Shown here: positions 1 through 64,000 of the stretch, one piece after another
How the letters are laid out: every line of letters starts with the position of its first letter
Numbering within the stretch: position 1 is the first letter of the stretch
NCBI RefSeq assembly: GCF_000737315.1
Contig: NZ_JMCB01000014.1
Coordinates: forward strand, 1-64,000
Direction: 5' to 3'
DNA length: 64,000 nucleotides
Source of the DNA: Hyalangium minutum
GTDB lineage: Bacteria; Myxococcota; Myxococcia; Myxococcales; Myxococcaceae
The notes under the pieces: model-generated
Told to the model about the DNA's origin: nothing
What the model saw: the letters and a program-made list of their open reading frames with translations, nothing else
Database searches by the model: none
Made by a program: the position numbers and the translations under genes

Positions 1-351
1 GAAATCCAGGCCGAGGAGGACTACATGTCCTCGTGCGTCCAGGCTGCTCGCAACCTGTTCATCTCCCGCATGAACATGCTGGATGCGGCGGGCCCCTCCA
101 CCATCAAGTTCAAGGAAGATCTGCGCGGCGTAAAGCTCGCCACGGGCCACTTCGGCCGGCTCGAAGAGGTGAGCGCCACGGACGTGTCCGGCTCCATGAA
201 AGATCCCAACCGGGATGTCCAGGACATCTCCAACACCAACACCGTCAAGCCGACCACCAAGTTCTACACCGTCACCGCGGTCTGCAAAGAGACCGAAGAC
301 CCCACCAGCCCAGAGCGTGAGATCGAGTTCATGGTCCGCGTCGGCCTCTAA
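1..351 (+). CDS. 3' part of a gene starting before the window; possibly a PilX-like minor pilin
   Basis: Frame open from base 1 (EIQAEEDYMSS...) to TAA 349-351. The C-terminus FYTVTAVCKE...REIEFMVRVGL resembles myxobacterial PilX-like proteins (from memory only). Confidence 0.4.
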   Translation, partial: EIQAEEDYMSSCVQAARNLFISRMNMLDAAGPSTIKFKEDLRGVKLATGHFGRLEEVSATDVSGSMKDPNRDVQDISNTNTVKPTTKFYTVTAVCKETEDPTSPEREIEFMVRVGL

Positions 352-498
352 CCTCCCCTCCCGCACCACTTCCACTGCCTCTGGCACCTGCTGGAGGCGG
401 TGCCTGTCCACCTGTCGGACCCGGAGACCGGTGGTCAAGAGTGGCTACCCGCCGGAGCCCACCGCACCTCCCCACCCGGTCTGCGGTAGCCTTCGCAC

Positions 499-3342
499 AT
501 GATCTCGGCTCCCGCGACCGTGCAGGCTCGCTTCCTTGGCCGTGAGCTGGCCGTGGACGGGCTACCGGTGAAGGGCGACGCGCGCATCCCCTTCGCGCTG
601 CTGCTCATCTCCTTCGCCGTGCTCGGCACCACGCTGCTGGGGTTCAACCGTAGCCCGCTGCAGATCCTCACCACCGTCGTCGCGACGGCCGCGCTCGATG
701 TCCTGCTGCACCTGCTGCTGCGGAAGCGACTGCTCTTCCCGCTCTCGGCGGTCATCTCCTCGCTGTCCCTGGCGCTGCTGCTCAACTACGCGCACGACCC
801 GCTGCTCATGCTGGTGCCGGTGTTTCTCACCGTGGCCTCCAAGCACCTGCTTACCCACGAGGGCCGCCACGTCATCAACCCCTCGCTCTTCGGGGTGACC
901 ACCACGCTGCTGTTCTTTGGGGACCTCATCACCAGCTCACCGTCGTACCAGTGGGGCGGCAGCGGCATCATGTCGGGGTTCATCGCCGCCACCGCGCTGC
1001 TGCTCTTCCTGTTCCGCGTGGGACGGCACATGGTCGTCCTGTCCTTCCTCGGCTTCTACTGCCTCTTCCTGCTGGTGCGCGCGTGGTTCGTGCGCCACCA
1101 CATCCCGGCCGAGGTGCTCATCGTCGGCAGCCTCACCACGCCTCCCTTCTACCTGTTCACGTTCTTCATGATGACCGACCCGCGCACGTCCCCGCCCACG
1201 GTGCGCGGACAGGTGCTGGTGGCCTTCCTCGTCGCGCTGCTGGATCTGGTGTTCCACTCAGCGCAGAGCCTCTTCACGTTCTTCTACGCGGCCTTCACCG
1301 TGCAGAGCAGCCGCTTCCTGTTGCTGCACCTGCGGAGCCTGCGCGCTCAGGGGATTGCCTCCTGGGTAAGGGGCACCTTTGATGGGCAGTTGGCGCGCCG
1401 AGCCACAGTGCTCCTGCTGCTGATCGCTTCCGCAGCCCTGGCCTGGCGGCTGGTGCTGAGACCCGCCGCCGAGGAAGCCCGCGCCACCTTCCACCTCGAG
1501 GAGGTAGCGGCGGTGGACGCTGGGATCGTCCTTCCTCACGATGGAAGCCTGCTGACCCGGTTGGATCCTCGGATTGCCCACGTGGCCAAGTGGGTCCTCA
1601 GCGTCGGAGCCTCGGTGGCCACGGGGGACGTGGACCAGGATGGCCGGAGCGACCTGCTCTTCATTGCGCCGCTCGCCTCCGAAGGCCACCGTGTCTCCCT
1701 GTTCCGCAACCAGTCGGAACCGGGCCACCTGCACTTCGAGCGCGTGCCCTTGCCCACGGAGACCATCGATCGGGACATGGTCCAGAACGGCTACGCCGCC
1801 ACGGGACTGTTCTTCGATCACGACAACGACGGGGACCTCGACCTCCTGCTGCCCGTGGACTTCGGTCCGCCGCGCCTGCTGACCAACCGGCTCGTAGAGG
1901 AAGGAGTACTGCGGTTCGTCGATGCCACGGAGGGCTCCGGGCTGGAGTCGCTCTACGTCACGGGCCACGCGAGCACGGTGGCGGACCTGGACGCGGACGG
2001 GCGATTGGACGTGATCATCCGCTCGACCCTGCGCTCAGCCGACGATGCGGGGCGGAGACTCAACCTCTTCCGCCTGCCCGAGCCGGAGTTCGAGGGTGAC
2101 CGGCGCATGTTCGCCTTCCTGCACAACTCCTGGCACAAGGCGGACAATGGCGGTCCCACGGAGGTGCTGCGCAACCTGGGTGGAGGCCACTTCGAGCGCC
2201 TGGATGCCCGCGAGCTCGGGCTCACGGCCACCCACTGGACGCTGGCGCTCTCCGCAGCGGATCTCGATGCGGACGGTGACACGGACCTCTACTTCGCCAA
2301 CGACTTCGGCCCAGACGATCTGTACGTGAACACGGGCAAGCCCACTGCGCCTCACTTCACCCGGGTGGAGGGGCGCTTCTTCGGAGAGATCGGCCGCGAC
2401 ACCTACAAGGGAATGAATAGCACCGCCTTCGATCTGACTGGCGACGGGTGCCTGGACATCTATGTGTCGAACGCCCACGTGCCGCTCCTTGCCGAGGGCT
2501 CGCTGCTCTGGGTGAACGAGGGCATCGATCCCTCGAAAGGCATGGTGCGCTTCACCGACGAGGCGAGCAGGCGCGGCATCCTCAACGAGAACCACTTCGG
2601 CTGGGGTGCGGGCGCAGGCGACCTGAACGACGACGGGTGGCCGGACGTCGTGCAGGGAAACGGCTATCTCGACGATCGCTTCGAGAACGGCACGGGCCGT
2701 CCGAGCGAGCACTGTCCCTCCTTCTGGTACACGCACCATAAATTTGCGCAGTCAGGTCCCGACATTCACACCTATGCGGACCAGTGGGCCGACCTGCGCG
2801 GCTACTGCATCTTCGAGGTGGAGCGGCGGCGCGTGTTCCTCAACCGAGGTCCGGACGCCCAGCCTCAGTTCGTGGACGTGCGAGACGCAGTGGGGCTGAA
2901 GTCCGGAGAGAACACCCGGGGCGTGGCGCTCGTGGACCTTGATGGCGACGGCAGGCTGGATATCGCCATGGCGAACCAGCATGGACCGCCCTCGCTCTTC
3001 CTCAACAGGGCCGAGGAGAGCACTGGGAATGCCTGGGTGGCGATGGAGCTCGCGGGCGACGTCCGGCACTGCAACCGGGAGGCGCTGGGCAGCCAGGTCA
3101 CCGTCACCACGCCCGACGGCAGGCGGCAGGTGCAGCAGAAGCAGGCCATCACAGGGCTCTCGGCGCAGGGAGACCGGCGCCTGCACTTCGGCCTGGGGGT
3201 GCTCGCGCCGGGCGCCACCGTGGACGTGGAGGTGCGGTGGTGCGGAGCGCTCGGGCCCTCCACGAGGTATGCGCTCAAGCCTGGGCAGGTCCACCGGCTC
3301 GAGATGCCCACCACCACCGTGGGCACCTGGTTCATTCCCTGA
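499..3342 (+). CDS. Fusion: N-terminal RnfD/NqrB-like (UnbU/E5-like) membrane domain + C-terminal FG-GAP/CRTAC1 ASPIC-UnbV (E4-like) domain
   Basis: 947 aa. Hydrophobic N-terminal third with KHLL..RHVINPSLFG and FFMMTDPRTSP. Repeated DxDxDGxxD motifs, ANDFGPD, WGAGAGDLNDDGWPD, and C-terminal RLHFGLG...VEVRW. Confidence 0.8.
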   Translation: MISAPATVQARFLGRELAVDGLPVKGDARIPFALLLISFAVLGTTLLGFNRSPLQILTTVVATAALDVLLHLLLRKRLLFPLSAVISSLSLALLLNYAHDPLLMLVPVFLTVASKHLLTHEGRHVINPSLFGVTTTLLFFGDLITSSPSYQWGGSGIMSGFIAATALLLFLFRVGRHMVVLSFLGFYCLFLLVRAWFVRHHIPAEVLIVGSLTTPPFYLFTFFMMTDPRTSPPTVRGQVLVAFLVALLDLVFHSAQSLFTFFYAAFTVQSSRFLLLHLRSLRAQGIASWVRGTFDGQLARRATVLLLLIASAALAWRLVLRPAAEEARATFHLEEVAAVDAGIVLPHDGSLLTRLDPRIAHVAKWVLSVGASVATGDVDQDGRSDLLFIAPLASEGHRVSLFRNQSEPGHLHFERVPLPTETIDRDMVQNGYAATGLFFDHDNDGDLDLLLPVDFGPPRLLTNRLVEEGVLRFVDATEGSGLESLYVTGHASTVADLDADGRLDVIIRSTLRSADDAGRRLNLFRLPEPEFEGDRRMFAFLHNSWHKADNGGPTEVLRNLGGGHFERLDARELGLTATHWTLALSAADLDADGDTDLYFANDFGPDDLYVNTGKPTAPHFTRVEGRFFGEIGRDTYKGMNSTAFDLTGDGCLDIYVSNAHVPLLAEGSLLWVNEGIDPSKGMVRFTDEASRRGILNENHFGWGAGAGDLNDDGWPDVVQGNGYLDDRFENGTGRPSEHCPSFWYTHHKFAQSGPDIHTYADQWADLRGYCIFEVERRRVFLNRGPDAQPQFVDVRDAVGLKSGENTRGVALVDLDGDGRLDIAMANQHGPPSLFLNRAEESTGNAWVAMELAGDVRHCNREALGSQVTVTTPDGRRQVQQKQAITGLSAQGDRRLHFGLGVLAPGATVDVEVRWCGALGPSTRYALKPGQVHRLEMPTTTVGTWFIP

Positions 3343-3348
3343 GCCCGA

Positions 3349-4407
3349 CTACCCTCGAGGCTCGTCGAACACGCCGCGCTTCGCCTGGTCCCGCTCGATC
3401 GAGCGGAAGAGCGCCGAGAAGTTCCCCTCCCCGAACGAGAGGTGGTTCTTGCGCTGGATGATCTCGATGAAGATGGGCCCGATGAGGTTGCGGGTGAAGA
3501 TCTGCAGCAGGTACCCCTCCTCGTCCCCATCGATGAGCACGTTGCGGCGGCGGATCTCCTCGCGGTCCTCGGTCACCTGAGGCACCCGCTGGTACGCCTC
3601 GCGGTAGTAGTCATCGTCCATGTCCAGCATCTCGATGCCCAGCCCATCCAACGCCTTCAGCGAGCTCAGGATGTCCGTGGTGAGGAACGCCAGGTGCTGG
3701 ACGCCTGGCCCCTTGTACTCATCGAGGTACTCGTTGATCTGGCTCTTCTTCTCGTCCGCCTCGTTGATGGGGATGCAGAACGTCCCGCACGGCGAGCGCA
3801 GCGCATAGGACGTCAGCCCCGTCTTCGCTCCGCGGATGTCGAAGTAGCGGACCTCCGTGAAGCCGAACACGTCCTTATAGAAGGAGGACCAGCGCCCCAT
3901 CGTCCCCTTCTCCACGTTGTTCGTCAGGTGGTCGAGCAGCGTAAACCCCTTGGACGCCACCCTCACTGCCTCGGGGTGCGGCACGAAGCCCATCCGCTCC
4001 CACTTCTCCTGTGGGTTCGCCCCGTCCACCAGGTAGATGAGGCTCTCGCCAATGCCGTACACGGCCGGCACCGGACGGCCATCGCGGAAGAAGAGATCTC
4101 CCTCGGTCCGCGCACGCGCTCCACGCGACACCGCCGCCTCCTGCGCCTTGAGGCCGTCATGCACCTTCCATCCCATGGAGCTGATGGACGGACCATGCAG
4201 AGCGGAGAAGCCCGCAGCGAACGACCCACTGCCTCGGTTGAGCAGCAACCGGATCTCCCCCTGCTCGTACAGGTCGATGCGGCGCGCGGGGTGGTGCAGC
4301 GTCCGAGAGAAGCCGAACGCCCGGAACAGCCGATCCAGCCGCTCCGGCTCGGGCGCCACGAACTCGATGAAGTCGATGCCTTGCAGTCCTACGGGGTTGA
4401 TGCTCAT
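3349..4407 (-). CDS. hppD: 4-hydroxyphenylpyruvate dioxygenase
   Basis: 352 aa. DHLTNNV, GPGVQHLAF, YLLQIFT, FIEIIQRK, FGEGNFSALFRSIE motifs. Confidence 0.95.
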   Translation of the reverse strand: MSINPVGLQGIDFIEFVAPEPERLDRLFRAFGFSRTLHHPARRIDLYEQGEIRLLLNRGSGSFAAGFSALHGPSISSMGWKVHDGLKAQEAAVSRGARARTEGDLFFRDGRPVPAVYGIGESLIYLVDGANPQEKWERMGFVPHPEAVRVASKGFTLLDHLTNNVEKGTMGRWSSFYKDVFGFTEVRYFDIRGAKTGLTSYALRSPCGTFCIPINEADEKKSQINEYLDEYKGPGVQHLAFLTTDILSSLKALDGLGIEMLDMDDDYYREAYQRVPQVTEDREEIRRRNVLIDGDEEGYLLQIFTRNLIGPIFIEIIQRKNHLSFGEGNFSALFRSIERDQAKRGVFDEPRG

Positions 4408-4660
4408 CCGGGATGTCTCCTCGTTCCGTTGTCCCGCCAGCGCCTCAGGGCACCTTCACCGCCTTAGGATCCCCGTTCTCCAAGGGCCGCGGCAAGCCGG
4501 TGCGCCCCTCCGCGTTGCGCATGACAAGAGTCGTGTGTGCCGAAGGCGGCACAGTGTCCCCTGTCATCCCACCACGTTCAGCGGGCCGCTCGGGATGTCC
4601 ATGCCCTGCAAGGTAGGGATGGACCTGGAGAGAAGAAAGCACAAAGACCTGCCAGAGACT

Positions 4661-4675
4661 GTGCAGGAAATGCAC
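4661..4675. promoter_or_regulatory. Candidate LysR T-N11-A operator
   Basis: GTGCA-GGAAA-TGCAC perfect dyad containing T-N11-A, 10 bp upstream of the lysR ATG in the divergent hppD/lysR region. Confidence 0.55.
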
Positions 4676-4685
4676 AATCTTCCTC

Positions 4686-5573
4686 ATGCACATCACACTG
4701 GATCAGGCCCGGGCCTTGGAGGCGCTCGCCCGCCACGGCACCTTCGCGGCCGCGGCCCAGGCGCTCCACAAGGGACACACGGCGGTGCTGTACGCGCTGC
4801 GCACACTGGAGGAGCAAACAGAGCTGACGCTGCTGGACCGGCGCGGCTACCGCACGCGGCTCACTCCAGCGGGAGAGCGGGTGCTCGAGCACTGCCGCAA
4901 GCTGCTGGCGGCCGAGCGAGAGCTGGAGAACACGTGCGCGGAGATCCGCGCGGGCTGGGAGCCCACCCTGCGCATCATCTTCGACGGCATCTTCCCGGCT
5001 GAGCCGCTGCTGCGCGTGGTGAAGCAGCTCCGAGCCGAGGGAGCAGGCACCCGCTTCCACGTCTCGGGAGAGTTCCTCACGGGAGTGGAGGCAGCGTTCA
5101 TCCGGGACGAGGCGGATCTGATGGTGTCCCTGCTACCGCCCACCCTGCCAGAGCTTCGCACCTACCGCCTGCCCGAGCTGCGAGCCGTGCTGGTGGCCCA
5201 CCGCGACCATCCGCTGGCGGCCACCCGAGGCCCCCTGAAGGACGAGGACCTCGCGCCGCACCTGCTGCTCACCGTACGGGGCTCGGATCCCCGGCTCCAG
5301 CTCAGCACCGGCCCGCTGGAGGAGCGCTCAACGGTGCACCTCAATGACTTCGCCTCCAAGAAGGCCGCCATCCTCGAGGGGCTCGGGTATGGCTGGCTGC
5401 CGGAGTACCTGATGAAGCGGGAGCTGCGCCGAGGAGAACTGAAGGTGCTGAAGCTCGCGCGAGGCTCCACCCACCTCTTCCACCCCTCCCTGCACCACCG
5501 CATGGGCGTGCGCCTGGGCCGGGCCGCCAGCCGCGTGGTCCAGGCACTCACTGGGGTAGACCCCTCACCGTGA
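4686..5573 (+). CDS. LysR-family transcriptional regulator
   Basis: 295 aa. N-terminal HTH (TLDQARALEALARHGTFAAAAQAL...LEEQ...RLTPAGE). Divergent from hppD. Confidence 0.93.
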   Translation: MHITLDQARALEALARHGTFAAAAQALHKGHTAVLYALRTLEEQTELTLLDRRGYRTRLTPAGERVLEHCRKLLAAERELENTCAEIRAGWEPTLRIIFDGIFPAEPLLRVVKQLRAEGAGTRFHVSGEFLTGVEAAFIRDEADLMVSLLPPTLPELRTYRLPELRAVLVAHRDHPLAATRGPLKDEDLAPHLLLTVRGSDPRLQLSTGPLEERSTVHLNDFASKKAAILEGLGYGWLPEYLMKRELRRGELKVLKLARGSTHLFHPSLHHRMGVRLGRAASRVVQALTGVDPSP

Positions 5574-5600
5574 CCCGAGAGACACCTCGAACCGGAGTGC

Positions 5601-7304
5601 TCAGCTTGCGTGTTCGCGGACAGCAGCCACCTCGTAGGCGGCCGCCTCGGGGAGCGTGATGCGAAAAGCCGTGCCTCGCCCCACCTCGCTCTCCACCTGG
5701 ATGGTGCCGCCCATCGCGGTGATGATGTTGTGGCACACCGATAGCCCCAGCCCCGTGCCCTCGCCGATAGGCTTGGTGGTGAAGAATGGCTCGAAGATGC
5801 GCTCCAGGTTGTCCTTCGGAATGCCGCAGCCGGTGTCCCGCACCTCCAGCACCACGGTCCCCGAGCCGCTCGAGCGCGCCGTCACCCGCACCTCGTTGTC
5901 CTGGGGCTTGCCCGGCGAGATGGCGTACGCGGAGTTGATGAGCAGGTTGAGCACCACCTGACTCAGCCGAGGTCCATTGCCCCAAATGGCCGGAACGCCC
6001 TCGCAGTTCTCCACCACCTGGGCGCGATCCCTCAGCTCCCGAGAGGCGATCTTGACGGCGCCCCGCACCACGCTCCCGAGCTCCACCCGGCCCAACGCCA
6101 CATCGTCCGGCCGGGACATCATCCGCAGCTCCTGGACGATCAGCCGGACGCGCTCGGCTCCCTCATGGGCTGCAGCAGCGGCCTCCAGCACCTCTTGACG
6201 CTCGGGCGTGGGGGCCTCCGCGTCCTGCTCCAGCTCCTTTCGGATGAAGCGCAGGTTGCTGAGGATGTACGAGAGCGGGTTGTTGATCTCATGTCCCACG
6301 CCCGCCGCGAGCCGGCCCACCGTGGCGAGCCGGTCCGCGAACAGCAACTGCTCCTGGGCCGACTGGAGCTGCCGCAGGCTCTCCTCCAGACGCGCATTGG
6401 TCCCCTGCAGCTCGGTGGTGCGCGCGCGCACCGTCTCCTCCAACATGGCGCTGTAGCGGCGGGCCTCCCGCTCGGACACCTCGGCCTCGGCCTTGATCAG
6501 CCGCTGCTTCTCCTGGAGCGTCTCCCGCAGCTTCCCGGCCATGCGGTCCATGGCGCGCGCCAGCAGGCCCAGCTCGTCCCTGCCCATGGCTGGCAGAGCC
6601 ACCTCGAAGTCTCCGCGGCCAATGCGCTCCGCCGTGACGCGCAGCTTGCGAAGCGAGCGCCGCAACGGCACGAGGATGGAGAGCGTCATCACGCCCATGA
6701 TGACCAGACAGGTCCCCGCGATCCACGTCGCACCCAGCTCGGCGCGCCCCGCCACGACGTTCCAGCGCTTGCGCCGCTCCAGCAGCTCCTCGTGCTCGGC
6801 CCGGCGGAGCGAGTCGATGAACTGTCCCACCGTCTCCTCGTAGCTCTGATAGAGCCCCCACTCCACCTCGGGTGCGAGCGAGGCCCGCTCCGGCTCATGG
6901 CGCGCACGCGCTTCCGTGAGATCCATCCAGCGCACCAATGATTCCAGCGCCCGAGCGCTCTCCGCACGCACGTCCCGGCCTCGCGCCTCTTCCTTGCCAT
7001 TCGCCAGGGCTTCGCGCTGGAGGGATTCCTCCAGCCGCGCCTGCTCCGCGCGCACCTGCGCTTGATGCTCCTGAAGCACGAGCGTGGTGTCCTGTCCCTC
7101 CTGCTGCGCGCGGCTCAAGGCGTTGAGAAAGGGCCAGACCCCGTCATCCAACCGGCTCAGGATCTCCAGCTGCTCCTGAGAGGCCACCACCTGCTCGCGA
7201 ATCTGCATGCCCCTCCGAGCGGAGAACGAGAGGGCACTGGACAGAACACAGATGACTCCCATCGCCGCCGCCGCGAACAACACGATCCGGGTGCTGACCG
7301 ACAT
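5601..7304 (-). CDS. Membrane sensor histidine kinase (HAMP, HisKA, HATPase)
   Basis: 567 aa. Two TM segments, HAMP (DELGLLARAMDRM), H-box GVGHEINNPL, N-box NLLINS, G1 DTGCGI, F-box FEPFFTTK, G2 GTGLGL. Confidence 0.93.
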   Translation of the reverse strand: MSVSTRIVLFAAAAMGVICVLSSALSFSARRGMQIREQVVASQEQLEILSRLDDGVWPFLNALSRAQQEGQDTTLVLQEHQAQVRAEQARLEESLQREALANGKEEARGRDVRAESARALESLVRWMDLTEARARHEPERASLAPEVEWGLYQSYEETVGQFIDSLRRAEHEELLERRKRWNVVAGRAELGATWIAGTCLVIMGVMTLSILVPLRRSLRKLRVTAERIGRGDFEVALPAMGRDELGLLARAMDRMAGKLRETLQEKQRLIKAEAEVSEREARRYSAMLEETVRARTTELQGTNARLEESLRQLQSAQEQLLFADRLATVGRLAAGVGHEINNPLSYILSNLRFIRKELEQDAEAPTPERQEVLEAAAAAHEGAERVRLIVQELRMMSRPDDVALGRVELGSVVRGAVKIASRELRDRAQVVENCEGVPAIWGNGPRLSQVVLNLLINSAYAISPGKPQDNEVRVTARSSGSGTVVLEVRDTGCGIPKDNLERIFEPFFTTKPIGEGTGLGLSVCHNIITAMGGTIQVESEVGRGTAFRITLPEAAAYEVAAVREHAS

Positions 7305-7479
7305 GACAACCCCTCTCCCGCGCCTCCTCCATTATCCGTCCCCAGTGAAACAAGAACAACCCGCCAAGCGGGTCCACCCATAAGGGTAGAAAACGCCCCG
7401 GGGGTCACCCTGACGGAGCGGGCAAGCGGCTGTTGATCAGATGGCAGGCAGTGCAGACCTTGCTCCCAAGGAGGGACAC

Positions 7480-7830
7480 ATGCCCCGCGGAGACAAGAGC
7501 AAGTACACGGACAAGCAGAAGCGCCGCGCCGAGCACATTGCCGACAGTTACAGGGAGCACGGCACGGGCGAGCGCGAGGCCAAGCGCCGTGCCTGGGCTA
7601 CGGTGAACGCGGAGTCCCATGGCGGTGAGAAGCCCGGCGGCAGCGGGTATGGCAAGCCGGAGACCCACCAGGCCTCGCGGCGTGGCGGACGGCACAGCAT
7701 GGCCTCGCGCACGTTCGCGCAGCGCTCACGGGCCGCGAAGAAGGCCGCAGCCACCCGGAGGCGCAAGTCCGTTCAGCGCGGCGTTGCTGCCAAGCGGTCT
7801 GCGGCCAAGCGCAAGACAGGCCGTAGATAG
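7480..7830 (+). CDS. Small basic conserved protein (MPRGDKSKYTDKQKR family) with K/R/A-rich tail
   Basis: SD AAGGAGG 7468-7474, ATG 7480. YTDKQKRRAEHI..SY...RAWATVN..GG motif. Confidence 0.75.
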   Translation: MPRGDKSKYTDKQKRRAEHIADSYREHGTGEREAKRRAWATVNAESHGGEKPGGSGYGKPETHQASRRGGRHSMASRTFAQRSRAAKKAAATRRRKSVQRGVAAKRSAAKRKTGRR

Positions 7831-7866
7831 CACTGCACCCACGTCCCATTGCTTCAGGAGGTAACC

Positions 7867-8049
7867 ATGTCCAGCAAGCGTGAACTCATCGAGCCGACCC
7901 CTGGGGACAAGCGGTACGTGCGCCGGGATGATCAAGGCCGCTTCAAGGAAGTTGACGACGTCGGGCGCTCGCTCTCGCAAGATCGCAAGCGCCAGGCCGA
8001 GCATGAGTCCAAGAAGGGTGAGGGCGACCGCGGCGACCGGAAGCACTGA
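7867..8049 (+). CDS. Small charged hypothetical protein (60 aa)
   Basis: SD CAGGAGG then ATG 7867. RELIEPTPGDKRYVRRDDQGRF..DVGRSLSQDR. Confidence 0.7.
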   Translation: MSSKRELIEPTPGDKRYVRRDDQGRFKEVDDVGRSLSQDRKRQAEHESKKGEGDRGDRKH

Positions 8050-8067
8050 CGGGCTCCGGCCTCGGGC

Positions 8068-9582
8068 TCAGGCCTTGAAGTAACGGCCTCCCTGGAGACG
8101 GGCGCGCCCCGCCTCCATCAGCATCTCCAGCGAGGCAAGGGCGCTTCGCTCAGCCACCGGGTGGATGAAGGCCGGAGTGTCCGAGTAGGCGGTCTCCACC
8201 ACCTGATGCAGCGTCGCGCCCTCAGGGGGCAGGGACTCCAGGATGCGCTCGGCCCGCGCGGCGCGGTGCTCGAGGTACTCCTGCAGCTTCCCAGGGCCAT
8301 CGGGGATGGGCCCGCCGTGCGCCGGGTACATCGTGGTCACGGGCAAGTCCCGAAGCCTCGCGAGCTGCGTGAGATAGTCGCGCATGTTCCCCTCGGGTGG
8401 ATCGATGACGATGGTGCTCACGCTGGCCACCATGTCGCCCACCACCGCCGCGAGGCTGCGCTCCTCCACCAGGCAGATGTGTCCGCGTGCGTGCCCCGGC
8501 GTGTGCAGCACGCGCCAGCGCTGAGGCGGGTTGCCCGCGAGCTCCAGCACCTCCCCATCCACCAGCAGCCGCTCCGTGGGCACGTCCAGCCGATCCGCTG
8601 TGCGGGCGTGGCACCACAGCGGGAGCTTCAGCCGCTCCTTCAGCATCTTCACGCCGCCCACGTGATCCCAGTGGTGGTGCGTCAGCACGATCGCCACCGG
8701 GCGCTTCCCCTCGGCTTCGAGGGTGGACAACAGGTCCCGGAGCTTCTCGAACTCGCGCTCATCCTCCGCGCCGGGATCCACGATGAGCAGCTCTTCAGGG
8801 CCCAGCACATAGCCGTTGGTGTGCGTGGCGGGCGGCAGCGTGGGCGTCACCAGGGGGATGATGCGGACGCCCTGCTGGAACTCGACGAGCGTGGCGATGA
8901 AGTCCGGGCAGTGTGGCGGTGCCTCCAGCCGCGCGAGCACGGCCTCCGGCGTGTCGAACTTCGCAAGCACCTGGAGCACGTGGACGCCTGGGGAGTGCAG
9001 CAGCGCCGTGCCCTCGGACCAGCGCTCCAGCGCGGCCTTGGGTGTGACCCACACCGCCTCCGTCAGCTCGCCCGGCCACAGCTCCGCCACGGCCTGCCGA
9101 GGCGCCTCCACCAGGAAGAAGCGCGTGTCGAAGCGCACCGGCATATACGGAGGGGTGATCCACCTGCCTGCGGGCTGGAAGTCCTGCGCGCGCAGCGTCA
9201 GCCCCGCCTCGGCCAGTTGCGCTCCCCACGTGCGCTCCTCTGCCAGCAGCGCCCGGCGCATCTCCTTCAGCCGCTCCGGGCTCAGCGCCTCGGCGCCCTC
9301 CGCCATCAGCACCCCGGTCTCCTCGAAGAGCTCGCGGGCGGCGGCCACGCGCATCGCGGCCTCTTCTCCGGACGCTCCGCGCATCGGCACCGCCGCGTCC
9401 GCCTTGTCCACCTTGCCTCCGGGAAAGGCGTAGAAGCCGCCGGCGAACCGGAGCGCCTTCTCGCGCTTCACCCAGAACACCTCCACGCCCTCGCCCACCC
9501 GCCGGTAGAGCACCGCCACCGCGGCCGGCCGAGGCGCAGCGGGTGGGGGCGGCGGGGGCATGCCAGGAATCGCCTCGCTCAT
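8068..9582 (-). CDS. NUDIX hydrolase / metallo-beta-lactamase-fold fusion
   Basis: 504 aa. FPGGKVD...AAARELFEETG Nudix box, then LTHHHWDHVGG, HTPGHARGH and PAHG MBL motifs. Confidence 0.9.
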   Translation of the reverse strand: MSEAIPGMPPPPPPAAPRPAAVAVLYRRVGEGVEVFWVKREKALRFAGGFYAFPGGKVDKADAAVPMRGASGEEAAMRVAAARELFEETGVLMAEGAEALSPERLKEMRRALLAEERTWGAQLAEAGLTLRAQDFQPAGRWITPPYMPVRFDTRFFLVEAPRQAVAELWPGELTEAVWVTPKAALERWSEGTALLHSPGVHVLQVLAKFDTPEAVLARLEAPPHCPDFIATLVEFQQGVRIIPLVTPTLPPATHTNGYVLGPEELLIVDPGAEDEREFEKLRDLLSTLEAEGKRPVAIVLTHHHWDHVGGVKMLKERLKLPLWCHARTADRLDVPTERLLVDGEVLELAGNPPQRWRVLHTPGHARGHICLVEERSLAAVVGDMVASVSTIVIDPPEGNMRDYLTQLARLRDLPVTTMYPAHGGPIPDGPGKLQEYLEHRAARAERILESLPPEGATLHQVVETAYSDTPAFIHPVAERSALASLEMLMEAGRARLQGGRYFKA

Positions 9583-10868
9583 GATTGCACCGCCTGTCCC
9601 AGCAGCCGGCTCATCAAGGAGCGGGCCGCGTCGATCTGGTCCGGCCGCACGTACACCCGTGTCAGCCGCACCGCGCCGCTGTAGCGCTGGTACAGCGGCG
9701 TGTATTTGGCCACCTCGGTGAGCCGGCCGGTGGAGACATCCATGATGTAGAGGCTCGGACTCTGTCCCTCCCCCATGTACTTGGACAGCACGCCGTGCGA
9801 CTCGACGACGTAGTGCTCGAGCTGGGCGGCCACCAATGCGCTGCGCAGCACGTCCAGGTCATAGCCCGTGTCGCGCTCGGTGAACTGGGCCAGCAGCTTG
9901 AAGCCCCGGCGCATGGAGATGCGGTCGGCCCACCGGTTCTTCGAGCGCCGCAGCGTGTACCAGAGCGCCGCATCGTCGCAGAGCAGGAACGCCTCGGGGT
10001 CCGCGGGGATCTCGAACTCGCCGGGCGACTCCTCGTAGTAGCGCCGCAGCATGTGATCGAAGTTCACCGAGGTGTGGTGGTAATAGACCGAGACAAACAT
10101 GTGGTAGCGGCTGAGGAGGAAGTCCTCGAAGGCAAACGCCGCCGCCCGGCTCAGCGCCAGGTACGCGCGCCCGTCCTTCACCGCCGGGTTCAGGTTGGAG
10201 ATGATCCACTCGAAGTCGTACCGGCCGTAGTTGACGCCCGTATAGAAGGAGTCGCGCAGCAGGTAGTCCATCCGGTCCGCGTCCAGCTCGCCGGAGACGA
10301 GCGCCCGCAGCAGCGGCATCCAGTCCACTCCCCGGTGCGTGAAGCCCGGGTCCTTCGGCGGCTTGGCGCCCGTAATCAGCGCCACCGCCGCGTCCGCGTG
10401 AATGCCCAGCGGCCCGAAGTGCTGCTCGATGAGCGGCGTGAGCGAGCTGTCCAGGAGCACCTTGGCGGTGAAGTCCTCGTGGGTCGCCTGAGGCCCCTCC
10501 GCCGTGGCGTCCAGCCAGGCGGGCAGCTTCAAGGCCGCCCGCGGGGGTGCAATGCGCTCGGAGGCGTGGGACAGGGGCATGTGGCCCAGGTCATGGCACA
10601 GCACCGCGAGCCGCACGGCGGTGCAGAACCGGGACTGGACATCCTCGGGCAGGTTGGACTGGGAGGCCACCGCGCCGAAGAGCCGCGAGGCCACGTGCAT
10701 GGCGCCCAGCGAGTGCGCGTGGCGGGTATGCGTGGCTCCAGGAAAAGCCAGGTCTCCGAACCCCAACTGTCGCACATGGCGCAACCGCTGATAGTGGCGG
10801 CTGTCAATGATGGCCTTCTCCGGGTCGCTCACCGGGATGGTGCCGTGGATGGGGTCACGAATCCGCAT
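9579..10868 (-). CDS. HD-domain phosphohydrolase (SAMHD1/dNTP triphosphohydrolase-like)
   Basis: Start reassigned to MRIRDPIHG. QRLRHVRQLG, THTRHAHSLG, LCHDLGHMPLSH, ELDADRMDYLLRDS. Confidence 0.9.
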   Translation of the reverse strand: MRIRDPIHGTIPVSDPEKAIIDSRHYQRLRHVRQLGFGDLAFPGATHTRHAHSLGAMHVASRLFGAVASQSNLPEDVQSRFCTAVRLAVLCHDLGHMPLSHASERIAPPRAALKLPAWLDATAEGPQATHEDFTAKVLLDSSLTPLIEQHFGPLGIHADAAVALITGAKPPKDPGFTHRGVDWMPLLRALVSGELDADRMDYLLRDSFYTGVNYGRYDFEWIISNLNPAVKDGRAYLALSRAAAFAFEDFLLSRYHMFVSVYYHHTSVNFDHMLRRYYEESPGEFEIPADPEAFLLCDDAALWYTLRRSKNRWADRISMRRGFKLLAQFTERDTGYDLDVLRSALVAAQLEHYVVESHGVLSKYMGEGQSPSLYIMDVSTGRLTEVAKYTPLYQRYSGAVRLTRVYVRPDQIDAARSLMSRLLGQAVQS

Positions 10869-11001
10869 GGTTCCCTTTCCATACTCCTGAGTACCCCCTG
10901 GGGGCAGCACTCCGAATAACTTTTGACAACCAACCGATCGAGCCTCCGCGTCGGGCTGGGATCGTCCCAGGGGACGTGCTAACCCTCTGACCCCAATCCG
11001 A

Positions 11002-12126
11002 ATGCACATCGTCATTCTTCACAACCGCGACCACGACCTCCTCGAAGACGATCCAGGAAGGGAGGCCCGCGAGGATGTGATGCGGGTGGCCTCAGCCCTC
11101 TCCGAGGCGCTCTCCCGGGGTGACACCCACGCCGAGCCGCTCGCCGTCGAGGGGGACCGGCTGGACTTCGTGGACACGCTGCGGCGGATGCAGCCGGACC
11201 TCGTCATCAACCTCTGTGAGTCCGTGGCCGCCGACAGCCGCGGGGAGATGGTCATCCCCTGCCTGCTGGACATGATGGGGCTGCCGTACACGGGCTCGTC
11301 CGCCCTCTCGCTGGGGCTGGCGCTGCACAAGCCCAAGGCCAAGGAGCTGCTGCGTGGCCGGGGCGTCTCCACGCCCCCGTTCGCGGTGGTGGAGCGGCTC
11401 GAGGACGTGATGTCGGTGGACCTGGCCTTCCCGCTCATCGTCAAGCCCGCGCGAGAGGACGCCAGCGTGGGCGTGGACTTCGACTCGGTGGTGGAGGACC
11501 GGGCGGGACTGGCGCGTGCCGCCGAGGCGGTGCTGAGCACCTTCCACCAGCCCGCGCTCGTGGAGCAGTTCATCCGGGGCCGGGAGATCTACGTGCCGCT
11601 GCTGGGCAACGCGCCGCGTCGCGCCCTGCCGCTCACGGAGATTCGCTTCGGCGCGGCGTTCGAGAACCGCCCGAACATCGTCTCGTACAAGGCCAAGTGG
11701 GAGGAGGACTCCCCCGAGTGCCAAGACAGCCCCTCGGTCCCCTGCCGCCTGGAGGACACCGCCCTGGAGGCCCGCCTGGTTCGCACGGCGATGGATGCTT
11801 TCACGGCGCTGGACTGTGTGGACTACGGGCGCGTAGACCTGCGCGTGACACCCGAGGGCGTACCTTACGTCATCGACATCAACCCCAACTGCGATCTCCA
11901 CCCGGGTGCCGGGTTTGCCAAGGCCGCTGCCGCTGCGGGGATGGACTATCCCGCGCTGGCTGCCCGCCTGGTGGAGATCGCTCTCGAGAGAGCCCATGGA
12001 AATCCGTCCCATCGAAAAAAAGGACCGGGAGCCGCTCGCAGCGCTCATCCGCAGAATCGAAACGTTCTCGCAGGAAGAGGTGGAGTGCGCCGTCGAGCTG
12101 GTGGATCTCGCGCTCACGCCGAATAA
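11002..12126 (+). CDS. D-Ala-D-Ala ligase-like ATP-grasp protein
   Basis: LPYTGS, HKPKAK, IVKPAREDASVG, VEQFIRGRE, DYGRVDLR, IDINPNC. Confidence 0.88.
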   Translation: MHIVILHNRDHDLLEDDPGREAREDVMRVASALSEALSRGDTHAEPLAVEGDRLDFVDTLRRMQPDLVINLCESVAADSRGEMVIPCLLDMMGLPYTGSSALSLGLALHKPKAKELLRGRGVSTPPFAVVERLEDVMSVDLAFPLIVKPAREDASVGVDFDSVVEDRAGLARAAEAVLSTFHQPALVEQFIRGREIYVPLLGNAPRRALPLTEIRFGAAFENRPNIVSYKAKWEEDSPECQDSPSVPCRLEDTALEARLVRTAMDAFTALDCVDYGRVDLRVTPEGVPYVIDINPNCDLHPGAGFAKAAAAAGMDYPALAARLVEIALERAHGNPSHRKKGPGAARSAHPQNRNVLAGRGGVRRRAGGSRAHAE

Positions 12127-12463
12127 CAAGGACTACACCGTCCTCGTCGCGGACCGGGACGGCACGCTGGTGGGCTACGCGTGCTTCGGCCCCACGCCGA
12201 TGACGGAGGGGACGTATGACTTGTATTGGATTGCCTCGGACCCGACGGTGCGCGGCCAGGGCGTGGGCGCGTCGCTGATTTCGGGCATGGAGGCGGACAT
12301 GCGCCGGCGCGGGGCTCGCGTCATCCGGATTGAGACGAGCGCCACGGAGGCCTACGGCCCCACCCGGGGGTTCTACGCGTCCATGAAGTACACGGAGGAG
12401 GCCCGGTTCCGGGACTTCTACAAGGTCGGGGATGACCTGATCATCCTGGCCAAGCGGCTGTAA
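11996..12463 (+). CDS. GNAT N-acetyltransferase
   Basis: Start MEIRPIEKKD at 11996. YDLYWIASDPTVRGQGVG acetyl-CoA motif; TRGFY. Confidence 0.88.
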   Translation: MEIRPIEKKDREPLAALIRRIETFSQEEVECAVELVDLALTPNNKDYTVLVADRDGTLVGYACFGPTPMTEGTYDLYWIASDPTVRGQGVGASLISGMEADMRRRGARVIRIETSATEAYGPTRGFYASMKYTEEARFRDFYKVGDDLIILAKRL

Positions 12464-12501
12464 TCCGCGAACAAAACGGCGCGGTATCCGTTAAGAGGGA
12501 G

Positions 12502-14025
12502 GTGATGACCCGTTCACGCCTCCCTGCTCCCTTGCTGGGCCTGGCCGTCGCGCTGCTGAGCGCGGTGCCGGCGCTGGCCCAGGCTCCTGCTCCTGCTGCT
12601 CGCACCGCCACCCAGGCCAAGAAGGCCGAGGTGTCCGATGTGCTGAAGACGCCGCGCCCCGCGGGCGGCGAGTGGCTGGGGCTGTACCTCATGGACAAGA
12701 AGGTGGGGTACTTCTTCACGGACCTGTCGTTGGTGCCGGGGCGCACGGACCAGGTGCGCGCCATCAACGAGCTGGTCTTCAAGGCCACCGTGGGCAGCAA
12801 GCTCTCGGAGCGCGTGCACCGCGAGGAGCGCATCTACGAGGCGAAGCCCCGGGGCAAGCTGCTGTCCTTCGTGGTGGAGCAGCGAGGCGACGGCGGTGAG
12901 CAGCGGCTGGAGGGCACGCAGACGCCCACGGGGCTGCGCGTGGTGCGCAAGCGTCCGGGACTGCCGGACGAGGCGCTCACGGTGAAGGCCAGCCCCGAGA
13001 CGGTGGAGGACGCGGACCAGGCGCGCGTGGCCATCTATCGGAAGACGAAGGTGGAGGGGACCATCACGGATGGGACGGACCTGGAGAGCTACAAGGTCAC
13101 CACGACGATGGAGCCGGCCGAGGAGCGGATGGTGCGCGGGGTGAAGGTGCGGCTGAGCAAGGCGCAGACGATCTCGGAGAAGGAGAAGGTGCCTGTGGTG
13201 GCCTACGTCACGGACGAGGGCGAGATGGTGGAGGTGGACTTCGGGCAGACGATGAAGGCGCGCGCGGAGTCCGAGGCGGTGGCCAAGCGGATGGACGTGG
13301 TGGAGGTGTTCGGGCTCACGCGCATCGTCCTGCCGAAGCAGTTGCCGGCGGAGGCGCGCTCGGTGCCGGGCCGGGCGGTGATGGTGATGACAGGGCTGCC
13401 GGAGAAGTTCCAGCAGGACACGTACCGGCAGAAGTACGTGAAGCTGCCGGAGGGTCGCGTGGAGGTGACGCTGCTGGCGGACGTGCCGAAGCCGGCGAAC
13501 CTCAAGCCGCTGCCGGTGGCGGATCCCGAGGGCGGAGAGAACCTCAAGTCGACGATCATCGTGGAGAGCGACAACGCGGAGATCCGCAAGCTGGCGAAGA
13601 AGCTGACGGGGACGGAGAAGGACGCGTACGCGGTGGCGAAGAAGATCGTCGGCTGGGTGGCGACGAACCTGGAGAAGGACTACGGGGCGAGCGCGGATCG
13701 GGCCTCGGATGTGCTGCGGCAGAAGAAGGGCGACTGCACGGAGCACTCGCTGCTGACGGTGGCGCTGCTGCGCGCGGCGGGCATCCCGTCGCGGCGGGTG
13801 GACGGGGTGGTGTACATGGTGAACGAGGACGGGGTGCCCGCGTTCTACTGGCACGAGTGGGTCGAGGCGTACGTGGGCGAGTGGACGCAGATGGACCCGA
13901 CGTTCAACCAGCTGGTGGCGGACGCCTCGCACTTCGGCGTGGGCCAGGAGGGCAACGCGGAGATCACCCCACTGATTGGCCAGCTCAAGGTGGTGGAGGT
14001 CCGAGACAGGCCTACGGGGCGGTGA
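12502..14025 (+). CDS. Secreted transglutaminase-like protein
   Basis: SD AAGAGGGAGG, signal peptide ..ALA|QA. GDCTEH, WHEWVE and MDPTF supply a Cys-His-Asp triad. Confidence 0.88.
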   Translation: MMTRSRLPAPLLGLAVALLSAVPALAQAPAPAARTATQAKKAEVSDVLKTPRPAGGEWLGLYLMDKKVGYFFTDLSLVPGRTDQVRAINELVFKATVGSKLSERVHREERIYEAKPRGKLLSFVVEQRGDGGEQRLEGTQTPTGLRVVRKRPGLPDEALTVKASPETVEDADQARVAIYRKTKVEGTITDGTDLESYKVTTTMEPAEERMVRGVKVRLSKAQTISEKEKVPVVAYVTDEGEMVEVDFGQTMKARAESEAVAKRMDVVEVFGLTRIVLPKQLPAEARSVPGRAVMVMTGLPEKFQQDTYRQKYVKLPEGRVEVTLLADVPKPANLKPLPVADPEGGENLKSTIIVESDNAEIRKLAKKLTGTEKDAYAVAKKIVGWVATNLEKDYGASADRASDVLRQKKGDCTEHSLLTVALLRAAGIPSRRVDGVVYMVNEDGVPAFYWHEWVEAYVGEWTQMDPTFNQLVADASHFGVGQEGNAEITPLIGQLKVVEVRDRPTGR

Positions 14026-14113
14026 CTGGCTGAGAGCCAGCTCCTCTCTCGGACTGCGATACAGTCGAACCTCGGTCCACCATTCGCGTCGAAGACGCCT
14101 CGAGGTCAGCCCC

Positions 14114-14827
14114 ATGCTTTCGCAGCTCCGAAGCCAACGTCTCGTATGGGCAGGATGGCTGGCCGCACTGGTCGGCGTCCTGAGTGCCTTACCCTGGGCG
14201 GCCTCAGAGGCCTCGCAGCAACCCACTGCCTTGACGAGTCCACACCTCGTCAGCCCGAAGGAAGCACAAGAGATGATCGCTCGGTTCCGCGCGACCGCTC
14301 CGCCGGGGGCTATTCTCGCGCAGACCTTTCATCGCGGTGCCTTCGATGCCCTCCTGGCCCAGCCGACTGCCGCGGGCATCCGCATCTACTACGGCAAGTA
14401 TGCCAGTGGAGCTGACACACTCGTGCTCTATGCCACCAACGGGGAGGGGCAGGATCTCTCGGCCATGCCGATGAACCATTGCCAGCCCTGTCCCTCCCTG
14501 TGCGACACCCTCCCCGCCAATTCCCACCTCATCAGCCCAGCGGAGGCGCAGGAAACCATCAACCGCTTCCAGGCCACGGCCCCTCCGGGAGCGGTTCGCT
14601 CCCAATCCCTCGACCGGAGCGCCATCGATGTCCTCCTGGCCCAGCCGACAGCCGCAGGCATCCGCATCTACTACGGCAAGTACGCCAATGGAGCGAACAC
14701 CCTCGTGCTCTATGCCATCAACAAGCAGGGACAGGTCATCTCCACCCTGGCGATGGACCACTGTACTCCGTGTCCCCCCACCTGCGATGCCCAGGCCGCG
14801 AGCACCCGCTCCAGCAACTCCGACTAG
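14114..14827 (+). CDS. Secreted hypothetical protein with two 94-aa repeats, each ending HCxPCPxxC
   Basis: Signal-like N-terminus. Two copies of ..LLAQPTAAGIRIYYGKY..G..TLVLYA..; DNA period 282 nt. Confidence 0.75.
   Translation: MLSQLRSQRLVWAGWLAALVGVLSALPWAASEASQQPTALTSPHLVSPKEAQEMIARFRATAPPGAILAQTFHRGAFDALLAQPTAAGIRIYYGKYASGADTLVLYATNGEGQDLSAMPMNHCQPCPSLCDTLPANSHLISPAEAQETINRFQATAPPGAVRSQSLDRSAIDVLLAQPTAAGIRIYYGKYANGANTLVLYAINKQGQVISTLAMDHCTPCPPTCDAQAASTRSSNSD
14243..14788 (+). repeat. Intragenic tandem domain duplication (2 x 282 nt)
   Basis: CACCTC(G/A)TCAGCCC at 14243 and 14525; near-identical GCGGGCATCCGCATCTACTACGGCAAGTA cores. Confidence 0.85.
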
Positions 14828-14836
14828 GGTGGGCTG

Positions 14837-15145
14837 CTACGTCACACTCCCCAGCGCTCCGCCCCACTTCGCCACCTGAGCGTTGTCCGGAGCGGGCTCC
14901 AGTTCGCCCACGAAGAACAGGTCCTCTCCCAGTCCCTCGACGCGGACACGGACCAACGGGTCTCGCGGGTACTGGACCTCTGGATCGTCGTAGACCAGCC
15001 CCACCACGGTGCCCGTGCGGCCCAGGAACCTCCGGCCAATCGAGCCGTCCTCCGAGGTCTCGACGATCTTCACAGCCTCGCCCATCTTCACAGGGGCACC
15101 GTTCACGTCTTCGAACACGATGAGCGACGGGTCTTGAATCATCAT
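14837..15145 (-). CDS. carS: Carotenogenesis antirepressor CarS
   Basis: MIQDPSLIVFEDVNGAPVKMG...RFLGRTGTVVGLVYDDP..QYP.DPL...VEGLGEDLFF matches M. xanthus CarS as recalled. ATGA overlap with carR. Confidence 0.9.
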   Translation of the reverse strand: MMIQDPSLIVFEDVNGAPVKMGEAVKIVETSEDGSIGRRFLGRTGTVVGLVYDDPEVQYPRDPLVRVRVEGLGEDLFFVGELEPAPDNAQVAKWGGALGSVT

Positions 15146-15801
15146 GGCGCGAAGGATCTGGACTTGAGAGTTCGAGACACCGCCCACTCCACTCCTGCAA
15201 TCACTGCCCACGCCGTCAGGTGGTAGCCCATGACGTGCATCCGGCCCTGGGAACAGGCGAGCTCCCCCACGAGCGCCCCCGTCGTCCCCACCGACAGCCC
15301 GGCCACCAGGGCGCGCATCGGGCGGAAGGACGCGCTCCGCAGCGCGAGCACCGCCACAATCAACGGCCCCAGCCCCACCGCCACATGGCTGGCCGAGCAG
15401 ACCCACCCCGGGAGCGTGGCCTCCACGTGAGACTCTCCACGGGCCAGGACCAGCGCCGCCGCGCTCACCGCCGATAGCACGATGCCCGCAGCCCTCAACC
15501 GCTCCCCCCGAGGCGAGAGCGCTCCCCACGCGCACACCGCACCGGTAACCCACAGCAGCACGAAGAGCGGCGCCTTGCTCAGCAACATGCCCAGGGTCAT
15601 CTGCTCCAGCACCAGCAGCACCGACGCCATCAGGACGACCATGGCCACCGTGCTGATGAACACCCAAAGAGCCTGCGTGCGCCACCGGCGCACCGCCTGG
15701 TTCCGCGCCAACTCCTGGCGGGCCGCCTCCAGCGCCTTGCCGAACGAGGCCGCATCCGCTGGGTAGGCCTGCGTCAGCAGGTTGTCGAGCGTTGGCCGCA
15801 T
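15142..15801 (-). CDS. carR: Membrane anti-sigma factor CarR
   Basis: 219 aa, multi-TM. VRRWRTQA, PGWVCSASH, GLSVGTTGALVGELAC, ends K.RSFAP. Lies between carQ and carS. Confidence 0.9.
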   Translation of the reverse strand: MRPTLDNLLTQAYPADAASFGKALEAARQELARNQAVRRWRTQALWVFISTVAMVVLMASVLLVLEQMTLGMLLSKAPLFVLLWVTGAVCAWGALSPRGERLRAAGIVLSAVSAAALVLARGESHVEATLPGWVCSASHVAVGLGPLIVAVLALRSASFRPMRALVAGLSVGTTGALVGELACSQGRMHVMGYHLTAWAVIAGVEWAVSRTLKSRSFAP

Positions 15802-16340
15802 CAGACCTCCACCAGCCCGCCCAGCAAGGCCCGGAGCCTCTCGTAACCCCGGTGGGCCCGGAGCCGCGCCGCGCCCACGCTGCCGCCCTGAAGCGCGGCG
15901 ATCTCATCGAACGACCAGCCCTCCACCTTGCTGAGGATGACCGCCTCCCGCTGATCCGTAGGCAGTTGCTGCAGTGCCTCCTCCAGCTGCTTGCGCAGGC
16001 CGGGATCTCCCACGTCCGGCGCCACCGCTCCCGCATCGAACGGGCGCTCCTTCGAGAACGCCTCGGCGTGCCGGTGGTGCCGCAACGAGTCCCGCGCCGC
16101 GTTCGCCGCGATCGTCAGCAGCCAAGGCGCGAACCGCATCCCCGGCTCGTAGCGGCCCCGTGCCCGAATCACCGACAGGAAGGTCGTCTGCAGCAGGTCC
16201 TCGGCCAGCGGGCCATCTCGCACCATGCGCGCCAGGAACCCTCGGACCCGCCCGGCATGCCGGGCGAAGAGGGCCTCGAACGCGTCATGTTCACCGTGGC
16301 AGAACCGTTCCATGAGCTCTTCGTCCGTAGGGCTCCCCAT
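15801..16340 (-). CDS. carQ: ECF sigma factor CarQ
   Basis: DEELMERF..AFEALFARH, EDLLQTTFL, WLLTIAANAARD, GWSFDEIA, AARLRAHRG. Start could instead be the ATG at 16313. Confidence 0.9.
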   Translation of the reverse strand: MGSPTDEELMERFCHGEHDAFEALFARHAGRVRGFLARMVRDGPLAEDLLQTTFLSVIRARGRYEPGMRFAPWLLTIAANAARDSLRHHRHAEAFSKERPFDAGAVAPDVGDPGLRKQLEEALQQLPTDQREAVILSKVEGWSFDEIAALQGGSVGAARLRAHRGYERLRALLGGLVEV

Positions 16341-16353
16341 CCTCTGCCTCACG

Positions 16354-16378
16354 TACGATTGAACCCGGAAAGTGTTTC
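16354..16378 (-). promoter_or_regulatory. CarQ-dependent (ECF) autoregulatory promoter
   Basis: Minus strand GAAAC-ACTTTCCGGGTTCAAT(16 nt)-CGTA directly upstream of carQ, matching the known P_QRS -35/-10 pattern. Confidence 0.75.
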
Positions 16379-16469
16379 TCCCTCCGCGCGCTCACCTCCC
16401 ACAAAGCGCCAAGTCCTTGGAACTACTCGAAAAAGCGACACGCCGCCGGCAGGCTGTCCGCCTACCGGC

Positions 16470-17945
16470 TCAGGCGTGGTGGCGCAGCAAGTCGCGCGCG
16501 TACCACGCCAGCAGCGACTCCTTGCTGGAGGCCGCGTGCCATAGCGCCGTGCGCGCCGTCGACGAGAGCCACGGGAACTCATTCAGGGAGTTGGCCGCCG
16601 CAACCCGCAGCTCCAGCTCCATGGACTCGTCGATAAGGACGTTTGCTAGCGACTCGAGCGCAGCTTCGTGATGCTGCCGCAAGCGCGAGTGGCTCAGCCG
16701 CGACGCCGCGGACACCCGCAGCTCCAGGTCCCCCGTGCGCAGCAGCCGGACGAGCAGCTCCCACGCCTCGGGGCGGTGCTCACCGAGATCCCACACGAAC
16801 CCCTTGATGGCGGCCAGGATGTTCCGGTCACCGTCCTCGAACCGCTGAATGAGCACGGTGAGGATGCGCTCGGCGACGGGCTGGAAGCGCTGCGGATCCC
16901 TCGAGCAGATGCCGATGCTCCCCACCGCGCGCAGCAGCGCCGCCAGAGGTTCTCCCTTCACACCCGAACCCAGCGCCCTCGCGATCAGCTCCACCTGCTC
17001 CGGAGCCTCCGCGCAGATGCGCGCCATGGCGGCGGCCGCGTACTCCCGCTCGGCGGGATCACTCTCCGGAGCCAGGATGCGCCCAATGAGGACGCCCACG
17101 GCCTCGTTCGCCTCGCCGCCGTAACTCCCAATCTCGCGCAGCGCCCGGCCCCGCATCTCCGCGTCGCCGTAGCGCAGGTGCCCCATCAGCTCGCGCACGC
17201 GCGACAGCCGGGCCTCCGCGTCATCCGGGAACGCCGGTCGCGGCAGGTCCAGGTGCTGGAGGTCCGTGACGAGGCACACCGGACGGCCGTCCTCGGCCAG
17301 CCCCCACCATGAGCAGTAGGCGCTGTAGCCCAGCGAGGCCGGAGCGAGCGTGCCAGAAGAGAAGGCCACCACGTTGGCGCCGGACTTCGAGTCCAGCGTC
17401 AGCACGGTGCTCGACCATGAGGGCGTCGCGCCCTCCGTGAAGGTCTCCACGAACTGACGGCTCTTCTCCGAGACCCGCTCCACCACATCCGCATCGAGGA
17501 ACGCGGTGATGTCCGGGTCGGCCCTGTAGCCATAGCGCTCATTGGGGCGCAGCGCGCTCGGGCTGCGCTCGCCGCGCGCCGCCATCTCCCAGCGCACCGG
17601 GCGCTCGTCCTCGAAGCGGACCATGGCCATGGCGATGGCCTCTTGAGCACTGCGCTCGCGCCCACGCCCCGTCCGGATGATGCTGAGCACCACGGGGTAG
17701 CGGCCTGGGCGCACGGTGCGGGAGAACGGCTCGCGGTGGTCCAGCGCGAGCAGCGCCAGCAGGTGAGCCCGAGGCAGCGGACGCGACGGCAGAGTGAGCG
17801 GGTTGCATGCCACCACGCGCCCACTGGTCAAAACCAACGTGCCCACGTGGTGAGTGGAGACTGCAACAGGTCTGCCGCGGTCGAGCAGCACCCTGCTGTC
17901 TTCAAACGCGGTCAGCAGGTCACTCGAAGCGACACTCACACTCAT
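16470..17945 (-). CDS. DUF4241-like domain + C-terminal HEAT/ARM repeats
   Basis: Start reassigned to MSVSVASS. GTLVLTSGRVVACNP, PFSRTVRPGRYPV, RWEMA, YGY..D, WWGLAEDGRPVCLVTD, then helical repeats (R..ALREIG, ELRVAAANSL). Confidence 0.7.
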   Translation of the reverse strand: MSVSVASSDLLTAFEDSRVLLDRGRPVAVSTHHVGTLVLTSGRVVACNPLTLPSRPLPRAHLLALLALDHREPFSRTVRPGRYPVVLSIIRTGRGRERSAQEAIAMAMVRFEDERPVRWEMAARGERSPSALRPNERYGYRADPDITAFLDADVVERVSEKSRQFVETFTEGATPSWSSTVLTLDSKSGANVVAFSSGTLAPASLGYSAYCSWWGLAEDGRPVCLVTDLQHLDLPRPAFPDDAEARLSRVRELMGHLRYGDAEMRGRALREIGSYGGEANEAVGVLIGRILAPESDPAEREYAAAAMARICAEAPEQVELIARALGSGVKGEPLAALLRAVGSIGICSRDPQRFQPVAERILTVLIQRFEDGDRNILAAIKGFVWDLGEHRPEAWELLVRLLRTGDLELRVSAASRLSHSRLRQHHEAALESLANVLIDESMELELRVAAANSLNEFPWLSSTARTALWHAASSKESLLAWYARDLLRHHA

Positions 17946-18166
17946 CGAAGAATTGCCCCCTGTTCGGATTCTAACCGCTCTTATGGGCGGATGCTGAAGA
18001 CGTTTTCGCCCAGAGAGTAGGCGCTGTTGCGCCCGAGGGAAGCCCCGCCCCACCCTCTTCTGACCGCCGTGGCTACCGGGGGGCGCCGCTTCGATCTCCG
18101 CCGAACAGGACTCGCAGGGGATTCTTCCGGAGATCCCCACTTCCGAGCGCGTCATCCCGCGCAGCA

Positions 18167-18196
18167 GGTGGGAGAAGCGCATCCGCATCTCCCACC
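18167..18196. terminator. Hairpin downstream of the YyaL-like gene
   Basis: GGTGGGAGA..TCTCCCACC 9-bp stem plus inner GCG/CGC; no clear U-tract. Confidence 0.4.
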
Positions 18197-18218
18197 CGAA
18201 CAGCCCTCATCCACCGGA

Positions 18219-20309
18219 TCAGGGGGAACGTGCCGCCTGGAGCCGTTGGATCAGCGCCTCCGGATCCGTCAGCGGGCGCTCGCAGGAGAAACCGCGGCAG
18301 ACGTACGCGGCGCCCCGGCCATTGACCGGCTCGCGTGCCTCGAAGATCTCTCGGAGCAGCGGAGGGACAGCGTTGCCCGGATCCTTCCAGGTGAACGCGA
18401 TGGTGGGCGCGAAGACACGGTTTGCGGCAGCCAGGAGTGGCGCCACCTGCTCCCGTGTCCCCGAGAACGTGACGCCCGAGGCTCCATCGAGGAACGTGTC
18501 CGCTACGAAAGCCAGGTGCCCGTAGCCCATCGGGTTCTCCTCGAGCGGTTGGCGCATGCGGGAGATGTAACGCTCGGGCAGCTCCAGCCAGGCCTTGTCC
18601 CCGGTGAGCGCGGCAAGCGCCACCTGCGCCTCGGTCAGCGTGGAAGCTCCCGAGGGGAAGGCGTTGTCGAAGAGCGAGTAGGTGGCCACCACCAGATCCT
18701 TCTGGCCTTTGGGCGCAGAGAGGTACGCCTGCTTCTCCTCGTCCCAGAAGAGGGCCACGGCGCGCCGGACCAGTGCCACGGCGGCCTCCAGGTACTTCAC
18801 CTCGAAGGTGGCCTGGTAGAGCGAGGTGAGGCCCGCCGCCAGATCTCCATAGTCCTCCAGGAAGGCATCGATGCGGCTGCCACCCTCCTCATAGGAGCGC
18901 ACCAGCCGCGTCCCGTCCCACATCTTGGAGAGCACGAAGTCCGCCGCGTTCGCCGCGAGCCGCGCCCATTCTGGACGCCCAAAGACGCGCGAGGCGAACG
19001 CCAGTCCCCGGATCATCAGCCCGTTCCAGCCCGCGAGCAGCTTGTCATCCCGGCTTGGCTTCACGCGCTGCTCGCGCAGCTCGAAGAGGGCTCGGCGGGC
19101 GGCAGCCAGCTCCCGCTCCACGTGCTCTACGGGCATGCCGCGCTCCTGAGCGAGCCCTGCCACGGGGACAACCACCTCCAGCACCGTGGCCCCGCTGTGC
19201 TCGAAGTTCCCCTGAGGAGTGATGCGGAAGTGGCGCATCAGCAGGTCCGCCTGCTCGAGAGGAAGCGAGGCCAGATCTTCCATCTTCCAGACGAAGAACT
19301 TGCCCTCGACGCCCTCGCTGTCGGCGTCCTGGGCGGCGTAGAAGCCACCGCGCGCGTCCGTCATCTCTCGGCGCACGTACTCCACCGTCTCCTCCACCAC
19401 CTTGCGCCAGAGCGGCCGGGGCTCCACCTGCTCCGCCTCCGAGTACAAATGGAGGAGCTGGGCGTTGTCGTAGAGCATCTTCTCGAAGTGCGGCACCAGC
19501 CACCGCTCGTCCACCGAGTACCGGTGGAAGCCGCCCCCGAGCTGGTCATAGATGCCGCCCAGCGCCATCCGCTCCAGCGTCCGCATCACTGCTTCCCGAA
19601 GCGCCACGGTCCCGCCGCGACGCCACGCGCGCAGCAGGAAGGACACGTCCATGGGATTGGGGAACTTGGGAGCCCCGCCGAAGCCGCCGTTCACCGGATC
19701 CACGCCGCGGAGCATGCGCTCGCCCATCTTCACCACGTCCGCCGCGGTGAGCACCGCCGGAGCCGCGTCCAGGCCGTACGCAGCCAGTTCGCCCAGTCCC
19801 TCGTGGAAGCTCTCCGCCTGATCGAGCAGCTTGTCGTGCTCCTTCTCCCATGCGTCGTGGAGCGCTTCCAGCAACCGGGGGAAGCCGGGCCGCCCGTACT
19901 TGTCCTGCGGCGGGAAGTAGGTCCCTCCATAGAAAGGCTTCAGGTCCGGCGTGAGGAACACCGTGAGCGGCCAGCCGCCTCCCTGGTTCATGAGCTGCAC
20001 CACGCCCTGGTAGATCTGATCCAGGTCCGGCCGCTCTTCCCGGTCCACTTTGATGTTGATGAACCAGTCGTTCATCAGCCGCGCGATGGCTGGGTCCTCG
20101 AAGGACTCGTGGGCCATGACATGGCACCAGTGGCACGCGGAGTAGCCCACGGACAGCAGGATGGGCTTGTTCTCGGCCCGGGCCCGCGCGAGTGCCTCCT
20201 CTCCCCAGGGGTACCAGTCCACGGGGTTGGTGGCGTGCTGACGCAAGTAGGGCGAGGGCTCGCGCGCGAGACGGTTGCTCACGCCGGACGGAGAAGACGG
20301 GTGGGCCAT
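18219..20309 (-). CDS. Thioredoxin-domain protein, YyaL/DUF255 (SSP411) family
   Basis: 696 aa. [59 protein letters not shown]. Confidence 0.93.
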
Positions 20310-20406
20310 GAGTCCTTGAAATCAGGCAGCCCTCCCGCTTTCAAGGCCGTCTTGGAGGTCCTCGACCCGAGGCCCTCTCAATAGAGCACTGGCCAACGGC
20401 GGCCGG

Positions 20407-21774
20407 GTGCGCTTTGTCCGGGGTGTGGCCGTTCCCACTGCCCAGTCCGATTCCCGGAACCTCTGCCTCGTCCTGCTCGTGCTGGGCGCGGCGGTGCGGC
20501 TCGCGCTCGCGCTGGGCACGGACACCTATTTCGACGAGGCCTACTACTGGCAGTGGGCGCGGCACCTCGCGTGGGGCTACTTCGATCACCCACCGCTCAT
20601 TGCCTGGCTGATCGCCGCCGTGGACATCCGGCCCGCGGCACTGCTGTGCGGAGCGGGCACGGTGGCCGCGGTGTGGGGCCTCGCGAGAGATGTGCACGGC
20701 AGCCGCGAGGCCGCCTGGCGCGCGGCGGCGCTGTGGAGCGTGGTGCCGGTGGCCGTGCTGGCCGGAGTGTGGGCCACGCCGGACTCGCCCCTGCTGCTGT
20801 TCTGGACGCTGGCGCTGTGGGCGCTCTGGCGCGAGCGGTGGGTGCTGGCGGGGCTGGCCTCGGGGCTCGCGCTGCTGTCGAAGTACCCGGCTGTGTTGAT
20901 CGCGGTGGCCTTCCTCGCCACGGCCGTGCGCATGCGGCGGCTGCCCGCTGGAGTATGGGTGACGGCGCTGCTGGGCGTCCTCCTCTTCCTCCCTGTCGTG
21001 CTGTGGAACGCGCACCGGGAATGGGTGGGCTTCGCCTTCCAGCTCCGGCATGGGCTGGGCGGCACGGGCGGGCTCGCGTCCTTCGCCGAGTTCCTGGGCG
21101 GACAACTGGCGCTCGGAGGCCCTGTGCTGTTGCCGCTCACCCTGGTGTACGCCGTGCGCGGTCCGCGCGAGCAATTCCTCCTCCGGGTTGCAGCGGTCAT
21201 CCCCCTGCTCTTCTTCGGTTACGCGGCGCTCCGCACCCGCGGTGAAGCGAACTGGCCCGCGGCGGCCTACATCGCGGCCTGTGTGGGCGTTGCGGGCATG
21301 CGCCCCGGGTGGTTTCGGGCAGCGGCCTTCAGTGGTGTGGCCATCGTGCTGGCGGTGGGCTCGCACCTGCTGTTCCCCGTGCTGCGCTTCGAGCGGGACG
21401 TGCCGCTGGCGCGCACCCACGGCTGGGACGTCCTCTCCGCCCTCGCCGAGCCCGCGCGGCTCTTCCCAGGTACGGACGGCCGGCAGGCCGCCGTCGTCTA
21501 CGCCCCGAGCTACCAGCTCGCTTCACAGGCCGCGCGCGAGGCCGGCGTAGCGGTGGACACGGCAGGCGGTGGGCGAAAGAGCCAGTACGACTTGTGGCCC
21601 AGGCCCGAGGTGGCGCCCGGACAGGACGCCCTCTGGTACTCCGAGGGCGCGGAGCCTCCCGAGGAGCTGCGTCAGCGCTTCACCTCGGTGGAAGGCCCGG
21701 TCGAGCTGCCTGCGGACTTCCGAGGCCGCCGGGTTCACACCTTCCGGGTCTGGCTCCTCCGAGGCGCCCGCTGA
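20407..21774 (+). CDS. GT-C glycosyltransferase family 39 (ArnT/PMT-like)
   Basis: FDEAYYWQWARHLAWGYFDHPPL, TPDSPLL, LLSKY; multi-TM. Confidence 0.85.
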   Translation: MRFVRGVAVPTAQSDSRNLCLVLLVLGAAVRLALALGTDTYFDEAYYWQWARHLAWGYFDHPPLIAWLIAAVDIRPAALLCGAGTVAAVWGLARDVHGSREAAWRAAALWSVVPVAVLAGVWATPDSPLLLFWTLALWALWRERWVLAGLASGLALLSKYPAVLIAVAFLATAVRMRRLPAGVWVTALLGVLLFLPVVLWNAHREWVGFAFQLRHGLGGTGGLASFAEFLGGQLALGGPVLLPLTLVYAVRGPREQFLLRVAAVIPLLFFGYAALRTRGEANWPAAAYIAACVGVAGMRPGWFRAAAFSGVAIVLAVGSHLLFPVLRFERDVPLARTHGWDVLSALAEPARLFPGTDGRQAAVVYAPSYQLASQAAREAGVAVDTAGGGRKSQYDLWPRPEVAPGQDALWYSEGAEPPEELRQRFTSVEGPVELPADFRGRRVHTFRVWLLRGAR

Positions 21775-21775
21775 C

Positions 21776-22189
21776 TCACTGGGGAGGGATGCCCTCTTTG
21801 ATGGCGCGCAGCTCCACCACGTGGACGCGGTTGAAGAGCGAGAGCTCCACCGCGCGCTCGTACACCACCTCGATCTTCACGTTGTCGGTGATGCGGCTGC
21901 GCTCGATGGTGATCTGATCGTCCGTCAGGCCCAGGCCCGGGACGACGCGCTCGGAGCCCCAGCTGTCCGTCTCCACGTGAGTGCCCATCCGGCTGGTGCG
22001 GTCGCGGATCTCCGCCCGGAGGATGCTGTCATTGGTGTTCCGGCCGGAGAGGTTGTGGGCGACCTCCACCGCCTCCTTCACGTCCATGTTGTCCACATAC
22101 AAGGGGACGAGCTTCGCCCCTACGTAGATGACCCCAGCCAGGACGACCAGCACTGCCAGCGTTCCAAGGTTCTTGACGATATTGGGCAC
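21776..22189 (-). CDS. Small single-TM membrane protein (DUF4845-like)
   Basis: SD GAGGTGG, GTG at 22189. TM followed by KLVPLYVDNMDVKEAV. Confidence 0.6.
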   Translation of the reverse strand: MPNIVKNLGTLAVLVVLAGVIYVGAKLVPLYVDNMDVKEAVEVAHNLSGRNTNDSILRAEIRDRTSRMGTHVETDSWGSERVVPGLGLTDDQITIERSRITDNVKIEVVYERAVELSLFNRVHVVELRAIKEGIPPQ

Positions 22190-22320
22190 GTTCAACCACC
22201 TCGCGCAGCAAGCCCGGTAAAGATACCCCATCCTGCCCCTCCTCACGTCCGGCAGGGAGGAACTTTTCCGCCCTGCCCGTGCCAGCAGGCAGGCGAGCAT
22301 CAGAATGCCCGCGTTCTGTT

Positions 22321-23874
22321 CTAGGCTGAGTGGCAACCCACTTCCTCGTGCCCCTCATGCGCACCCTGCTCGTCCCTCAACTCCCCTGGAAAGCGCTCCT
22401 CGCCCTGCTGGCGCTGTCCTTCGCGCTGCCCTCGCCCGCGCAGGCGCAGACCTCCGCGAAGACGCAGACGAAGGCCAAGGCCAAGAAGACGAAGGCCAAG
22501 AAGACGAAGGCCAAGACGCAGGAGAAGGCCTCGCCCCAGGAGGCGAAGTCCCCCGAGCCCGCGAAGGCTCCCGCGCAGGAGGCCGCGAAGGCCCAGGCCG
22601 CGGAGAAGGCACCCCAGGCAGAGAAGGCCGCCGAGGCGGCGAAGACCTCTACCCCGGAGAAGGCTCCCGCCAAGGCCGCGGCTCCTCAGAAGAGCCCAGC
22701 ACCACAGAAGGTGGCCAAGCCTGAGAGCGAGCCCGTCCCGGAGCGGCCGATGTCCGTGGTGCAGGCGGAGGAGCGGGCCCGGTTGAGTTCCCGCATGCGT
22801 GTCGGCATCGGGCTGGATCTCTTCACCGAGAAGTCCCACCTGTCGGGCGCGCAGGCCATCAACGCCTCTCGCACGGACGAGTCCTTCGACTACAACAGCC
22901 ACACCTTCCTCGCGGCCACGCTCTCGATGAGCATTCCGGCGCCTGTGCTGTCGGACCGCGCGCGCCTGGGCGGAGCGGTGCGGCTGTTCGGCAACTACAG
23001 CGCGAGCGGGAACCGGAGCTTCGGCTTTGGCCTGCTCAACCAGGCGTTCGTCACGGGCGAGTACGGCCTGCCCGTCGCGAACCGGATGGAGGTGGTATTC
23101 GGCGGCCGCGCCGGCCTCTCCATGCTCCTGCCCGGCCGCGACTTCAGCAAGGAGATCGACCGGCTGCAGATCCAGGGCGTGGACGTGTGGAGCGTGCCGC
23201 GCGTGGGCTGGCTGGCGGGGCTCTCCGTGGGCGGGCGCAGGCAGATGAACGAGCACATCCACCTGCGCGCGGACCTGTCGGCGCAGCTCGACAAGACCTA
23301 CCTGTTCGCCACGACCCAGGAGATCGAGGGGCTCAAGTTCAGCAAGGACTGGAGCACCACCGCCCTGCGCCTGGGCTTCACGCTCGGCGCCGAGTTCTCC
23401 CTCTGAGCCCTTCTGGCGGGGCCCTTCGTAGTTTGTGACGTCAAAGGCTCCTTCAGCGGTAAAGCGGACGAAGAAGAGCGCATCGAAGCCCTCTGCGAGG
23501 CTCGGCCAGCTGAGCACCTTGCTGGTGGCATAGAGCGCCACGTCGGGCACCCGGGCCCGGCCTTCTCTCCGAGCATTGCGTCCCAGGCAGTCTTCAAGAA
23601 GTGACTCGAAGGCGTAGCCCACGACGCGGGCGCCGTGCTCCTTGCCCACCGCGATGAGCGGAGCGCGGGCTTCGAGGGTGGGGTTGGTGTTGTCCACCAC
23701 CACTGAACGGCCTGCCGCCAGCGCCTCCGAGATGAGGCGCCGCTGGCGGGCATCGCGTCGGCGCGCGTGAGGCCACAGGTCCTTGCTCACCAGCACGTGC
23801 GTACCGGCGAAGCGCTCCCGATAGAAGCTGCTCTTGCCGGAGCCCTGCAATCCGATAAAGAGGACGAGTTCCAT
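22321..23874 (-). CDS. P-loop AAA_33/polynucleotide-kinase-like protein (about 150-aa domain) with no stop until 22321
   Basis: MELVLFIGLQGSGKSSF, VVVDNTNPT, PSLAEGFD. The remainder is antisense to the barrel gene, so the true product length is uncertain. Confidence 0.65.
   Translation of the reverse strand: MELVLFIGLQGSGKSSFYRERFAGTHVLVSKDLWPHARRRDARQRRLISEALAAGRSVVVDNTNPTLEARAPLIAVGKEHGARVVGYAFESLLEDCLGRNARREGRARVPDVALYATSKVLSWPSLAEGFDALFFVRFTAEGAFDVTNYEGPRQKGSEGELGAEREAQAQGGGAPVLAELEPLDLLGRGEQVGLVELRRQVRAQVDVLVHLPAPAHGEPRQPAHARHAPHVHALDLQPVDLLAEVAAGQEHGEAGAAAEYHLHPVRDGQAVLARDERLVEQAKAEAPVPARAVVAEQPHRSAQARAVRQHRRRNAHRERGREEGVAVVVEGLVRARGVDGLRARQVGLLGEEIQPDADTHAGTQPGPLLRLHHGHRPLRDGLALRLGHLLWCWALLRSRGLGGSLLRGRGLRRLGGLLCLGCLLRGLGLRGLLRGSLRGLGGLRLLGRGLLLRLGLRLLGLRLLGLGLRLRLRGGLRLRGRGQREGQRQQGEERFPGELRDEQGAHEGHEEVGCHSA
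22357..23406 (+). CDS. Secreted protein: K/A/P-rich N-terminal linker + probable outer-membrane beta-barrel
   Basis: Signal peptide AQA|Q, low-complexity AK/PE tract, amphipathic strands ending LGFTLGAEFSL. Start could be GTG 22330. Confidence 0.7.
   Translation: MRTLLVPQLPWKALLALLALSFALPSPAQAQTSAKTQTKAKAKKTKAKKTKAKTQEKASPQEAKSPEPAKAPAQEAAKAQAAEKAPQAEKAAEAAKTSTPEKAPAKAAAPQKSPAPQKVAKPESEPVPERPMSVVQAEERARLSSRMRVGIGLDLFTEKSHLSGAQAINASRTDESFDYNSHTFLAATLSMSIPAPVLSDRARLGGAVRLFGNYSASGNRSFGFGLLNQAFVTGEYGLPVANRMEVVFGGRAGLSMLLPGRDFSKEIDRLQIQGVDVWSVPRVGWLAGLSVGGRRQMNEHIHLRADLSAQLDKTYLFATTQEIEGLKFSKDWSTTALRLGFTLGAEFSL
22477..22518 (+). repeat. 15-bp coding tandem repeat AAGGCCAAGAAGACG (KAKKT)
   Basis: Two full copies plus a partial third. 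Confidence 0.6.
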
Positions 23875-23977
23875 GTGACGCTCCGGTTCCTACCGCTGAA
23901 AACAGCGACACGGGAGCCACCGGACGCAATTCCGGAGCTCCCGTGTCCCGAGGCGTCTTCTCCCGAACCGAGCGGTG

Positions 23978-24523
23978 CTACGGCAGGACCATGCTCAGCA
24001 GGCTCCACTTGTGCGAGCGGCCCGCCTTGATGTTGAGGATGGCGGTGAGCGCGATGATGCCCGCCGCGGCCACGATGTTGACGCGGCCCAGCCAGTTCAC
24101 CGCCTTCTGCGCCTTGACGTCCACCTCCGGCGTCTCCGCCGCAGGCTCATTGCCAGAGGCCACCGGCGGCTCGCGGCTGCCCCACACACGGCCAATGACG
24201 AGCGTGCTGATGCCGGACAGGGTGTAGATGCCCACGAGCGCGTCCTTGGCCCGCACGAGGCCACGGGTCTTGCTGTCAATCTCGCCGCCGGACAGCGCGC
24301 TCCGGCCGATGATCCACGTCAGCGCCACGGAGCCGAGCGCGAAGGCGTTCACCGGGCTGAAGCCCATCCACGCCTTGTTCAGGATCTCACCGCGTTCCTT
24401 GGTGTCATCGATGGTCCTCACCGCCGGGTGCAGCGCCATCTGCCCAAAGAGCGATCCACCAAAGCCTGCCGCCAGTCCGAGGTTGTGCAACGTCAGCGCC
24501 GAGCCAGTCCACATCGCGTTCAT
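23978..24523 (-). CDS. Hypothetical membrane protein
   Basis: Start MNAMWTGSAL. LHNLGLAAGFGGSLFG; about 4 hydrophobic segments. Confidence 0.7.
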   Translation of the reverse strand: MNAMWTGSALTLHNLGLAAGFGGSLFGQMALHPAVRTIDDTKERGEILNKAWMGFSPVNAFALGSVALTWIIGRSALSGGEIDSKTRGLVRAKDALVGIYTLSGISTLVIGRVWGSREPPVASGNEPAAETPEVDVKAQKAVNWLGRVNIVAAAGIIALTAILNIKAGRSHKWSLLSMVLP

Positions 24524-24692
24524 GAGTACTTCCTCCATTGGAAAGCGATGTGAGGGTGTGCATGACCTCGATCGCGGCACAGGCGGCCCCGAGGTTCATG
24601 TGAGCACGGCTGCCGCCCTGCTCTCCCCCGGCATCCTCGGCGCTCGACAGCCCGCCTGCCCAAGCCGACCCCTCTCTGGCATAACGGGGCCC

Positions 24693-26603
24693 ATGCCTCG
24701 CGACGTCTCCTTCTTCGATCAGCTGGGCCGGCTCCTCGCCATGGAGCGGGATGCCGAGCGCGCCCGCTCCGTCGCCCTCGCCCAGAGCATGACCCTGCAC
24801 GAGCGCGCTGAGCACGGCCTGTCCGTGCTCGACCTGGAGACCCTCGAAGAGGAGGTGGGCCTCGGCGGACGCATCCTGCTCACCCTGGCCCGCGCCGACC
24901 GTGCGCCCTTCCCCTCGCCGCTCAACAATGGCGACCTCGTGGCCGTCATGCCTCGCCGCGCCGAGGTGAAGGAGCCCGCCCGAGCCCTCGTCTCGCGTGC
25001 CACCCGCACCCGCATCCAGTTGGCCTTCGATCGCTCCCCGCCTCCTTTCATCAACGAGGGCCTGCTGCGCCTGGACGTCGTCCCCAATGACGTCACCTAT
25101 GAGCGCGTGCGCGCCGGGCTGGAGCGCGTGAAGTCGCTCGACAAGGGCGCCGAGCGCCGCAAGCGGGAGGTCCTCCTCGGCAACGAGCCTCCACGCTTTG
25201 ACAAGCCCAAGGAGCTCGAGCCCACCCGCCCCCTCAACCCCGAGCAGGCCGACGCCGTGACACGCGCGCTGGCCGCCGAGGACTTCTTCCTCGTCCACGG
25301 CCCTCCGGGCACCGGCAAGAGCACCGTGCTCGCGGAGCTCGCCGCTCAGGCCGTGGCGCGCGGAGAGCGCCTCTTGTGCACCGCCGCCAGCAACGCCGCC
25401 GTGGACCACCTGCTGGAGCTGTGCCTGGACAAGGGTCTGCGGGCCATCCGCGTGGGACATCCCGCGCGCGTGGCCGCCCGGCTCCAGCAGCACACGTTGG
25501 ACATCATCGTGGAGGAGCATCCGGACCGCGTCCTCTCACGCGAGCTGTTCGACGAGGCCTTCGACTTGTTTGGCTACGCCCGCCGCCAGCGCACCCAGGG
25601 CCGCAGCCGCGAGCGCTTCTCCAACGCCCGCTCCTCCACCACCGAGGCCAAGCAGCTCATGGACGAGGCCCGCAGCCTGGAGCGCAAGGCCGTGCGCGCC
25701 GTGCTCGAGCGCGCCGAGGTCGTCTGCGTCACCCTGGCCAGCCTCCAGTCCGGCCTGCTCTCCCATGAGGAGTTCAACCTCGCCCTCATCGACGAGGCCA
25801 CCCAGGCCACCGAGCCCCTCACGCTGCTCGGCTTCATCCGCGCGCCCAAGGTGGTGCTCGCCGGAGACCCGAAACAGCTCCCGCCCACGATTCTCTCGCA
25901 AGAGGCAGCGAAGGCAGGCCTGGCGGTGAGCCTCTTCGAGCGCCTCCTCCAGGACCACGGCGAGGGCGTGAAGCGGATGCTGCGCGAGCAGTACCGGATG
26001 AACGCGCGCATCATGGAGTTCCCCTCGCAGGAGATGTACGGCGGTGAGCTGCGCGCCCACCCGAGCGTGGCGGACCGCACGCTCGCGGAGGTGCTCTCTC
26101 CCGGCGCCCAAGTGGACGCCCCCCCCGTCCTCTTCCTCGACACCGCCGGCAAGGGCTTCGAGGAGCAGGTGGAGGAAAGCACCCGGAGCCTCTTCAACAC
26201 CGGTGAGGCGGACCTCATCGTCGCGCGGGTGAAGGAGCTACTGGCCGCAGGGCTCTCGCCGCGCGAGGTGGCCGTCATCACTCCTTATAGTGCGCAGGCC
26301 TTCCAGCTCCGCGAGCGCGTGGAAGCCCTCTCGCCGGACGTCGAGGTGGACACCGTGGATGCCTTCCAGGGCCGCGAGAAGGACGCCATCCTCGTCACCC
26401 TCACCCGCTCCAACTCCGAGGGCCAGCTCGGCTTCCTCACCGACTTGCGCCGCATGAACGTGGCCCTCACGCGCCCGCGGCGGCACCTCTTCGTCGTGGG
26501 AGATTCGGCCACCTTGAGCGGCAATGCCTTCTACGCCCGCTTCATCGAGCGCACCCAGAACGAGGGCGGCTACCGCTCCGCCTGGGAGTGGCCCGAGCCC
26601 TGA
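24693..26603 (+). CDS. SF1 helicase, IGHMBP2/Upf1/DNA2-NAM7 family
   Basis: GPPGTGKS, TAASNAAVD, IDEATQ, LAGDPKQLPP, QYRM, VITPY, VDAFQGREKD, RRMNVALTR. Confidence 0.93.
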   Translation: MPRDVSFFDQLGRLLAMERDAERARSVALAQSMTLHERAEHGLSVLDLETLEEEVGLGGRILLTLARADRAPFPSPLNNGDLVAVMPRRAEVKEPARALVSRATRTRIQLAFDRSPPPFINEGLLRLDVVPNDVTYERVRAGLERVKSLDKGAERRKREVLLGNEPPRFDKPKELEPTRPLNPEQADAVTRALAAEDFFLVHGPPGTGKSTVLAELAAQAVARGERLLCTAASNAAVDHLLELCLDKGLRAIRVGHPARVAARLQQHTLDIIVEEHPDRVLSRELFDEAFDLFGYARRQRTQGRSRERFSNARSSTTEAKQLMDEARSLERKAVRAVLERAEVVCVTLASLQSGLLSHEEFNLALIDEATQATEPLTLLGFIRAPKVVLAGDPKQLPPTILSQEAAKAGLAVSLFERLLQDHGEGVKRMLREQYRMNARIMEFPSQEMYGGELRAHPSVADRTLAEVLSPGAQVDAPPVLFLDTAGKGFEEQVEESTRSLFNTGEADLIVARVKELLAAGLSPREVAVITPYSAQAFQLRERVEALSPDVEVDTVDAFQGREKDAILVTLTRSNSEGQLGFLTDLRRMNVALTRPRRHLFVVGDSATLSGNAFYARFIERTQNEGGYRSAWEWPEP

Positions 26604-26634
26604 CACAGGTAGACGGAAGGCGTACCCCATGCGG

Positions 26635-26657
26635 CGCTCCGCAGGAAATGCGGAGCG
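26635..26657 (+). terminator. Hairpin after helicase
   Basis: CGCTCCGCA-GGAAA-TGCGGAGCG, 9-bp perfect stem. Confidence 0.5.
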
Positions 26658-26758
26658 TGCGCAAAAGGGCACACAGTTTGTGGCACCGTGCCACGAAACG
26701 TCGCCTGCTCGCTCCCGGCGCCCCACCTGATTTCAGGCCCTTGGCGCAGCGCCTCGCA

Positions 26759-26774
26759 CGGCACGGCGGATGCT
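26759..26774 (+). promoter_or_regulatory. Sigma54 -24/-12 promoter candidate
   Basis: CGGCACG-GCGG-ATGCT, GG-N10-GC spacing. Upstream palindrome GTGGCAC-C-GTGCCAC at 26680-26694. Confidence 0.55.
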
Positions 26775-26799
26775 TGTCTGCACAGCCAGGAGGTGTCCC

Positions 26800-26973
26800 A
26801 TGGCCTACGCAGCCCCCGTCGTCACCAAGGAAGAGAACGTTTGGGTGATCCGGCTCCAGAACCGGAGCGGAAAGATGCAGGAGTACCGCTGCGCCACGGA
26901 GAACCAGGCGCGCCAGCTCGCGATGGTGCTCTCCCGGCCCGACACCGAGGCGCCTCGGGCCCAGCCGACGTAA
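26800..26973 (+). CDS. Small protein, 57 aa
   Basis: SD CAGGAGGT. MAYAAPVVTKEENVWVIRLQNRSGKMQEYRCATENQARQLA. Confidence 0.65.
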   Translation: MAYAAPVVTKEENVWVIRLQNRSGKMQEYRCATENQARQLAMVLSRPDTEAPRAQPT

Positions 26974-27029
26974 GCAGGGGCTCGCGGGTTCCTGGCGAAC
27001 AGGATAAGCGGGGGCCCCAGGAGACCTGC

Positions 27030-27902
27030 GTGGCCCCATCCTTCGAGTCCTTCACCGTTCTCTCCCAGGCCGTCGCCGTTCAAGTCCGTCAGCGCAACCC
27101 GAAGGGCACTCCCGCCGTCCTGTTCCTTCACGGGTGGCTGGACCATTCGCACTCCTTCGACTGGATGCTGGAGCACCTGCCGGACGCGTGGCAGCTCGTG
27201 CTGCTCGACTTCCGCGGCATGGGCCGCAGCGAGCACGCTCCGCTCGGCGCTCAGTACTCCTTCCCCGACTACCTCCTGGACGTGGAGGCCGTGCTGGATG
27301 ATCTCCGCCTGAACGAGGTGCACCTCGTGGGGCACTCGCTGGGCGGCATCGTCAGCACGGCCTACGCGGCGGTGCGCCCCGCGCGCATCAAGAGCCTCAC
27401 GCTGATCGAGAGCCTGGGCCCCTCGGGCGGCGGGCCGGAGAAGGCCCGGGAGCGGCTCCAGGGCTTCCTGGACGACTCGCACCGCCCGCCCCACCGCAAG
27501 CGCTATGGCACCATGGAGGAAGCCGCGGCGCGGCTGCGCGAGAGCAACCCCACGCTGACGGAGGCGGCCTCGCTCCACCTCGCCAAGCACGGTACCGAGA
27601 GCTACGAGGGGGGCTACGCCTTTCGGTTCGATCCCCGCCACCGGCGCCGCTTCGGCCACGCCTATGACGAGGCCCAGTGGCTCGCGATCTCCTCGGCTGT
27701 CACCTGCCCGGTGCAGCTGATCCACGGCAGCCAGGGGTATGTGCTGAGCGACACCCAGGCGTCCGCTCGCAAGGCTGCCCTGCGCATCGCCCGTCCCCTC
27801 ACGCTGTCCGGTGGCCATCATGTCCACATGGAGCAGCCCGAGGCGGTGGCGCGTGCCATCGAGTACTTCATCCGCGGCGCCTTGGAGCGTGCAGCCGGGT
27901 AG
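27030..27902 (+). CDS. Alpha/beta hydrolase
   Basis: SD CAGGAG, GTG start. FLHGWLDH, DFRGMGRS, GHSLGG, GGHHVH. Confidence 0.9.
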   Translation: MAPSFESFTVLSQAVAVQVRQRNPKGTPAVLFLHGWLDHSHSFDWMLEHLPDAWQLVLLDFRGMGRSEHAPLGAQYSFPDYLLDVEAVLDDLRLNEVHLVGHSLGGIVSTAYAAVRPARIKSLTLIESLGPSGGGPEKARERLQGFLDDSHRPPHRKRYGTMEEAAARLRESNPTLTEAASLHLAKHGTESYEGGYAFRFDPRHRRRFGHAYDEAQWLAISSAVTCPVQLIHGSQGYVLSDTQASARKAALRIARPLTLSGGHHVHMEQPEAVARAIEYFIRGALERAAG

Positions 27903-27992
27903 GGAAAAGTCTCCATTCACGCCGCCCAGATCGAGGAAAAGACTTTCCCCCCCGAGGGCACCGCCCTTCCTCGTGGGATCACCCCGCGCCCG

Positions 27993-28050
27993 TAAGCCAT
28001 TGATTTCCGGAGGGACAATTCCGTTCCACGGCGTTGGTACGCCCTTTGGA
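27993..28050 (+). promoter_or_regulatory. IHF site + sigma54-like promoter candidate
   Basis: TAAGCCATTGATT (reverse complement = WATCAANNNNTTR) at 27993-28005. TTGGTACG-CCCT-TTGGA at 28034-28050 has a non-consensus -12. Confidence 0.4.
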
Positions 28051-28099
28051 TCGAACCCACCCCGTGGAAATGCGGGCACGGACAAGGGCGGGAGCAACA

Positions 28100-31000
28100 A
28101 TGAGGCAGGGGTGGGGCGGAGTGCGGGTGCTCGGACTGGCGGTGCTGGCAGCCGTGGTATCGGCGTGCCACGAACCCGGGAACACCCGCTCGGTGCAGGC
28201 CGCCGCGGTCGTTGACAGGGAGCAGCTCGACTTCGGCGAGGTGCCTGTCGGCGAGTGGCGAGAACAACAGGTGCTGATCCGGAACGTCGGCTACGTCCCG
28301 TTCACGGCGCTCGAGGCGCTGAAGCTGGGCGATAACCCCTCGTACCAAGTGGAGCTGGTCGAGGGCGGCCGGGTGGAGCCGGGCGAATCCAAGGTGGTGA
28401 AGGTGCGCTTCCATCCGCTGCGCGAAGAGCCCAGCGAGACGCAGTTGCGAGTGGCCACGGATGCCAACACCGGCCGCGAGCACACCGTCACCGTGCGAGG
28501 CCAGGGCGCGCCAACGCCCGTCCAAATCAATCCTCCCGTGATCGACTTCGAGACGCTCGAGGTGGACAGCGATCGCACGCTGGCGCTGACGATCACCAAC
28601 CCGGTGGACCTGCCGCTGACGGTAACGGTGGGCGGAGACCAGGCGGACCCGTTCTCGACGGACGTCGTCACCATCCCGCCCTTCAGCACGCAGCAGGTGC
28701 GCGCCAAGTACCTGCCGCGCGCGCTGGGCCGCATGGGGGCGAAGGTGGAGGTGCGCTCGTGCGAGGGGTGCACGCCGTCCACGGCGGATCTGGTGGGCAA
28801 CTCGGTGGAGAGCGCCTTCGTCTTCGAGCCCACGCCGGTGCCCTTCGCGCCCATCCCCGTGCACGAGACCACGGAGAGCCCCGCGATGCTGCGCAACATC
28901 ACCTGGCGGCCGGTGACCATCAGCAAGCTGGAGACGACGGACACCTCCTTCTCCGTGCTCAGCAACCTGGCAGGCCAGCGGGCGGAGCCGGGCCAGCTGG
29001 TGCCGATGACGCTGAAGTTCGCGGCGCGCCACGCGGGGCCGGCCACTGCCGACCTGACCGTGCAGTACGAGTCGGACAAGCCGCGCCAGTCCCAGGTGAT
29101 GCTGGACGCTCGCGGCGGAAAGCCCACGCTGGCGGTGACGCCCGCGTCGCTCGACTTCGGCGAGATGCCCGTGGGCGGCAAGCTGGCGCAGACCATCCGC
29201 ATCTCCAACGCGGGCACGAACGGCGACCTGCTCTTCCTGGGCGTGCGAGGCAGTGAGGATGCGGCCCACTTCGGCGTGGGGACGACCAAGCGCGGGACTC
29301 AGGCCTATCCGTGGAGGAGCGGCACGTGGCCCTCCTCGCTCCAGACGGACGGCGTGGCCATCGCGCCGGGCAACGACGCGCTGGAGCTCACCGTCTACTT
29401 CGAGCCCCAGGCGGAGGGCACCTTCCGGGCCCTGCTCACGCTGACCTCCAACGCGCCCTTCACGCCCGAGCGCACCATCGTCCTCACGGGCCGGGCGCGC
29501 TCCAGCGGCCCGTGCGAGTACGAGCTGCGGCCGCAGCCAGTGCTGGACTTCGGCAACGTGCCGCCGGGCCGGGGCGCCGTGCTGGGCATCTACATGCGCA
29601 ACCCGGGCCGGGCCGAGTGCGCGGTGAAGGACATCCACCTGTCTCAGGATGCGGGCGGCGCCTTCTTCATGCCCGGCGGACCGCTCACCGGTGGCGTGAT
29701 GCCCTACGACACGTCCTTCAGCACGCAGGTGGCCTTCCGGCCTCCCACCGCGGGCACCTATTCGGGCGAGCTGAAGATGACGATCAACAACCCGAGCCAG
29801 CCCACGGTGACACTGCCGATCCGCGGCGTCTCCCTGGCGACGTGCTTGGTGGCCGCGCCGAACTACCTGGACTTCGGGCCCATCCGCTATGACTGCTCGG
29901 CGCAGCCGCGCCGCACGCTCATCTCCAACCAGTGCCCCTATCCGGTCACCGTGGACGACGCACACATCGGCACCGGCACCAGCGGCCAGTATCAGATCAC
30001 CGCACCGTTGACCGCGCCGCGCACGCTGGCGCCGGGCGAGGGCTTCGAGCTGGAGGTGACCTATGCCCGCAACGTGTTCGGGCAGCACTACAGCCCGCTC
30101 TACGTGCATGCCGTCAACGAGGTGTCTTCGCTCCTGGTGCCGCTGCTGGCGGAGACGAACCACGAGGGCCTCCAGCTCGACCGCTTCGTGCAGGGCACGG
30201 ACAGCCAGCTCGATGTGCTCTTCGTCGTCTCCAACACCACGACCATGGAGAACTTCCAGCGGCGGCTGAAGGCCGCCATCCCCGGGTGGCTGGCGCGCGC
30301 CCAACAGGAGGGCGTGGACCTGCGCGTGGCTGTCACCACCACGGGCCTCGTCACGCGGGAGCAGCAGTGCAAGAACAGCACGAAGGGCGCCGAGGGCGGA
30401 CGCATCGTTCCGGTGGACGGCAGCCGGGCGCGCGTGGTGAGCAGCTCGACACCGGGGGCCGCCGAGGCCATCCAGGCCAACCTGGACGTGGGCCTGTGCC
30501 ACAACCTGGTGCAGGGCCTGGAGACGACGCGGCAGGCGCTGTCCTCGCCGCTGGTGGACAGCCAGGATGATCCGCGCACCGATCTGCCCAATGACGGCAA
30601 CGCGGGCCTGCTGCGGTCGGCGGCCCGGCTCGCGGTGGTGGTCGTCGCGGACGAGGATGACCACTCGGGCTTCACGACGACCAGCTACCTGCAGTTCCTC
30701 CAGTCCATCAAGGGCCCGGGCATGGCGCACCGCTCGCAGCTCTACGCGCTGGTGCCCACGGATGGGAGCTGCACCACGGCGGGGGACTCGGCGCCCCGGT
30801 TCACCGAGGTGGCCCGGGCCACGGGCGGCGCGGTGGACTCCATCTGCCAGAGCGACTACCAGTCCTTCCTGGCCCAGCTCATCCGCCGCGCCGGCAACCC
30901 GCAGGCGGACTTCCCGCTCACGGCGACGCCCGACGACACCAGCGGGCTGGCCGTCCGCGTGCAGGGACAGGCGGTGGACACGAGCCTCTGGCGGTACGAC

Positions 31001-31108
31001 GCGGCTCGCAACGCCCTGGTGTTCCAGCCCACGGCGATTCCCAAGACGGGGGAGGAGATCGAAGTCCGCTACCGCAGCGTCTGCGCGGCGCCCCCGCCTC
31101 CTCCGTGA
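28100..31108 (+). CDS. Large lipoprotein with tandem ASH/choice-of-anchor-D Ig domains and C-terminal vWA-like domain
   Basis: Lipobox VVSAC. Repeated LDFGxV/IDF starts; DVLFVVSNTTTM; VVVADEDD; GGAVDSIC. Confidence 0.8.
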   Translation: MRQGWGGVRVLGLAVLAAVVSACHEPGNTRSVQAAAVVDREQLDFGEVPVGEWREQQVLIRNVGYVPFTALEALKLGDNPSYQVELVEGGRVEPGESKVVKVRFHPLREEPSETQLRVATDANTGREHTVTVRGQGAPTPVQINPPVIDFETLEVDSDRTLALTITNPVDLPLTVTVGGDQADPFSTDVVTIPPFSTQQVRAKYLPRALGRMGAKVEVRSCEGCTPSTADLVGNSVESAFVFEPTPVPFAPIPVHETTESPAMLRNITWRPVTISKLETTDTSFSVLSNLAGQRAEPGQLVPMTLKFAARHAGPATADLTVQYESDKPRQSQVMLDARGGKPTLAVTPASLDFGEMPVGGKLAQTIRISNAGTNGDLLFLGVRGSEDAAHFGVGTTKRGTQAYPWRSGTWPSSLQTDGVAIAPGNDALELTVYFEPQAEGTFRALLTLTSNAPFTPERTIVLTGRARSSGPCEYELRPQPVLDFGNVPPGRGAVLGIYMRNPGRAECAVKDIHLSQDAGGAFFMPGGPLTGGVMPYDTSFSTQVAFRPPTAGTYSGELKMTINNPSQPTVTLPIRGVSLATCLVAAPNYLDFGPIRYDCSAQPRRTLISNQCPYPVTVDDAHIGTGTSGQYQITAPLTAPRTLAPGEGFELEVTYARNVFGQHYSPLYVHAVNEVSSLLVPLLAETNHEGLQLDRFVQGTDSQLDVLFVVSNTTTMENFQRRLKAAIPGWLARAQQEGVDLRVAVTTTGLVTREQQCKNSTKGAEGGRIVPVDGSRARVVSSSTPGAAEAIQANLDVGLCHNLVQGLETTRQALSSPLVDSQDDPRTDLPNDGNAGLLRSAARLAVVVVADEDDHSGFTTTSYLQFLQSIKGPGMAHRSQLYALVPTDGSCTTAGDSAPRFTEVARATGGAVDSICQSDYQSFLAQLIRRAGNPQADFPLTATPDDTSGLAVRVQGQAVDTSLWRYDAARNALVFQPTAIPKTGEEIEVRYRSVCAAPPPPP

Positions 31109-31250
31109 GCAAGGAGCCGGGGGAGCGGGTGGGACGGGCCGTGAAACCCGTCCCGAACCGGCCGGGAGCCCGGCTCCCCGCTCCCGAGGTGGGAAATCCC
31201 GCGAGACGGGCTTCCTCCCCTCCCCCCGGCGCGGCTATCGTTCCGGGCAC

Positions 31251-32468
31251 GTGGAGACCTTCGGTCGCTATGAGCTCATGAAGAAGCTCGCTGCTGGCGG
31301 GATGGGACAGGTCTACCTCGCCCGCCAGAAGGGGCCCGTGGGCTTCCAGAAGCTGCTCGTCGTGAAGCGGCTGCTGCCCCACCTCTCCGAGGACGATGAG
31401 TTCATCCAGATGTTCCTGGACGAGGCGCGCATCGCCGCGCTCCTCAACCACCCGAACATCGCCCAGATCTACGACTTGGGAGAGGTGGACGGCATCTACT
31501 ACATCGCCATGGAGTACGTGCATGGCGAGGCCATCTCCGAGGTGAACAAGCGCGCCATGCAGCGCCGGGGCTCCATGCCCGTGGGCCTCAAGTGCCGCGT
31601 CATCTCGGACGCCGCCGCCGGTCTTGACGCCGCGCATCATGCGCGCAGCCCCTCGGGCCGGAAGCTGGGGCTGATCCACCGGGACGTGTCCCCGCAGAAC
31701 GTGCTGGTGGGCTTCAACGGCAACGTGAAGATCATCGACTTCGGCGTGGCCAAGGCCGCCGGCAAGCTGTCCCAGACGACGGCGGGTCAGATCAAGGGCA
31801 AGCACGCCTACATGTCCCCGGAGCAGGCCAAGGGCGAGCCGCTGGATCACCGCTCGGACGTGTTCGGCCTGGGCACGGTCTTCTACGAGCTGCTGACCAA
31901 CACGCGCCTGTTCAAGCGCGAGTCGGAGATCGCGACCCTCAAGGCCGTGGTGGGCGCGAAGATCATCCCGCCATCCGAGGTGGTGCCGGGCATCCCCAAG
32001 GCACTGGACGCGGTGGTCCTCAAGGCGTTGGCCCGCAATCGGGACGAGCGCTTCGCCACGGCCGGCGACATGCAGCTGGCCATCGACGACTTCCTCTTCA
32101 AGCAGCAGGAGCCCGGCACCACGGCGCGCCTGGCCGCCTTCATGCGGGAGATCTACGCCGAGGAGCTGGAGGAAGAGTTCTCCACCGAGCCGACGATCAT
32201 CGCCTACGACCCGCGGCTGCCGGCCCGAAAGCCCGTGCCCATTACAGACGCGTCCGCGCCGACGGCCCTGGTGCCCGTGCACAAGGAGAAGGTGCCCCCG
32301 CCCGAGGTGCCCGCTGCCACCTCCACCCCTTCCCCCAAGGCGCCCGGGGCCAGCCCCATTCCCAAGGCGCCCAAGGTCGCTCCGGCGCCCAAGCCCCCGA
32401 GCGACTCCGGCTCGAGGGACGCCGTGGCCAAGAAGACCTCCCGGAGCGGCGGCAAGGGCGACAAGTAG
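31251..32468 (+). CDS. Ser/Thr protein kinase with Pro-rich tail
   Basis: GTG start. LAAGGMGQVY, VVKR, HRDVSPQN, DFGVAK, YMSPEQ, DVFGLG. Confidence 0.92.
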   Translation: METFGRYELMKKLAAGGMGQVYLARQKGPVGFQKLLVVKRLLPHLSEDDEFIQMFLDEARIAALLNHPNIAQIYDLGEVDGIYYIAMEYVHGEAISEVNKRAMQRRGSMPVGLKCRVISDAAAGLDAAHHARSPSGRKLGLIHRDVSPQNVLVGFNGNVKIIDFGVAKAAGKLSQTTAGQIKGKHAYMSPEQAKGEPLDHRSDVFGLGTVFYELLTNTRLFKRESEIATLKAVVGAKIIPPSEVVPGIPKALDAVVLKALARNRDERFATAGDMQLAIDDFLFKQQEPGTTARLAAFMREIYAEELEEEFSTEPTIIAYDPRLPARKPVPITDASAPTALVPVHKEKVPPPEVPAATSTPSPKAPGASPIPKAPKVAPAPKPPSDSGSRDAVAKKTSRSGGKGDK

Positions 32469-32499
32469 CGCCCCGCTGCTCCGCTCCGAAGGCTCCAGC

Positions 32500-33324
32500 T
32501 CAGAGGCTGGCGAGGGCCACGCGGTACAGGGCGCGGTAGCCCATGCGCGGCGCGGGCTCGAAGCGATCCGCGCTGAACACGCTCTTCAACAGCTCCTGGC
32601 CCTCGGGCTTGTCGCCCAGCCCGAGCAGCGTGGACTCCAGCGCGCTCGCCACCGCGGGCGGCACGTTCATCGCCACTGGCACGCCGTCGTTCGGCGCCTC
32701 CTCGGTGTAGGCGATCAACTCGAACTTGTCCCCCGCACGCACCCCCAGCACCTTCTCGATGCCCGCGCTGAAGCTCAGGCCCGTGGAGGCCGGTGGACAG
32801 AACACGCCCGCCACATCCGCGGCTCCGGAGAGCACCTCCTCCAGCGCGCCCCGGTACGAGCTCGTGAAGTGCTGCGCGGTGAAGGTCCGTGCGGGCTCCA
32901 CGCCCTGGGACTTCAGGTACGCCACTGGCAGCAGGTACCCGGCTACCGCGTCCCGGTCCACCCACGCCGCGGTGGTATTCTTCAGCTTCTCGAGGGTCAG
33001 CCGCGCCCCCGCCCGGCACACGAGCGCGGCGCGGTACGAGGACATCCCCAGGCGCACGCCGCGCACCAGCACGCGGATGCCCATGGCCTCGGTGCGCGCG
33101 CACACGAAGGGCGGGGCCCAGGCCGCATCGGCGCGGCCGGAGAGCAGATCCTTGGCCAGCGCCTCGTAGCTGGGCGCCACGCTCACCTCTACGGGCTTAC
33201 CGAGGGCCTCCTGGAGGAAGGCGCCGAGCTTGTCAGCGCGGTCGCGCGCCCCCTCGCTTCCAAGAGAGGGCGGCAGTGCGAAGCGAAACGCGGGACGGGC
33301 AGGAGTGGGAGTATTCACGGACAT
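32500..33324 (-). CDS. PhnD/PtxB-like substrate-binding-fold protein
   Basis: APSYEAL..GRADAAWAPP, AWVDRDAVAGYLLP, PNDGV; no evident signal peptide. Confidence 0.8.
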   Translation of the reverse strand: MSVNTPTPARPAFRFALPPSLGSEGARDRADKLGAFLQEALGKPVEVSVAPSYEALAKDLLSGRADAAWAPPFVCARTEAMGIRVLVRGVRLGMSSYRAALVCRAGARLTLEKLKNTTAAWVDRDAVAGYLLPVAYLKSQGVEPARTFTAQHFTSSYRGALEEVLSGAADVAGVFCPPASTGLSFSAGIEKVLGVRAGDKFELIAYTEEAPNDGVPVAMNVPPAVASALESTLLGLGDKPEGQELLKSVFSADRFEPAPRMGYRALYRVALASL

Positions 33325-33332
33325 ACGCCCAG

Positions 33333-34163
33333 CTAAGCCCCCGCTCCTCGATCGAGGCGTGACACCTCGTCATCCGCCAGCCCGAACGTGGCTTGCAGCA
33401 GCTCGAGGATGCGCTGCTCGTTGGGGCTCACCTTCCCGGTTGCGTGGGCAATCTTCGTGGCCAACCGGTAGGCCTTCAGCCGCTGCGGGTGCGTGGCCAG
33501 CCCGTGGGCCAGCACGTGCAGCCGCTGCGGCAAGCCCTCGGTGGCGAGCGCGGCCACCGCCTCGCTCACGAAGCCCTGGGCGCGCTCGGGGCTCACGTTG
33601 TGGAAGAGCGGATCCGCCGCGAAGCTCTCCACCAGCGCCCGCGCCTCGGCCTCCTTCAGCTTGCCGTCCGCAGCGCTCACCAGCACCATCACCTCCGCGT
33701 ACAGGCGCTCCAGCGGCTCACCGAGCGCCTCGGACAGGCTGCCGCCCTGCTCGATGATGTCGATGATCTGCGCCACCTCGTCCTCGGAGATGCCGAGCGC
33801 GGCCTGGATGGTCTTCAGCAGGCCCAGCTCCATGCGCGTGGCGCGCTGGTCCGCGAAGGCCACCGCCGCCGCCAGCCCGAAGGCCAGCATGCGGTTCTTG
33901 TGGTCCGGCAGCCGCGTGCGCAGCGAGGTGAGGATCTCCTGGAGATCCTTCGCCTGGGACAGGCGCTGGGCGCTGCTCTCCACCAGGGCGTTGAGCTCCT
34001 CGGGCTTGGTGCCCTCGAACTCAGGCCGCTCGATGACGCGGCTGAGCAGCGTGCGGATCTCCAACTGGGAGACGGAGCCGTCGGCCATGGCGGCCAGGAG
34101 CATCGCCTCCACGAGGGCGGCGTTGCGCTGCTTTCGGGCATTCAGGGCCTGTTCTCGAGGCAT
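33333..34163 (-). CDS. Tandem TerB-like domain protein
   Basis: Two copies of xMxLxAxADGxxxxxE ([12 protein letters not shown]; [12 protein letters not shown]). Confidence 0.8.
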
Positions 34164-34978
34164 GCGCTGGCGCTCCCTTCAGGGGGTTGGGGGTTGACGG
34201 TCTCCTCTTTCGCATCCGGAGACAGAAAATCGAAGAGGTTTCGGTCCAGAAGATGGCTCGGGCGCACGTTGCCCATGGCCGACAGCAGGCTCTGGCGCAC
34301 GTTCGGAATTTCCTTGCCCAAGTCCTCCACCAGCCTCTGCATCCGCTTGCGCTGCAGGTTCTCCTGCGAGCCGCACAAGTCACACGGGATGATGGGGAAC
34401 TGCTTGAGCTCGGCGAACTGGGCGATCTCCTTCTCCGGCGCGTAGCACAGCGGGCGGATGACGGTGTTGCGCCCATCATCGCTGCGCAGCAGTGGCGGCA
34501 TCGCCTTGAGCGAGCCCGCGAAGAAGAGGTTGAGCAGCAGCGTGTGAATCAGATCGTCCCGGTGGTGCCCCAGGGCAATCTTCGTGCAGCCCAGTTCCAC
34601 CGCCGCCGTATAGAGGATGCCCCGGCGCAGGCGCGAGCAGACCGAGCACTGCGTCTTTCCGGGCGGCGTCTTCTCGAGGACGATGCTGTAGGTGTCCTCC
34701 TTGAGCATCTTGTAGGGGTAGCCCTCGCGCTGGAAGTAGCCCTCCAGCTTGTCCGCCGGGAAGCCGGGGTGCCCCTGGTCCAGGTTCACCGCGAGCAGCT
34801 CGAACTTCACGGGCGCGCGCCGCTGCATCTCCCGCAGGAGGTAGAGCAAGGTGTAGGAGTCCTTGCCACCTGACACCCCCACCATGATGCGGTCTCCGTC
34901 CTGGATGAGGCCGTAGTCCGCGATGGCCCTCCCCATGTGACCGAGCAGGTTCTTTTCCAGCCGTTGGATGTCACTCAT
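34142..34978 (-). CDS. ttcA: tRNA 2-thiocytidine(32) synthetase
   Basis: [38 protein letters not shown]. Confidence 0.93.
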
Positions 34979-35056
34979 GGCATGCCCATCCTACAGACGG
35001 CCTGGGAAAAAACACGTCACACGTACACTTCCTCGTCCGCTAGCCTGCCCGCCCCG

Positions 35057-36226
35057 ATGCCGACCTATCCCCAGGGTGCCGTGGATGTCGTCGATGCGCC
35101 CAGTGCCGAGGCGTCCACCCGGACGCTCTTCCAGACCCCCGAGCTCGCCGTGGACCTGGAGGCGGACTCCATGCACGCCTTCCGGGCCCGCCTCTGCTAC
35201 CTCCAGCTGGGCACGGATACAGAGGTCTTTCTCTGGGACACCTTGAAGCCCGGGGTGGACGCTCGCCTGCTTGCCCCCATGATGGCGGACCCGGCGCGGA
35301 CCAAGTTCTTCCACGCGGCGCAGGGGGACCTGCAGTTCCTGGCCGAGGCGGGGGTGCGGGTGCAGGGCCTCTTCGATACCCACCGGGCGGCGACGCTGCT
35401 CGGCTGGCCGAAGGTGGGCCTGGCCGACATTGCCCGGGAGCGGCTGGGGGTGGAGCTGCCCAAGGAGCACCAGCAGTCGGACTTCTCGATACGCCCGCTG
35501 CCGCCGGAGATGCGCGAATACATCGCCAATGACGTGCGCTACCTGTGCGAGCTGGGCCGGCAAGTGCGAGAGGAGTGCCGCAAGGCGGACATTCTGGAGG
35601 AAGTGCTCCTCGACTGCGCGCGCATGTGCGAGGAGGCGGCGGCGCGGCCCGACGTCGGCGCGGACTACAAGCCGAAGCTGCCACGCGCGGGGCTCTCGCC
35701 GGCTCAGCTGCTGCTGGCCAACGCCGTGGCGCAAGCGCTCCACCGTCAGCGCTTGGAGTGGGCGGAGAAGGCCAACGTCCCCATGGGGCGGATGCTCTCC
35801 AACATGGCGATTGCGGACATCGCGGTGAAGCTGCCCACCAACCCTCGGGAGCTGGCGCGGGCCGCGGGCGTGCGCGGGGGCTTCGTTCGCGAGCACGGCG
35901 AAGAGGTGCTCGCCCTGGTGCGCGAGCTGGTGGAAAAGTCTCGCAAGGGCGAACTGAAGCCCGAGCGCGAGGCCCGAGATGGCAGCCGGGACCCGAACCG
36001 GCGCAAGCGCGAGGATGCACTCAAGACGTTCCGCTCGGAGAAGGCCGCCGAGCGCAAGGTGACGCCCTCCGTGGTGCTGCCCAACGCGGTGATGGAGGCG
36101 CTCATCTCCGCTCCGCCGCGCAATCAGGAGGAACTGGGGAAAGTGCCGTGGATGGGAGAGAAGCGGGTGCGCCTCTATGGAGAGGCACTCGTTGCACTGT
36201 TGTCACAGTTTCCCGCTTTGGGGTGA
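35057..36226 (+). CDS. rnd: Ribonuclease D (DEDDy exonuclease + HRDC domains)
   Basis: AVDLEADSMH, FHAAQGD, LFDT, SDFSIRPL, YIANDV; two HRDC-like regions. Confidence 0.88.
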   Translation: MPTYPQGAVDVVDAPSAEASTRTLFQTPELAVDLEADSMHAFRARLCYLQLGTDTEVFLWDTLKPGVDARLLAPMMADPARTKFFHAAQGDLQFLAEAGVRVQGLFDTHRAATLLGWPKVGLADIARERLGVELPKEHQQSDFSIRPLPPEMREYIANDVRYLCELGRQVREECRKADILEEVLLDCARMCEEAAARPDVGADYKPKLPRAGLSPAQLLLANAVAQALHRQRLEWAEKANVPMGRMLSNMAIADIAVKLPTNPRELARAAGVRGGFVREHGEEVLALVRELVEKSRKGELKPEREARDGSRDPNRRKREDALKTFRSEKAAERKVTPSVVLPNAVMEALISAPPRNQEELGKVPWMGEKRVRLYGEALVALLSQFPALG

Positions 36227-36397
36227 GTAGATCCTTCTGTCCACCACCAACAGTCCCCTCACATTCCAGGCTGTCCTTCAGAACGCAGCAGGGGCCCGCG
36301 CGTTGGAGTGCTGGGTGTGAGCCTGCGCGTACCCTTCAACCTGGGGTGGGGGGCAAGCGAGGGCCCATCACGTGAGCATCTACCAGTGATCAAAAGA

Positions 36398-36428
36398 AGT
36401 TGCGACCCAGGTTCTCGGGAGTTGCGAC
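36398..36428. promoter_or_regulatory. Direct repeat AGTTGCGAC x2 (22-bp period)
   Basis: Copies at 36398-36406 and 36420-36428, upstream of the four-helix-bundle gene. Confidence 0.4.
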
Positions 36429-36474
36429 AAAAATGGGCATGCATAGCTTTGGGTCCGCTGTGGAGGTGTCCGGT

Positions 36475-36828
36475 ATGACGGGTGTGAGAGCGGGGATGGC
36501 GAGGTCGGACATTTCTCAGTGCATTACGGCCAGCTTGCGCTGCCAGGCCGCCTGCGAGGCGGGGATGGCGCGGCTGGTGTCCGAGGGCCATCCGGCGGAC
36601 AGCGACAGCGTGCGGCTGCTTCGGCAGTGCGCGGAGCTGTGTGAGCTGAACGCGCGGGCGCTGCAGAAGGACAGCCGGCTGGCGCGGCGGACGGCGAGCA
36701 TCTGCGTGGAGCTGGGCAGCCAGGTGGCGCGCACGGCGTGGCTGGACAGCAACGCGGCGAGCGCGGGGCTGGCGCGGGATGCGCTGTTCATGGCGCGGGC
36801 CTGCCGGCTGCTGCTGTTCGCGACCTGA
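36475..36828 (+). CDS. Four-helix-bundle DUF326/Csp-like protein, Cys-reduced
   Basis: SD GGAGGT. SQCITASLRCQAACE, RQCAELCEL, SICVE, ARACR: 7 Cys in the helical pattern. Confidence 0.6.
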   Translation: MTGVRAGMARSDISQCITASLRCQAACEAGMARLVSEGHPADSDSVRLLRQCAELCELNARALQKDSRLARRTASICVELGSQVARTAWLDSNAASAGLARDALFMARACRLLLFAT

Positions 36829-36837
36829 GCCTGGGGG

Positions 36838-38343
36838 CTACAACGAGACGCCGTACAAAGCGCCGTACTTGCCCCGCAGATACTCCAGGAAGTCCACATC
36901 CGTGAGTCCTCGCCCCGTCACTTGGCGGATGAGCTCCTCCGCGGGCAGGCGGTAGCCCTGCTGGTGCACGTGGGTGCGCAGCCAGTCACGCAGGGGCAGC
37001 AGCGCGCCCCGGCGGAGCTGACCCATGAGATCCGGCAGGGCCCGCTCTGCCGCACGGTAGAGCGAGGCGGAGTACAGGTTCCCCAGGGAGTACGTCGGGA
37101 AGTACCCGAACTCGCCCCAGGCCCAGTGGATGTCCTGCAGTACGCCCTGAGTGTCGTCCGGCGGCGTCACCCCGAGGTAGCGCTGCATCCGCTCGTTCCA
37201 CGCCGCGGGCAAGTCTCCCAGCGGCAGCGAGTCATGGATGAGCAGCAGCTCCAGCTCATAGCGCAGCACGATGTGGAGGTTGTACGTCACCTCGTCCGCC
37301 TCGGTTCGGATGAGCGACGGGCTCACGCGATTCACCGCGCCGTGGAACGCATCCAGGTCCACCCCGGCCAGCGCCTGTGGGAACGCCTTGCTCAGCTCCG
37401 GGTAGAAGTGCTCCCAGAAAGCGCGGCTGCGGCCCACCACGTTCTCCCAGAGCCGGGACTGCGACTCGTGCAGCCCCATGGAGGGCGCGGCCGCCAGGGG
37501 CGTGCGGTAGTGCGCCTCGGCGAAGCCCTGCTCGTAGAGCCCGTGCCCCGCCTCGTGAATGGTGCTGAACAACGCGTTGAGCGGGTTCTCCTCGTCAATG
37601 CGCGTCGTCAACCGCACATCCATCGGGTGCGTGCCGCCGGTGAAAGGGTGAATGCTCCGGTCCTGCCGGCCCGCCTCCATGTCGAAGCCCACCGCCTCCA
37701 GCAGCCGCAGGGAGAACTGCCACTGGGCCTCGCCGTCGAAGCGGCGCCCCTCTTTGAACAAGTCCGGCACCTGCCTCGGCGCGGAGCCCAGCGCGGCCAC
37801 CATGGGAATCAACGCGTCTCGCAGCGCCGTCAACACCGGCGTGAGCCGGGCCACGCGCATGCCGGGCTCGTAGCCTTCGAGGAGCGCGTCGTAGCGCTCG
37901 CCCTCGTGCCCATACGCGTCCGCCTGCTCACGGCGCAGGGCCAGGATGCGCTCCAGCGCCGGCTGGAACACCGAGAATCGCTTCTCCTTCCGGGCCTGCC
38001 TCCAGGCCGCCAGCGCACGGCTCTGGGCCTCGGCCAGCGCCTTCACCAGCGCCTGAGGCACGCGCACGGCCCGGTCCCGCTCCTGCGTCAGCACCCGCAC
38101 CATGGCCCGCTGGTCCGCATCCAGGTCCGTCTGGCCCGCTGCCCAGGCCAGCGCCTCGCCCAGCCACGGGTCCACGAGCCGCTCATGGTGGAGCCCCTGC
38201 AATGTGGCCAGTTGGTGGGCCCGCGCGCTGTCGGCCTTGGCGGGCATGTACGTCTCCTGGTCCCAGGTGGCCAGACCGATGATGCCCTGGAGATCCCGAA
38301 GCTCATTCATCCGGGAGAGCAGCGCGGGGAAGTGGAGTTCCAT
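36838..38343 (-). CDS. Carboxypeptidase Taq (M32)
   Basis: [31 protein letters not shown] (HEXXH), [19 protein letters not shown]. Confidence 0.93.
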
Positions 38344-38397
38344 GGCCCAAGTTCTAGGCCATCCGAGGCGCCACGGGCAGTGGTACCTTGCCGCATC

Positions 38398-38940
38398 ATG
38401 GCAACCGTCCAAAAGTTCTTCATGGCGCCCGAAGACGAGGCCGCCTTCTTCCGCTTCCTCGAGCGCCTGGTGCTGGAGGTGTACCCCCGGCGCGTGCCCC
38501 CGGACTGGGAGACATTCCGAGCCTCCGAGGAGAACCTCCCCCGTCTCCCCGAGGAGGAGCTCTACCTGGTGGCCAGTGAGCTTGGCGCGGCCATCGTGGA
38601 CAAGGTGAAGCGCGGGCCCGACAAAGGGGCCTGGCGAATCGACGAGGTGCGCTCACCCGTCATCTTCATGGAGCGCTCGCGCAAGAACGAGGAGGGCGAG
38701 CTGCTCAACGGGGCGCTCTGGGCCGAGCTGGACATCACCCCGCAGACGGGCCGCAAGGACGCGGCGCCGGACCGATTCCGGCGCCTGTTCCTCGAGCTCC
38801 AGGAGTACCTGAAGAAGACCTACCGCAAGGGGGACCCCAAGGAGTTCCTCGTGGGTCCCAAAGCCGCGCGGCTCTTCAAGGAGGGGCTGGTGCTCCGCAA
38901 CTCGGAGCACCGTGGCGGCACCGTGGTGCCTTTTAAGTAA
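38398..38940 (+). CDS. Conserved hypothetical protein (180 aa)
   Basis: Strong GC3 bias. MATVQKFFMAPEDE...; divergent from the M32 gene. Confidence 0.7.
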   Translation: MATVQKFFMAPEDEAAFFRFLERLVLEVYPRRVPPDWETFRASEENLPRLPEEELYLVASELGAAIVDKVKRGPDKGAWRIDEVRSPVIFMERSRKNEEGELLNGALWAELDITPQTGRKDAAPDRFRRLFLELQEYLKKTYRKGDPKEFLVGPKAARLFKEGLVLRNSEHRGGTVVPFK

Positions 38941-39931
38941 GCCGCCGTGCCCGGGGGTTGACGATCTCGAAGTCCTCCTCCGTGGAGAGGAGATCCGCCG
39001 GTGGCCCCAACACCCGCGCTTCCAGCGCGGGCCCACCGTCTCGCAGCAAGGCCTGGAGCGCCTCGTACAAGGCCTTGCCGGTCGTGTAACGATCCTCGGG
39101 CTTCTTCGCGATCAGCCGCATGACGAGCTCACTGACCGCCGGAGGCACCCGCTCATCAATGGACGCGGGCGCCGGAGGCACCTTGAACTCGATCTCCGCG
39201 TTGAGCAACTCGCGGGGCAGCTCCAGCGGGAACGGCAGATGCCCGGCGAGCAGCTCGTACATCACCACGCCCAATGAGTAGAGATCATCAGTCACCTGGA
39301 ACGCGTAGTGCGCGTTCAGGTCCCCGAGGTGCAGGCGCTGGAACTGAATGGACTCCGGGGAGCGGTAGTGAGTCGTACCCGGAGGCAGCGCCCCCACCGT
39401 CAACTTGACGCTCTGGTCGTAGTCCGCCGAGCCGAAGTCCACCAGGATGGGCTCCGAATCCCGGGCCCGCACCAGGATGTTCGAGCTCTTCAAGTCCCGG
39501 TGGCGGATCTGCTCACCGTCGAGCGCATCCACCGCCAGCGCCAGCTTGGAGCTGAGTTCCAGCACCTGGCGGAAGGTGGGCTGGGCCCGGCGGCTCCACT
39601 CGGAGAGCGTCACCCCCTCTACGTGGTCCATCAACAGATAGGGGTAGCCCTGCGCTGGGTGAGGCCAGCGCCCGAAGGCGTACGTCCGCACCACATTCGG
39701 GTGCTGGATCTGCAGCAGGCACGCCAGCTCTTTGCGGAGCCGTTCGCCTGTCTTGTTCAGGTCATCGCTCTCTGGGCGCCGCAAGGAGAACTTGAGGGCG
39801 AACAAGTCCCCCTCGCACTCCACCAGGTAGACAGCCCCGAACGTGCCAGCCCCCAACCTCTTGCGGATGAGCCACGCGCCCACCCGCTCGCCCGAGCCCA
39901 GAAAGCCCGGGTGCACTCCATGTCCCAACAT
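38933..39931 (-). CDS. Ser/Thr protein kinase, kinase domain only (possibly C-terminally truncated)
   Basis: LGAGTFG, ALK, HRDLKSSN, DFG, YRSPE, DLYSLG. The stop overlaps the convergent gene by 8 bp. Confidence 0.8.
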   Translation of the reverse strand: MLGHGVHPGFLGSGERVGAWLIRKRLGAGTFGAVYLVECEGDLFALKFSLRRPESDDLNKTGERLRKELACLLQIQHPNVVRTYAFGRWPHPAQGYPYLLMDHVEGVTLSEWSRRAQPTFRQVLELSSKLALAVDALDGEQIRHRDLKSSNILVRARDSEPILVDFGSADYDQSVKLTVGALPPGTTHYRSPESIQFQRLHLGDLNAHYAFQVTDDLYSLGVVMYELLAGHLPFPLELPRELLNAEIEFKVPPAPASIDERVPPAVSELVMRLIAKKPEDRYTTGKALYEALQALLRDGGPALEARVLGPPADLLSTEEDFEIVNPRARRLT

Positions 39932-39952
39932 GCCTCGCCTCCTCCCCTACCC

Positions 39953-40074
39953 TACGTGTCAGGTAGGCATTGCGGCACCTTACCTGGCAGGTTGTCCCTT
40001 GGCCAGCACGAATGCGAGCCTTGACCTGTCCCAGTCTGAGGGACAGGTCTGACACACCCTACCTGGCAGGTTGT
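39953..40074. repeat. Array of ACCTG-N-CAGGT palindromic boxes
   Basis: TACCTGGCAGGTTGT at 39981 and 40060, variant TACGTGTCAGGT at 39953, inverted repeat GACCTGTCCC/GGGACAGGTC at 40023-40049. Confidence 0.7.
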
Positions 40075-40094
40075 GCGTGGAGCGGAGGACGCGC

Positions 40095-41720
40095 TCAGGT
40101 GCCGGTGGCGACCGAGGCGAGGTTGTGGAGCATGGGCGCCTCGTTGAGGAACTTCAGCTCCGGGTGCTTCTCCTCAGCGTGCTGCAGGGCCCAGTCATCG
40201 CGGAAGAGCACCAGCGGCAGGCCATCGCGGTCCTGCACCGTCTGCCGGTTGCCCTCCCAGTCGAACGCCTTGGGGTCGAAGTTGGGGCCCACCACCCAGC
40301 GCGCGTGGCTGAAGGGCAGCTTGTCCAAGGCAATCTTGGCGCCGTACTCGTGCTCGAGCCGGTACTGGAGCACCTCGAACTGGAGCGCGCCCACCACGCC
40401 CACGATGGGGTCCTTCATGCCCATCTGGAGCTGCTGGAAGATCTGCACCGTGCCCTCCTCGGAGAGCTGCTCCAGGCCCTTCTCCATCTGCTTGCGGCGC
40501 AGCGGGTCCTTGCTGCGCACCACGGCGAAGTGCTCGGGGCTGAAGCGCGGCACGCTCTCGAAGATGACGCCCGAGTCCTCCGCCAGCGAGTCCCCAATCC
40601 GGTACTGCCCCGGATCAAACAGGCCGATGACATCCCCAGGCCACGCGTCCTCGATGGCGGTGCGCTCGGCGGCGAGGAACTGGCTCGGCTTGGCCAGCCG
40701 CACCTCCTTGCCCAGCCGCGAGTGGTGCGCGCTCATGCCCTTCACGTAGCGGCCGGACACCACGCGCAGGAACGCGATGCGGTCGCGGTGCGCCGGGTCC
40801 ATGTTCGCTTGGATCTTGAAGATGAAGCCGGAGAACTTGGGCTGGGTGGGCAGCCGCGGTCCGTCCTTCGTCTGGCGCGAGGTGGGCGCCGGGGCCAGGT
40901 CCAGGAAGGCATCCAGGAAGGGCCGCACACCGAAGTTCGTCATCGCCGAGCCAAAGAACATGGGCGTCAGCTGCCCCGCGTCGCTCTTCTCGCGGGTGAA
41001 CACGTCTCCGCCCACATCCAGCAGCTCGATGTCCTCCTTGAGCTGCGCCAGCTCGCGCTCGTTGAGCACGGTGTGGATCTCCGGCGAGTCCAGCGGCACC
41101 GAGCGCTCGGACACCTCCTTCTCGCCGTGGTGGCCCTCCGCGCCGAAGACGTGGACCACGTTGGCCCGCCGGTCGTACACGCCCCGGAAGTCCGGCCCCA
41201 TGCCGATGGGCCAGTTCATCGGGTACGAGCGGATGCCGAGCACCTGCTCCAGCTCGTCCATCAAGTCCAGCGGAGCACGGCCGTACCGGTCCAGCTTGTT
41301 GACGAAGGTGAAGATGGGGATGCCACGCATGCGGCAGACCTTGAAGAGCTTCTTGGTCTGCGGCTCCACGCCCTTGGCGGCGTCGATGAGCATCACCGCC
41401 GAGTCCGCGGCGGCCAGCGTGCGGTAGGTGTCCTCGGAGAAGTCCTGGTGGCCCGGGGTGTCCAGCAGGTTCACCGCGTGGTCCCGGTAGACGAACTGGA
41501 GCACGGACGAGGTGACGGAGATGCCGCGCTCCTTCTCCAGCTCCATCCAGTCGCTGGTGGCGTGCCGCCGCGCCCGCTTGGCCTTCACGCTGCCGGCCAG
41601 GTGGATGGCTCCTCCGTAGAGCAGCAGCTTCTCGGTGAGGGTCGTCTTGCCCGCGTCGGGGTGGGAGATGATCGCAAAGGTGCGCCGCCGGGCGACTTCC
41701 TGCTCAAGGTCGGATGCCAT
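40095..41720 (-). CDS. prfC: Peptide chain release factor 3
   Basis: [58 protein letters not shown]. Confidence 0.96.
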
Positions 41721-41837
41721 AACGGGAGGCCAACTATCACGCGTCGTGCGATTTTTCGCGTCCTTCGCGATCCGGGCTTGCTCCCTTGGGCCCCAGTGGC
41801 TCGAATCTGGACCTCTCGCCTCCCTCCAGGAGCAGCC

Positions 41838-42230
41838 ATGCAGAGGACCCACTACTCGACCGGAACCCCTTGGGAGCCTCGGGTGGGCTATTCGCGCGCA
41901 GTGCGCGTGGGCCCCTTCGTCTCCGTCACCGGCACCACCGCCACGGATGCCTCCGGCAAGGTGATTGGCGAGGGGGATATCTACGCCCAGGCCGTCCAGG
42001 CCCTGCGCAACATCCAGACCGCACTGGAGGCGCTGGGAGCCCGGATGGAGGATGTGGTCCGCACCCGCATGTACGTGACGGACATCTCCCGGTGGCAGGA
42101 GGTGGGCAAGGCCCACCACGAGTTCTTCGCTACCATCCTACCTGCCACGTCCATGGTGGAGGTCAGCCGCCTCATTGACCCGGTCATGCTGGTGGAGATC
42201 GAAGCGGACGCCATCTGTCCCGAGCGCTGA
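41838..42230 (+). CDS. RidA/YjgF family protein
   Basis: [37 protein letters not shown]. Confidence 0.9.
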
Positions 42231-42236
42231 AAACAG

Positions 42237-42270
42237 CAGCGCCGGGGGATCCGAAGATCCCCCGGCGCTG
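42237..42270. terminator. Bidirectional hairpin between convergent genes
   Basis: CAGCGCCGGGGGATC-CGAA-GATCCCCCGGCGCTG, perfect 15-bp stem. Confidence 0.75.
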
Positions 42271-42293
42271 GACTGTCACGCTCGCGAAGTCCG

Positions 42294-43421
42294 TTACAGC
42301 TCCGGGGTTACATCCCCCGGCACGGGCTCCGGCTCCGTCGGGGCATCGGGGAGCGGCGTGGCGTCGTCAGGATTGCCAGACGGCGGGTTGATCTCTCCAC
42401 CGAGGTCCGCGCCCGGGCAGGCGGCACGCGTGCCCAGCTCGGAGCCGGCGACCGTGGTGCACTCGGAGAGCGGCTGCCCCTTGGTGCACTGCCGCAGGAT
42501 GCGCCACTTCTCCATCTCCTGGGCGTCCCAGCACGTGCTGCCAATGAAGTACTTGTCGGCCGCGATGTCCCCGCCCGCGGCGTAGATGTCCGCGCGGCCA
42601 CCCGTGCCGGGGATCCACCGGATGGAGGCGAACACGTTCTCCTTCGCGGGGGTGGCCGTGTTCTTCAGGTTGTACGGGCCGAACACGCGCACGCGGCTGA
42701 TGCCCGACGGCATGCGGCGGTGGCCCACGAAGGCGCCGGTGACGGGCGCGTGGTTGGCCGGGTTCGGCGTGAAGCCATCCAGCCGGTAGCTCAGCACCTT
42801 GTCATTGCCCGCCGTGTGAGCGAACGAGGCCATCAGCTTGCCCTGGCCGGTGATGGCCGGCGCCACCGCCTTGAGGTTGTCCAGGTTGATGGCGATGGTG
42901 CCCCGGCCGCGGTGCGCCAGCACGCCCTTGGTCAGCCCGCCCGCCGCCACCACCTTGTACGCCGCGTCATCCGAGCTCCCCAGCGTCCGCGCCTCCAGCT
43001 TCCAGACGAAGCGCTGCGCCGTCACCTTCTTGATGGTGAACTTGTAGGTGGCGTTCGCACGGTCCGTGGGGCCGTACACCAGCACGTCGCCCGGCGAGGC
43101 CTCGGCGCCGCCCGCGTTCACCAGCTCCACGATGGGGGTGATGGCGTCCTTGAGCGCGGTGTTGAGCGCCTTGACCTGAACGCGCGCATTCTCGAGGAAC
43201 TCCGGCCCCGTGCCGTTGAGCTCGCCCTGGTTCACGCCGAAGCCCTCGGCGATCAGCGCGGCACCTTCCTCGCCCGCCGCCTGGCTGTTGATCTCCAGCG
43301 CGGTGCCGGACAGATCCGGCGTGGCCTCGGCGTACTCCTGGTCGTCCACCGCCGCGTCCTTGCCACACGCCGCCAGCACCAGCGCTGCCCCCAGCATCAT
43401 CGACTTGCTCATCCGCATCAT
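42294..43421 (-). CDS. Hypothetical lipoprotein
   Basis: SD AAGGAG, lipobox VLAAC, four C-terminal Cys, Pro-rich tail. Confidence 0.75.
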   Translation of the reverse strand: MMRMSKSMMLGAALVLAACGKDAAVDDQEYAEATPDLSGTALEINSQAAGEEGAALIAEGFGVNQGELNGTGPEFLENARVQVKALNTALKDAITPIVELVNAGGAEASPGDVLVYGPTDRANATYKFTIKKVTAQRFVWKLEARTLGSSDDAAYKVVAAGGLTKGVLAHRGRGTIAINLDNLKAVAPAITGQGKLMASFAHTAGNDKVLSYRLDGFTPNPANHAPVTGAFVGHRRMPSGISRVRVFGPYNLKNTATPAKENVFASIRWIPGTGGRADIYAAGGDIAADKYFIGSTCWDAQEMEKWRILRQCTKGQPLSECTTVAGSELGTRAACPGADLGGEINPPSGNPDDATPLPDAPTEPEPVPGDVTPEL

Positions 43422-43654
43422 GACCGTGCTCCTTCGGAATTTGAGAGTTGAGACCGCTCTGAGCGCCGTCACATCGCGCTCACGGCCTCTCAAACCCGGT
43501 GGGGTCCGGTTGGTTGCGGGGGGATTTTCCGAAGGGATTTTCCGGTTGATGGGTAGGACAGGACCCGACATTCGCCTGTCCGGCCTGGCGCTGTGCTAAA
43601 GCTCGGTCTGCCGAGCGGCGATGGACGCCGCCCCGCGCGCCTGTGGAGGCAACC

Positions 43655-43720
43655 ATGAACGCTCCCATTGATCTTGCCGCGGTCGCTGTCCTGTTCGCCC
43701 AGAGGGCGCAGGCCGCCTAG
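43655..43720 (+). CDS. Candidate leader peptide MNAPIDLAAVAVLFAQRAQAA
   Basis: SD GGAGG 6 nt upstream of the ATG; ends 97 nt before rsgA. Confidence 0.45.
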   Translation: MNAPIDLAAVAVLFAQRAQAA

Positions 43721-43817
43721 CCCGGCCCCCGAAGGCCCGTCGCAGCAGCCCGCCTCCCACTGGGTGCCCTGAAGAACCAGGTGCGCCGCAGGCACCGCTC
43801 TGTCCGGAGTCCTTCCC

Positions 43818-44915
43818 GTGTCATTCGTTTCGATTGAATCCCTCGGCTGGGGTGAAGACCTGGCCAACGCCTTCTCGCAGCTCCTCTCGCAGTCCCCTGT
43901 CCCCCTCGTCCCCGGCCGCGTGGTGCGCCAGGAGCGAGGGCTCCTCACCGTCCAGACCTCCGAGCGGGCCGTGCTCGCGCGAGCGGCTGGGCGGCTCCTC
44001 CACCAGGCCTCGAATGTCGAGGCACTGCCCACTGTCGGCGACTGGGTCGCGCTGCCACCGCCCTCCGGCGATGGCGAGGCGCTGCTCCACGCTGTCATCC
44101 CCCGCCGCAGCATCCTCAAGAGGCGCGAGGCAGGCAGCGAGCACGACGGTCAGCTCATCGCCGCCAACCTGGATGTGGTGTTCCTGGTGGCGGGGCTGGA
44201 TGGGAACTTCAACCCACGGCGCATCGAGCGGGCGCTCACCCTGGCCTGGGCCAGCGGTGCCATGCCCGTGGTGGTGCTCAGCAAAGCCGACCTGTGCCTG
44301 GAGGCCTCCGAGCGTGTCCTCGAAGTGGAGGCACTGGCACCCGGAGTCCCCGTGCTCGCGCTGAGTGCGCAGCAAGGCACGGGATTGGAGGAGCTGCTCG
44401 CGCAGCTGCCCGCGGGGAAGACCGGAGCGCTGCTGGGCTCATCGGGCGTGGGCAAGTCCACCCTGGTGAACCGGCTGCTGGAGGAGGCACGGCTGGCCAC
44501 CCAGCCCGTCCGTCCCGAGGACAACAAGGGCCGCCACACCACCACGCACCGGCAGCTCTTCGTGCTCCCCCAAGGGGGCCTGCTCATCGATGGGCCTGGG
44601 ATGCGTGAGCTCGGGCTGTGGGGCGACGAGGAGGAGGGCCTGAGCCAGGCCTTCTCGGACGTGCTCGTTCTGGCCGAAGGCTGCCGCTTCTCGGACTGCA
44701 CACACCAGCGCGAGCCGGGGTGTGCGGTGCGAGGCGCGGTGGAGACCGGCGAGCTCTCTCAAGAGCGGCTCCAGAGCTTCAAGAAGCTCCAGCGCGAGCA
44801 GGCCTACCAAGCGCGGCAGACCAGCAGCGCCGCGCAGCGTGAGCAGAAGCGCCTCGAGAAGAACCGCACCCTGGCGGGCTGGGAACACTCTCGAGCCAAG
44901 CGCCGCCGGGACTAG
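43818..44915 (+). CDS. rsgA: Ribosome small subunit-dependent GTPase A (long form)
   Basis: SKAD, GSSGVGKS, GRHTTT, IDGPG, Zn finger CRFSDCTHQREPGC. Confidence 0.93.
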   Translation: MSFVSIESLGWGEDLANAFSQLLSQSPVPLVPGRVVRQERGLLTVQTSERAVLARAAGRLLHQASNVEALPTVGDWVALPPPSGDGEALLHAVIPRRSILKRREAGSEHDGQLIAANLDVVFLVAGLDGNFNPRRIERALTLAWASGAMPVVVLSKADLCLEASERVLEVEALAPGVPVLALSAQQGTGLEELLAQLPAGKTGALLGSSGVGKSTLVNRLLEEARLATQPVRPEDNKGRHTTTHRQLFVLPQGGLLIDGPGMRELGLWGDEEEGLSQAFSDVLVLAEGCRFSDCTHQREPGCAVRGAVETGELSQERLQSFKKLQREQAYQARQTSSAAQREQKRLEKNRTLAGWEHSRAKRRRD

Positions 44916-44940
44916 CGGCTCACCGGCCGTAACCCCGGCG

Positions 44941-45456
44941 TCAGCCTGTTCGGAGCGCCGGGGTAACGGCCATTCCTCGGGGCCGGGTGTCCTTCCGGCC
45001 CGCGCGGATCAGCCCCCACCCCAGGCCCAGCAGCAGCACTCCCAAGGCGAGGAAGCCCAGATCCCACGCGAGCTGCCCCGCTCCCGGGTGCACATGATGG
45101 ATGCCGAGCAGCTGGTGGTCGATGAGCCCCTCCACCAGGTTGAACGCGCCCCAGCCAATGGCCACCCCTCCCACGAGCGTGCGGGTCGACCAAGGAACCT
45201 CGGGGCGCTGGCCCGCGCGCCACAGCAGAGCCAGTCCCAGCACGGTGACCAGCCACGTGAACGCGTGGAAGAGGCCGTCCCAGAACATGTTGACCTTGAT
45301 GCTCACCAAGTCCGTGGGCGGGAGCCGGGAGGAGAGCATGTGGTGCCACTGCAGAATCTGATGCAGCAGGATGCCGTCGAAGAAGCCGCCCAGGCCCGCA
45401 CCGAGCAGCACTCCCGCCGAGATGATCGCCCCGTGATGCCGTGCCCTCTCCACCAT
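44941..45456 (-). CDS. DUF2243-like membrane protein
   Basis: GGFFDGILLHQILQWHHML, DGLFHA, FNLVEGLIDHQLLGIHHV, WDLGF. Confidence 0.85.
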   Translation of the reverse strand: MVERARHHGAIISAGVLLGAGLGGFFDGILLHQILQWHHMLSSRLPPTDLVSIKVNMFWDGLFHAFTWLVTVLGLALLWRAGQRPEVPWSTRTLVGGVAIGWGAFNLVEGLIDHQLLGIHHVHPGAGQLAWDLGFLALGVLLLGLGWGLIRAGRKDTRPRGMAVTPALRTG

Positions 45457-45692
45457 CACCCCACCCTCCTCCCGTCCGCGCGTGGCGAGAGCCCAATGCG
45501 ATACAGCCACGCACTCAGCGCCCCAATGAGCAGGAAGGGCACCACCGCCATCACCAGATAGGTCCAGAAGCCCTCGCCCAGCACGGAGGCCTTCACCACT
45601 CGAGCGGTGGGGCAATCCGGGCAGGCAAGCGAGGCAGCGCTCACCCACAGGCCCGCGAGGAGCACCCAAGTCTGTGCGTGGTGTCTTCCCAT
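45456..45692 (-). CDS. Small membrane protein with CPDC motif
   Basis: Signal-like start, ACPDCPTAR, one TM; stop overlaps the next start by 1 bp. Confidence 0.6.
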   Translation of the reverse strand: MGRHHAQTWVLLAGLWVSAASLACPDCPTARVVKASVLGEGFWTYLVMAVVPFLLIGALSAWLYRIGLSPRADGRRVG

Positions 45693-45779
45693 GGAGAGCA
45701 CCCTTGGGATGAGGTGCTCGCATGGCAAGGTCCGCCAAGGGCGCCGCTGGGTTTCGGACGAAGGAGCGAGCCTGCCCGC

Positions 45780-46871
45780 TCAGTTGCGTCCCCACTGCCT
45801 CGGGCGCTCGAAGCGGAAGAAGCCACCGGCCTCCTCTTGGCCGATGATCTCGGCCTCGGTGCCGAAGTAGCGCGCGCGCAGCTCCTGGAGCTTCGTCTCC
45901 AGCGCGGGGCCGGAGAGCTGCTTGGCCAGGGCCTCGCGCTCCGCCATGTACTTCAGGCCCGAGTCCCAGCGCGAGTCACGGGTCTTGTCCAGATCGTCCC
46001 AGCGCTTCAGCGCCTCATCGTCCAGCCCCAGCTCCTTGCGGATGTTGCGCAGGCTCTGCGAGCGCTCTTGGGACGCCATCGCTGTCAGGTCCTTCTGCAC
46101 GGAGGGCAAGTCCAGGAAGCGGTTCATCGTCTCCTGGCGGTGCCGCTCCAGGTAGACCTCCGTCTGCTCTCCGTAGATCTCGTGGAGGCGCTGCTTGTAC
46201 GTGGACAGCTTCTGCGCCACGTTGGCGTCCTGCTTCGCGTCGATGGCGGAGAGCGAATCCGACAGGGCCTGGTTCTTCAGCTCGGAGGCCCAGATGCGCT
46301 CCGCGGTCTCCTTCCCGAAGAGCCGGTTGCGCGCGTCCCACATGGCGGTGCGGCGCTGTTGATCCGTGAGTCCGCGCAAGTACGAGTCGTTGTCGCGGAC
46401 CCACTTCTCGTAGTCCACGCGGTTGCGGAGCATGGCCGCCAGCTCGTCGTACATCTCCGGGAACGCCTTCTTGAGGAACGCGAGCAGTTCCTCCTGCCAG
46501 CGCTCCGGGCTCCGCTTCTGGAAGAACCGCATCAGGTCTTCCAGCATCTTGATCTGGATGTAGGGCTCCTTCAGCTTCGCGCCGAAGCGCTCGCGCATGA
46601 AGGTGGCCAGTTCCTCTAGCTCCTGGTCCGGATTGCCCGACAGGGTTGGAGCGACCGGCGCGGGCTCATTCCCAATTCCTGGCGCCCCACCCGGGCCCGA
46701 GACGGCTGCAGGCGGGGGAGGACGCTCCTCGCGAGCACTGGCGACGGGGGCCGCCGGAGGCGAGGACGGGGCCTCGGACTTGGAGCCCTGGAAGGAGAAG
46801 TACAGGCCCGCCAGCAGGGCTACACCGGCCACCGCCACGCCACCGACAATCTTCTGGCTCCGCGTGCTCAT
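45780..46871 (-). CDS. Probable lipase foldase/chaperone-like protein
   Basis: N-terminal TM, Pro/Ala linker, helical body with R..LFG..AE.IW and RARYF; directly downstream of the lipase. Confidence 0.65.
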   Translation of the reverse strand: MSTRSQKIVGGVAVAGVALLAGLYFSFQGSKSEAPSSPPAAPVASAREERPPPPAAVSGPGGAPGIGNEPAPVAPTLSGNPDQELEELATFMRERFGAKLKEPYIQIKMLEDLMRFFQKRSPERWQEELLAFLKKAFPEMYDELAAMLRNRVDYEKWVRDNDSYLRGLTDQQRRTAMWDARNRLFGKETAERIWASELKNQALSDSLSAIDAKQDANVAQKLSTYKQRLHEIYGEQTEVYLERHRQETMNRFLDLPSVQKDLTAMASQERSQSLRNIRKELGLDDEALKRWDDLDKTRDSRWDSGLKYMAEREALAKQLSGPALETKLQELRARYFGTEAEIIGQEEAGGFFRFERPRQWGRN

Positions 46872-46965
46872 GCGGCTCTCTGATTGCCACAAGCCGGGCA
46901 AGGTGGCGAGGGGGGCCGGGAAGGTCCGCCAGCGCGGACCCTCCGGGCGCCTCCGTGTGCTGCGA

Positions 46966-48081
46966 TCAGTCGAAGTAGGCGATGTAGTCGATGATGGCCG
47001 CGTAGAACTCGGGCTCATCGAACGTATCCGGGCCCACGCCGACCACGTCCAGGTGGTCCTGGATGATGACGCTCGAGGTGGAGGTCATCTGCGCGGACGT
47101 GGGTGCATTGAGGCTCGTGACCTGGCCAAGCGCCGAGTCGGTGCCCACGTAGTCGAAGCCGAGAGCGTTCTCGCTGTAGTAGAGCCGGTAGCCCATCTGC
47201 TGCGAGTTGATGCCCACCAGGCCGTCGTCATCGTTCTCGTTCTTGACGCCGTCGCCCTTGCCGCCAGCGCCGTCGTTGTCGCAGTCATCCACGCAGTAGC
47301 CATCCCCGTCGATGTCGAAGAAGAACTCCTTGAGCAGGTACAGGGCGGGGTTCACGCTGACACCGTACTGGGCCGTGAGGAGCGAGGCGTAGCGCGTGGC
47401 GTACGTGCTGCTCACAGGGTAGGAGGTGTTGAACGCCTTCATGCCCGTGGTCTTCCCATCGTTCGGGTCGAAGTCGTTGTAGACGAGCTGCTTGGCGCCA
47501 GCGATGCCGTCATTGCCAGACTGATAGATGATGTCGCCGTAGTAGCGAGCCAGCGTGTCGACGACGCTGGTGACGCCGGGCCCCAGCTTGAGGATGTACT
47601 GAGCCACGGGCGAGCCGCGGTGCGGCGAGGAGACGCTGATGGCTACCTTGACGGCGGTGTAGCCCTTGCGCTCGCGCAGCACGCGCGCGGCCTTGCGGAT
47701 GTCGATGCCGCCCTGCGAGTGCCCCACGAGGTTCACGTAGCTGGCGCCCGCCGTGGCCATGAAACCCTCGACATCATTGGCCAGATCCAGGCCGCGGACA
47801 TCCGAGGTCTGGAACGCCTGCACCTGAGCCACGAAGGCCTTCTGCGCGCTGTCGATGTCCTCGTTGCAGTAGGTCTCGAAGAGCTCGTCACAGGGGTCGC
47901 CCACGAACGTGCCGTAGTCATCTCCCCAATAGTCGTAGCCGAGGATGTTGTTGAAGCCGGCCATGCCGTGCGCGAACACGACGGGGTACGTCGTCTTCGC
48001 GGCGCCCGCGTGGGCGGGGGTGGACAGACCGAACGCGCTCACGGCCAGCAGTGACAGAAGCAGAGGCTGCGTGTGTCTCAT
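46966..48081 (-). CDS. Secreted triacylglycerol lipase (family I-like)
   Basis: Signal peptide. TYPVVFAHGMAG, GHSQGG, SPHRGS, DDGLV, DHLDVVG. Confidence 0.9.
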   Translation of the reverse strand: MRHTQPLLLSLLAVSAFGLSTPAHAGAAKTTYPVVFAHGMAGFNNILGYDYWGDDYGTFVGDPCDELFETYCNEDIDSAQKAFVAQVQAFQTSDVRGLDLANDVEGFMATAGASYVNLVGHSQGGIDIRKAARVLRERKGYTAVKVAISVSSPHRGSPVAQYILKLGPGVTSVVDTLARYYGDIIYQSGNDGIAGAKQLVYNDFDPNDGKTTGMKAFNTSYPVSSTYATRYASLLTAQYGVSVNPALYLLKEFFFDIDGDGYCVDDCDNDGAGGKGDGVKNENDDDGLVGINSQQMGYRLYYSENALGFDYVGTDSALGQVTSLNAPTSAQMTSTSSVIIQDHLDVVGVGPDTFDEPEFYAAIIDYIAYFD

Positions 48082-48194
48082 GCGGACTCCTGGGAATTGA
48101 TTTTCCAATCGGCCTTATCGCTGATTTTGAGAAGAAGTGGTGCTGGGTGGTTTCTCACCCAGTCAGCACGCAGTGCGTCAAACCCTGGCACTGT

Positions 48195-48986
48195 TCAGCT
48201 GCTTGCAGAGGTGTAGTACCCGATGGAGCGGAGCCACACGCGCCGCGCGACGAAGGCAAACACGAAGGAGCCCGCCACCGCCGCCACCAGCGCCCGAAGC
48301 GGCAGCCGCCCCAGCATCGCCTCCGCGGGGAACGTCGTCATCAGCGCCAGCGGGATGATGAACGTGAAGATGAAGGCCAGCGGCCCCTTGAAGATAGACG
48401 AGGGCCATCGCGCCGCATCGAAGATGGACTGGAAGAAGTAGGTGAGGTTGTCCACCTTCACGACGACGAAGGCGGCGCTCACCGTGAGGATCCACATCGA
48501 GTAGAGCAGCACCGTGCTGGTCCCCAGCAGCACCAGCGCGGCGAAGATCCCTGGGATGGACGGCCCACGCTCTAGCAGGTGGAAGGCGTAGACGATGATG
48601 GCAATGCCCGTGAGCACGTTCGTCGCGCGCCATGGCTCGAAGCCCGTGGTGGACACCAGGAACTGCGCGTCCGCGGGCTTGAGCAGCACGAAGTCCAGCG
48701 TGCCCTTGCGGATGTGCTCCACCACCCCGTTGAGGCTCGGGGTAATGGCTCCCTCCAGCACGCCCTGCAGCAGGGTGAACCAGCCCACCACCAGCAGCGA
48801 CTCGCCGAAGCTCCAGCCTGCGATGGACGGGCGCTCCGCGTAGACGACGAAGAGCGGCGCCATGGCCGTGAACGTCCAGAAGAGGGAGATGAGGCCCTCC
48901 AGCAGAAAGTCCCCGCGATACTGCATGGACAGCAGGACCGAGGCCCTCAGCTGCACGCCCAACAGACCCGCATAGCGCCGCAGCAT
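48195..48986 (-). CDS. ABC-2 type permease (DUF990-like)
   Basis: SMQYRGDF, GTLDFVLLKP, ARWPSSIF, IGYYTSASS. Confidence 0.88.
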   Translation of the reverse strand: MLRRYAGLLGVQLRASVLLSMQYRGDFLLEGLISLFWTFTAMAPLFVVYAERPSIAGWSFGESLLVVGWFTLLQGVLEGAITPSLNGVVEHIRKGTLDFVLLKPADAQFLVSTTGFEPWRATNVLTGIAIIVYAFHLLERGPSIPGIFAALVLLGTSTVLLYSMWILTVSAAFVVVKVDNLTYFFQSIFDAARWPSSIFKGPLAFIFTFIIPLALMTTFPAEAMLGRLPLRALVAAVAGSFVFAFVARRVWLRSIGYYTSASS

Positions 48987-48991
48987 CCCCG

Positions 48992-49795
48992 CTACCCTCC
49001 GTAGGCCGCGAACCGCCGCAGCCCCCGCCGCCACAAGGTGACAGCCAACATCCCCAGCAGCAGCACCCAGATCCACTGTCGCCCGACGAGCAGCAGCGTC
49101 TCCTGCCATGTGCGGTCGCCCGTCATCACCTCCACCGGCAGGCCAATCTGGTAGCGGAAGGGCAGCCAGTCCACCACCGTGCGCATCCAGCCCGGCAGGA
49201 CATCCACCGGGAACATGTACCCGGAGAGGACGAAGAACAGCACCAGCCACACATCCATCACGTGATTGCTGCTCTCCATGAACAGGGACATCGTCCCGAT
49301 GCACACGTTGGCCAGGAAGGTGATGAGCCAGCCGCCCAGCAGCGCCACCAGCAACAGCGGCCAGCCCCACCACTCCCGGGGCACCGCCTGCTCTCCCACC
49401 ACGAGCACCGAGAACACCGCCACCGGCACCGCCACCATGATGCGCATGGGCACCGCGCCCAGGTTCTCCGCCGCGTAGCCCCACAGCGGTGACATGGGCC
49501 GCAGCAGCCGCATGGCCAGCGTGCCCTGCCGCACCTCGAAGTTGATCTGCCAGGCCGCCCAGGCCCCCGTGAGCTGGCGCACCACGAAGGTGCCCAGGAA
49601 GTAGCTCACGAAGCCTTCCTGGGTGTACGGCCCCACGGGCGCCTCGCGCGCCACCGCCGTCCACAGCGCCATCATGATGAAGGGCATGGTGGTGGACAGC
49701 ACCCAGATGAGCAGCTCGGCCCGGTAGGCCAGCGCCTCGGCGAACCCCACACGCAGCAGCGTCGGGAACGCGCGCAGCGTGTTTCGCAGGCTCAC
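48992..49795 (-). CDS. ABC-2 type permease (DUF990-like)
   Basis: GTG start overlapping the ATPase stop. ALAYRAE, GTLAMRLLRP, SGYMFP, FAAYGG. Confidence 0.88.
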   Translation of the reverse strand: MSLRNTLRAFPTLLRVGFAEALAYRAELLIWVLSTTMPFIMMALWTAVAREAPVGPYTQEGFVSYFLGTFVVRQLTGAWAAWQINFEVRQGTLAMRLLRPMSPLWGYAAENLGAVPMRIMVAVPVAVFSVLVVGEQAVPREWWGWPLLLVALLGGWLITFLANVCIGTMSLFMESSNHVMDVWLVLFFVLSGYMFPVDVLPGWMRTVVDWLPFRYQIGLPVEVMTGDRTWQETLLLVGRQWIWVLLLGMLAVTLWRRGLRRFAAYGG

Positions 49796-50799
49796 GGGCT
49801 GGCCTCCCCAGAGGCGACCGCCCTGCGGGCCTTGTTCTCGGCGAACAGCTCGCTCATGACTTCCTCGAGCGGCGCGTTCTCCACCGTCAGGTCCGTCACC
49901 GGCAGGCTCGACAGCGCGCGGCTGATGGTGGCGCTCACCGCCTCCGGAGGTACCTGCAGCACCACCGAGCCCGGCTCGTGTGACACCACGCGGCCCAGCG
50001 AAGCGAGGCTGGCGGCCTCCACCGGCTTCTCCAACCGGAACACCACCCGCTTCTCCGGCCGCACCCGCTGCACCAGCGCGTCCAGCCCGCCGTCGTACGT
50101 CAGCAGCCCCTTGTCGATGACGATGATGCGCGGGCACAGCGCCGCCACGTCATCCATGTAGTGGCTCGTGAGGATGAGCGTGGCCCCGTACCGCTCCGTA
50201 TACGCCTTGATGAAGGAGCGCATCGTCACCTGCATCGACACATCCAGGCCGATGGTGGGCTCGTCCAGGAAGAGCACCTTGGGCCGGTGGATGAGCGCCG
50301 CCGCCAGCTCGCACTTCATCCGCTCGCCGAGGGAGAGCTGCCGCGAGGGCGTCTGGATGAGATCCCCCAGCTCCAGCAGCGCCACCAGCTCGTCCAGCGT
50401 CTGCTTGAACTGCTCCCGGGGTACGTCATAGATGGCGCGGTTGAGCTCGAACGTCTCCGCCGGAGGCAGGTCCCACAGCAGCTGCTGCTTCTGCCCCATG
50501 ACGAGCATGATCTTCTTGAGGTACGCGTCCTCGCGGTGGCGCGGCACGTGGCCGTCCACTGTCACCTCTCCCTCGGAGGGGTGCAGCAGCCCGGAGAGCA
50601 CCTTGAGCGTCGTGGTCTTCCCCGCGCCGTTGGGCCCCAGGAAGCCCACCCGCTCGCCGGGGCGAATCTCGAACGAGATGCCATCCACCGCCTTGACTGC
50701 GGTGTAGTCCCGGTGGAAGAGCGACCGGAAGGCGGCCTTGAGGCCGGGCGGGCGCTTGTGGACTTTGTAGTGCTTGCGCAGACCTCGGACGGAAATCAT
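49792..50799 (-). CDS. ABC transporter ATP-binding protein
   Basis: GPNGAGKTT, LSLGERMK, LFLDEPT, TSH. Confidence 0.93.
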   Translation of the reverse strand: MISVRGLRKHYKVHKRPPGLKAAFRSLFHRDYTAVKAVDGISFEIRPGERVGFLGPNGAGKTTTLKVLSGLLHPSEGEVTVDGHVPRHREDAYLKKIMLVMGQKQQLLWDLPPAETFELNRAIYDVPREQFKQTLDELVALLELGDLIQTPSRQLSLGERMKCELAAALIHRPKVLFLDEPTIGLDVSMQVTMRSFIKAYTERYGATLILTSHYMDDVAALCPRIIVIDKGLLTYDGGLDALVQRVRPEKRVVFRLEKPVEAASLASLGRVVSHEPGSVVLQVPPEAVSATISRALSSLPVTDLTVENAPLEEVMSELFAENKARRAVASGEASP

Positions 50800-50861
50800 G
50801 TGGGACCAGGGTTTAACGCGGTTGCCCTCCGGTGGCGACCCTTCGTTGGGAGTGAGTGTCG

Positions 50862-52028
50862 ATGGCCGACGCCTATAGCAAGGACCTCGAGCGGTGGATT
50901 CCGCGACTCATCGCCGTCTGGAGGAAGGCTCGCCGCAAGGGCGATGGCCCTGAGACGCGACTGACGCCCCAGGAGGTGAAAGAGGTGGGAGCGGGCGTGA
51001 AGCAGCTCTCGCTCGGCCTCACCCGGGAGCGGCAGCTCGCCGGCGCCAAATACATGGACGACCCGAAGCTCCTGGGCGCCTACCTCCTCTTCTACTGGCC
51101 GGTGTCCTATGCCCAGGCGCGTCAGGCGCTCGGGGAGCTGCCGAACCGTCCCCGGCACGTGCTGGACCTGGGAAGTGGTCCAGGCCCGCTGGCCTTCGCC
51201 GCGCTGGATGCTGGAGCCCAGGAGGTGACCGCGGCCGACCGGAGCAAGCCCGCGCTGACGCTCGCCCGGGAACTTGCCACGGAGGCTGGCGAGGCGCTGG
51301 CCACCCGCGAGTGGGATCCAACGCGCAAGGCCCCTCTTCCCGAGGGCCAGTTCGATCTCATCACCATGGGCCACGTCCTCAATGAGCTGTACGGAACGGG
51401 GGACGGGGCCATCGGCCCTCGGGCCGCGCTGCTGGAGCAGGTGCTGGCGCAAGTGAAGAAGGGCGGGAGCCTGCTGGTGCTGGAACCAGCCTTGAAGGAG
51501 ACCTCGCGCGCCCTGCTCAAGGTGCGGGATGTGCTGGTGGGCAAGGGCTACGCGGTACGGGCGCCGTGCATGTTCCGAGGCAACTGTCCGGCGCTCATCA
51601 AGGAGAGCGACTGGTGCCACGCGGAGCGCTCGTGGCCCATGCCTCACGTGGTGGAGGAGCTGGCGCGGGCCGCGGGGCTGCACAAGGAGTCCCTGAAGAT
51701 GAGCTATCTGATGCTCGCGCCCAAGGGCGAGCCCTGGCCGGAGCTGCCTCAAGGCCGGCTCTTCCGCATCGTCTCCGAGCCGCTCGAGGGTAAGGGGCGC
51801 CAGCGCTACATCGGCTGTGGCCCCGAGGGCCGCGTGGGCCTGGCGATGCAGGAGAAGCACCGCACGGAGAAGAACGAGCGCTTCTTCAAGCTCTACCGTG
51901 GTGATGTCATCTCCGTGACTGAGACAGAGCCGAAGGGCGATGGGCTCGCGCTGGATGGCCGCTCCGAGCTGAAGATGGTCGCGCACGCGGGCAGGGGCAT
52001 ACCGCCTCCTTCCACCGAGAACCCATAA
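50862..52028 (+). CDS. Rsm22/METTL17-like SAM-dependent methyltransferase
   Basis: AYLLFYWP, VLDLGSGPG, HVLNEL, LVLEPA, APC..GNCP..DWCH. Confidence 0.8.
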   Translation: MADAYSKDLERWIPRLIAVWRKARRKGDGPETRLTPQEVKEVGAGVKQLSLGLTRERQLAGAKYMDDPKLLGAYLLFYWPVSYAQARQALGELPNRPRHVLDLGSGPGPLAFAALDAGAQEVTAADRSKPALTLARELATEAGEALATREWDPTRKAPLPEGQFDLITMGHVLNELYGTGDGAIGPRAALLEQVLAQVKKGGSLLVLEPALKETSRALLKVRDVLVGKGYAVRAPCMFRGNCPALIKESDWCHAERSWPMPHVVEELARAAGLHKESLKMSYLMLAPKGEPWPELPQGRLFRIVSEPLEGKGRQRYIGCGPEGRVGLAMQEKHRTEKNERFFKLYRGDVISVTETEPKGDGLALDGRSELKMVAHAGRGIPPPSTENP

Positions 52029-52059
52029 CCTCCCCTACCCTGTAGGGCGATGGGTCAGA

Positions 52060-52088
52060 TTGACAGGATGCTCACGTCCCTGCATCTT
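52060..52088 (+). promoter_or_regulatory. Sigma70-type promoter for the thr leader (predicted TSS at the ATG)
   Basis: TTGACA (52060-65), 17 nt, CATCTT (52083-88), 7 nt, ATG at 52096. Confidence 0.55.
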
Positions 52089-52095
52089 GTCCGCC

Positions 52096-52170
52096 ATGAA
52101 GTTCGTCCAGCTCACCACCACCACGACCACCACCACCCGCACTGGCGGGCCGGCGGTCGTGCGCACGTGA
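52096..52170 (+). CDS. Thr-rich leader peptide MKFVQLTTTTTTTTRTGGPAVVRT
   Basis: 8 consecutive Thr codons (10 of 24), 113 nt upstream of thrS, followed by alternative hairpins. Confidence 0.85.
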   Translation: MKFVQLTTTTTTTTRTGGPAVVRT

Positions 52171-52283
52171 GCTGAGCGCGCGGACACCGCAGCCCCGCCG
52201 GAACCACCGGACGGGGCGCACCGCACACTGCTTCAGCACCCCGCTCCGGTCCGGCTTTCCACCCACCGACACGGAGAACGCAC

Positions 52284-53477
52284 ATGCTGAGCGAACACGA
52301 TCATCGATCCCTGGGCGACCGCCTGGACCTCTTCCACCTGCAGGAGGAGGCCCCGGGCATGGTCTTCTGGCACCCCCGAGGGTTCATCCTGTACCAGCTC
52401 CTCGAGGAGCGCGTCCGCCGCGAGCTGGCCGCGGGCGGCTACCGCGAGGTGAGAACGCCTCAGATTCTCGGCCAGCGCATCTGGGAGAGCAGCGGCCACT
52501 GGCAGAACTTCCGCGAGGGCATGTTCGTGCTGGACGACGGCGAGCGGCCTTTTGCCATCAAACCGGTGAGCTGCCCGGGCCACATCCAGATCTTCCAGCG
52601 CATGGCCGCGTCCTTCCGCGCCCTGCCCCTGCGGCTGGCGGAGTTCGGGCTGGTGCACCGCAACGAGTCCTCCGGCGCGTTGCAGGGGCTGTTCCGCCTG
52701 CGGCAGTTCACGCAGGACGACGGCCACATCTTCTGCATGGAGGAGCAGGTGGCCGACGAGGTGGCCGCGTTCTGCCGCTCGCTGCGCGTCTTCTACCGGG
52801 ACTTTGGCTTCGAGGAAGTCCAGGTCGCCTTCAGCAGCCGCCCCGAGCAACGCGCGGGCAGCGATGAAGTCTGGGATCGCGCGGAGGCGGCGCTGCTGGA
52901 GGCCGCGGGGCGCGTCGGGCTCGACTGCCGGATGCAACCGGGCCAGGGGGCGTTCTACGGGCCGAAGCTGGAGTTCATCCTGAAGGACCGCTCGGGCCGC
53001 GAGTGGCAGTGCGGGACGATCCAGCTCGACTTCGTGCTGCCCGAGCGCTTCGACCTGCACTACGTGGACTCGGGCGGCGGGAAGCGGAGGCCGGCCATGC
53101 TGCACCGGGCGATCTTCGGCAGCGTGGAGCGCTTCCTGGGCATCCTGCTCGAGCACCACCAGGGCGCCCTGCCCGCGTGGCTCGCGCCGGAGCAGCTGCG
53201 CGTGCTGCCCGTGGGACCGGACTCGGAGGCCTACGCCTCGGCGGTCCGGAGGCGGCTGGAGGCGGCGGGGCTCCGGGTCAGCGAGGACGCGCGGGGCGAA
53301 ACGCTGTCGCGGCGGATCCTGGACTCCCACCGTGACAGCGTGCCGTTCGTCGTTCTGGTGGGGGCTCGGGAGCAGGCGGCGCTCTCGGTCCAGCTGCGAG
53401 AGCGAAGTGGAGCACAGCGGCAGGTGCCGCTGGAGGCCGCGGTTGCTGAGCTCCGGGAGGCGTGCCGGACGCCATAA
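52284..53477 (+). CDS. thrS: Threonyl-tRNA synthetase, short form (catalytic + anticodon domains only)
   Basis: Starts DHRSLG..LDLF. KPVSCPGH, VHRNE.SG, FYGPKLE, WQCGTIQLD, MLHRAIFGSVERF, WLAPEQ. Confidence 0.93.
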   Translation: MLSEHDHRSLGDRLDLFHLQEEAPGMVFWHPRGFILYQLLEERVRRELAAGGYREVRTPQILGQRIWESSGHWQNFREGMFVLDDGERPFAIKPVSCPGHIQIFQRMAASFRALPLRLAEFGLVHRNESSGALQGLFRLRQFTQDDGHIFCMEEQVADEVAAFCRSLRVFYRDFGFEEVQVAFSSRPEQRAGSDEVWDRAEAALLEAAGRVGLDCRMQPGQGAFYGPKLEFILKDRSGREWQCGTIQLDFVLPERFDLHYVDSGGGKRRPAMLHRAIFGSVERFLGILLEHHQGALPAWLAPEQLRVLPVGPDSEAYASAVRRRLEAAGLRVSEDARGETLSRRILDSHRDSVPFVVLVGAREQAALSVQLRERSGAQRQVPLEAAVAELREACRTP

Positions 53478-53487
53478 GCCTCATCCG

Positions 53488-53508
53488 GGGGGGCCTCTCA
53501 GGCCCCCT
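53488..53508 (+). terminator. Hairpin after thrS
   Basis: GGGGGCCT-CTC-AGGCCCCC, 8-bp stem. Confidence 0.45.
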
Positions 53509-53552
53509 CTGTGCAGGCAAGCACGAGGGCTCTGCTAGTGTGGCCACCCGCC

Positions 53553-54503
53553 ATGCCCTTGCGCTCTCTCTATCCCCCCATCGAGCCCTACAGCACCGGA
53601 CGCCTCCGCGTCTCCGCGCTCCACGAGCTCTACTTCGAGGAGAGCGGCAATCCCCAGGGAAAGCCTGTCCTCTTCGTCCACGGCGGCCCCGGCGGCGGCA
53701 CGGACGAGACGCAGCGGCGCTTCTTCGACCCTGCGGCTTACCGCATCGTGCTGTTCGATCAGCGCGGCTGCGGGAAGAGCACCCCGCACGCGAGCGTGGA
53801 GGAGAACACCACCTGGCACCTCGTGGAGGACATGGAGGCGCTGCGCCGCCACCTCGGCATCAAGCGGTGGATGGTCTTCGGGGGCTCGTGGGGCAGCACG
53901 CTCTCGCTGGCCTACGCGCAGAAGCACCCGGAGCACGTCTCGGAGCTGGTGCTGCGCGGCATCTTCCTGCTGCGCGTCCAGGAGATTCAGTGGTTCTACC
54001 AGCACGGGGCCCACCTGTTCTTCCCGGACGCCTGGGAGGACTTCCTGGCCCCCATCCCTCCCGAGGAGCGCGGAGATCTCGTCCAGGCCTACCACCGACG
54101 GCTCATGAGCAGCGATGCGCAAGTCCGCCAGACCGCAGCCAAGGCCTGGGCCATCTGGGAGGCCCGCACCAGCAACCTCAGGCCCAAGGCCGAAACCATC
54201 GCGCGCTACGGTGAGGACGAGTACTCGCTCGCCTTCTCGCGCATCGAGAGCCACTACTTCGTGAACCGGGGCTTCTTCCGCGGCGACAACCAGCTCCTCG
54301 AGGACGTGCCGCGCATCCGACATATCCCCGCCGTCATCGTCCAGGGGCGCTACGACATGCCCTGCCCCATCGAGAGCGCTTGGGCCCTGCACAAGGCCTG
54401 GCCCGAGGCCGAGCTGAAGATCATCCCGGACGCGGGCCACTCGGCCTATGAGCCCGGCACCACCTCCGCGCTCGTCGAGGCTACCGACATGTTCCGCCCG
54501 TAG
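53553..54503 (+). CDS. pip: Proline iminopeptidase
   Basis: LYPPIEPY, VHGGPGGG, FDQRGCGKSTP, FGGSWGS, GRYD..CP, AGHSAYE. Confidence 0.93.
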   Translation: MPLRSLYPPIEPYSTGRLRVSALHELYFEESGNPQGKPVLFVHGGPGGGTDETQRRFFDPAAYRIVLFDQRGCGKSTPHASVEENTTWHLVEDMEALRRHLGIKRWMVFGGSWGSTLSLAYAQKHPEHVSELVLRGIFLLRVQEIQWFYQHGAHLFFPDAWEDFLAPIPPEERGDLVQAYHRRLMSSDAQVRQTAAKAWAIWEARTSNLRPKAETIARYGEDEYSLAFSRIESHYFVNRGFFRGDNQLLEDVPRIRHIPAVIVQGRYDMPCPIESAWALHKAWPEAELKIIPDAGHSAYEPGTTSALVEATDMFRP

Positions 54504-54689
54504 CGCCAGCCTCAGACCCTCATGGGCGTTCAGCCGTACATGCGTGGGAACGAATGCCGCTGCTCACACTGACGCGGCAGCGGCTGATCCCGCGACACCC
54601 GACATCTGCACTCCCCGTCACCATCCTGCCACTGAACATCAGTGCCACGGCTCGGCGCCAGCCGCGCCGGGTGAACGAAGGGGGAAGTC

Positions 54690-55001
54690 ATGAGACCACA
54701 GGACACCTATGAGCAACTCGTGCCAGATGGCATGACAGAGCTCGACTTGACGCTCGAGGCCCAGGAAGGCTCAGTCGGAGACGGGACCATCCATGCCAAC
54801 AGCTGTGGCGGCTGTGGCGGCTGTGGCGGCTGTGGCGGTTGCGGGCACTGTCGCTGCGGCGGCTGCGGGCACTGCCGCTGCGGCGGTTGCGGTGGCTGCG
54901 GTAACTGCGGCAAATGCCACGGTCTCCGCGCCGATCAGACGGGCGAGGGAGACACCAAGCCCACCGGCTTCGCCCTGCTGGTGGCCCCTGCGAAGAGCTG
55001 A
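54690..55001 (+). CDS. RiPP precursor, heterocycloanthracin/sonorensin-like Cys-Gly-rich core
   Basis: SD AAGGGGGAAG. Acidic leader (TELDLTLE), core [40 protein letters not shown] (14 Cys), 26-aa tail. Directly upstream of E1-like/YcaO/SagB genes. Confidence 0.88.
54803..54882 (+). repeat. Coding tandem repeats within the precursor core
   Basis: CTGTGGCGG x4 (54803-54838) and two 24-bp GGCGGxTGCGGGCACTGyCGCTGC units. Confidence 0.85.
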
Positions 55002-55114
55002 GCCTGGATAGAGGAAGCACACGGGGTGGGGCCTTGCTGCCTCCACCCCTGGCCTTCTCTCCACTCACTTCAGAAATGACCTTTCATCCCCCTCTTCAGA
55101 AATGGAGCTGCTCC

Positions 55115-56194
55115 ATGACACCCGAGCAGAGCGCCCTGCACTTGCGCCTGGAGCCGTACCTGACCGTGGTATCGGACGGAGACACCCATGCCCACCTCAT
55201 GGTGGGCGAGAAGGTCCTGCTGCGCTGCCGCGGCCGCCTCGTGCCCCTGCTCACCTCCCGGCTGCTGCCGAGCCTGGATGGCTCCCTCAGCGTGCAGGAG
55301 GTGTGTGAGCAACTCGACGAGGTGCTCCCCCGGAAGTCCACCCTCTCCCTGCTGGACCTGCTGCTGCGGCACCGGGTGGTGTACGAAACCTCAGCCGAGC
55401 GGCAGCTGCCGCCGCAGGCTGTCGAGGCTTTTGGCGGCCTGATCCACCTGCTCGGCCGCCTCTCCGCGGGCCCCTTCGAGCTGCTGCAATCTCTGCTGGC
55501 GTCGCGGGTGGCCGTGGTGGGGGACTCGCCGCTGGTGCGGGACATCGCTCAGGCCCTGGGGGGCTGCGCCATCGGTCAGGTGGAGCTGCTCTCGGATAGG
55601 GCCATCGCGGCCATCCCTGAGCAGCCCTTCGTGCGCGTGCGCGCCCACCCGCTCGAGGCGCTGGAGGAGGTGGTACCCGGCTGCGCCCTGGTGGTGGGTG
55701 TGCAGGATGGGGACTTCGCGGCGCTGCCCCTCCTTCGCAAGCTCAACCGGTACTGCGTCGCCGAGGGCGCAAGCTGGCTGCACGTGCGGCTCACGCTGGA
55801 GGGCAAGGCCTGGCTGGGCCCCCTGTACATGCAGGACGAGGCCTGCTTCGAATGCGTGAGGCTGCGGTTCAAGAACAACCTCGAGACCTGGCGCGAGAGC
55901 AGCCTGCACGAGCTGGGCGCCCAGCGTGGGGAGCTGCCCGTGCGGCGCCTCGGGCACCCGCCGCTCCAGGCCCAGGTGGGCACCATGGTCGCGACCCAGG
56001 TGCTGCGCATCCTCTCCCACGCCGGCCCGCCCCCCCTGGCCAGCCGAGTGCAGCTGGTGGACCTGCTCACCCTGGAGAGCCACCTGCACACCGTGCTCAA
56101 GCACCCGCTGTGCCCTGTTTGCAGCCGGGCGCAGCAAGGCCCATCGTTCCCATGGGAAGAAGAGGACCTGCAGCTCGACCGGCTGCTGGTGTGA
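55115..56194 (+). CDS. TOMM E1/ThiF-like cyclodehydratase partner (C protein) with N-terminal RRE-like region
   Basis: LLPSLDGSLS..winged-helix segment, RVAVVGD, AWLGPL, ACFEC and HPLCPVC. Confidence 0.85.
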   Translation: MTPEQSALHLRLEPYLTVVSDGDTHAHLMVGEKVLLRCRGRLVPLLTSRLLPSLDGSLSVQEVCEQLDEVLPRKSTLSLLDLLLRHRVVYETSAERQLPPQAVEAFGGLIHLLGRLSAGPFELLQSLLASRVAVVGDSPLVRDIAQALGGCAIGQVELLSDRAIAAIPEQPFVRVRAHPLEALEEVVPGCALVVGVQDGDFAALPLLRKLNRYCVAEGASWLHVRLTLEGKAWLGPLYMQDEACFECVRLRFKNNLETWRESSLHELGAQRGELPVRRLGHPPLQAQVGTMVATQVLRILSHAGPPPLASRVQLVDLLTLESHLHTVLKHPLCPVCSRAQQGPSFPWEEEDLQLDRLLV

Positions 56195-56215
56195 GGTGGA
56201 AGGAGGTGGAAGGCC

Positions 56216-57595
56216 ATGCAAGTTCCCCACGAAGGGCAGCTCCAACGGACCATCCAGTTGCGCCTCGAGGAGGAGCCGGCGCGATGGGTTCCCCTCGAGC
56301 GCCTGAAACACCTGGTCAGCCCCCTGCTGGGCATCTGCCAGAGCCTCACCCGGCTGCCGATCCGGCCCGGGGAGCCCCTGTTGCCGCAGTACGACGCGAA
56401 GTTGGCGCGGATGGGCCCGCGCGCCGCTCACCAGACGCGCGAGGGCTGCTGCGGCATCGGCTACACCGACGAGGTAGCGCAGGCCGCGGCGCTGGGCGAG
56501 GCGGCAGAGACCTGGAGCGCCGCCTGCGTGGACCTGGAGCGTGTGCGCCTCTCCACCTGGCGGGAGCTGAGCCGTGAGCACGCAGCGCTGGAGCCCGAAC
56601 GCTTTGCCCTCTACTCCGAGCGGCAGTACCAGACGCCTGGATTCCCCTACGCCCCCTTCACCCGAGACACCCCCGTGGGCTGGGTCGAGGGCTGGTCGCT
56701 CGTGCGGCGCGCGCCGGTGTGGGTACCGGCCAGCCGCGTCTACTTGCCCTACGAACACCTGCCGGGCGAGCCCAACATCGGCTTCCAGTGCTCGACAGGC
56801 CTGGCGGCCGGAGGCTCTCTCGCACAGGCCATCCTCTCGGGGCTGTGCGAGGACTTCGAGCGGGATGCCTTCATCCTCTTCTGGCTGGACGAGCTGCCCG
56901 CGCGGCGCGTGCACTTGGAGGGCTCGAGCCTGTGGCGGCGCTTCGAGACCCACTTCGCCGTGCCCGGCTACGAGTACCGCATCTACGACGTGACCAACGA
57001 CGTGGGCGTGCCCACGGCCCTCGTGCTGCTCATCTGCCCCTCGGCGCACGGCGAGTTGTACCTGGCCGGGGCCGCCTCGCGTCCCCGCTGGGACCAGGCC
57101 GTCGAGAAGGCGCTGCTGGAGGCCGTGCAAGGCCGGCCCTTCATCCTCTCTCTGCTGCAGGAGGATCCGGACTGGCAGCCCGGGCCGGACTTCTCGAACG
57201 TGGTGGACTTCGACGCCCACGGCCGGCTGTACACGTCCGTCCGGGAACTCACACCCGTGCTCCTGGGAATCGAGGATCGGGTGACGGCCCACGTGCCGCT
57301 CGCGTCGCTTCCGCGGCTGGGAGGCGATGACCTGCCTGGGGACATCGCGTGGCTCGTGGGGCGCCTGGCCGAGCGGGGCTACGAGGCGGTGGTGGTGGAC
57401 CTGACCACGCCCGATGTGGCATCGCTGGGGCTGCGCGTCGTCAAGGTGCTCACCCCAGAGCTCCAGCCGCTGCACGGGGACCACCATCACCCGCACCTGG
57501 GTGGCGAGCGCATCCGCGAGGTGCCGGTGCGGCTGGGCGTGCGCAGTCCCCACGAGCCGCCCCGCATCAACCCCTACCCACACCCCTTCGCCTGA
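56216..57595 (+). CDS. YcaO cyclodehydratase (D protein)
   Basis: AALGEAAET, STGLAAG, GLCEDFERDA, EKALLEA, Pro-rich C-terminus INPYPHPFA. Confidence 0.92.
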   Translation: MQVPHEGQLQRTIQLRLEEEPARWVPLERLKHLVSPLLGICQSLTRLPIRPGEPLLPQYDAKLARMGPRAAHQTREGCCGIGYTDEVAQAAALGEAAETWSAACVDLERVRLSTWRELSREHAALEPERFALYSERQYQTPGFPYAPFTRDTPVGWVEGWSLVRRAPVWVPASRVYLPYEHLPGEPNIGFQCSTGLAAGGSLAQAILSGLCEDFERDAFILFWLDELPARRVHLEGSSLWRRFETHFAVPGYEYRIYDVTNDVGVPTALVLLICPSAHGELYLAGAASRPRWDQAVEKALLEAVQGRPFILSLLQEDPDWQPGPDFSNVVDFDAHGRLYTSVRELTPVLLGIEDRVTAHVPLASLPRLGGDDLPGDIAWLVGRLAERGYEAVVVDLTTPDVASLGLRVVKVLTPELQPLHGDHHHPHLGGERIREVPVRLGVRSPHEPPRINPYPHPFA

Positions 57596-57603
57596 GGCGT
57601 GCC

Positions 57604-58446
57604 ATGGACGACACCCTGGGAAGCATCCGCTGGAAGCTGCAGGAGCCGCCCTCGCCGGAGGAGGTGCCGCTCAGCCGGCTCTACCACGAGGGCTCCAAGT
57701 TCACGCAGGCGCGGCAGGAGGAGATCCAGTCACGCTACGAGCGGATGCAGGCCGAGCACCTGACCGACGACATGCTCGATGCCTACAAGTCCTACCCGGG
57801 GCTGCCGCAGGTGCCGCTGCCGCGCGCGCGGCTGGTCCCCCAGCGGGAACTTCAGGAGGTGGTGGCCCACCGCCGCTCGGTGCGCGCCTTCGACCCGGAG
57901 CGTCCGGTGACGCTGCAAGAGCTGGCCAACATGCTGCAGCTCACCTATGGCATCACGCAGCGGGTGGAGCTGAGCGATGGGCACGTGCAGTGCCTGCGCG
58001 CGATCCCCAGCGCTGGAGCGCTCTACCCGCTGGAGCTGTACCTGATGGCCCAGCGGGTGGAAGGGCTGCCCCCCGGCCTCTACCACTACCGGGTGGCCCA
58101 CCACGCGCTCGAGGCGCTCGAGCAGGAAGACCAGACCGCGCACCTGCAGCACGCCGAGGCGCAGTGGGGCTTCGCCACGGGAGCGGCCTTCTACCTCATC
58201 ATCAGCGCCGTGCTCGATCGCACCCTCACCAAGTACCTCGAGCGCGGCTACCGCTTCGTGCTGATGGAGGCGGGAATGGTGGGCTACAGCGCCACCCTGC
58301 TCGCCGAGTGCCAGGGGATTTGCTCGTGCATGATGGGGGGCTGGCTGGATGGGGAGCTCGAGCGTCGGCTGGGGCTGGACGGCTACCACGAGTCGGTGGT
58401 GCACTCGGTGTGCTTCGGCCGCCCTCCCCTCCCCCCAGGCGCCTGA
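57604..58446 (+). CDS. SagB/ThcOx FMN-dependent azoline dehydrogenase (B protein)
   Basis: RRSVRAF, RAIPSAGALYPLELY, YHY, TKYLERGYRF (Lys-Tyr motif), EAG. Confidence 0.92.
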   Translation: MDDTLGSIRWKLQEPPSPEEVPLSRLYHEGSKFTQARQEEIQSRYERMQAEHLTDDMLDAYKSYPGLPQVPLPRARLVPQRELQEVVAHRRSVRAFDPERPVTLQELANMLQLTYGITQRVELSDGHVQCLRAIPSAGALYPLELYLMAQRVEGLPPGLYHYRVAHHALEALEQEDQTAHLQHAEAQWGFATGAAFYLIISAVLDRTLTKYLERGYRFVLMEAGMVGYSATLLAECQGICSCMMGGWLDGELERRLGLDGYHESVVHSVCFGRPPLPPGA

Positions 58447-58463
58447 CGCCGCGCGAGCCGGGT

Positions 58464-60872
58464 TCAAGGCCTGGAAGAGGTTGCTGGCTGCAAGCTCTCC
58501 GCGGGAATGACCTGCTTGCGCTGGCTCGGGCTCGACCACAGCAGCCGCGCCGTGGCCGTGCCCTTGTTCTCGTAGTACTCCATCCGCAGGCTGTAGATGC
58601 GCCCCGCTTGGAGCGCGATGGTGCCGCTGTCCTCAGCAACCGTGTGAGTCGTCCAGTTGTCGATCAGCAACTTCCCGTCCACCCAGAGCCGGACGCCGTC
58701 ATTGGTCACGGTGAAGAAGGTATAGGTCTCCGAGAACTTCGGCACGACGCTCCCACTCCACCTGACCGAGAACAGATCCGGGGCCAGGGAGGCGTCTGGA
58801 GGCACGATTCCCCACCGGAAGTCCACCGTGGGATCTACCCGCTGGAGGCGCGGCCGGGTGAGGTCTGGTGCCTCGAAGTACTCCGCGAGCAGCCCCGTTC
58901 CACTGGAGGAGGTCTCGCTACGGAACGACGCACGGTAGAGCGTGTCCGCAGCGGGCGTCCGCACGTCGTGCGTCTCCGCGCCACCATCTGACCAGTGATC
59001 GAAGACGTATCTCACTCCGTTCACCGTTTGGGGAGACACCACCCCGAGCGTTCGCATGACGCCCACCACCCCTGTCACTTCGCCCGGCGTGCCCTGCGGC
59101 TGTCCATCCAGCGTCAGCTGCAGCCCGGCCGGCTCGGTCGCGAACGCCAGCTTCACCTTGCGCGGGAGAATGTCCCGGAACACCTCGTGGGTGCTCCCCT
59201 GGGAGTCCTTCACCGTGAGGTGGATGCGGTACCACACATTCGAGGACGTCTCCCCCACCTCCGGCGGCATGAACGTGCCTCCTGTCTGTCCGCTGGTGGG
59301 AGGCATGAGGGGGTGCTGGTGCTCGTCGTGGTGGAAATCCACGCGCCAGGTGAAGGCGCTCGCCGGCAGCGTCCCGTCCTCGGCATCCGTGCCGCGCCCG
59401 CTGAAGGTGACGGCCTGTCCGGCGGTGAAGATTGCGCCTTCCGGCGGAGAGAGCACGGTGGCCACGGGCGGTGCGTCTTGCGACACGGTGAGCACTGCTT
59501 CGGCGCTCAGCACCGAGCCCGAGCTGTTGGACACGCGCACCCGGAAGCGCGCGCCAGAGTCTCCGAGCACTGCCCTCTCGAGGGCGAGGCTCGAGCTGGT
59601 CTTGCCTGGCAGATCTTTCCCGTCGCGCTGCCACTGGTAGCTCAGCGGCGGGGTTCCGGTGGCGCCCACCGTGAACGTGACGGGCTGGCCTACCGCCACG
59701 CGCTGGCTCGCCGGCGGGGTGGGAATGGTGGGAGGCTGTCCCGGCGCCACGAAGCGGATGCGATGGATGGCTCCTGCCCCCCGGTCCAGGTAGTAGAGGG
59801 CGCCGTCCGGGCCGACGTCCAGATCCACAGGCGCATCGGCCCCCTCGGTGAAGAGCTCGACCGTCCGAGTCTGAGGGTTGAACATGCGGATCCACCCCTC
59901 GCAGTAGTCCGCGAAGAAGTATTTCCCCACGTACTCCGCGGGGAACTGGGGCTGGGATGGGTTGTAGAAGGTGCCGCCAGCGATCGCGCAGCCGCGCACC
60001 TCCCCTGCGTTGTGCTGGTAGGCGTAGAGCGGCGCCGAGAAGCCCGTCTCGCTCGTGGGCCCTTCTGTGTCCGGCCACCCATAGTTCCTGCCAGCCTGGC
60101 CTTCGTTGAGCTCCTCCCACTTGCTCTGCCCCACATCGTTGATGAAGAGGCGCCCGGTTCCTGGCTGCACGGCAAAGCTGAAAGGGTTCCGCAGCCCGAG
60201 TGCCCAGATGGAGCGCCGGTTCCCCTCGGCTCGGGTGAAGAAGGGGTTGTCCGAGGGAATCCCTCCATTCTTGTCGAACCGCAGCACCTTGCCGTACAGG
60301 TTGGTCAGCGCCTGCGCGTTCGATGAGCGTGCGTTGTCTCCCACGCTCACGTAGAGCATGCCATCGGTGCCGAAGTGGACGGCACCGCCGTTGTGGTTGG
60401 TGGCGGAGCCCAGCGGCTCCAGGTCCAGCAGCACCCGCTCGCTGCCCTCCTCCGCGCGGTTCCCGTTCGCGGTGAAGCGGCTCAGGCGGTTGTGCTCACT
60501 GGGCGAGGTGGCCGTGTAATAGACGTAGACATAGGGCTCGTCAGGGAACTCCGGATCCAGCGCCACACCCAGGAGTCCGCGCTCGCCATCCGGATCGACG
60601 TTCAGCTTGAGGAAGGGCTCGGGAAGCAGCTTTCCGTCCTGGATGATCCGCAGGCGCCCCCCCTGCTCACAGACGAAGATGCGCCCATCGGGGGCGAAAG
60701 TCATGGAGACGGGATCCGCGAGCCCGACGACGAGCCGCGAGTCCTCGAAGCGAGGCGGGAGCATGACTTGCTGCTGACTCTGCAGGAAGGACCGAGAGGG
60801 CCGCTCCTCCGTGCATCCCCCAAGAGACAAGAAGAGGCAGACCTGGAGCAACAGAATGATGGTGGTGCGCAT
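58464..60872 (-). CDS. Lipoprotein: glucose/sorbosone (PQQ-dependent) dehydrogenase propeller + Ig + PA14 domain
   Basis: Lipobox LGGC. GERGLLG, NHNGG.VHFGTDG.LY, GLRNPFS, SYQWQRDG, FSVRWSG, NDGVRLWVDG. Confidence 0.88.
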   Translation of the reverse strand: MRTTIILLLQVCLFLSLGGCTEERPSRSFLQSQQQVMLPPRFEDSRLVVGLADPVSMTFAPDGRIFVCEQGGRLRIIQDGKLLPEPFLKLNVDPDGERGLLGVALDPEFPDEPYVYVYYTATSPSEHNRLSRFTANGNRAEEGSERVLLDLEPLGSATNHNGGAVHFGTDGMLYVSVGDNARSSNAQALTNLYGKVLRFDKNGGIPSDNPFFTRAEGNRRSIWALGLRNPFSFAVQPGTGRLFINDVGQSKWEELNEGQAGRNYGWPDTEGPTSETGFSAPLYAYQHNAGEVRGCAIAGGTFYNPSQPQFPAEYVGKYFFADYCEGWIRMFNPQTRTVELFTEGADAPVDLDVGPDGALYYLDRGAGAIHRIRFVAPGQPPTIPTPPASQRVAVGQPVTFTVGATGTPPLSYQWQRDGKDLPGKTSSSLALERAVLGDSGARFRVRVSNSSGSVLSAEAVLTVSQDAPPVATVLSPPEGAIFTAGQAVTFSGRGTDAEDGTLPASAFTWRVDFHHDEHQHPLMPPTSGQTGGTFMPPEVGETSSNVWYRIHLTVKDSQGSTHEVFRDILPRKVKLAFATEPAGLQLTLDGQPQGTPGEVTGVVGVMRTLGVVSPQTVNGVRYVFDHWSDGGAETHDVRTPAADTLYRASFRSETSSSGTGLLAEYFEAPDLTRPRLQRVDPTVDFRWGIVPPDASLAPDLFSVRWSGSVVPKFSETYTFFTVTNDGVRLWVDGKLLIDNWTTHTVAEDSGTIALQAGRIYSLRMEYYENKGTATARLLWSSPSQRKQVIPAESLQPATSSRP

Positions 60873-61040
60873 GGCCCCTCCTGAGGTTGGGAAGCCAAGC
60901 TGTGTCTGCTCCTTGAGGGTGTGTAGATGCCTTCTCGCCCCCCAAGAATGTCCGTGTCAGGGAATGGATGCCCTTCAAGGGCTGGGCGAGCACCCGAGGT
61001 GGCGCAGGACTGATCGCCCACCCCAGCACCCGCTCCTGGC

Positions 61041-64000
61041 TCACTTCGGTGTGCTCGTGTCCCCGGCATCGAGGATGACGAACTCGACGCGGCGGTTGTT
61101 CTCGCGGCCCGCGTCCGTCAAGGTGGTGTCCACCGGGCGCGTCTCGCCAAAGCCCTCGGAGATGAGGCGATTCGTATCGATGCCCGCCTCCTTCACGAGG
61201 TACTTGAGCACGTTGCCCGCGCGCCGCCGGGACAGGTCCATATTGAAGGCGTCGTCGGCCCTGTCGTCGGTGTGGCCCTCGATGCGAACCTTCTTGAGCT
61301 GTGGGTTGGCCTTGAGCACCAGGGCCACCTGCTGCAGCAGCGGAAACGAGCGCTCCAGCACCACGTCCTTATTGGTGGCGAAGTAGACCTTCTCCTTGAT
61401 GACGAGCTTCTGGGGGGTCACCTGGACCTGGCTCTCGCCCTCGTCCGGGCAGCCGTCCGTGTCCTCCACGCCGTTGATGGTCTCCTTCTCGGTGGGGCAC
61501 AGGTCGCCCGCATCGGCCACGCCATCGCTGTCGTTGTCGGGGTCGGGGCAGCCGTCTTCGTCCTGGAAGCCGTCCTTGTCCTCGGGCTCGGAGGGGCACG
61601 CGTCGCTGCCATCGGCCAGGCTATCGGAGTCCGAGTCCTTCGCGACGAGGCGGGGCGGCTGCTCCACGGTGTACGCGAAGCCGGAGAACACACGGAACAC
61701 GGGCATGCCGTAGCCCAGCGTGAGCCCCTTGCCCACGCCCAACGTGGCCACGATGCCCTTGCTCACGCGCGTCTGAAGCCCCGCCTGCAGCTCGAGCGGC
61801 CGCTCCTCCTCATTGGCTCCGCCGGTGGCGCCCAGCCCCAGGGCGCCGCCCAGCGAGGCGAGACCGGTGAACGGGTGCTCCTTCACCTCGAAGGGGATGG
61901 CGGCGCCCACGCCATAGCTCAGCTCATGGCCCACCGAGAGGTTGGCCAGCTCCTGGCGGCTGCGCACGTTGAGGCCCACGTTGGCCAGCAGCCGGGGGCC
62001 ACCCTTGAAGGCGTAGTCCACCGCGAGCCGCGGCTGCATCCCGAACCCCTTCTGGCCCTGCAGCTCCGAGGCGCCGCCCGTGGGCAACACCACCGGCACC
62101 GCGAGCCCCAGCCGAAGGGTGTCTCGCTCTAGAAGCAGCACCTTGGGGACGAGCCGGAGGTCTCCCAGGCCGCCCTTCCACGACTGCGCCAGGTTACCGG
62201 TGGGCAGCTCGTTGAACTCGCCGTGCTGGAGCTTGAGAGGGGCCACGAGGCCCAGCTCGAAGCGTTCGCCCAGGCCGATGGCGCCCATCAGGTCGAAGCC
62301 GAACTGGTTGCGCACCAGGTGCTGCAGCAGCGCGGAGTTGTCCGGGTTGATGACGACCAGCGGCTCGTGGGCGTAGTTGAGGTAGAGCCCGGCGCGCCAG
62401 TTCCTGTCGCCCTGCACTCCCGGACTGTGCAGGCCGAGCACGTCGGCCTTGCCCGGAGCGGGCCGGAACTGCTGGACGTCGATGGCGGCCGAGGTGCCCT
62501 GAGCCCATGAGGCGCCGGAGGCGGTCAGCGCCCCCACGGCTCCGAGCACCACCAGAGACCGGAGGCGCCGCGAGCGGACCACGGCACGCCCCGGGCGGCT
62601 CCGGCACGACAGGAACACCAGGGCTAGCACCATCCCCGCTCCGCCCATCAGACCGCTGTTGCCCGAGCTGCTGCAGCCATTGCCGACCACGCGGTGAGTC
62701 CCACCAATGGGCCCCTCCTGTGTGACGATCGTGTCGATGTCCGTGGCGGTGTTGTTCGCGAGGTTGGAGTTCTGCTGCTGCGGGCCCGACTCCGAGACCG
62801 TGGCGGTCACGTCCACCGTGCCCGTGGCGGAGGGGCTCACGTCCACGACGAAGGTGAAGGTGACGGTGCCTCCCACGGGGACGGTGACGTTCGTCGCGAT
62901 GCCTCCCGTGCCACTGGCATCCTGGCAGGTGGCGCCCGCCTCGCCCGAGCACGTCCACGTGGCGCCGGTGGCGTTCACGGGCAGCTGGACGGAGACAAGC
63001 GCGTCCGTCACGGTGTCGAGGCCCATGTTGGTGACAGTCACCGTATAGGTGACGGTGGCTCCCGGCACGGTGGAGGTCTGCCCATCGGTGATGGCGATCG
63101 CCAAGTCGAGCGAGGCGCACGCCAGCCACGGCTGGCTCAGGTTGGGCACGGTGACGAGCTGGCCGTCGGCGCCATAGGTGGCGCCGTTGGAAGGGAACTC
63201 GGCCAGCGACAGCGAGGAGGTGGTTCCCGACAGTCCTCCGTTGACGAAGGTCAGCGGAGTGCCGCCGCTCACCGCGATGAAGCCGCCACCACCTCCGCCG
63301 CCCGGGCCCTCGGCCTCGGCGGTGGTGATGACCTGGGAGCCGCCCTGGCCACCGAGAGCCTGCACGGTGATGTCCGAGAGGCTGTTGCTGAGGATCACGA
63401 CGGTGCCGCCACCGCCACCGCCGCCCGGCGCATCGTTGTGCGTGGCCAGGGTGTTCAGCGCGCTGTCGCCGTTGGCCTGGATTTCTCCGCTGCCCGCCAC
63501 GGTGGGCGAGATGAGGTAGACGAGTCCGCCCCCGTTACCGCCCGGGCTCCCCGCGCTGTCGTTCGCGTCGCCCGCACCACCGCCACCCCCGAGAAAGAGC
63601 CGGGAGGAAACGTCGTTGTCGAGCGGCCGTCCGCCCAGGCCGCCGACTTCCGCGCGCAGGTCTCCACCCCACGAGGCGTTGGTGGGGCCCACTTTGAGCG
63701 CATCCTGGTTCAACGAGGCGGCGCTGTACCCGCCTCGGCCACCACCCGAAGAGTCCGTCAGCGCATTCCCATTGGCGATGTATCCCGGGTCGAGCCGCCA
63801 CGCGGAGTCACCCACCACCGAGGCGCTCATCACCCCTTGTCCACTCCAAGGCCGGCCGTTGTTGCCGTTGGCACCTCCTCCTCCGGCCGCGTTGTGGCTG
63901 TTGCCACCGCCACCTCCGTTGGCTGGAGCTCCGCGGCCATAGCGTCCGCCCAGGGCGTCATAGACGGAGGTATCTCCGGCGATGCTCTCGCCCTTCTCAG
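61041..64000 (-). CDS. 5'-truncated large surface protein: Gly-rich (AgmC-like) region, DUF11/Ig, internal MYXO-CTERM-like motif, beta-barrel, TSP3 repeats, OmpA domain
   Basis: Frame open to the window edge. GRGAPANGGGGG, DLAIAIT..TYTVTVTNMG, DxDGxxDxxDxCP repeats, EGHTDD..LSRRRA..GFGETRP..NRRVEF. Confidence 0.88.
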   Translation of the reverse strand, partial: EKGESIAGDTSVYDALGGRYGRGAPANGGGGGNSHNAAGGGGANGNNGRPWSGQGVMSASVVGDSAWRLDPGYIANGNALTDSSGGGRGGYSAASLNQDALKVGPTNASWGGDLRAEVGGLGGRPLDNDVSSRLFLGGGGGAGDANDSAGSPGGNGGGLVYLISPTVAGSGEIQANGDSALNTLATHNDAPGGGGGGGTVVILSNSLSDITVQALGGQGGSQVITTAEAEGPGGGGGGGFIAVSGGTPLTFVNGGLSGTTSSLSLAEFPSNGATYGADGQLVTVPNLSQPWLACASLDLAIAITDGQTSTVPGATVTYTVTVTNMGLDTVTDALVSVQLPVNATGATWTCSGEAGATCQDASGTGGIATNVTVPVGGTVTFTFVVDVSPSATGTVDVTATVSESGPQQQNSNLANNTATDIDTIVTQEGPIGGTHRVVGNGCSSSGNSGLMGGAGMVLALVFLSCRSRPGRAVVRSRRLRSLVVLGAVGALTASGASWAQGTSAAIDVQQFRPAPGKADVLGLHSPGVQGDRNWRAGLYLNYAHEPLVVINPDNSALLQHLVRNQFGFDLMGAIGLGERFELGLVAPLKLQHGEFNELPTGNLAQSWKGGLGDLRLVPKVLLLERDTLRLGLAVPVVLPTGGASELQGQKGFGMQPRLAVDYAFKGGPRLLANVGLNVRSRQELANLSVGHELSYGVGAAIPFEVKEHPFTGLASLGGALGLGATGGANEEERPLELQAGLQTRVSKGIVATLGVGKGLTLGYGMPVFRVFSGFAYTVEQPPRLVAKDSDSDSLADGSDACPSEPEDKDGFQDEDGCPDPDNDSDGVADAGDLCPTEKETINGVEDTDGCPDEGESQVQVTPQKLVIKEKVYFATNKDVVLERSFPLLQQVALVLKANPQLKKVRIEGHTDDRADDAFNMDLSRRRAGNVLKYLVKEAGIDTNRLISEGFGETRPVDTTLTDAGRENNRRVEFVILDAGDTSTPK

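Follow-up and report, generated by a model that had tools for sequence, protein, structure and literature searches.

The Locus and Its Synthetase Gene

The window considered here is a 64-kb stretch of Hyalangium DNA, and all features described below lie on its + strand. A short upstream open reading frame (uORF) for a predicted leader peptide occupies positions 52096–52170 and is separated by 113 nt from the ORF of a truncated (deltaN) threonyl-tRNA synthetase (ThrRS) at 52284–53477. The encoded protein has 397 aa and comprises the class II core and the anticodon-binding domain; PF00587 and PF03129 are its only Pfam domains, with neither a TGS nor an editing domain, and its match to TIGR00418 (score 454.7, above the cutoff of 383.65) runs over model positions 169–563 of 565, the full set of that model (N1/TGS, N2 editing, class II core, and anticodon-binding) not being present. 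In an alignment with 1evk and 1qf6, the protein covers residues 242–615 of E. coli ThrRS, and with numbering taken from 1evk it has the equivalents of E. coli C334, H385, H511, Y462-G463, and L489; FYG corresponds to Y225-G226 (Y462-G463 in E. coli), L252 corresponds to L489, and the catalytic zinc ligands are kept. Judged from its sequence, the protein is a ThrRS catalytic module without editing. The initial annotation had named the target thrS, which holds insofar as it is a ThrRS gene but not in the sense of full-length thrS, the product being a truncated, paralog-type enzyme instead; the deltaN nature of the target goes beyond that annotation, as does the locking of the thrS Shine–Dalgarno (SD) sequence in a conserved hairpin. 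ThrRS homologs of ~400 aa were found across Myxococcota, and these genomes presumably also have a full-length housekeeping thrS.

A comparable protein has been engineered as E. coli deltaN-ThrRS (residues 242–642; PDB 1evk, 1evl), and the window protein begins at the equivalent of E. coli residue ~241; unlike the engineered enzyme, however, its truncated form is a natural one, conserved throughout a phylum. It has been reported that T2 of Anabaena, a second ThrRS, is stress-induced and impaired in editing, and that a T2 mutant without subdomains N1 and N2 has no editing activity (PMC4787780). The induction of T2 responds to zinc, whereas that of the gene described here is predicted to respond to Thr-tRNA. 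Inhibitor resistance has been associated with Ser or Ala replacing Gly463 in E. coli numbering (PMC11252418). In ObaO, G463S gives resistance to obafluorin and borrelidin; the window ThrRS does not carry this change, and a resistant second ThrRS of the ObaO type was ruled out, with Gly226 at the position of Gly463.

Orthologous Leaders, Promoter, and Leader Peptide

For comparison, 26 leaders were assembled, 15 from protein-anchored Myxococcota loci and 11 from metagenomes. The anchor for the 15 loci was the ~400-aa ThrRS protein, the flanking genes varying among loci, and the taxa covered were Hyalangium, Stigmatella, Myxococcus, Corallococcus, Melittangium, Archangium, Aggregicoccus, Sorangium, Byssovorax, Polyangiaceae, and Kofleriaceae; a Thr-rich uORF lies upstream of the ~400-aa ThrRS in all 15. 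The DNA pattern by which the 11 metagenome leaders were retrieved demanded ACCAC, GGCGGG, GTGYG, and CCCCGCC. Chance accounted for 108 of its 119 matches, which had no thrS, and a Thr-run uORF together with the hairpin occurred in none of the 108. A protein-anchored scan of contigs yielded 5 useful loci out of 80, the rest being dominated by full-length proteobacterial thrS. All 26 leaders share a TTGAC-type −35 and a CAYYTT-type −10 hexamer, a Thr-rich uORF, the pairing segments 1–4, and the SD-sequestering helix 5:6.

The −35 hexamer TTGACA (52060–52065) and the −10 hexamer CATCTT (52083–52088) are separated by 17 nt, a spacing which, read by eye, is also ~17 nt in most orthologs. In 24/26 leaders, TTGAC stands equally far from the uORF start, and orthologs show −10 hexamers of the CAYYTT/TANNNT type. 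The hexamers are as the initial annotation had given them, and its uORF and Thr-codon coordinates likewise agree with the window sequence, but the −10 is weak, matching the E. coli consensus TATAAT at 3/6 positions, and a consensus promoter scan did not flag the uORF promoter; the credibility of this −10 therefore derives from its conservation in orthologs. Between the −10 and the ATG at 52096 there are only 7 nt (GTCCGCC). The distance from the end of the −10 to the start codon is 6–7 nt in 20/26 leaders and 9–10 nt in 5/26, leaving room for an SD sequence in none of the 26, and the distance from the −35 to the start codon is 34–39 nt, being exactly 36 nt in 18/26; the base before the start-codon purine is a pyrimidine in most leaders. 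A purine-rich SD 5′ of the uORF was also looked for in the window sequence and was absent, as the initial annotation had stated. Its proposal of a leaderless start fits both this absence and the −10 to start-codon distance, and the uORF would accordingly begin at or within 1 nt of the 5′ end of the transcript, a reading for which promoter geometry is the sole basis. A search of the literature found no study of leaderless mRNAs in Myxococcus.

The uORF has 24 codons (MKFVQLTTTTTTTTRTGGPAVVRT*) and ends with a TGA stop at 52168–52170. Its putative regulatory codons are eight consecutive Thr codons (ACC ×7, ACG ×1) at 52114–52137, which form the 5′ part of segment 1, and no other run of at least five Thr occurs in any of the six frames of the window. 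Thr-rich uORFs of 22–36 codons occupy the equivalent position in 26/26 loci, the richest 10-codon stretch holding 5–9 Thr in each. The Thr codons of the orthologous uORFs are divided among ACC, ACG, and ACT as 109/66/29, that is, amino acid identity is kept through synonymous changes. Since the frame, start, stop, and Thr identity are all kept while synonymous positions vary, only translation accounts for the pattern. GTG is the start codon in 17/26 uORFs, which would need leaderless GUG initiation, a process known from mycobacteria.

Alternative Helices of Segments 1–4

The leader is highly structured: its fold has z = −5.0 against shuffles, with 0/200 shuffles equally good. The pairing part of segment 1 (CACGACC...CCCGC; 52122–52140) has segment 2 as its partner, and segment 2 (GGCGGG ... 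GGTCGTGCGCACG; 52144–52167) lies within the 3′ half of the uORF. Segment 3 (GCGCGCGG...ACCGC A GCCCCGCCGG; 52176–52201) provides the 3′ strand of the putative antiterminator and also the 5′ arm of a terminator-like hairpin, the 3′ arm of which is segment 4 (CCGGACGGGGCGCACCGC; 52207–52224). The pairings proposed in the initial annotation were all recovered in the window: CACGACC (52122–52128) pairs with GGTCGTG (52155–52161), GCGGT (52153–52157) pairs with ACCGC (52186–52190), and the hairpin at 52192–52217 can release its 3′ arm to pair with 52239–52249. Its broader reading, a Thr-codon leader peptide combined with alternative pairings, is borne out by the alignment of orthologous leaders, in which the Thr-rich uORF and helices 1:2, 2:3, and 3:4 are kept in 26/26.

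The pairing energies in the window are −24.0 kcal/mol for 1:2, −35.6 kcal/mol for 2:3, and −26.7 kcal/mol for 3:4. Over the leaders, the mean duplex z against dinucleotide shuffles is −2.0 for 1:2, −2.8 for 2:3, −3.2 for 3:4, −1.4 for 4:5, and −1.1 for 5:6, while the means of the ten non-adjacent segment pairs all lie between −0.2 and +0.5. Cognate partners pair better than species-swapped ones for 1:2 (p = 0.015), 2:3 (p = 0.0017), and 3:4 (p = 0.0038), p-values that do not represent independent tests because the 26 sequences are kin. In the Myxococcus-type subset, 87% of cells are paired in the predicted OFF structure (1:2 plus 3:4) as against ~40–56% when slid, and compensatory changes occur at 6 of its pairs, of which 3 belong to 3:4, a result matched by 1/500 shuffles; for the antiterminator 2:3 in the same subset, 91% of cells are paired versus 40–56% when slid, the pairing within this close subset being kept with nearly no compensatory change. 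The RNAalifold consensus of the whole alignment picks the 2:3 helix, only as fragments, since competing folds cancel.

Further constraint is seen in the GGCGGG of segment 2, which is identical in 24/26 leaders, including the third positions of the Gly codons, and in Corallococcus is read in another frame; this retention at third positions and across frames argues for constraint on the RNA. In the window, in M. xanthus, and in the other leaders inspected, the stop codon follows the GTGCGC part of segment 2 and precedes segment 3. These comparative data show that the predicted helices 1:2, 2:3, and 3:4 are real, conserved, mutually exclusive, and co-evolving. The hairpin as a repeated genomic element was ruled out by its single occurrence in the window.

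Sequestration of the Synthetase Ribosome-Binding Site

Downstream of these helices, segment 5 (CCCCGCTCCGGTCCGG; 52239–52254), an anti-SD element with CTCC at 52244–52247 and a conserved GCTCCG(N)CCGG motif, can pair either with segment 4 or with the SD region in segment 6 (CCGACACGGAG; 52266–52276), which contains the thrS SD GGAG at 52273–52276. The energies in the window are −12.0 kcal/mol for 5:6 and −23.4 kcal/mol for 4:5 (MFE of 52207–52254). The probability that the SD is unpaired is ~0.01 in the window and 0.05 on average over the 26 leaders, compared with 0.27 for shuffled spacers; the predicted folds thus show the thrS SD to be sequestered in the conserved helix 5:6 beyond shuffled controls. 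Pairing of the target gene's SD in the default fold is a trait of translational attenuation of the ermC/cat type and of the actinobacterial ileS T-box type.

Even with a stalled ribosome, the equilibrium fold keeps the SD paired and gives no support to a simple thermodynamic relay. Opening the ribosome-binding site (RBS) is 2.4 kcal/mol cheaper when the ribosome stalls in the Thr run than when it is at the stop, an effect found in 23/26 leaders. Locking the antiterminator frees the SD only in part: P(unpaired) averages 0.15, with values of 0.2–0.7 in the window, Hyalangium, Sorangium, Polyangiaceae, and L189 and of ~0 for leaders of the Myxococcus, Archangium, and Melittangium types. In the cognate-partner test, 4:5 showed no sign of co-evolution (p = 0.34). 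Release of the SD by a 4:5 relay is plausible in this lineage, though covariation does not support it.

Proposed Mechanism and Alternatives

The reading preferred here, held with a probability of roughly three in four, is that the leader acts as a ribosome-mediated leader-peptide attenuator that would sense charged tRNA-Thr and control the editing-less, truncated ThrRS. Transcription would start at the A of the uORF ATG or right beside it, and the uORF would be translated as a leaderless message, with Thr-tRNA sensed by the uORF. When Thr-tRNA is ample, the ribosome would pass the eight Thr codons and reach the stop at 52168, where it would mask segment 2 or, after release, permit 1:2; segment 3 would then pair with segment 4 in the hairpin 52176–52224, and segment 5 would be left free to lock the thrS SD in 5:6, turning the gene OFF. 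When Thr-tRNA is scarce, a stall in the Thr run would hide segment 1, and segment 2 (GGCGGG...GTGCGC) would form a long antiterminator with segment 3, blocking 3:4 and turning the gene ON.

The output step is where the lineages appear to differ. No U-tract follows 52224 in the window sequence, and a terminator scan flags none; the tract is absent after the 3:4 hairpin in 23/26 leaders, so that 3:4 is not a canonical terminator there. Three divergent orthologs (L189, L107, and L003) do carry a U-rich tail behind the equivalent hairpin, which indicates that intrinsic termination was probably the ancestral output; the divergent relatives with a U-tract would use plain intrinsic termination. The U-tract absence stated in the initial annotation, which proposed a Rho-dependent or translational output, holds in the window but not in these three orthologs. 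It weakens the case for a classical intrinsic-termination attenuator and leaves that for ribosome-controlled alternative folding as it was. Meanwhile, canonical terminator-like sites across 60 kb of the window are no commoner than in shuffles, and the lack of a U-tract is therefore not diagnostic of mechanism.

For the lineage without a U-tract, it is possible, at somewhat below even odds, that segment 4, once freed in the ON state, captures the anti-SD segment 5, and that in the OFF state termination, whether hairpin-assisted or Rho-dependent, cuts off the untranslated mRNA. The complete six-segment version, in which 1:2 + 3:4 + 5:6 would exchange with 2:3 + 4:5 such that a stall on the leaderless poly-Thr uORF directly opens the thrS RBS and turns on an emergency ThrRS without any intrinsic terminator, is considered unlikely. 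If it were true, the editing-less ThrRS would be switched on as the housekeeping enzyme fails, and the triggers could include Thr limitation, oxidative damage, or borrelidin-like ThrRS inhibitors from soil competitors.

The alternative that survives best, itself rather improbable, is a purely translational one with no premature termination, in which the choice between 2:3 and 3:4 sets segment 4 for 4:5 and for release of the SD, as in ermC-like translational attenuation stretched to six segments. Such control is consistent with the conserved, non-random sequestration of the SD and with the absent U-tract, and also with 4:5 being stronger than 5:6 in the window (−23.4 against −12.0 kcal/mol) and having a mean z of −1.4 when the control pairs 2:5, 4:6, and 3:5 are at ~0; the cheaper RBS opening under a stalled ribosome and the partly open SD with the antiterminator locked (0.2–0.7 in the window and the other leaders named above with it) point in the same direction. 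However, 4:5 is without co-evolution, the Myxococcus-type SD stays closed even with the antiterminator locked, and the real U-tract terminators of three orthologs place termination at least partly in the repertoire of the family.

Rho-dependent attenuation, in which fast read-through of the uORF would expose the C-rich spacer or the untranslated thrS mRNA to Rho, and ribosome stalling or translation of thrS would prevent termination, is judged decidedly unlikely. The initial annotation had described the leader as C-rich, G-poor, and without a U-tract, and this was confirmed: region 52171–52283 has 8% T, 45% C, and 28% G, and the spacers of the 26 leaders average 40% C and 29% G. This composition would suit Rho, as would the lack of a U-tract and of enriched canonical terminators in the window, and a sequestered SD would leave the mRNA open to it. 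Against this, the 113-nt spacer is predicted to be almost wholly paired (z = −5.0), which implies little single-stranded RNA for loading, and the alignment shows no conserved unstructured C-rich tract.

Control of thrS in E. coli acts through an operator in the leader, and the N-terminal domain of ThrRS is needed to block the ribosome. With this precedent and a highly structured leader, the uORF might be untranslated and the leader a protein- or tRNA-binding operator of the E. coli thrS type, a T-box-like element, or a riboswitch, but this is very improbable given that the uORF keeps its frame, start, stop, and Thr identity while varying synonymously, that no Rfam match, T-box and Thr_leader included, was obtained at E ≤ 10, that the hairpin loops (AACCA here and UUCUCC in M. 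xanthus) vary and hold no triplet resembling a Thr anticodon, and that the window enzyme is without the N-terminal domain. Operator mimicry of the E. coli type was ruled out because the hairpin loops are not conserved.

Relation to Known Attenuators and Significance

The proposed attenuator has the features of the E. coli leaders trpL, thrL-thrABC, hisL, and pheM-pheST: a short ORF in which codons for the sensed amino acid form a run, helices 1:2, 2:3, and 3:4 that exclude one another, and a stop codon so placed that the terminating ribosome masks segment 2. As in pheST, the target is an aminoacyl-tRNA synthetase. Unlike the E. coli attenuators, the uORF here has no SD, 3:4 has no U-tract in this lineage, a conserved SD-sequestering helix is added, and the target is a truncated, paralog-type ThrRS. 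A search of 51000–53500 with cmscan against Rfam (E ≤ 10) returned no covariance-model match to Thr_leader (RF00506) or T-box, and only two chance-level matches elsewhere (mir-3154 and Actino-pnp).

It has been reported that attenuators precede trpS and leuS in Streptomyces and pheST in gamma-proteobacteria (PMC1262725), and that S. lividans TK24 has leaderless leader peptides in thrL-thrS, leuL2-leuS, trpL2-trpS, and alaL-alaS, among which thrL and trpL2 show a hairpin without a U-rich tail and a termination described as "not clear" (PMC8079986). The Streptomyces leaders resemble the present one in having a uORF before a synthetase gene, in the hairpin without a U-rich tail of thrL and trpL2, and in belonging to a high-G+C genome, and they have the leaderless transcription that is predicted here. 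However, Streptomyces ThrL (MKRVRPFLETTPGFVPAR) contains two Thr only, has no similarity to the Hyalangium uORF peptide, and comes from a different phylum; its target is annotated as a plain threonine-tRNA ligase and not as a deltaN enzyme. The Streptomyces cases derive from RNA-seq of one strain, whereas the alternative helices described here are conserved across 26 leaders. Leaders of biosynthesis genes in a high-GC organism with few canonical terminators likewise have a short ORF with a run of cognate codons and no recognisable intrinsic terminator, but they are without conserved alternative hairpins, in contrast to the full 1-2-3-4 architecture and the synthetase target found here.

The regulatory logic is also comparable to that of thrZ of B. 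subtilis and other T-box-controlled second synthetase copies, where the auxiliary ThrRS is turned on when charging of tRNA-Thr drops. In thrZ the sensor is uncharged tRNA on T-box RNA, whereas here it would be the ribosome on Thr codons.

The attenuator would thus be of a known type for which no description in Myxococcota was found in the searchable literature and no Rfam family matches. If the reading is right, Myxococcota join the groups in which a synthetase gene is under leader-peptide attenuation, and a candidate leaderless regulatory uORF becomes available outside Actinobacteria. The ThrRS itself would be a conserved, regulated, and naturally editing-less enzyme, and its induction at low Thr-tRNA would bear on fidelity under starvation or antibiotic stress. 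In addition, a new RNA family model could be built from the 26 leaders, which would help to annotate myxobacterial genomes better. The uORF is not called in the genome annotations of these myxobacteria. Some thrS starts look over-extended, with products of 421–422 aa in M. fulvus and M. stipitatus.

Conservation of the leader peptide

Comparison of orthologous loci indicates that the leader before the truncated thrS is a real, conserved regulatory element, and its initial annotation as a threonine-sensing uORF attenuator holds at its core, through orthologous uORFs and alternative helices. The uORF comprises 24 codons (MKFVQLTTTTTTTTRTGGPAVVRT) from 52096 to the TGA at 52168–52170 on the forward strand and contains, as first described, eight consecutive Thr codons (52114–52137), which form the sole run of at least five Thr in any of the six reading frames of the 64-kb window. 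A Thr-rich small ORF lies 87–130 nt upstream of a truncated thrS in 15/15 loci, the window counted; five myxobacterial loci were gained by a protein-anchored genome scan, mostly swamped by proteobacterial thrS, and nine further loci from named genomes by exact-protein look-ups. The 15 loci come from Hyalangium, Stigmatella, two Myxococcus species, Corallococcus, Melittangium, Archangium, Aggregicoccus, a Myxococcaceae isolate, Sorangium, Byssovorax, a Polyangiaceae MAG and two Kofleriaceae MAGs. Eleven more leaders, each followed by a truncated thrS, came from a pattern scan of metagenomes, whose other 108 matches were chance ones with neither a Thr-run ORF nor a hairpin. These 11 of the 26 leaders were retrieved by a pattern that itself holds several of the conserved motifs, the 26 sequences are phylogenetically related, and the evidence is all computational, with an approximate energy model.

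Frame, start and stop of the uORF are kept across the 26 leaders; the peptides have 22–36 residues, with 5–9 Thr in the best 10-codon stretch, and the Thr codons are interchangeable (ACC 109, ACG 66, ACT 29). The GGCGGG block 3' of the Thr codons is kept as nucleotides, Gly third positions included, and stands in a different reading frame in Corallococcus, so the constraint is on the RNA, not the peptide. Flanking genes vary by genus (Rsm22-like methyltransferase, GFA, OPT transporter, catalase and others), so leader and thrS move together as one unit. In the window, the upstream neighbour is an Rsm22-like SAM-dependent methyltransferase (50856–52028, forward strand; PF09243, E = 1e-20), found likewise in Hyalangium versicolor and not in the other genera compared.

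Promoter and start of the uORF

The forward-strand sequence carries a -35-like TTGACA (52060–52065) and, after a 17-nt spacer, a -10-like CATCTT (52083–52088), followed by seven pyrimidine-rich bases and the ATG at 52096, with no Shine-Dalgarno sequence (SD) before it, exactly as had been reported. CATCTT is weak measured against E. coli standards, and a consensus scan returned neither promoter nor terminator at the leader; an E. coli-type scan found no sigma-70 consensus promoter anywhere in window positions 1–60000. A TTGAC-type -35 is present in 24/26 leaders, with a CAYYTT/TANNNT-type -10 about 17 nt further on; the first -35 base lies 34–39 nt from the start codon (exactly 36 nt in 18/26), the -10 ends 6–7 nt before it in 20 leaders and 9–10 nt in five, and in most a pyrimidine directly precedes it. 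Given this spacing, +1 is expected on the start-codon purine or at most 1–3 nt away, leaving no room for an SD. The proposal that the uORF is leaderless is therefore probably correct, with good but indirect support from promoter geometry kept across leaders. Since GTG is the start codon in 17/26 uORFs, leaderless GUG initiation would be needed; a literature search turned up no work on leaderless transcripts in this phylum's genus Myxococcus.

Alternative helices of the leader RNA

Six segments can be distinguished: segment 1, Thr codons and CCCGC (pairing part 52122–52140); segment 2, GGCGGG...GTGCGC in the uORF 3' half (52144–52167); segment 3, a lower-stem strand and GCCCCGCC (52176–52201); segment 4, CCGGNCGGGGC and a lower-stem strand (52207–52224); segment 5, the anti-SD GCUCCGNCCGG (52239–52254); and segment 6, CCG..CGGAG with the SD of thrS (52266–52276). 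All complementarities originally listed were found; the window leader folds five standard deviations better than dinucleotide shuffles, and the window has no second copy of the hairpin motif. Mean duplex z against such shuffles is -2.0 for 1:2, -2.8 for 2:3 (antiterminator), -3.2 for 3:4 (terminator-like hairpin), -1.4 for 4:5 and -1.1 for 5:6, and between -0.2 and +0.5 for all ten non-adjacent pairs; complementarity is thus confined to neighbouring segments, as alternative pairing predicts. Isolated window folds reach -24.0, -35.6, -26.7, -23.4 and -12.0 kcal/mol, respectively.

When segments were exchanged between 18 non-redundant, related species, cognate partners exceeded swapped ones for 1:2 (p = 0.015), 2:3 (p = 0.0017) and 3:4 (p = 0.0038); 5:6 was marginal (p = 0.065), 4:5 was not better (p = 0.34), and no control pair showed a cognate advantage. 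In the alignable Myxococcus/Archangium-type subset, 87% of cells are paired in the OFF structure (1:2 plus 3:4) versus 36–46% with a slid partner, with six compensatory pairs, a count attained by 1/500 shuffles; the antiterminator has 91% versus 40–56% and little variation. RNAalifold on all 26 leaders yields antiterminator pieces. The geometry fits the classical attenuation model: stalling in the Thr run would place the ribosome over segment 1 and leave segment 2 free, and a ribosome at the stop codon (52168) would cover the GTGCGC part of segment 2.

The truncated ThrRS

The gene following the leader does encode a ThrRS, as annotated, but a truncated and not a standard one: Pfam assigns the 397-aa product (52284–53477, forward strand) nothing beyond a class II catalytic core and an anticodon-binding domain, and the product scores above cutoff against the thrS equivalog TIGR00418, with a match that covers the model from position 169 on. 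It aligns to E. coli ThrRS residues ~241 to 615 and so corresponds, as a natural protein, to the deltaN fragment 242–642 that has been crystallised (1evk, 1evl); in E. coli numbering taken from this alignment, equivalents of the zinc ligands C334, H385 and H511 and of Y462-G463 and L489 are present. Proteins of ~400 aa with 62–95% identity occur throughout Myxococcota (best matches Hyalangium, 91–92%; window G+C 68%), and a full-length thrS presumably coexists in these genomes. It has been reported that a T2 mutant lacking subdomains N1 and N2 has no editing activity (PMC4787780); by analogy, the 397-aa enzyme is expected to be error-prone for Ser. A resistant enzyme of the ObaO type, whose inhibitor resistance is due to G463S (PMC11252418), is ruled out, as Gly463 is kept. 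Two database ThrRS entries (M. stipitatus P0060, 422 aa; M. fulvus P0069, 421 aa) exceed their ~400-aa relatives by ~20 residues, probably because, with uORF and leader unannotated, the start codon was placed too far into the leader.

Output of the leader

The output step is the weak point of the attenuator reading. The 113-nt spacer to the next ATG (52284) has 45% C, 28% G and 8% T and no U-tract, which bears out the earlier description of a C-rich, G-poor leader, and a U-tract after 3:4 is absent in 23/26 leaders. It occurs in three divergent leaders (L189, GGGGCCUUGUCUUUUU; L107, GCGCGGUUUUUU; L003, a U-rich tail), so intrinsic termination was probably the original output. Canonical terminators are not above shuffles in the window (16 found versus ~20 expected over 60 kb), so a U-less terminator is the norm and says little alone; simple E. 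coli-type promoter and terminator scans detect next to nothing in this genome. U-tract hairpins per 20 kb (positions 1–60000) number 8, 5 and 3 versus 7.0, 7.0 and 6.2 expected; one convincing terminator, a 15-bp stem then CUGUUUUCAG, lies at 42270–42237 on the reverse strand.

A non-intrinsic mechanism is a hypothesis. In the predicted folds, the conserved CUCC in segment 5 pairs with the thrS SD, whose mean P(unpaired) is 0.05 versus 0.27 for shuffled spacers; segment 4, the 3' arm of the hairpin, can pair with segment 5 instead, as had been proposed. RBS opening is 2.4 kcal/mol cheaper with the ribosome stalled on Thr codons than at the stop in 23/26 leaders, still costing 5–13 kcal/mol. 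With the antiterminator locked once it has formed on the nascent RNA, 4:5 forms and the SD partly opens in the window (0.20), Hyalangium (0.38), Sorangium (0.68), the Polyangiaceae MAG (0.59) and L189 (0.30), but is predicted to stay closed in Myxococcus, Archangium and Melittangium types; a relay from stalling to the thrS RBS is thus a plausible hypothesis in this lineage. Rho acting on untranslated message is also compatible with the C-rich spacer, although that spacer is predicted to be almost wholly structured.

Comparison with known systems

In its working principle the leader belongs with the trp, thr, his and pheST attenuators, but it lacks the U-tract terminator, one of the defining features of that classical family. 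It has no Rfam match, Thr_leader and T-box included, and, without conserved anticodon-like loops, no likeness to the E. coli thrS operator. A functional parallel to the truncated thrS is B. subtilis thrZ, which encodes a second ThrRS and is switched on by a T-box as charging drops. The nearest precedents come from actinobacteria: Seliverstov et al. predicted that attenuators precede trpS and leuS in Streptomyces and that mycobacterial cys operons have leader peptides with no terminator (PMC1262725), and RNA-seq of S. lividans revealed leaderless leader peptides before leuS, trpS, alaS and thrS, thrL having a hairpin without a U-rich tail (PMC8079986). In full-text searches on leader peptides of thrS and on attenuators and ThrRS of Myxococcus, no description of this leader was found.

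In two Vogesella species (Betaproteobacteria; L044 and L073, ~2113–2290), an SD-led uORF, MFKRTTTTRTSR*, stands between a tRNA gene, which it directly follows, and a full-length thrS; the canonical terminator GUGCGGCUCGAGCCGCAC plus U9 comes next after the uORF. An unrelated lineage here has a classical Thr attenuator ahead of thrS; such a uORF was found in 2/70 non-myxobacterial thrS loci scanned.

Just downstream of thrS lie an alpha/beta-hydrolase gene (53511–54503) and a RiPP-like cluster (54690–57595, forward strand), unlinked to thrS in Hyalangium versicolor. The cluster contains a 103-aa ORF with a Cys/Gly-rich core (54690–55001), a ThiF/E1-like ORF (54914–56194; weak PF00899) that overlaps or follows it, and a YcaO cyclodehydratase (56216–57595; PF02624, E = 5e-75), all on the forward strand, and looks like a thiazole/oxazole-modified peptide locus, heterocycloanthracin or microcin B17-like.

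Follow-up and report, generated by a model that had tools for sequence, protein, structure and literature searches.

The window analysed here, a stretch of 64,000 nucleotides from contig JMCB01000014.1 of the soil myxobacterium Hyalangium minutum DSM 14724T (GCA_000737315.1; PMC5441343), carries on its plus strand between positions 54690 and 58446 four adjacent genes, which encode in this order a precursor peptide (A), an E1-like partner protein (C), a YcaO cyclodehydratase (D) and a SagB-type dehydrogenase (B). The tight run of these genes had been recognized from the letters alone, and the gaps then given for the enzyme genes were found again, 21 bp between C and D and 8 bp between D and B; A and C are 113 bp apart. 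Precursor, partner protein, YcaO and SagB dehydrogenase are the gene set by which Travin et al. (2020; PMC7136475) define the minimal LAP cluster. Inspection of motifs and profiles revealed all catalytic hallmarks of LAP/TOMM enzymes in C, D and B, and all three exceed the curated NCBIfam cut-offs for their families. Judged by its sequence, A-C-D-B is a canonical minimal LAP/TOMM cassette, intact and of ordinary type, in agreement with the compact myxobacterial LAP/TOMM cluster proposed in the sequence-only reading, and we consider it probable that the four genes constitute a functional, self-contained cassette of this class. The class itself was reportedly defined by Arnison in 2013.

Gene A (54690-55001, plus strand; stop codon at 54999-55001) is an open reading frame for a peptide of 103 amino acids and is preceded by the ribosome-binding site GAAGGGGGAAG at 54677-54687. 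Alignment of the orthologues delimits a leader of residues 1-38 (54690-54803), behind which lie a Cys-rich core of residues 39-76 (54804-54917), a linker of 7 residues (77-83; 54918-54938) and a C-terminal follower of 20 residues (84-103; 54939-54998) that is invariant among the orthologues. The core contains 14 Cys and 1 Ser, exactly as in the string quoted in the sequence-only reading, which had, mistakenly, let the peptide end at CGKCH, ahead of the linker and the follower. The Cys are spaced C-x-x-C 11 times and C-x-C twice, and the core DNA contains tandem repeats of 9 nt (4.1 copies, 100% match) and 24 nt (2.7 copies, 90% match). As had been suggested, up to 14 thiazoles are possible with 14 Cys in the core; complete cyclization is uncertain because at 6 of the 14 the preceding residue is not Gly (His, Arg, Asn or Lys instead). 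The follower surpasses the leader in conservation and is absent from the sister clusters described below. A known C-terminal sorting signal was considered for it and rejected, the follower having no NCBIfam or Pfam match and a hydrophobic stretch of only about 8 residues.

Gene C (55115-56194, plus strand) encodes an E1-like partner protein of 359 amino acids. The longest open reading frame, from 54914, over-extends the gene; the start at 55115 has a GGAG 7 nt 5′ of the ATG. The protein matches TIGR03882 (TOMM precursor leader peptide-binding protein) with 67.8 bits (cut-off 36.9) and PF00899 (ThiF) with 27.1 bits, just under the cut-off. Its N-terminal RRE extends from about residue 20 to 86, a segment that in a profile search against the PDB matched the RRE protein PbtF (8t19; E = 6e-5) and that is predicted to bind the leader. 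In the same kind of search residues 7-340 aligned with residues 7-326 of TruD (E = 2e-29), over the full extent of its RRE and E1-like domains; MccB (3e-30), LynD, MusD, PaaA, MoeB and ThiF were also matched. The nucleotide loop is degenerate, VVGDSPL replacing GxGxxG, which agrees with the non-adenylating partner to be expected. Two CxxC pairs are present (C244/C247 and C333/C336). The AlphaFold2 model of C, from a 3-sequence alignment, is of low confidence (pLDDT 45.8) and too poor for a fold comparison.

Gene D (56216-57595, plus strand) encodes a YcaO cyclodehydratase of 459 amino acids with 253 bits for PF02624 and 287.5 bits for TIGR03604 (SagD; cut-off 219.25). The acidic ATP/Mg-binding motifs are conserved in invariant alignment columns (E95, E98, E212 and E215-R216-D217), and the protein ends with a PxPxP motif, PYPHP (residues 453-457), such as is characteristic of YcaOs that form azolines. 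The AlphaFold2 model (pLDDT 80.4, pTM 0.86) has as best Foldseek match the azoline-forming heterocyclase LynD (TM 0.70-0.72, E = 6e-23). Gene B (57604-58446, plus strand) encodes a SagB-type FMN-dependent azoline dehydrogenase of 280 amino acids with 138.3 bits for TIGR03605 (cut-off 78.4) and 86 bits for PF00881. It has the FMN motif RRSVRAF and, as had been read from the sequence, the Lys-Tyr motif, located at Lys210-Tyr211 and aligned with the KY of BmdC. Its relatives in the PDB are 3eo7, BmdC, CyaGox and McbC.

Five orthologous precursors, three retrieved from 5.8 billion indexed proteins and two read off the DNA of their loci, adjoin orthologous C-D-B genes. Word-indexed protein searches were shallow (2 matches for C, 3 for the precursor); an exhaustive profile search put the family of C at about 13 protein clusters at 50% identity, and the search for related loci was seeded with an alignment of 15 sequences. 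In the orthologous cassettes the enzymes are 88-96% identical, and the order A-C-D-B is kept within unrelated flanks (loci L082 and L086). Sister clusters with about 45-50% identity were found in Archangium, Cystobacter, H. rubrum and Polyangia, where C-D-B always lies beside a short Cys-rich peptide whose leader bears a related motif, (L/F)x(L/I)E.(V/I)SE. None of the relatives lacks gene C, which in L001, L002, L005 and L084 is located on the divergent strand.

In the closest pair of precursors (window and L087) the core codons differ by 10 synonymous and 0 nonsynonymous changes, and between orthologues the codon changes in the follower are mostly synonymous, e.g., 6:1 and 5:0. This purifying selection at the codon level, together with the five orthologues beside orthologous C-D-B genes, indicates that the precursor is a real gene. 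Among close orthologues the core is reshuffled, with lengths of 26 to 38 residues and differing sequences at an enzyme identity that is still 88-93%, a variation that would fit diversifying pressure or repeat slippage.

When five orthologous loci whose left flanks differ are compared, their homology sets in about 165 nt upstream of the precursor ATG. The shared region (54526-54689, plus strand), from its position and conservation a putative promoter/5′ UTR, contains an invariant inverted repeat, GCCGCTGC at 54556-54563 and GCAGCGGC at 54577-54584; the RNA fold of 54526-54600 is marginal (z = -2.2). A sigma-70-type promoter was not detected upstream of the cassette, which counts against our reading of the four genes as functional. 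Directly 3′ of the precursor coding sequence, within the A-C spacer (93% conserved), there is a long imperfect hairpin (54999-55067, plus strand) with a dG of -36.5 kcal/mol (z = -3.5; none of 200 shuffled sequences reaches this stability) and no U-tract. Its consensus fold is retained in four orthologues, with one compensatory pair in sequences too alike for covariation. By analogy with other RiPP operons the hairpin may set the ratio of precursor to enzyme transcripts. An Rfam scan of 51800-55200 gave as its sole match isrG, which at 16.7 versus 100 bits is spurious.

With this conserved 5′ region and the hairpin after the precursor gene, the cassette is a portable four-gene unit of 3.9 kb. 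On the right it is bounded by the stop codon of gene B (plus strand); a convergent gene ends 17 nt off, and in L082 a different gene stands there. The cassette has no protease, transporter or immunity gene of its own, and across five genomic contexts no protease gene lies in it or adjoins it. At 48195-50799 on the minus strand is the nearest ABC transporter, which is not conserved along with the cassette and has only 36% identity to the transporter linked to the sister clusters. Linkage of a truncated ThrRS, a prolyl aminopeptidase, a GSDH-PA14 protein and an ABC-2 transporter was considered and rejected, none of them being conserved beside the cassette in L082 and L086. The missing protease, exporter and immunity genes would be unusual for a potent self-toxic antibiotic and also count against our reading.

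Could the locus be a remnant, silent or in decay, or do the enzymes act on a substrate other than the small open reading frame? The lack of a detectable promoter-like site and of accessory genes would be in line with this, as would the fragmented C, D and B genes in L086, a metagenomic relative. However, the window, L082, L083 and L087 have all four open reading frames intact, the enzymes have retained both their high identity and their motifs, the precursor is under strong purifying selection, and a Cys-rich small open reading frame accompanies C-D-B in all relatives examined; the fragmentation in L086 looks like an assembly artefact because many genes on that contig are affected. We regard a remnant, or a different substrate, as very improbable.

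Among known systems, the cassette comes close to the uncharacterized anabaenasin group of Cox, Doroghazi and Mitchell (2015; PMC4603692), which has separate C and D proteins, a "unique" C protein and Gly/Cys-rich precursors, and whose catalogue covers myxobacterial precursors with CGGC/CRC repeats from Sorangium cellulosum So ce56 and So0157-2. Gene architecture and precursor composition fit the H. minutum cassette, the group itself, with reference D proteins such as S4Y1K9, K9QPJ0 and K7W554, being defined by a BLAST E-value of the D protein below 1e-54. In precursors of this group from Nostoc and Anabaena the core is likewise followed by a C-terminal tail (…EEDSDMGFGY, …EDTDEIGFGY); by eye, leaders and followers cannot be aligned with those of H. 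minutum beyond an acidic-x-GF resemblance.

Among solved structures, the cyanobactin heterocyclases PatD, TruD and LynD (and MusD) are closest to D (E about 1e-23; TM 0.70-0.72) and to C (E = 2e-29); in them the order RRE, E1-like domain, YcaO matches that of C-D. The leader motif MTELDLTLE resembles the cyanobactin recognition sequence LAELSEEAL, and we regard this as a lead only. In contrast to cyanobactin clusters, C and D are unfused in H. minutum, SagB is a stand-alone gene, PatA/PatG proteases and macrocyclization are lacking, and the core is a Cys repeat rather than a cassette of short cores. Membership in the cyanobactins was rejected on account of the unfused C and D and of the absence of PatA/PatG-type subtilisin proteases in the five contexts.

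Microcin B17 (McbABCD-EFG) is likewise made by separate McbB (C), McbC (B) and McbD (D) proteins acting on a Gly-rich Cys/Ser core, and the cores of the sister clusters from Archangium and Cystobacter are strikingly similar to it (GGGGCGGGGGCGSGSSSS). McbD is distantly related to D, with a Foldseek E-value of 1.6e-11, TM 0.53 and 14-16% identity (no phmmer match at 1e-3) and McbC remotely to B (E = 6e-11); in the profile search against the PDB no match of McbB to C was found. McbEFG export/immunity genes, pentapeptide-repeat genes and genes for a dedicated pump are absent from the cassette. With only remote McbC and McbD similarity and without McbEFG, membership in the microcin B17 family was rejected.

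The sequence-only reading had placed the cassette with the heterocycloanthracins, as a version split into C and D. The split is real, C and D being separate genes; the assignment did not hold. Heterocycloanthracin clusters of Bacillus encode a fused C-D cyclodehydratase and an "ocin-ThiF-like" F protein (PMC4603692), whereas in H. minutum no match of C to the F-protein model TIGR03693 was reported and the window contains no second ThiF-like gene from 46 to 64 kb. The Gly-rich C-x-x repeat core is indeed alike in heterocycloanthracin/sonorensin (TIGR03601), and the orthologue P0074 is weakly flagged by PF27784 (Bacteriocin_sonorensin). However, the precursor scores 26.6 bits and its orthologues 16.3-26.4 bits, all under the TIGR03601 cut-off of 35, and the match is confined to the Cys-Gly repeat, without the leader, and thus reflects core composition. 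C reaches 31.8 bits for the SagC/"ocin" model TIGR03603 (cut-off 187.65), and the closest solved relatives of C and D are LynD and TruD. That the cassette is a member of this family, or a derivative of it with split genes, is therefore even less credible than a remnant.

For the functional cassette that we favor, the following sequence of events is proposed. The conserved N-terminal leader of the precursor, with its VP-containing stretch, would be bound by the RRE of the non-catalytic C protein, which would hand the Cys-x(1-2) repeat core to D; D would cyclodehydrate up to 14 Cys to thiazolines at the expense of ATP, and B would oxidize these with FMN to thiazoles (-20 Da each). The product would be a cationic polythiazole peptide interspersed with Gly, His, Arg and Lys, and unlinked host factors would remove the leader and probably the 20-residue follower or use them as handles. 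Which Cys are modified, what the follower does, how the peptide is processed and exported, and what its bioactivity is, we infer. As to the last, an antibacterial for competition or predation appears the best guess, if short of an even chance; some different function is a weaker candidate, and a metal-binding peptide comes third.

The metal binder would be partly heterocyclized and would chelate Cu, Zn or Ni via thiazole or thiazoline nitrogens, His imidazoles and remaining thiols, as a metallophore or as an intracellular metal buffer. Its attraction is that the cores of the orthologues are rich not in Cys alone but also in His (2-5 residues; P0075 reads CRCHCHTCRCHCHGCHGC) and that a cassette without export and immunity genes would be no surprise, an immunity gene not being needed for a product that is not toxic. 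On the other hand, no gene for a metal-responsive regulator, transporter or receptor is linked in the five contexts, full oxidation by the conserved SagB protein would remove the thiolate ligands, and a hypervariable core is not predicted for a precise chelating site. We consider this explanation unlikely.

A characterized linear azole peptide from a myxobacterium was not found in the open literature, as the sequence-only reading had said. The cluster is already known from genome mining published in 2020: Table S2 of PMC7136475 lists it (YcaO WP_044194227.1, NZ_JMCB01000014.1) with the exact 103-residue precursor, without discussion or grouping. The follower, the reshuffling of the core and the boundaries of the cassette are not described there. 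Because the enzymology is standard and the cluster has already appeared in published genome mining, its value is that of a discovery target rather than of a conceptual surprise. The cassettes belong to a very small clade, and the self-contained unit of four genes in 3.9 kb lends itself readily to heterologous expression, from which a cationic peptide dense in thiazoles could be obtained and which would show the role of a conserved follower on a LAP precursor. Speculatively, and at rather long odds, the follower may be a new second handle on such a precursor, a recognition or export/processing tag that plugs a cassette without transporter and protease into the machinery of the host, and the repeat-driven core of Cys, His and Arg may provide Hyalangium-like myxobacteria with strain-specific polythiazole weapons or with thiazole/His metal binders.

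The contig carrying the cassette, JMCB01000014.1 (GenBank assembly GCA_000737315.1), belongs to the genome JMCB00000000 of Hyalangium minutum DSM 14724T (PMC5441343), which the taxonomy record places in the family Archangiaceae, phylum Myxococcota. The four genes that the sequence-only reading had placed at 54690-58446 are present there on the + strand: a 103-aa precursor ORF (A; 54690-55001) with a strong ribosome binding site, GAAGGGGGAAG, at 54677-54687; gene C (55115-56194; 359 aa), which starts at 55115 as in GenBank with GGAG 7 nt upstream; the YcaO gene (D; 56216-57595; 459 aa); and the gene of a SagB-type dehydrogenase (B; 57604-58446; 280 aa). The intergenic gaps A-C, C-D and D-B are 113, 21 and 8 bp. 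The longest ORF for gene C (426 aa) was discarded as over-extended relative to this start, and a long antisense ORF (55391-57583) as a typical high-GC artefact. The gene set is exactly that of the minimal cluster for linear azole-containing peptides (LAP) as defined in PMC7136475, and at class level the proposal of a LAP/TOMM cassette in a myxobacterium held. Table S2 of PMC7136475 already lists the cluster (YcaO WP_044194227.1, NZ_JMCB01000014.1, H. minutum DSM 14724) with exactly the 103-aa peptide as predicted precursor; the text of the paper does not discuss it. The cluster is thus part of a published mining table and is still uncharacterised, and no characterised myxobacterial LAP was found in the open literature, as had been supposed.

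All three enzymes scored above the curated cut-offs of their models: C with 67.8 bits (cut-off 36.9) on TIGR03882, 'TOMM precursor leader peptide-binding protein', the YcaO with 287.5 bits (219) on TIGR03604, SagD-type YcaO, and SagB with 138.3 bits (78.4) on TIGR03605. In the YcaO the acidic ATP/Mg motifs E95, E98, E212 and E215-R216-D217 are invariant across 15 relatives and align with TruD, and the C-terminus, PYPHP, fits the PxPxP motif, reportedly described by Dunbar et al. in 2014 as the mark of azoline-forming YcaOs. AlphaFold models it with good confidence (pLDDT 80.4, pTM 0.86); the closest match to the predicted fold is the cyanobactin heterocyclase LynD (TM 0.70-0.72, E 6e-23), followed by MusD, archaeal thioamide YcaOs and TruD, whereas McbD of microcin B17 matches it far less well (TM 0.53). 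A profile of gene C (25 sequences) covers TruD residues 7-326 (E 2e-29) and also matches MccB (3e-30), LynD, PaaA, MoeB and ThiF, and residues 20-86 of C match the isolated RRE protein PbtF (E 6e-5). From the matches to TruD and PbtF we infer that C corresponds to the RRE and E1-like domains of a cyanobactin-type heterocyclase, here as a separate protein. C keeps two CxxC pairs, and its nucleotide loop is degenerate (VVGDSPL where GxGxxG stands), as expected for a non-adenylating scaffold. SagB aligns with BmdC, CyaGox and McbC and has kept RRSxR and KY, the latter being the Lys-Tyr motif noticed earlier (Lys210-Tyr211).

Five orthologous precursors were available, three (P0074-76) from a word-indexed search of 5.8 billion proteins and two read from the DNA of the loci L083 and L087, and all five have the same three-part plan. 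A leader of 38 aa, the first 23 residues of which are nearly invariant, M..QDT.E..VP.GMTE(L/I)DLTLE, is followed by a core that has 26-38 aa and 10-14 Cys, with 1-2 residues (G, H, R, N, K, P, A or T) between one Cys and the next, then by a short linker and a 20-aa follower, TGEG(DTK/EPQ)PTGF(A/D)LLVAPAK(S/G). The sequence-only reading had quoted the core exactly, with its 14 Cys and 1 Ser, but had the end of the peptide wrong, since it overlooked the follower after the core. The follower is translated and constrained, because its codon differences are mostly synonymous (6 synonymous and 1 nonsynonymous between L083 and L086; 5 to 0 between L086 and L082). L087 is the closest relative of the window, with enzymes 94-96% identical, and the 38-codon cores of the two differ by 10 synonymous and 0 nonsynonymous changes. 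A cluster that is decaying or silent is unlikely, its genes being intact and the precursor under purifying selection. Between lineages with enzymes still 88-93% identical the core has been rebuilt in length and sequence; its DNA holds tandem repeats (9-nt perfect, 24-nt near-perfect), which makes repeat slippage a plausible source of this variation.

With these parts, the mechanism best supported, and one we hold to be quite probable, is that the leader would bind to the RRE of C, that the C-D complex would convert core Cys to thiazolines by ATP-dependent cyclodehydration and that SagB would oxidise these, giving up to 14 thiazoles at -20 Da apiece. Complete modification is not assured, because Gly precedes 7 of the 14 Cys and Ser, His, Arg, Asn or Lys the others. 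Removal of leader and follower, and export, would have to rely on unlinked functions.

The four genes travel as a unit. In the order A-C-D-B they are also found, with entirely different flanks, in L082, a locus of a JGI metagenome with enzymes 88-90% identical, and in L086 (ENA), while L083 and L087 share the flanks of the window. Homology begins on the left some 165 nt ahead of the start codon of the precursor (~54526), in a conserved region with an invariant inverted repeat (54556-54563 / 54577-54584), and on the right it goes no further than the stop codon of SagB. Conservation across the 113-nt spacer between A and C is 93%, and directly 3' of the precursor stop this spacer folds into a long hairpin (dG -36.5, z -3.5) without a U-tract; the hairpin is supported by its conservation and its stability rather than by covariation. 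RiPP operons often have such a hairpin downstream of the precursor gene. L086 (ENA ERZ25039564 contig_31753) has two convergent C-D-B copies, ~9001-12722 (+) and ~14739-18062 (-), with YcaOs 88% and 81% identical to that of the window; many of its genes are broken up, probably because of frameshifts in a long-read assembly, and the fetched locus ends before the precursor of the second copy.

A truncated ThrRS, a prolyl aminopeptidase, a GSDH-PA14 protein and an ABC-2 transporter were rejected as parts of the unit. The prolyl aminopeptidase (53511-54503, +; TIGR01249, 468 bits) lies directly upstream on the same strand and is also found beside the cassette in L083 and probably L087, but is absent in L082 and L086; although the sole peptidase nearby, it is probably a mere neighbour. 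Downstream, large secreted or surface proteins are encoded at 58464-60872 (-), an 802-aa GSDH beta-propeller, Ig and PA14 protein convergent with SagB and 17 nt apart, and at 61041-63833 (-), a DUF11/CLIPPER-repeat OmpA-domain protein. The ThrRS paralogue (52284-53477, +; 397 aa) matches only positions 169-563 of the thrS model and thus lacks the N-terminal TGS/editing domains. A small ORF with 8 consecutive Thr codons, MKFVQLTTTTTTTTRTGGPAVVRT (52096-52170, +), precedes it by 113 nt, and the region before the paralogue folds strongly (dG -88.7, z -4.1) without a match in Rfam; this looks like a Thr-codon attenuator controlling the editing-less ThrRS copy. Producers of borrelidin and obafluorin use extra ThrRS copies for self-resistance, here a lead only; the pair is not conserved beside the cassette in L082 or L083.

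The proposed heterocycloanthracin framing had to be given up. The precursor and its orthologues reached 16-26 bits where the cut-off is 35, matching over the repeat only; C does not pass the SagC/ocin model, C and D are encoded by two genes and the F protein is absent (features as in PMC4603692). Membership in microcin B17 and in cyanobactins fails on their defining accessory genes. By description only, the cassette resembles the uncharacterised 'anabaenasin' group of Cox et al. (2015; PMC4603692), in which C and D are separate proteins and the precursors are rich in Gly and Cys, in cyanobacteria with tails after the core, and which includes Sorangium cellulosum; the CGGC/CRC core of the So ce56 precursor (PMC7136475 table) is very similar to that of the window. 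Later open-access papers do not mention anabaenasins. C-x-x-C repeat cores with Gly-rich tails, ...GF.GFGG and ...RFGSLG, occur in a Polyangiaceae MAG (L074, ~5663) and Puia sp. (L040, ~5588), and recall the ...GFGY tails that Cox et al. (2015) gave for 'anabaenasin' precursors, as well as, more loosely, ...PTGFALL of the window.

An exhaustive profile search found 2473 relatives of C; no more than ~13 clusters at 50% identity have E values below 1e-47, and after a gap the next ones come at 1e-33. YcaOs ~50% identical occur in Archangium, Cystobacter, Hyalangium rubrum and Polyangia MAGs, together with SagB and a C 43-47% identical, often on the divergent strand. The precursors of these sister clusters are short, sometimes two in tandem, with a related leader motif, (L/F)x(L/I)E.(V/I)SE, and without follower; at six such loci the cores are poly-Cys (CCCCCCCVFNF, CCCCCSSNKPA) or microcin-B17-like (GGGGCGGGGGCGSGSSSS). 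With 23.6 bits, the CCCCCCC precursor falls short of the cut-off of the streptolysin S model. Their accessories, a conserved CIA30-domain protein of 420-450 aa, a GNAT and an ABC transporter or MFS pump, are not found in the window. More distant YcaO-SagB pairs (30-36% identity) from Acidobacteriota, Nitrospira and Streptosporangium adjoin long-leader precursors ending in CCCCTPCCCC; this arrangement lies at ~5.5-5.9 kb in 14 loci from Acidobacteriota, Actinomycetota, Chloroflexota, Bacteroidota and Alphaproteobacteria, with a strikingly conserved end motif, CCCC(T/I/A)(P/A)CCCC.

For the product we tentatively favour a role in competition, since the cassettes are nearly identical except for their hypervariable cores and the organism is predatory; a metal-binding peptide is the less probable alternative, for which it speaks that the cores are rich in His and that the cassette has no genes for immunity or export. 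The follower, the hypervariability of the core and the compact, portable unit make the cluster a reasonable experimental target.
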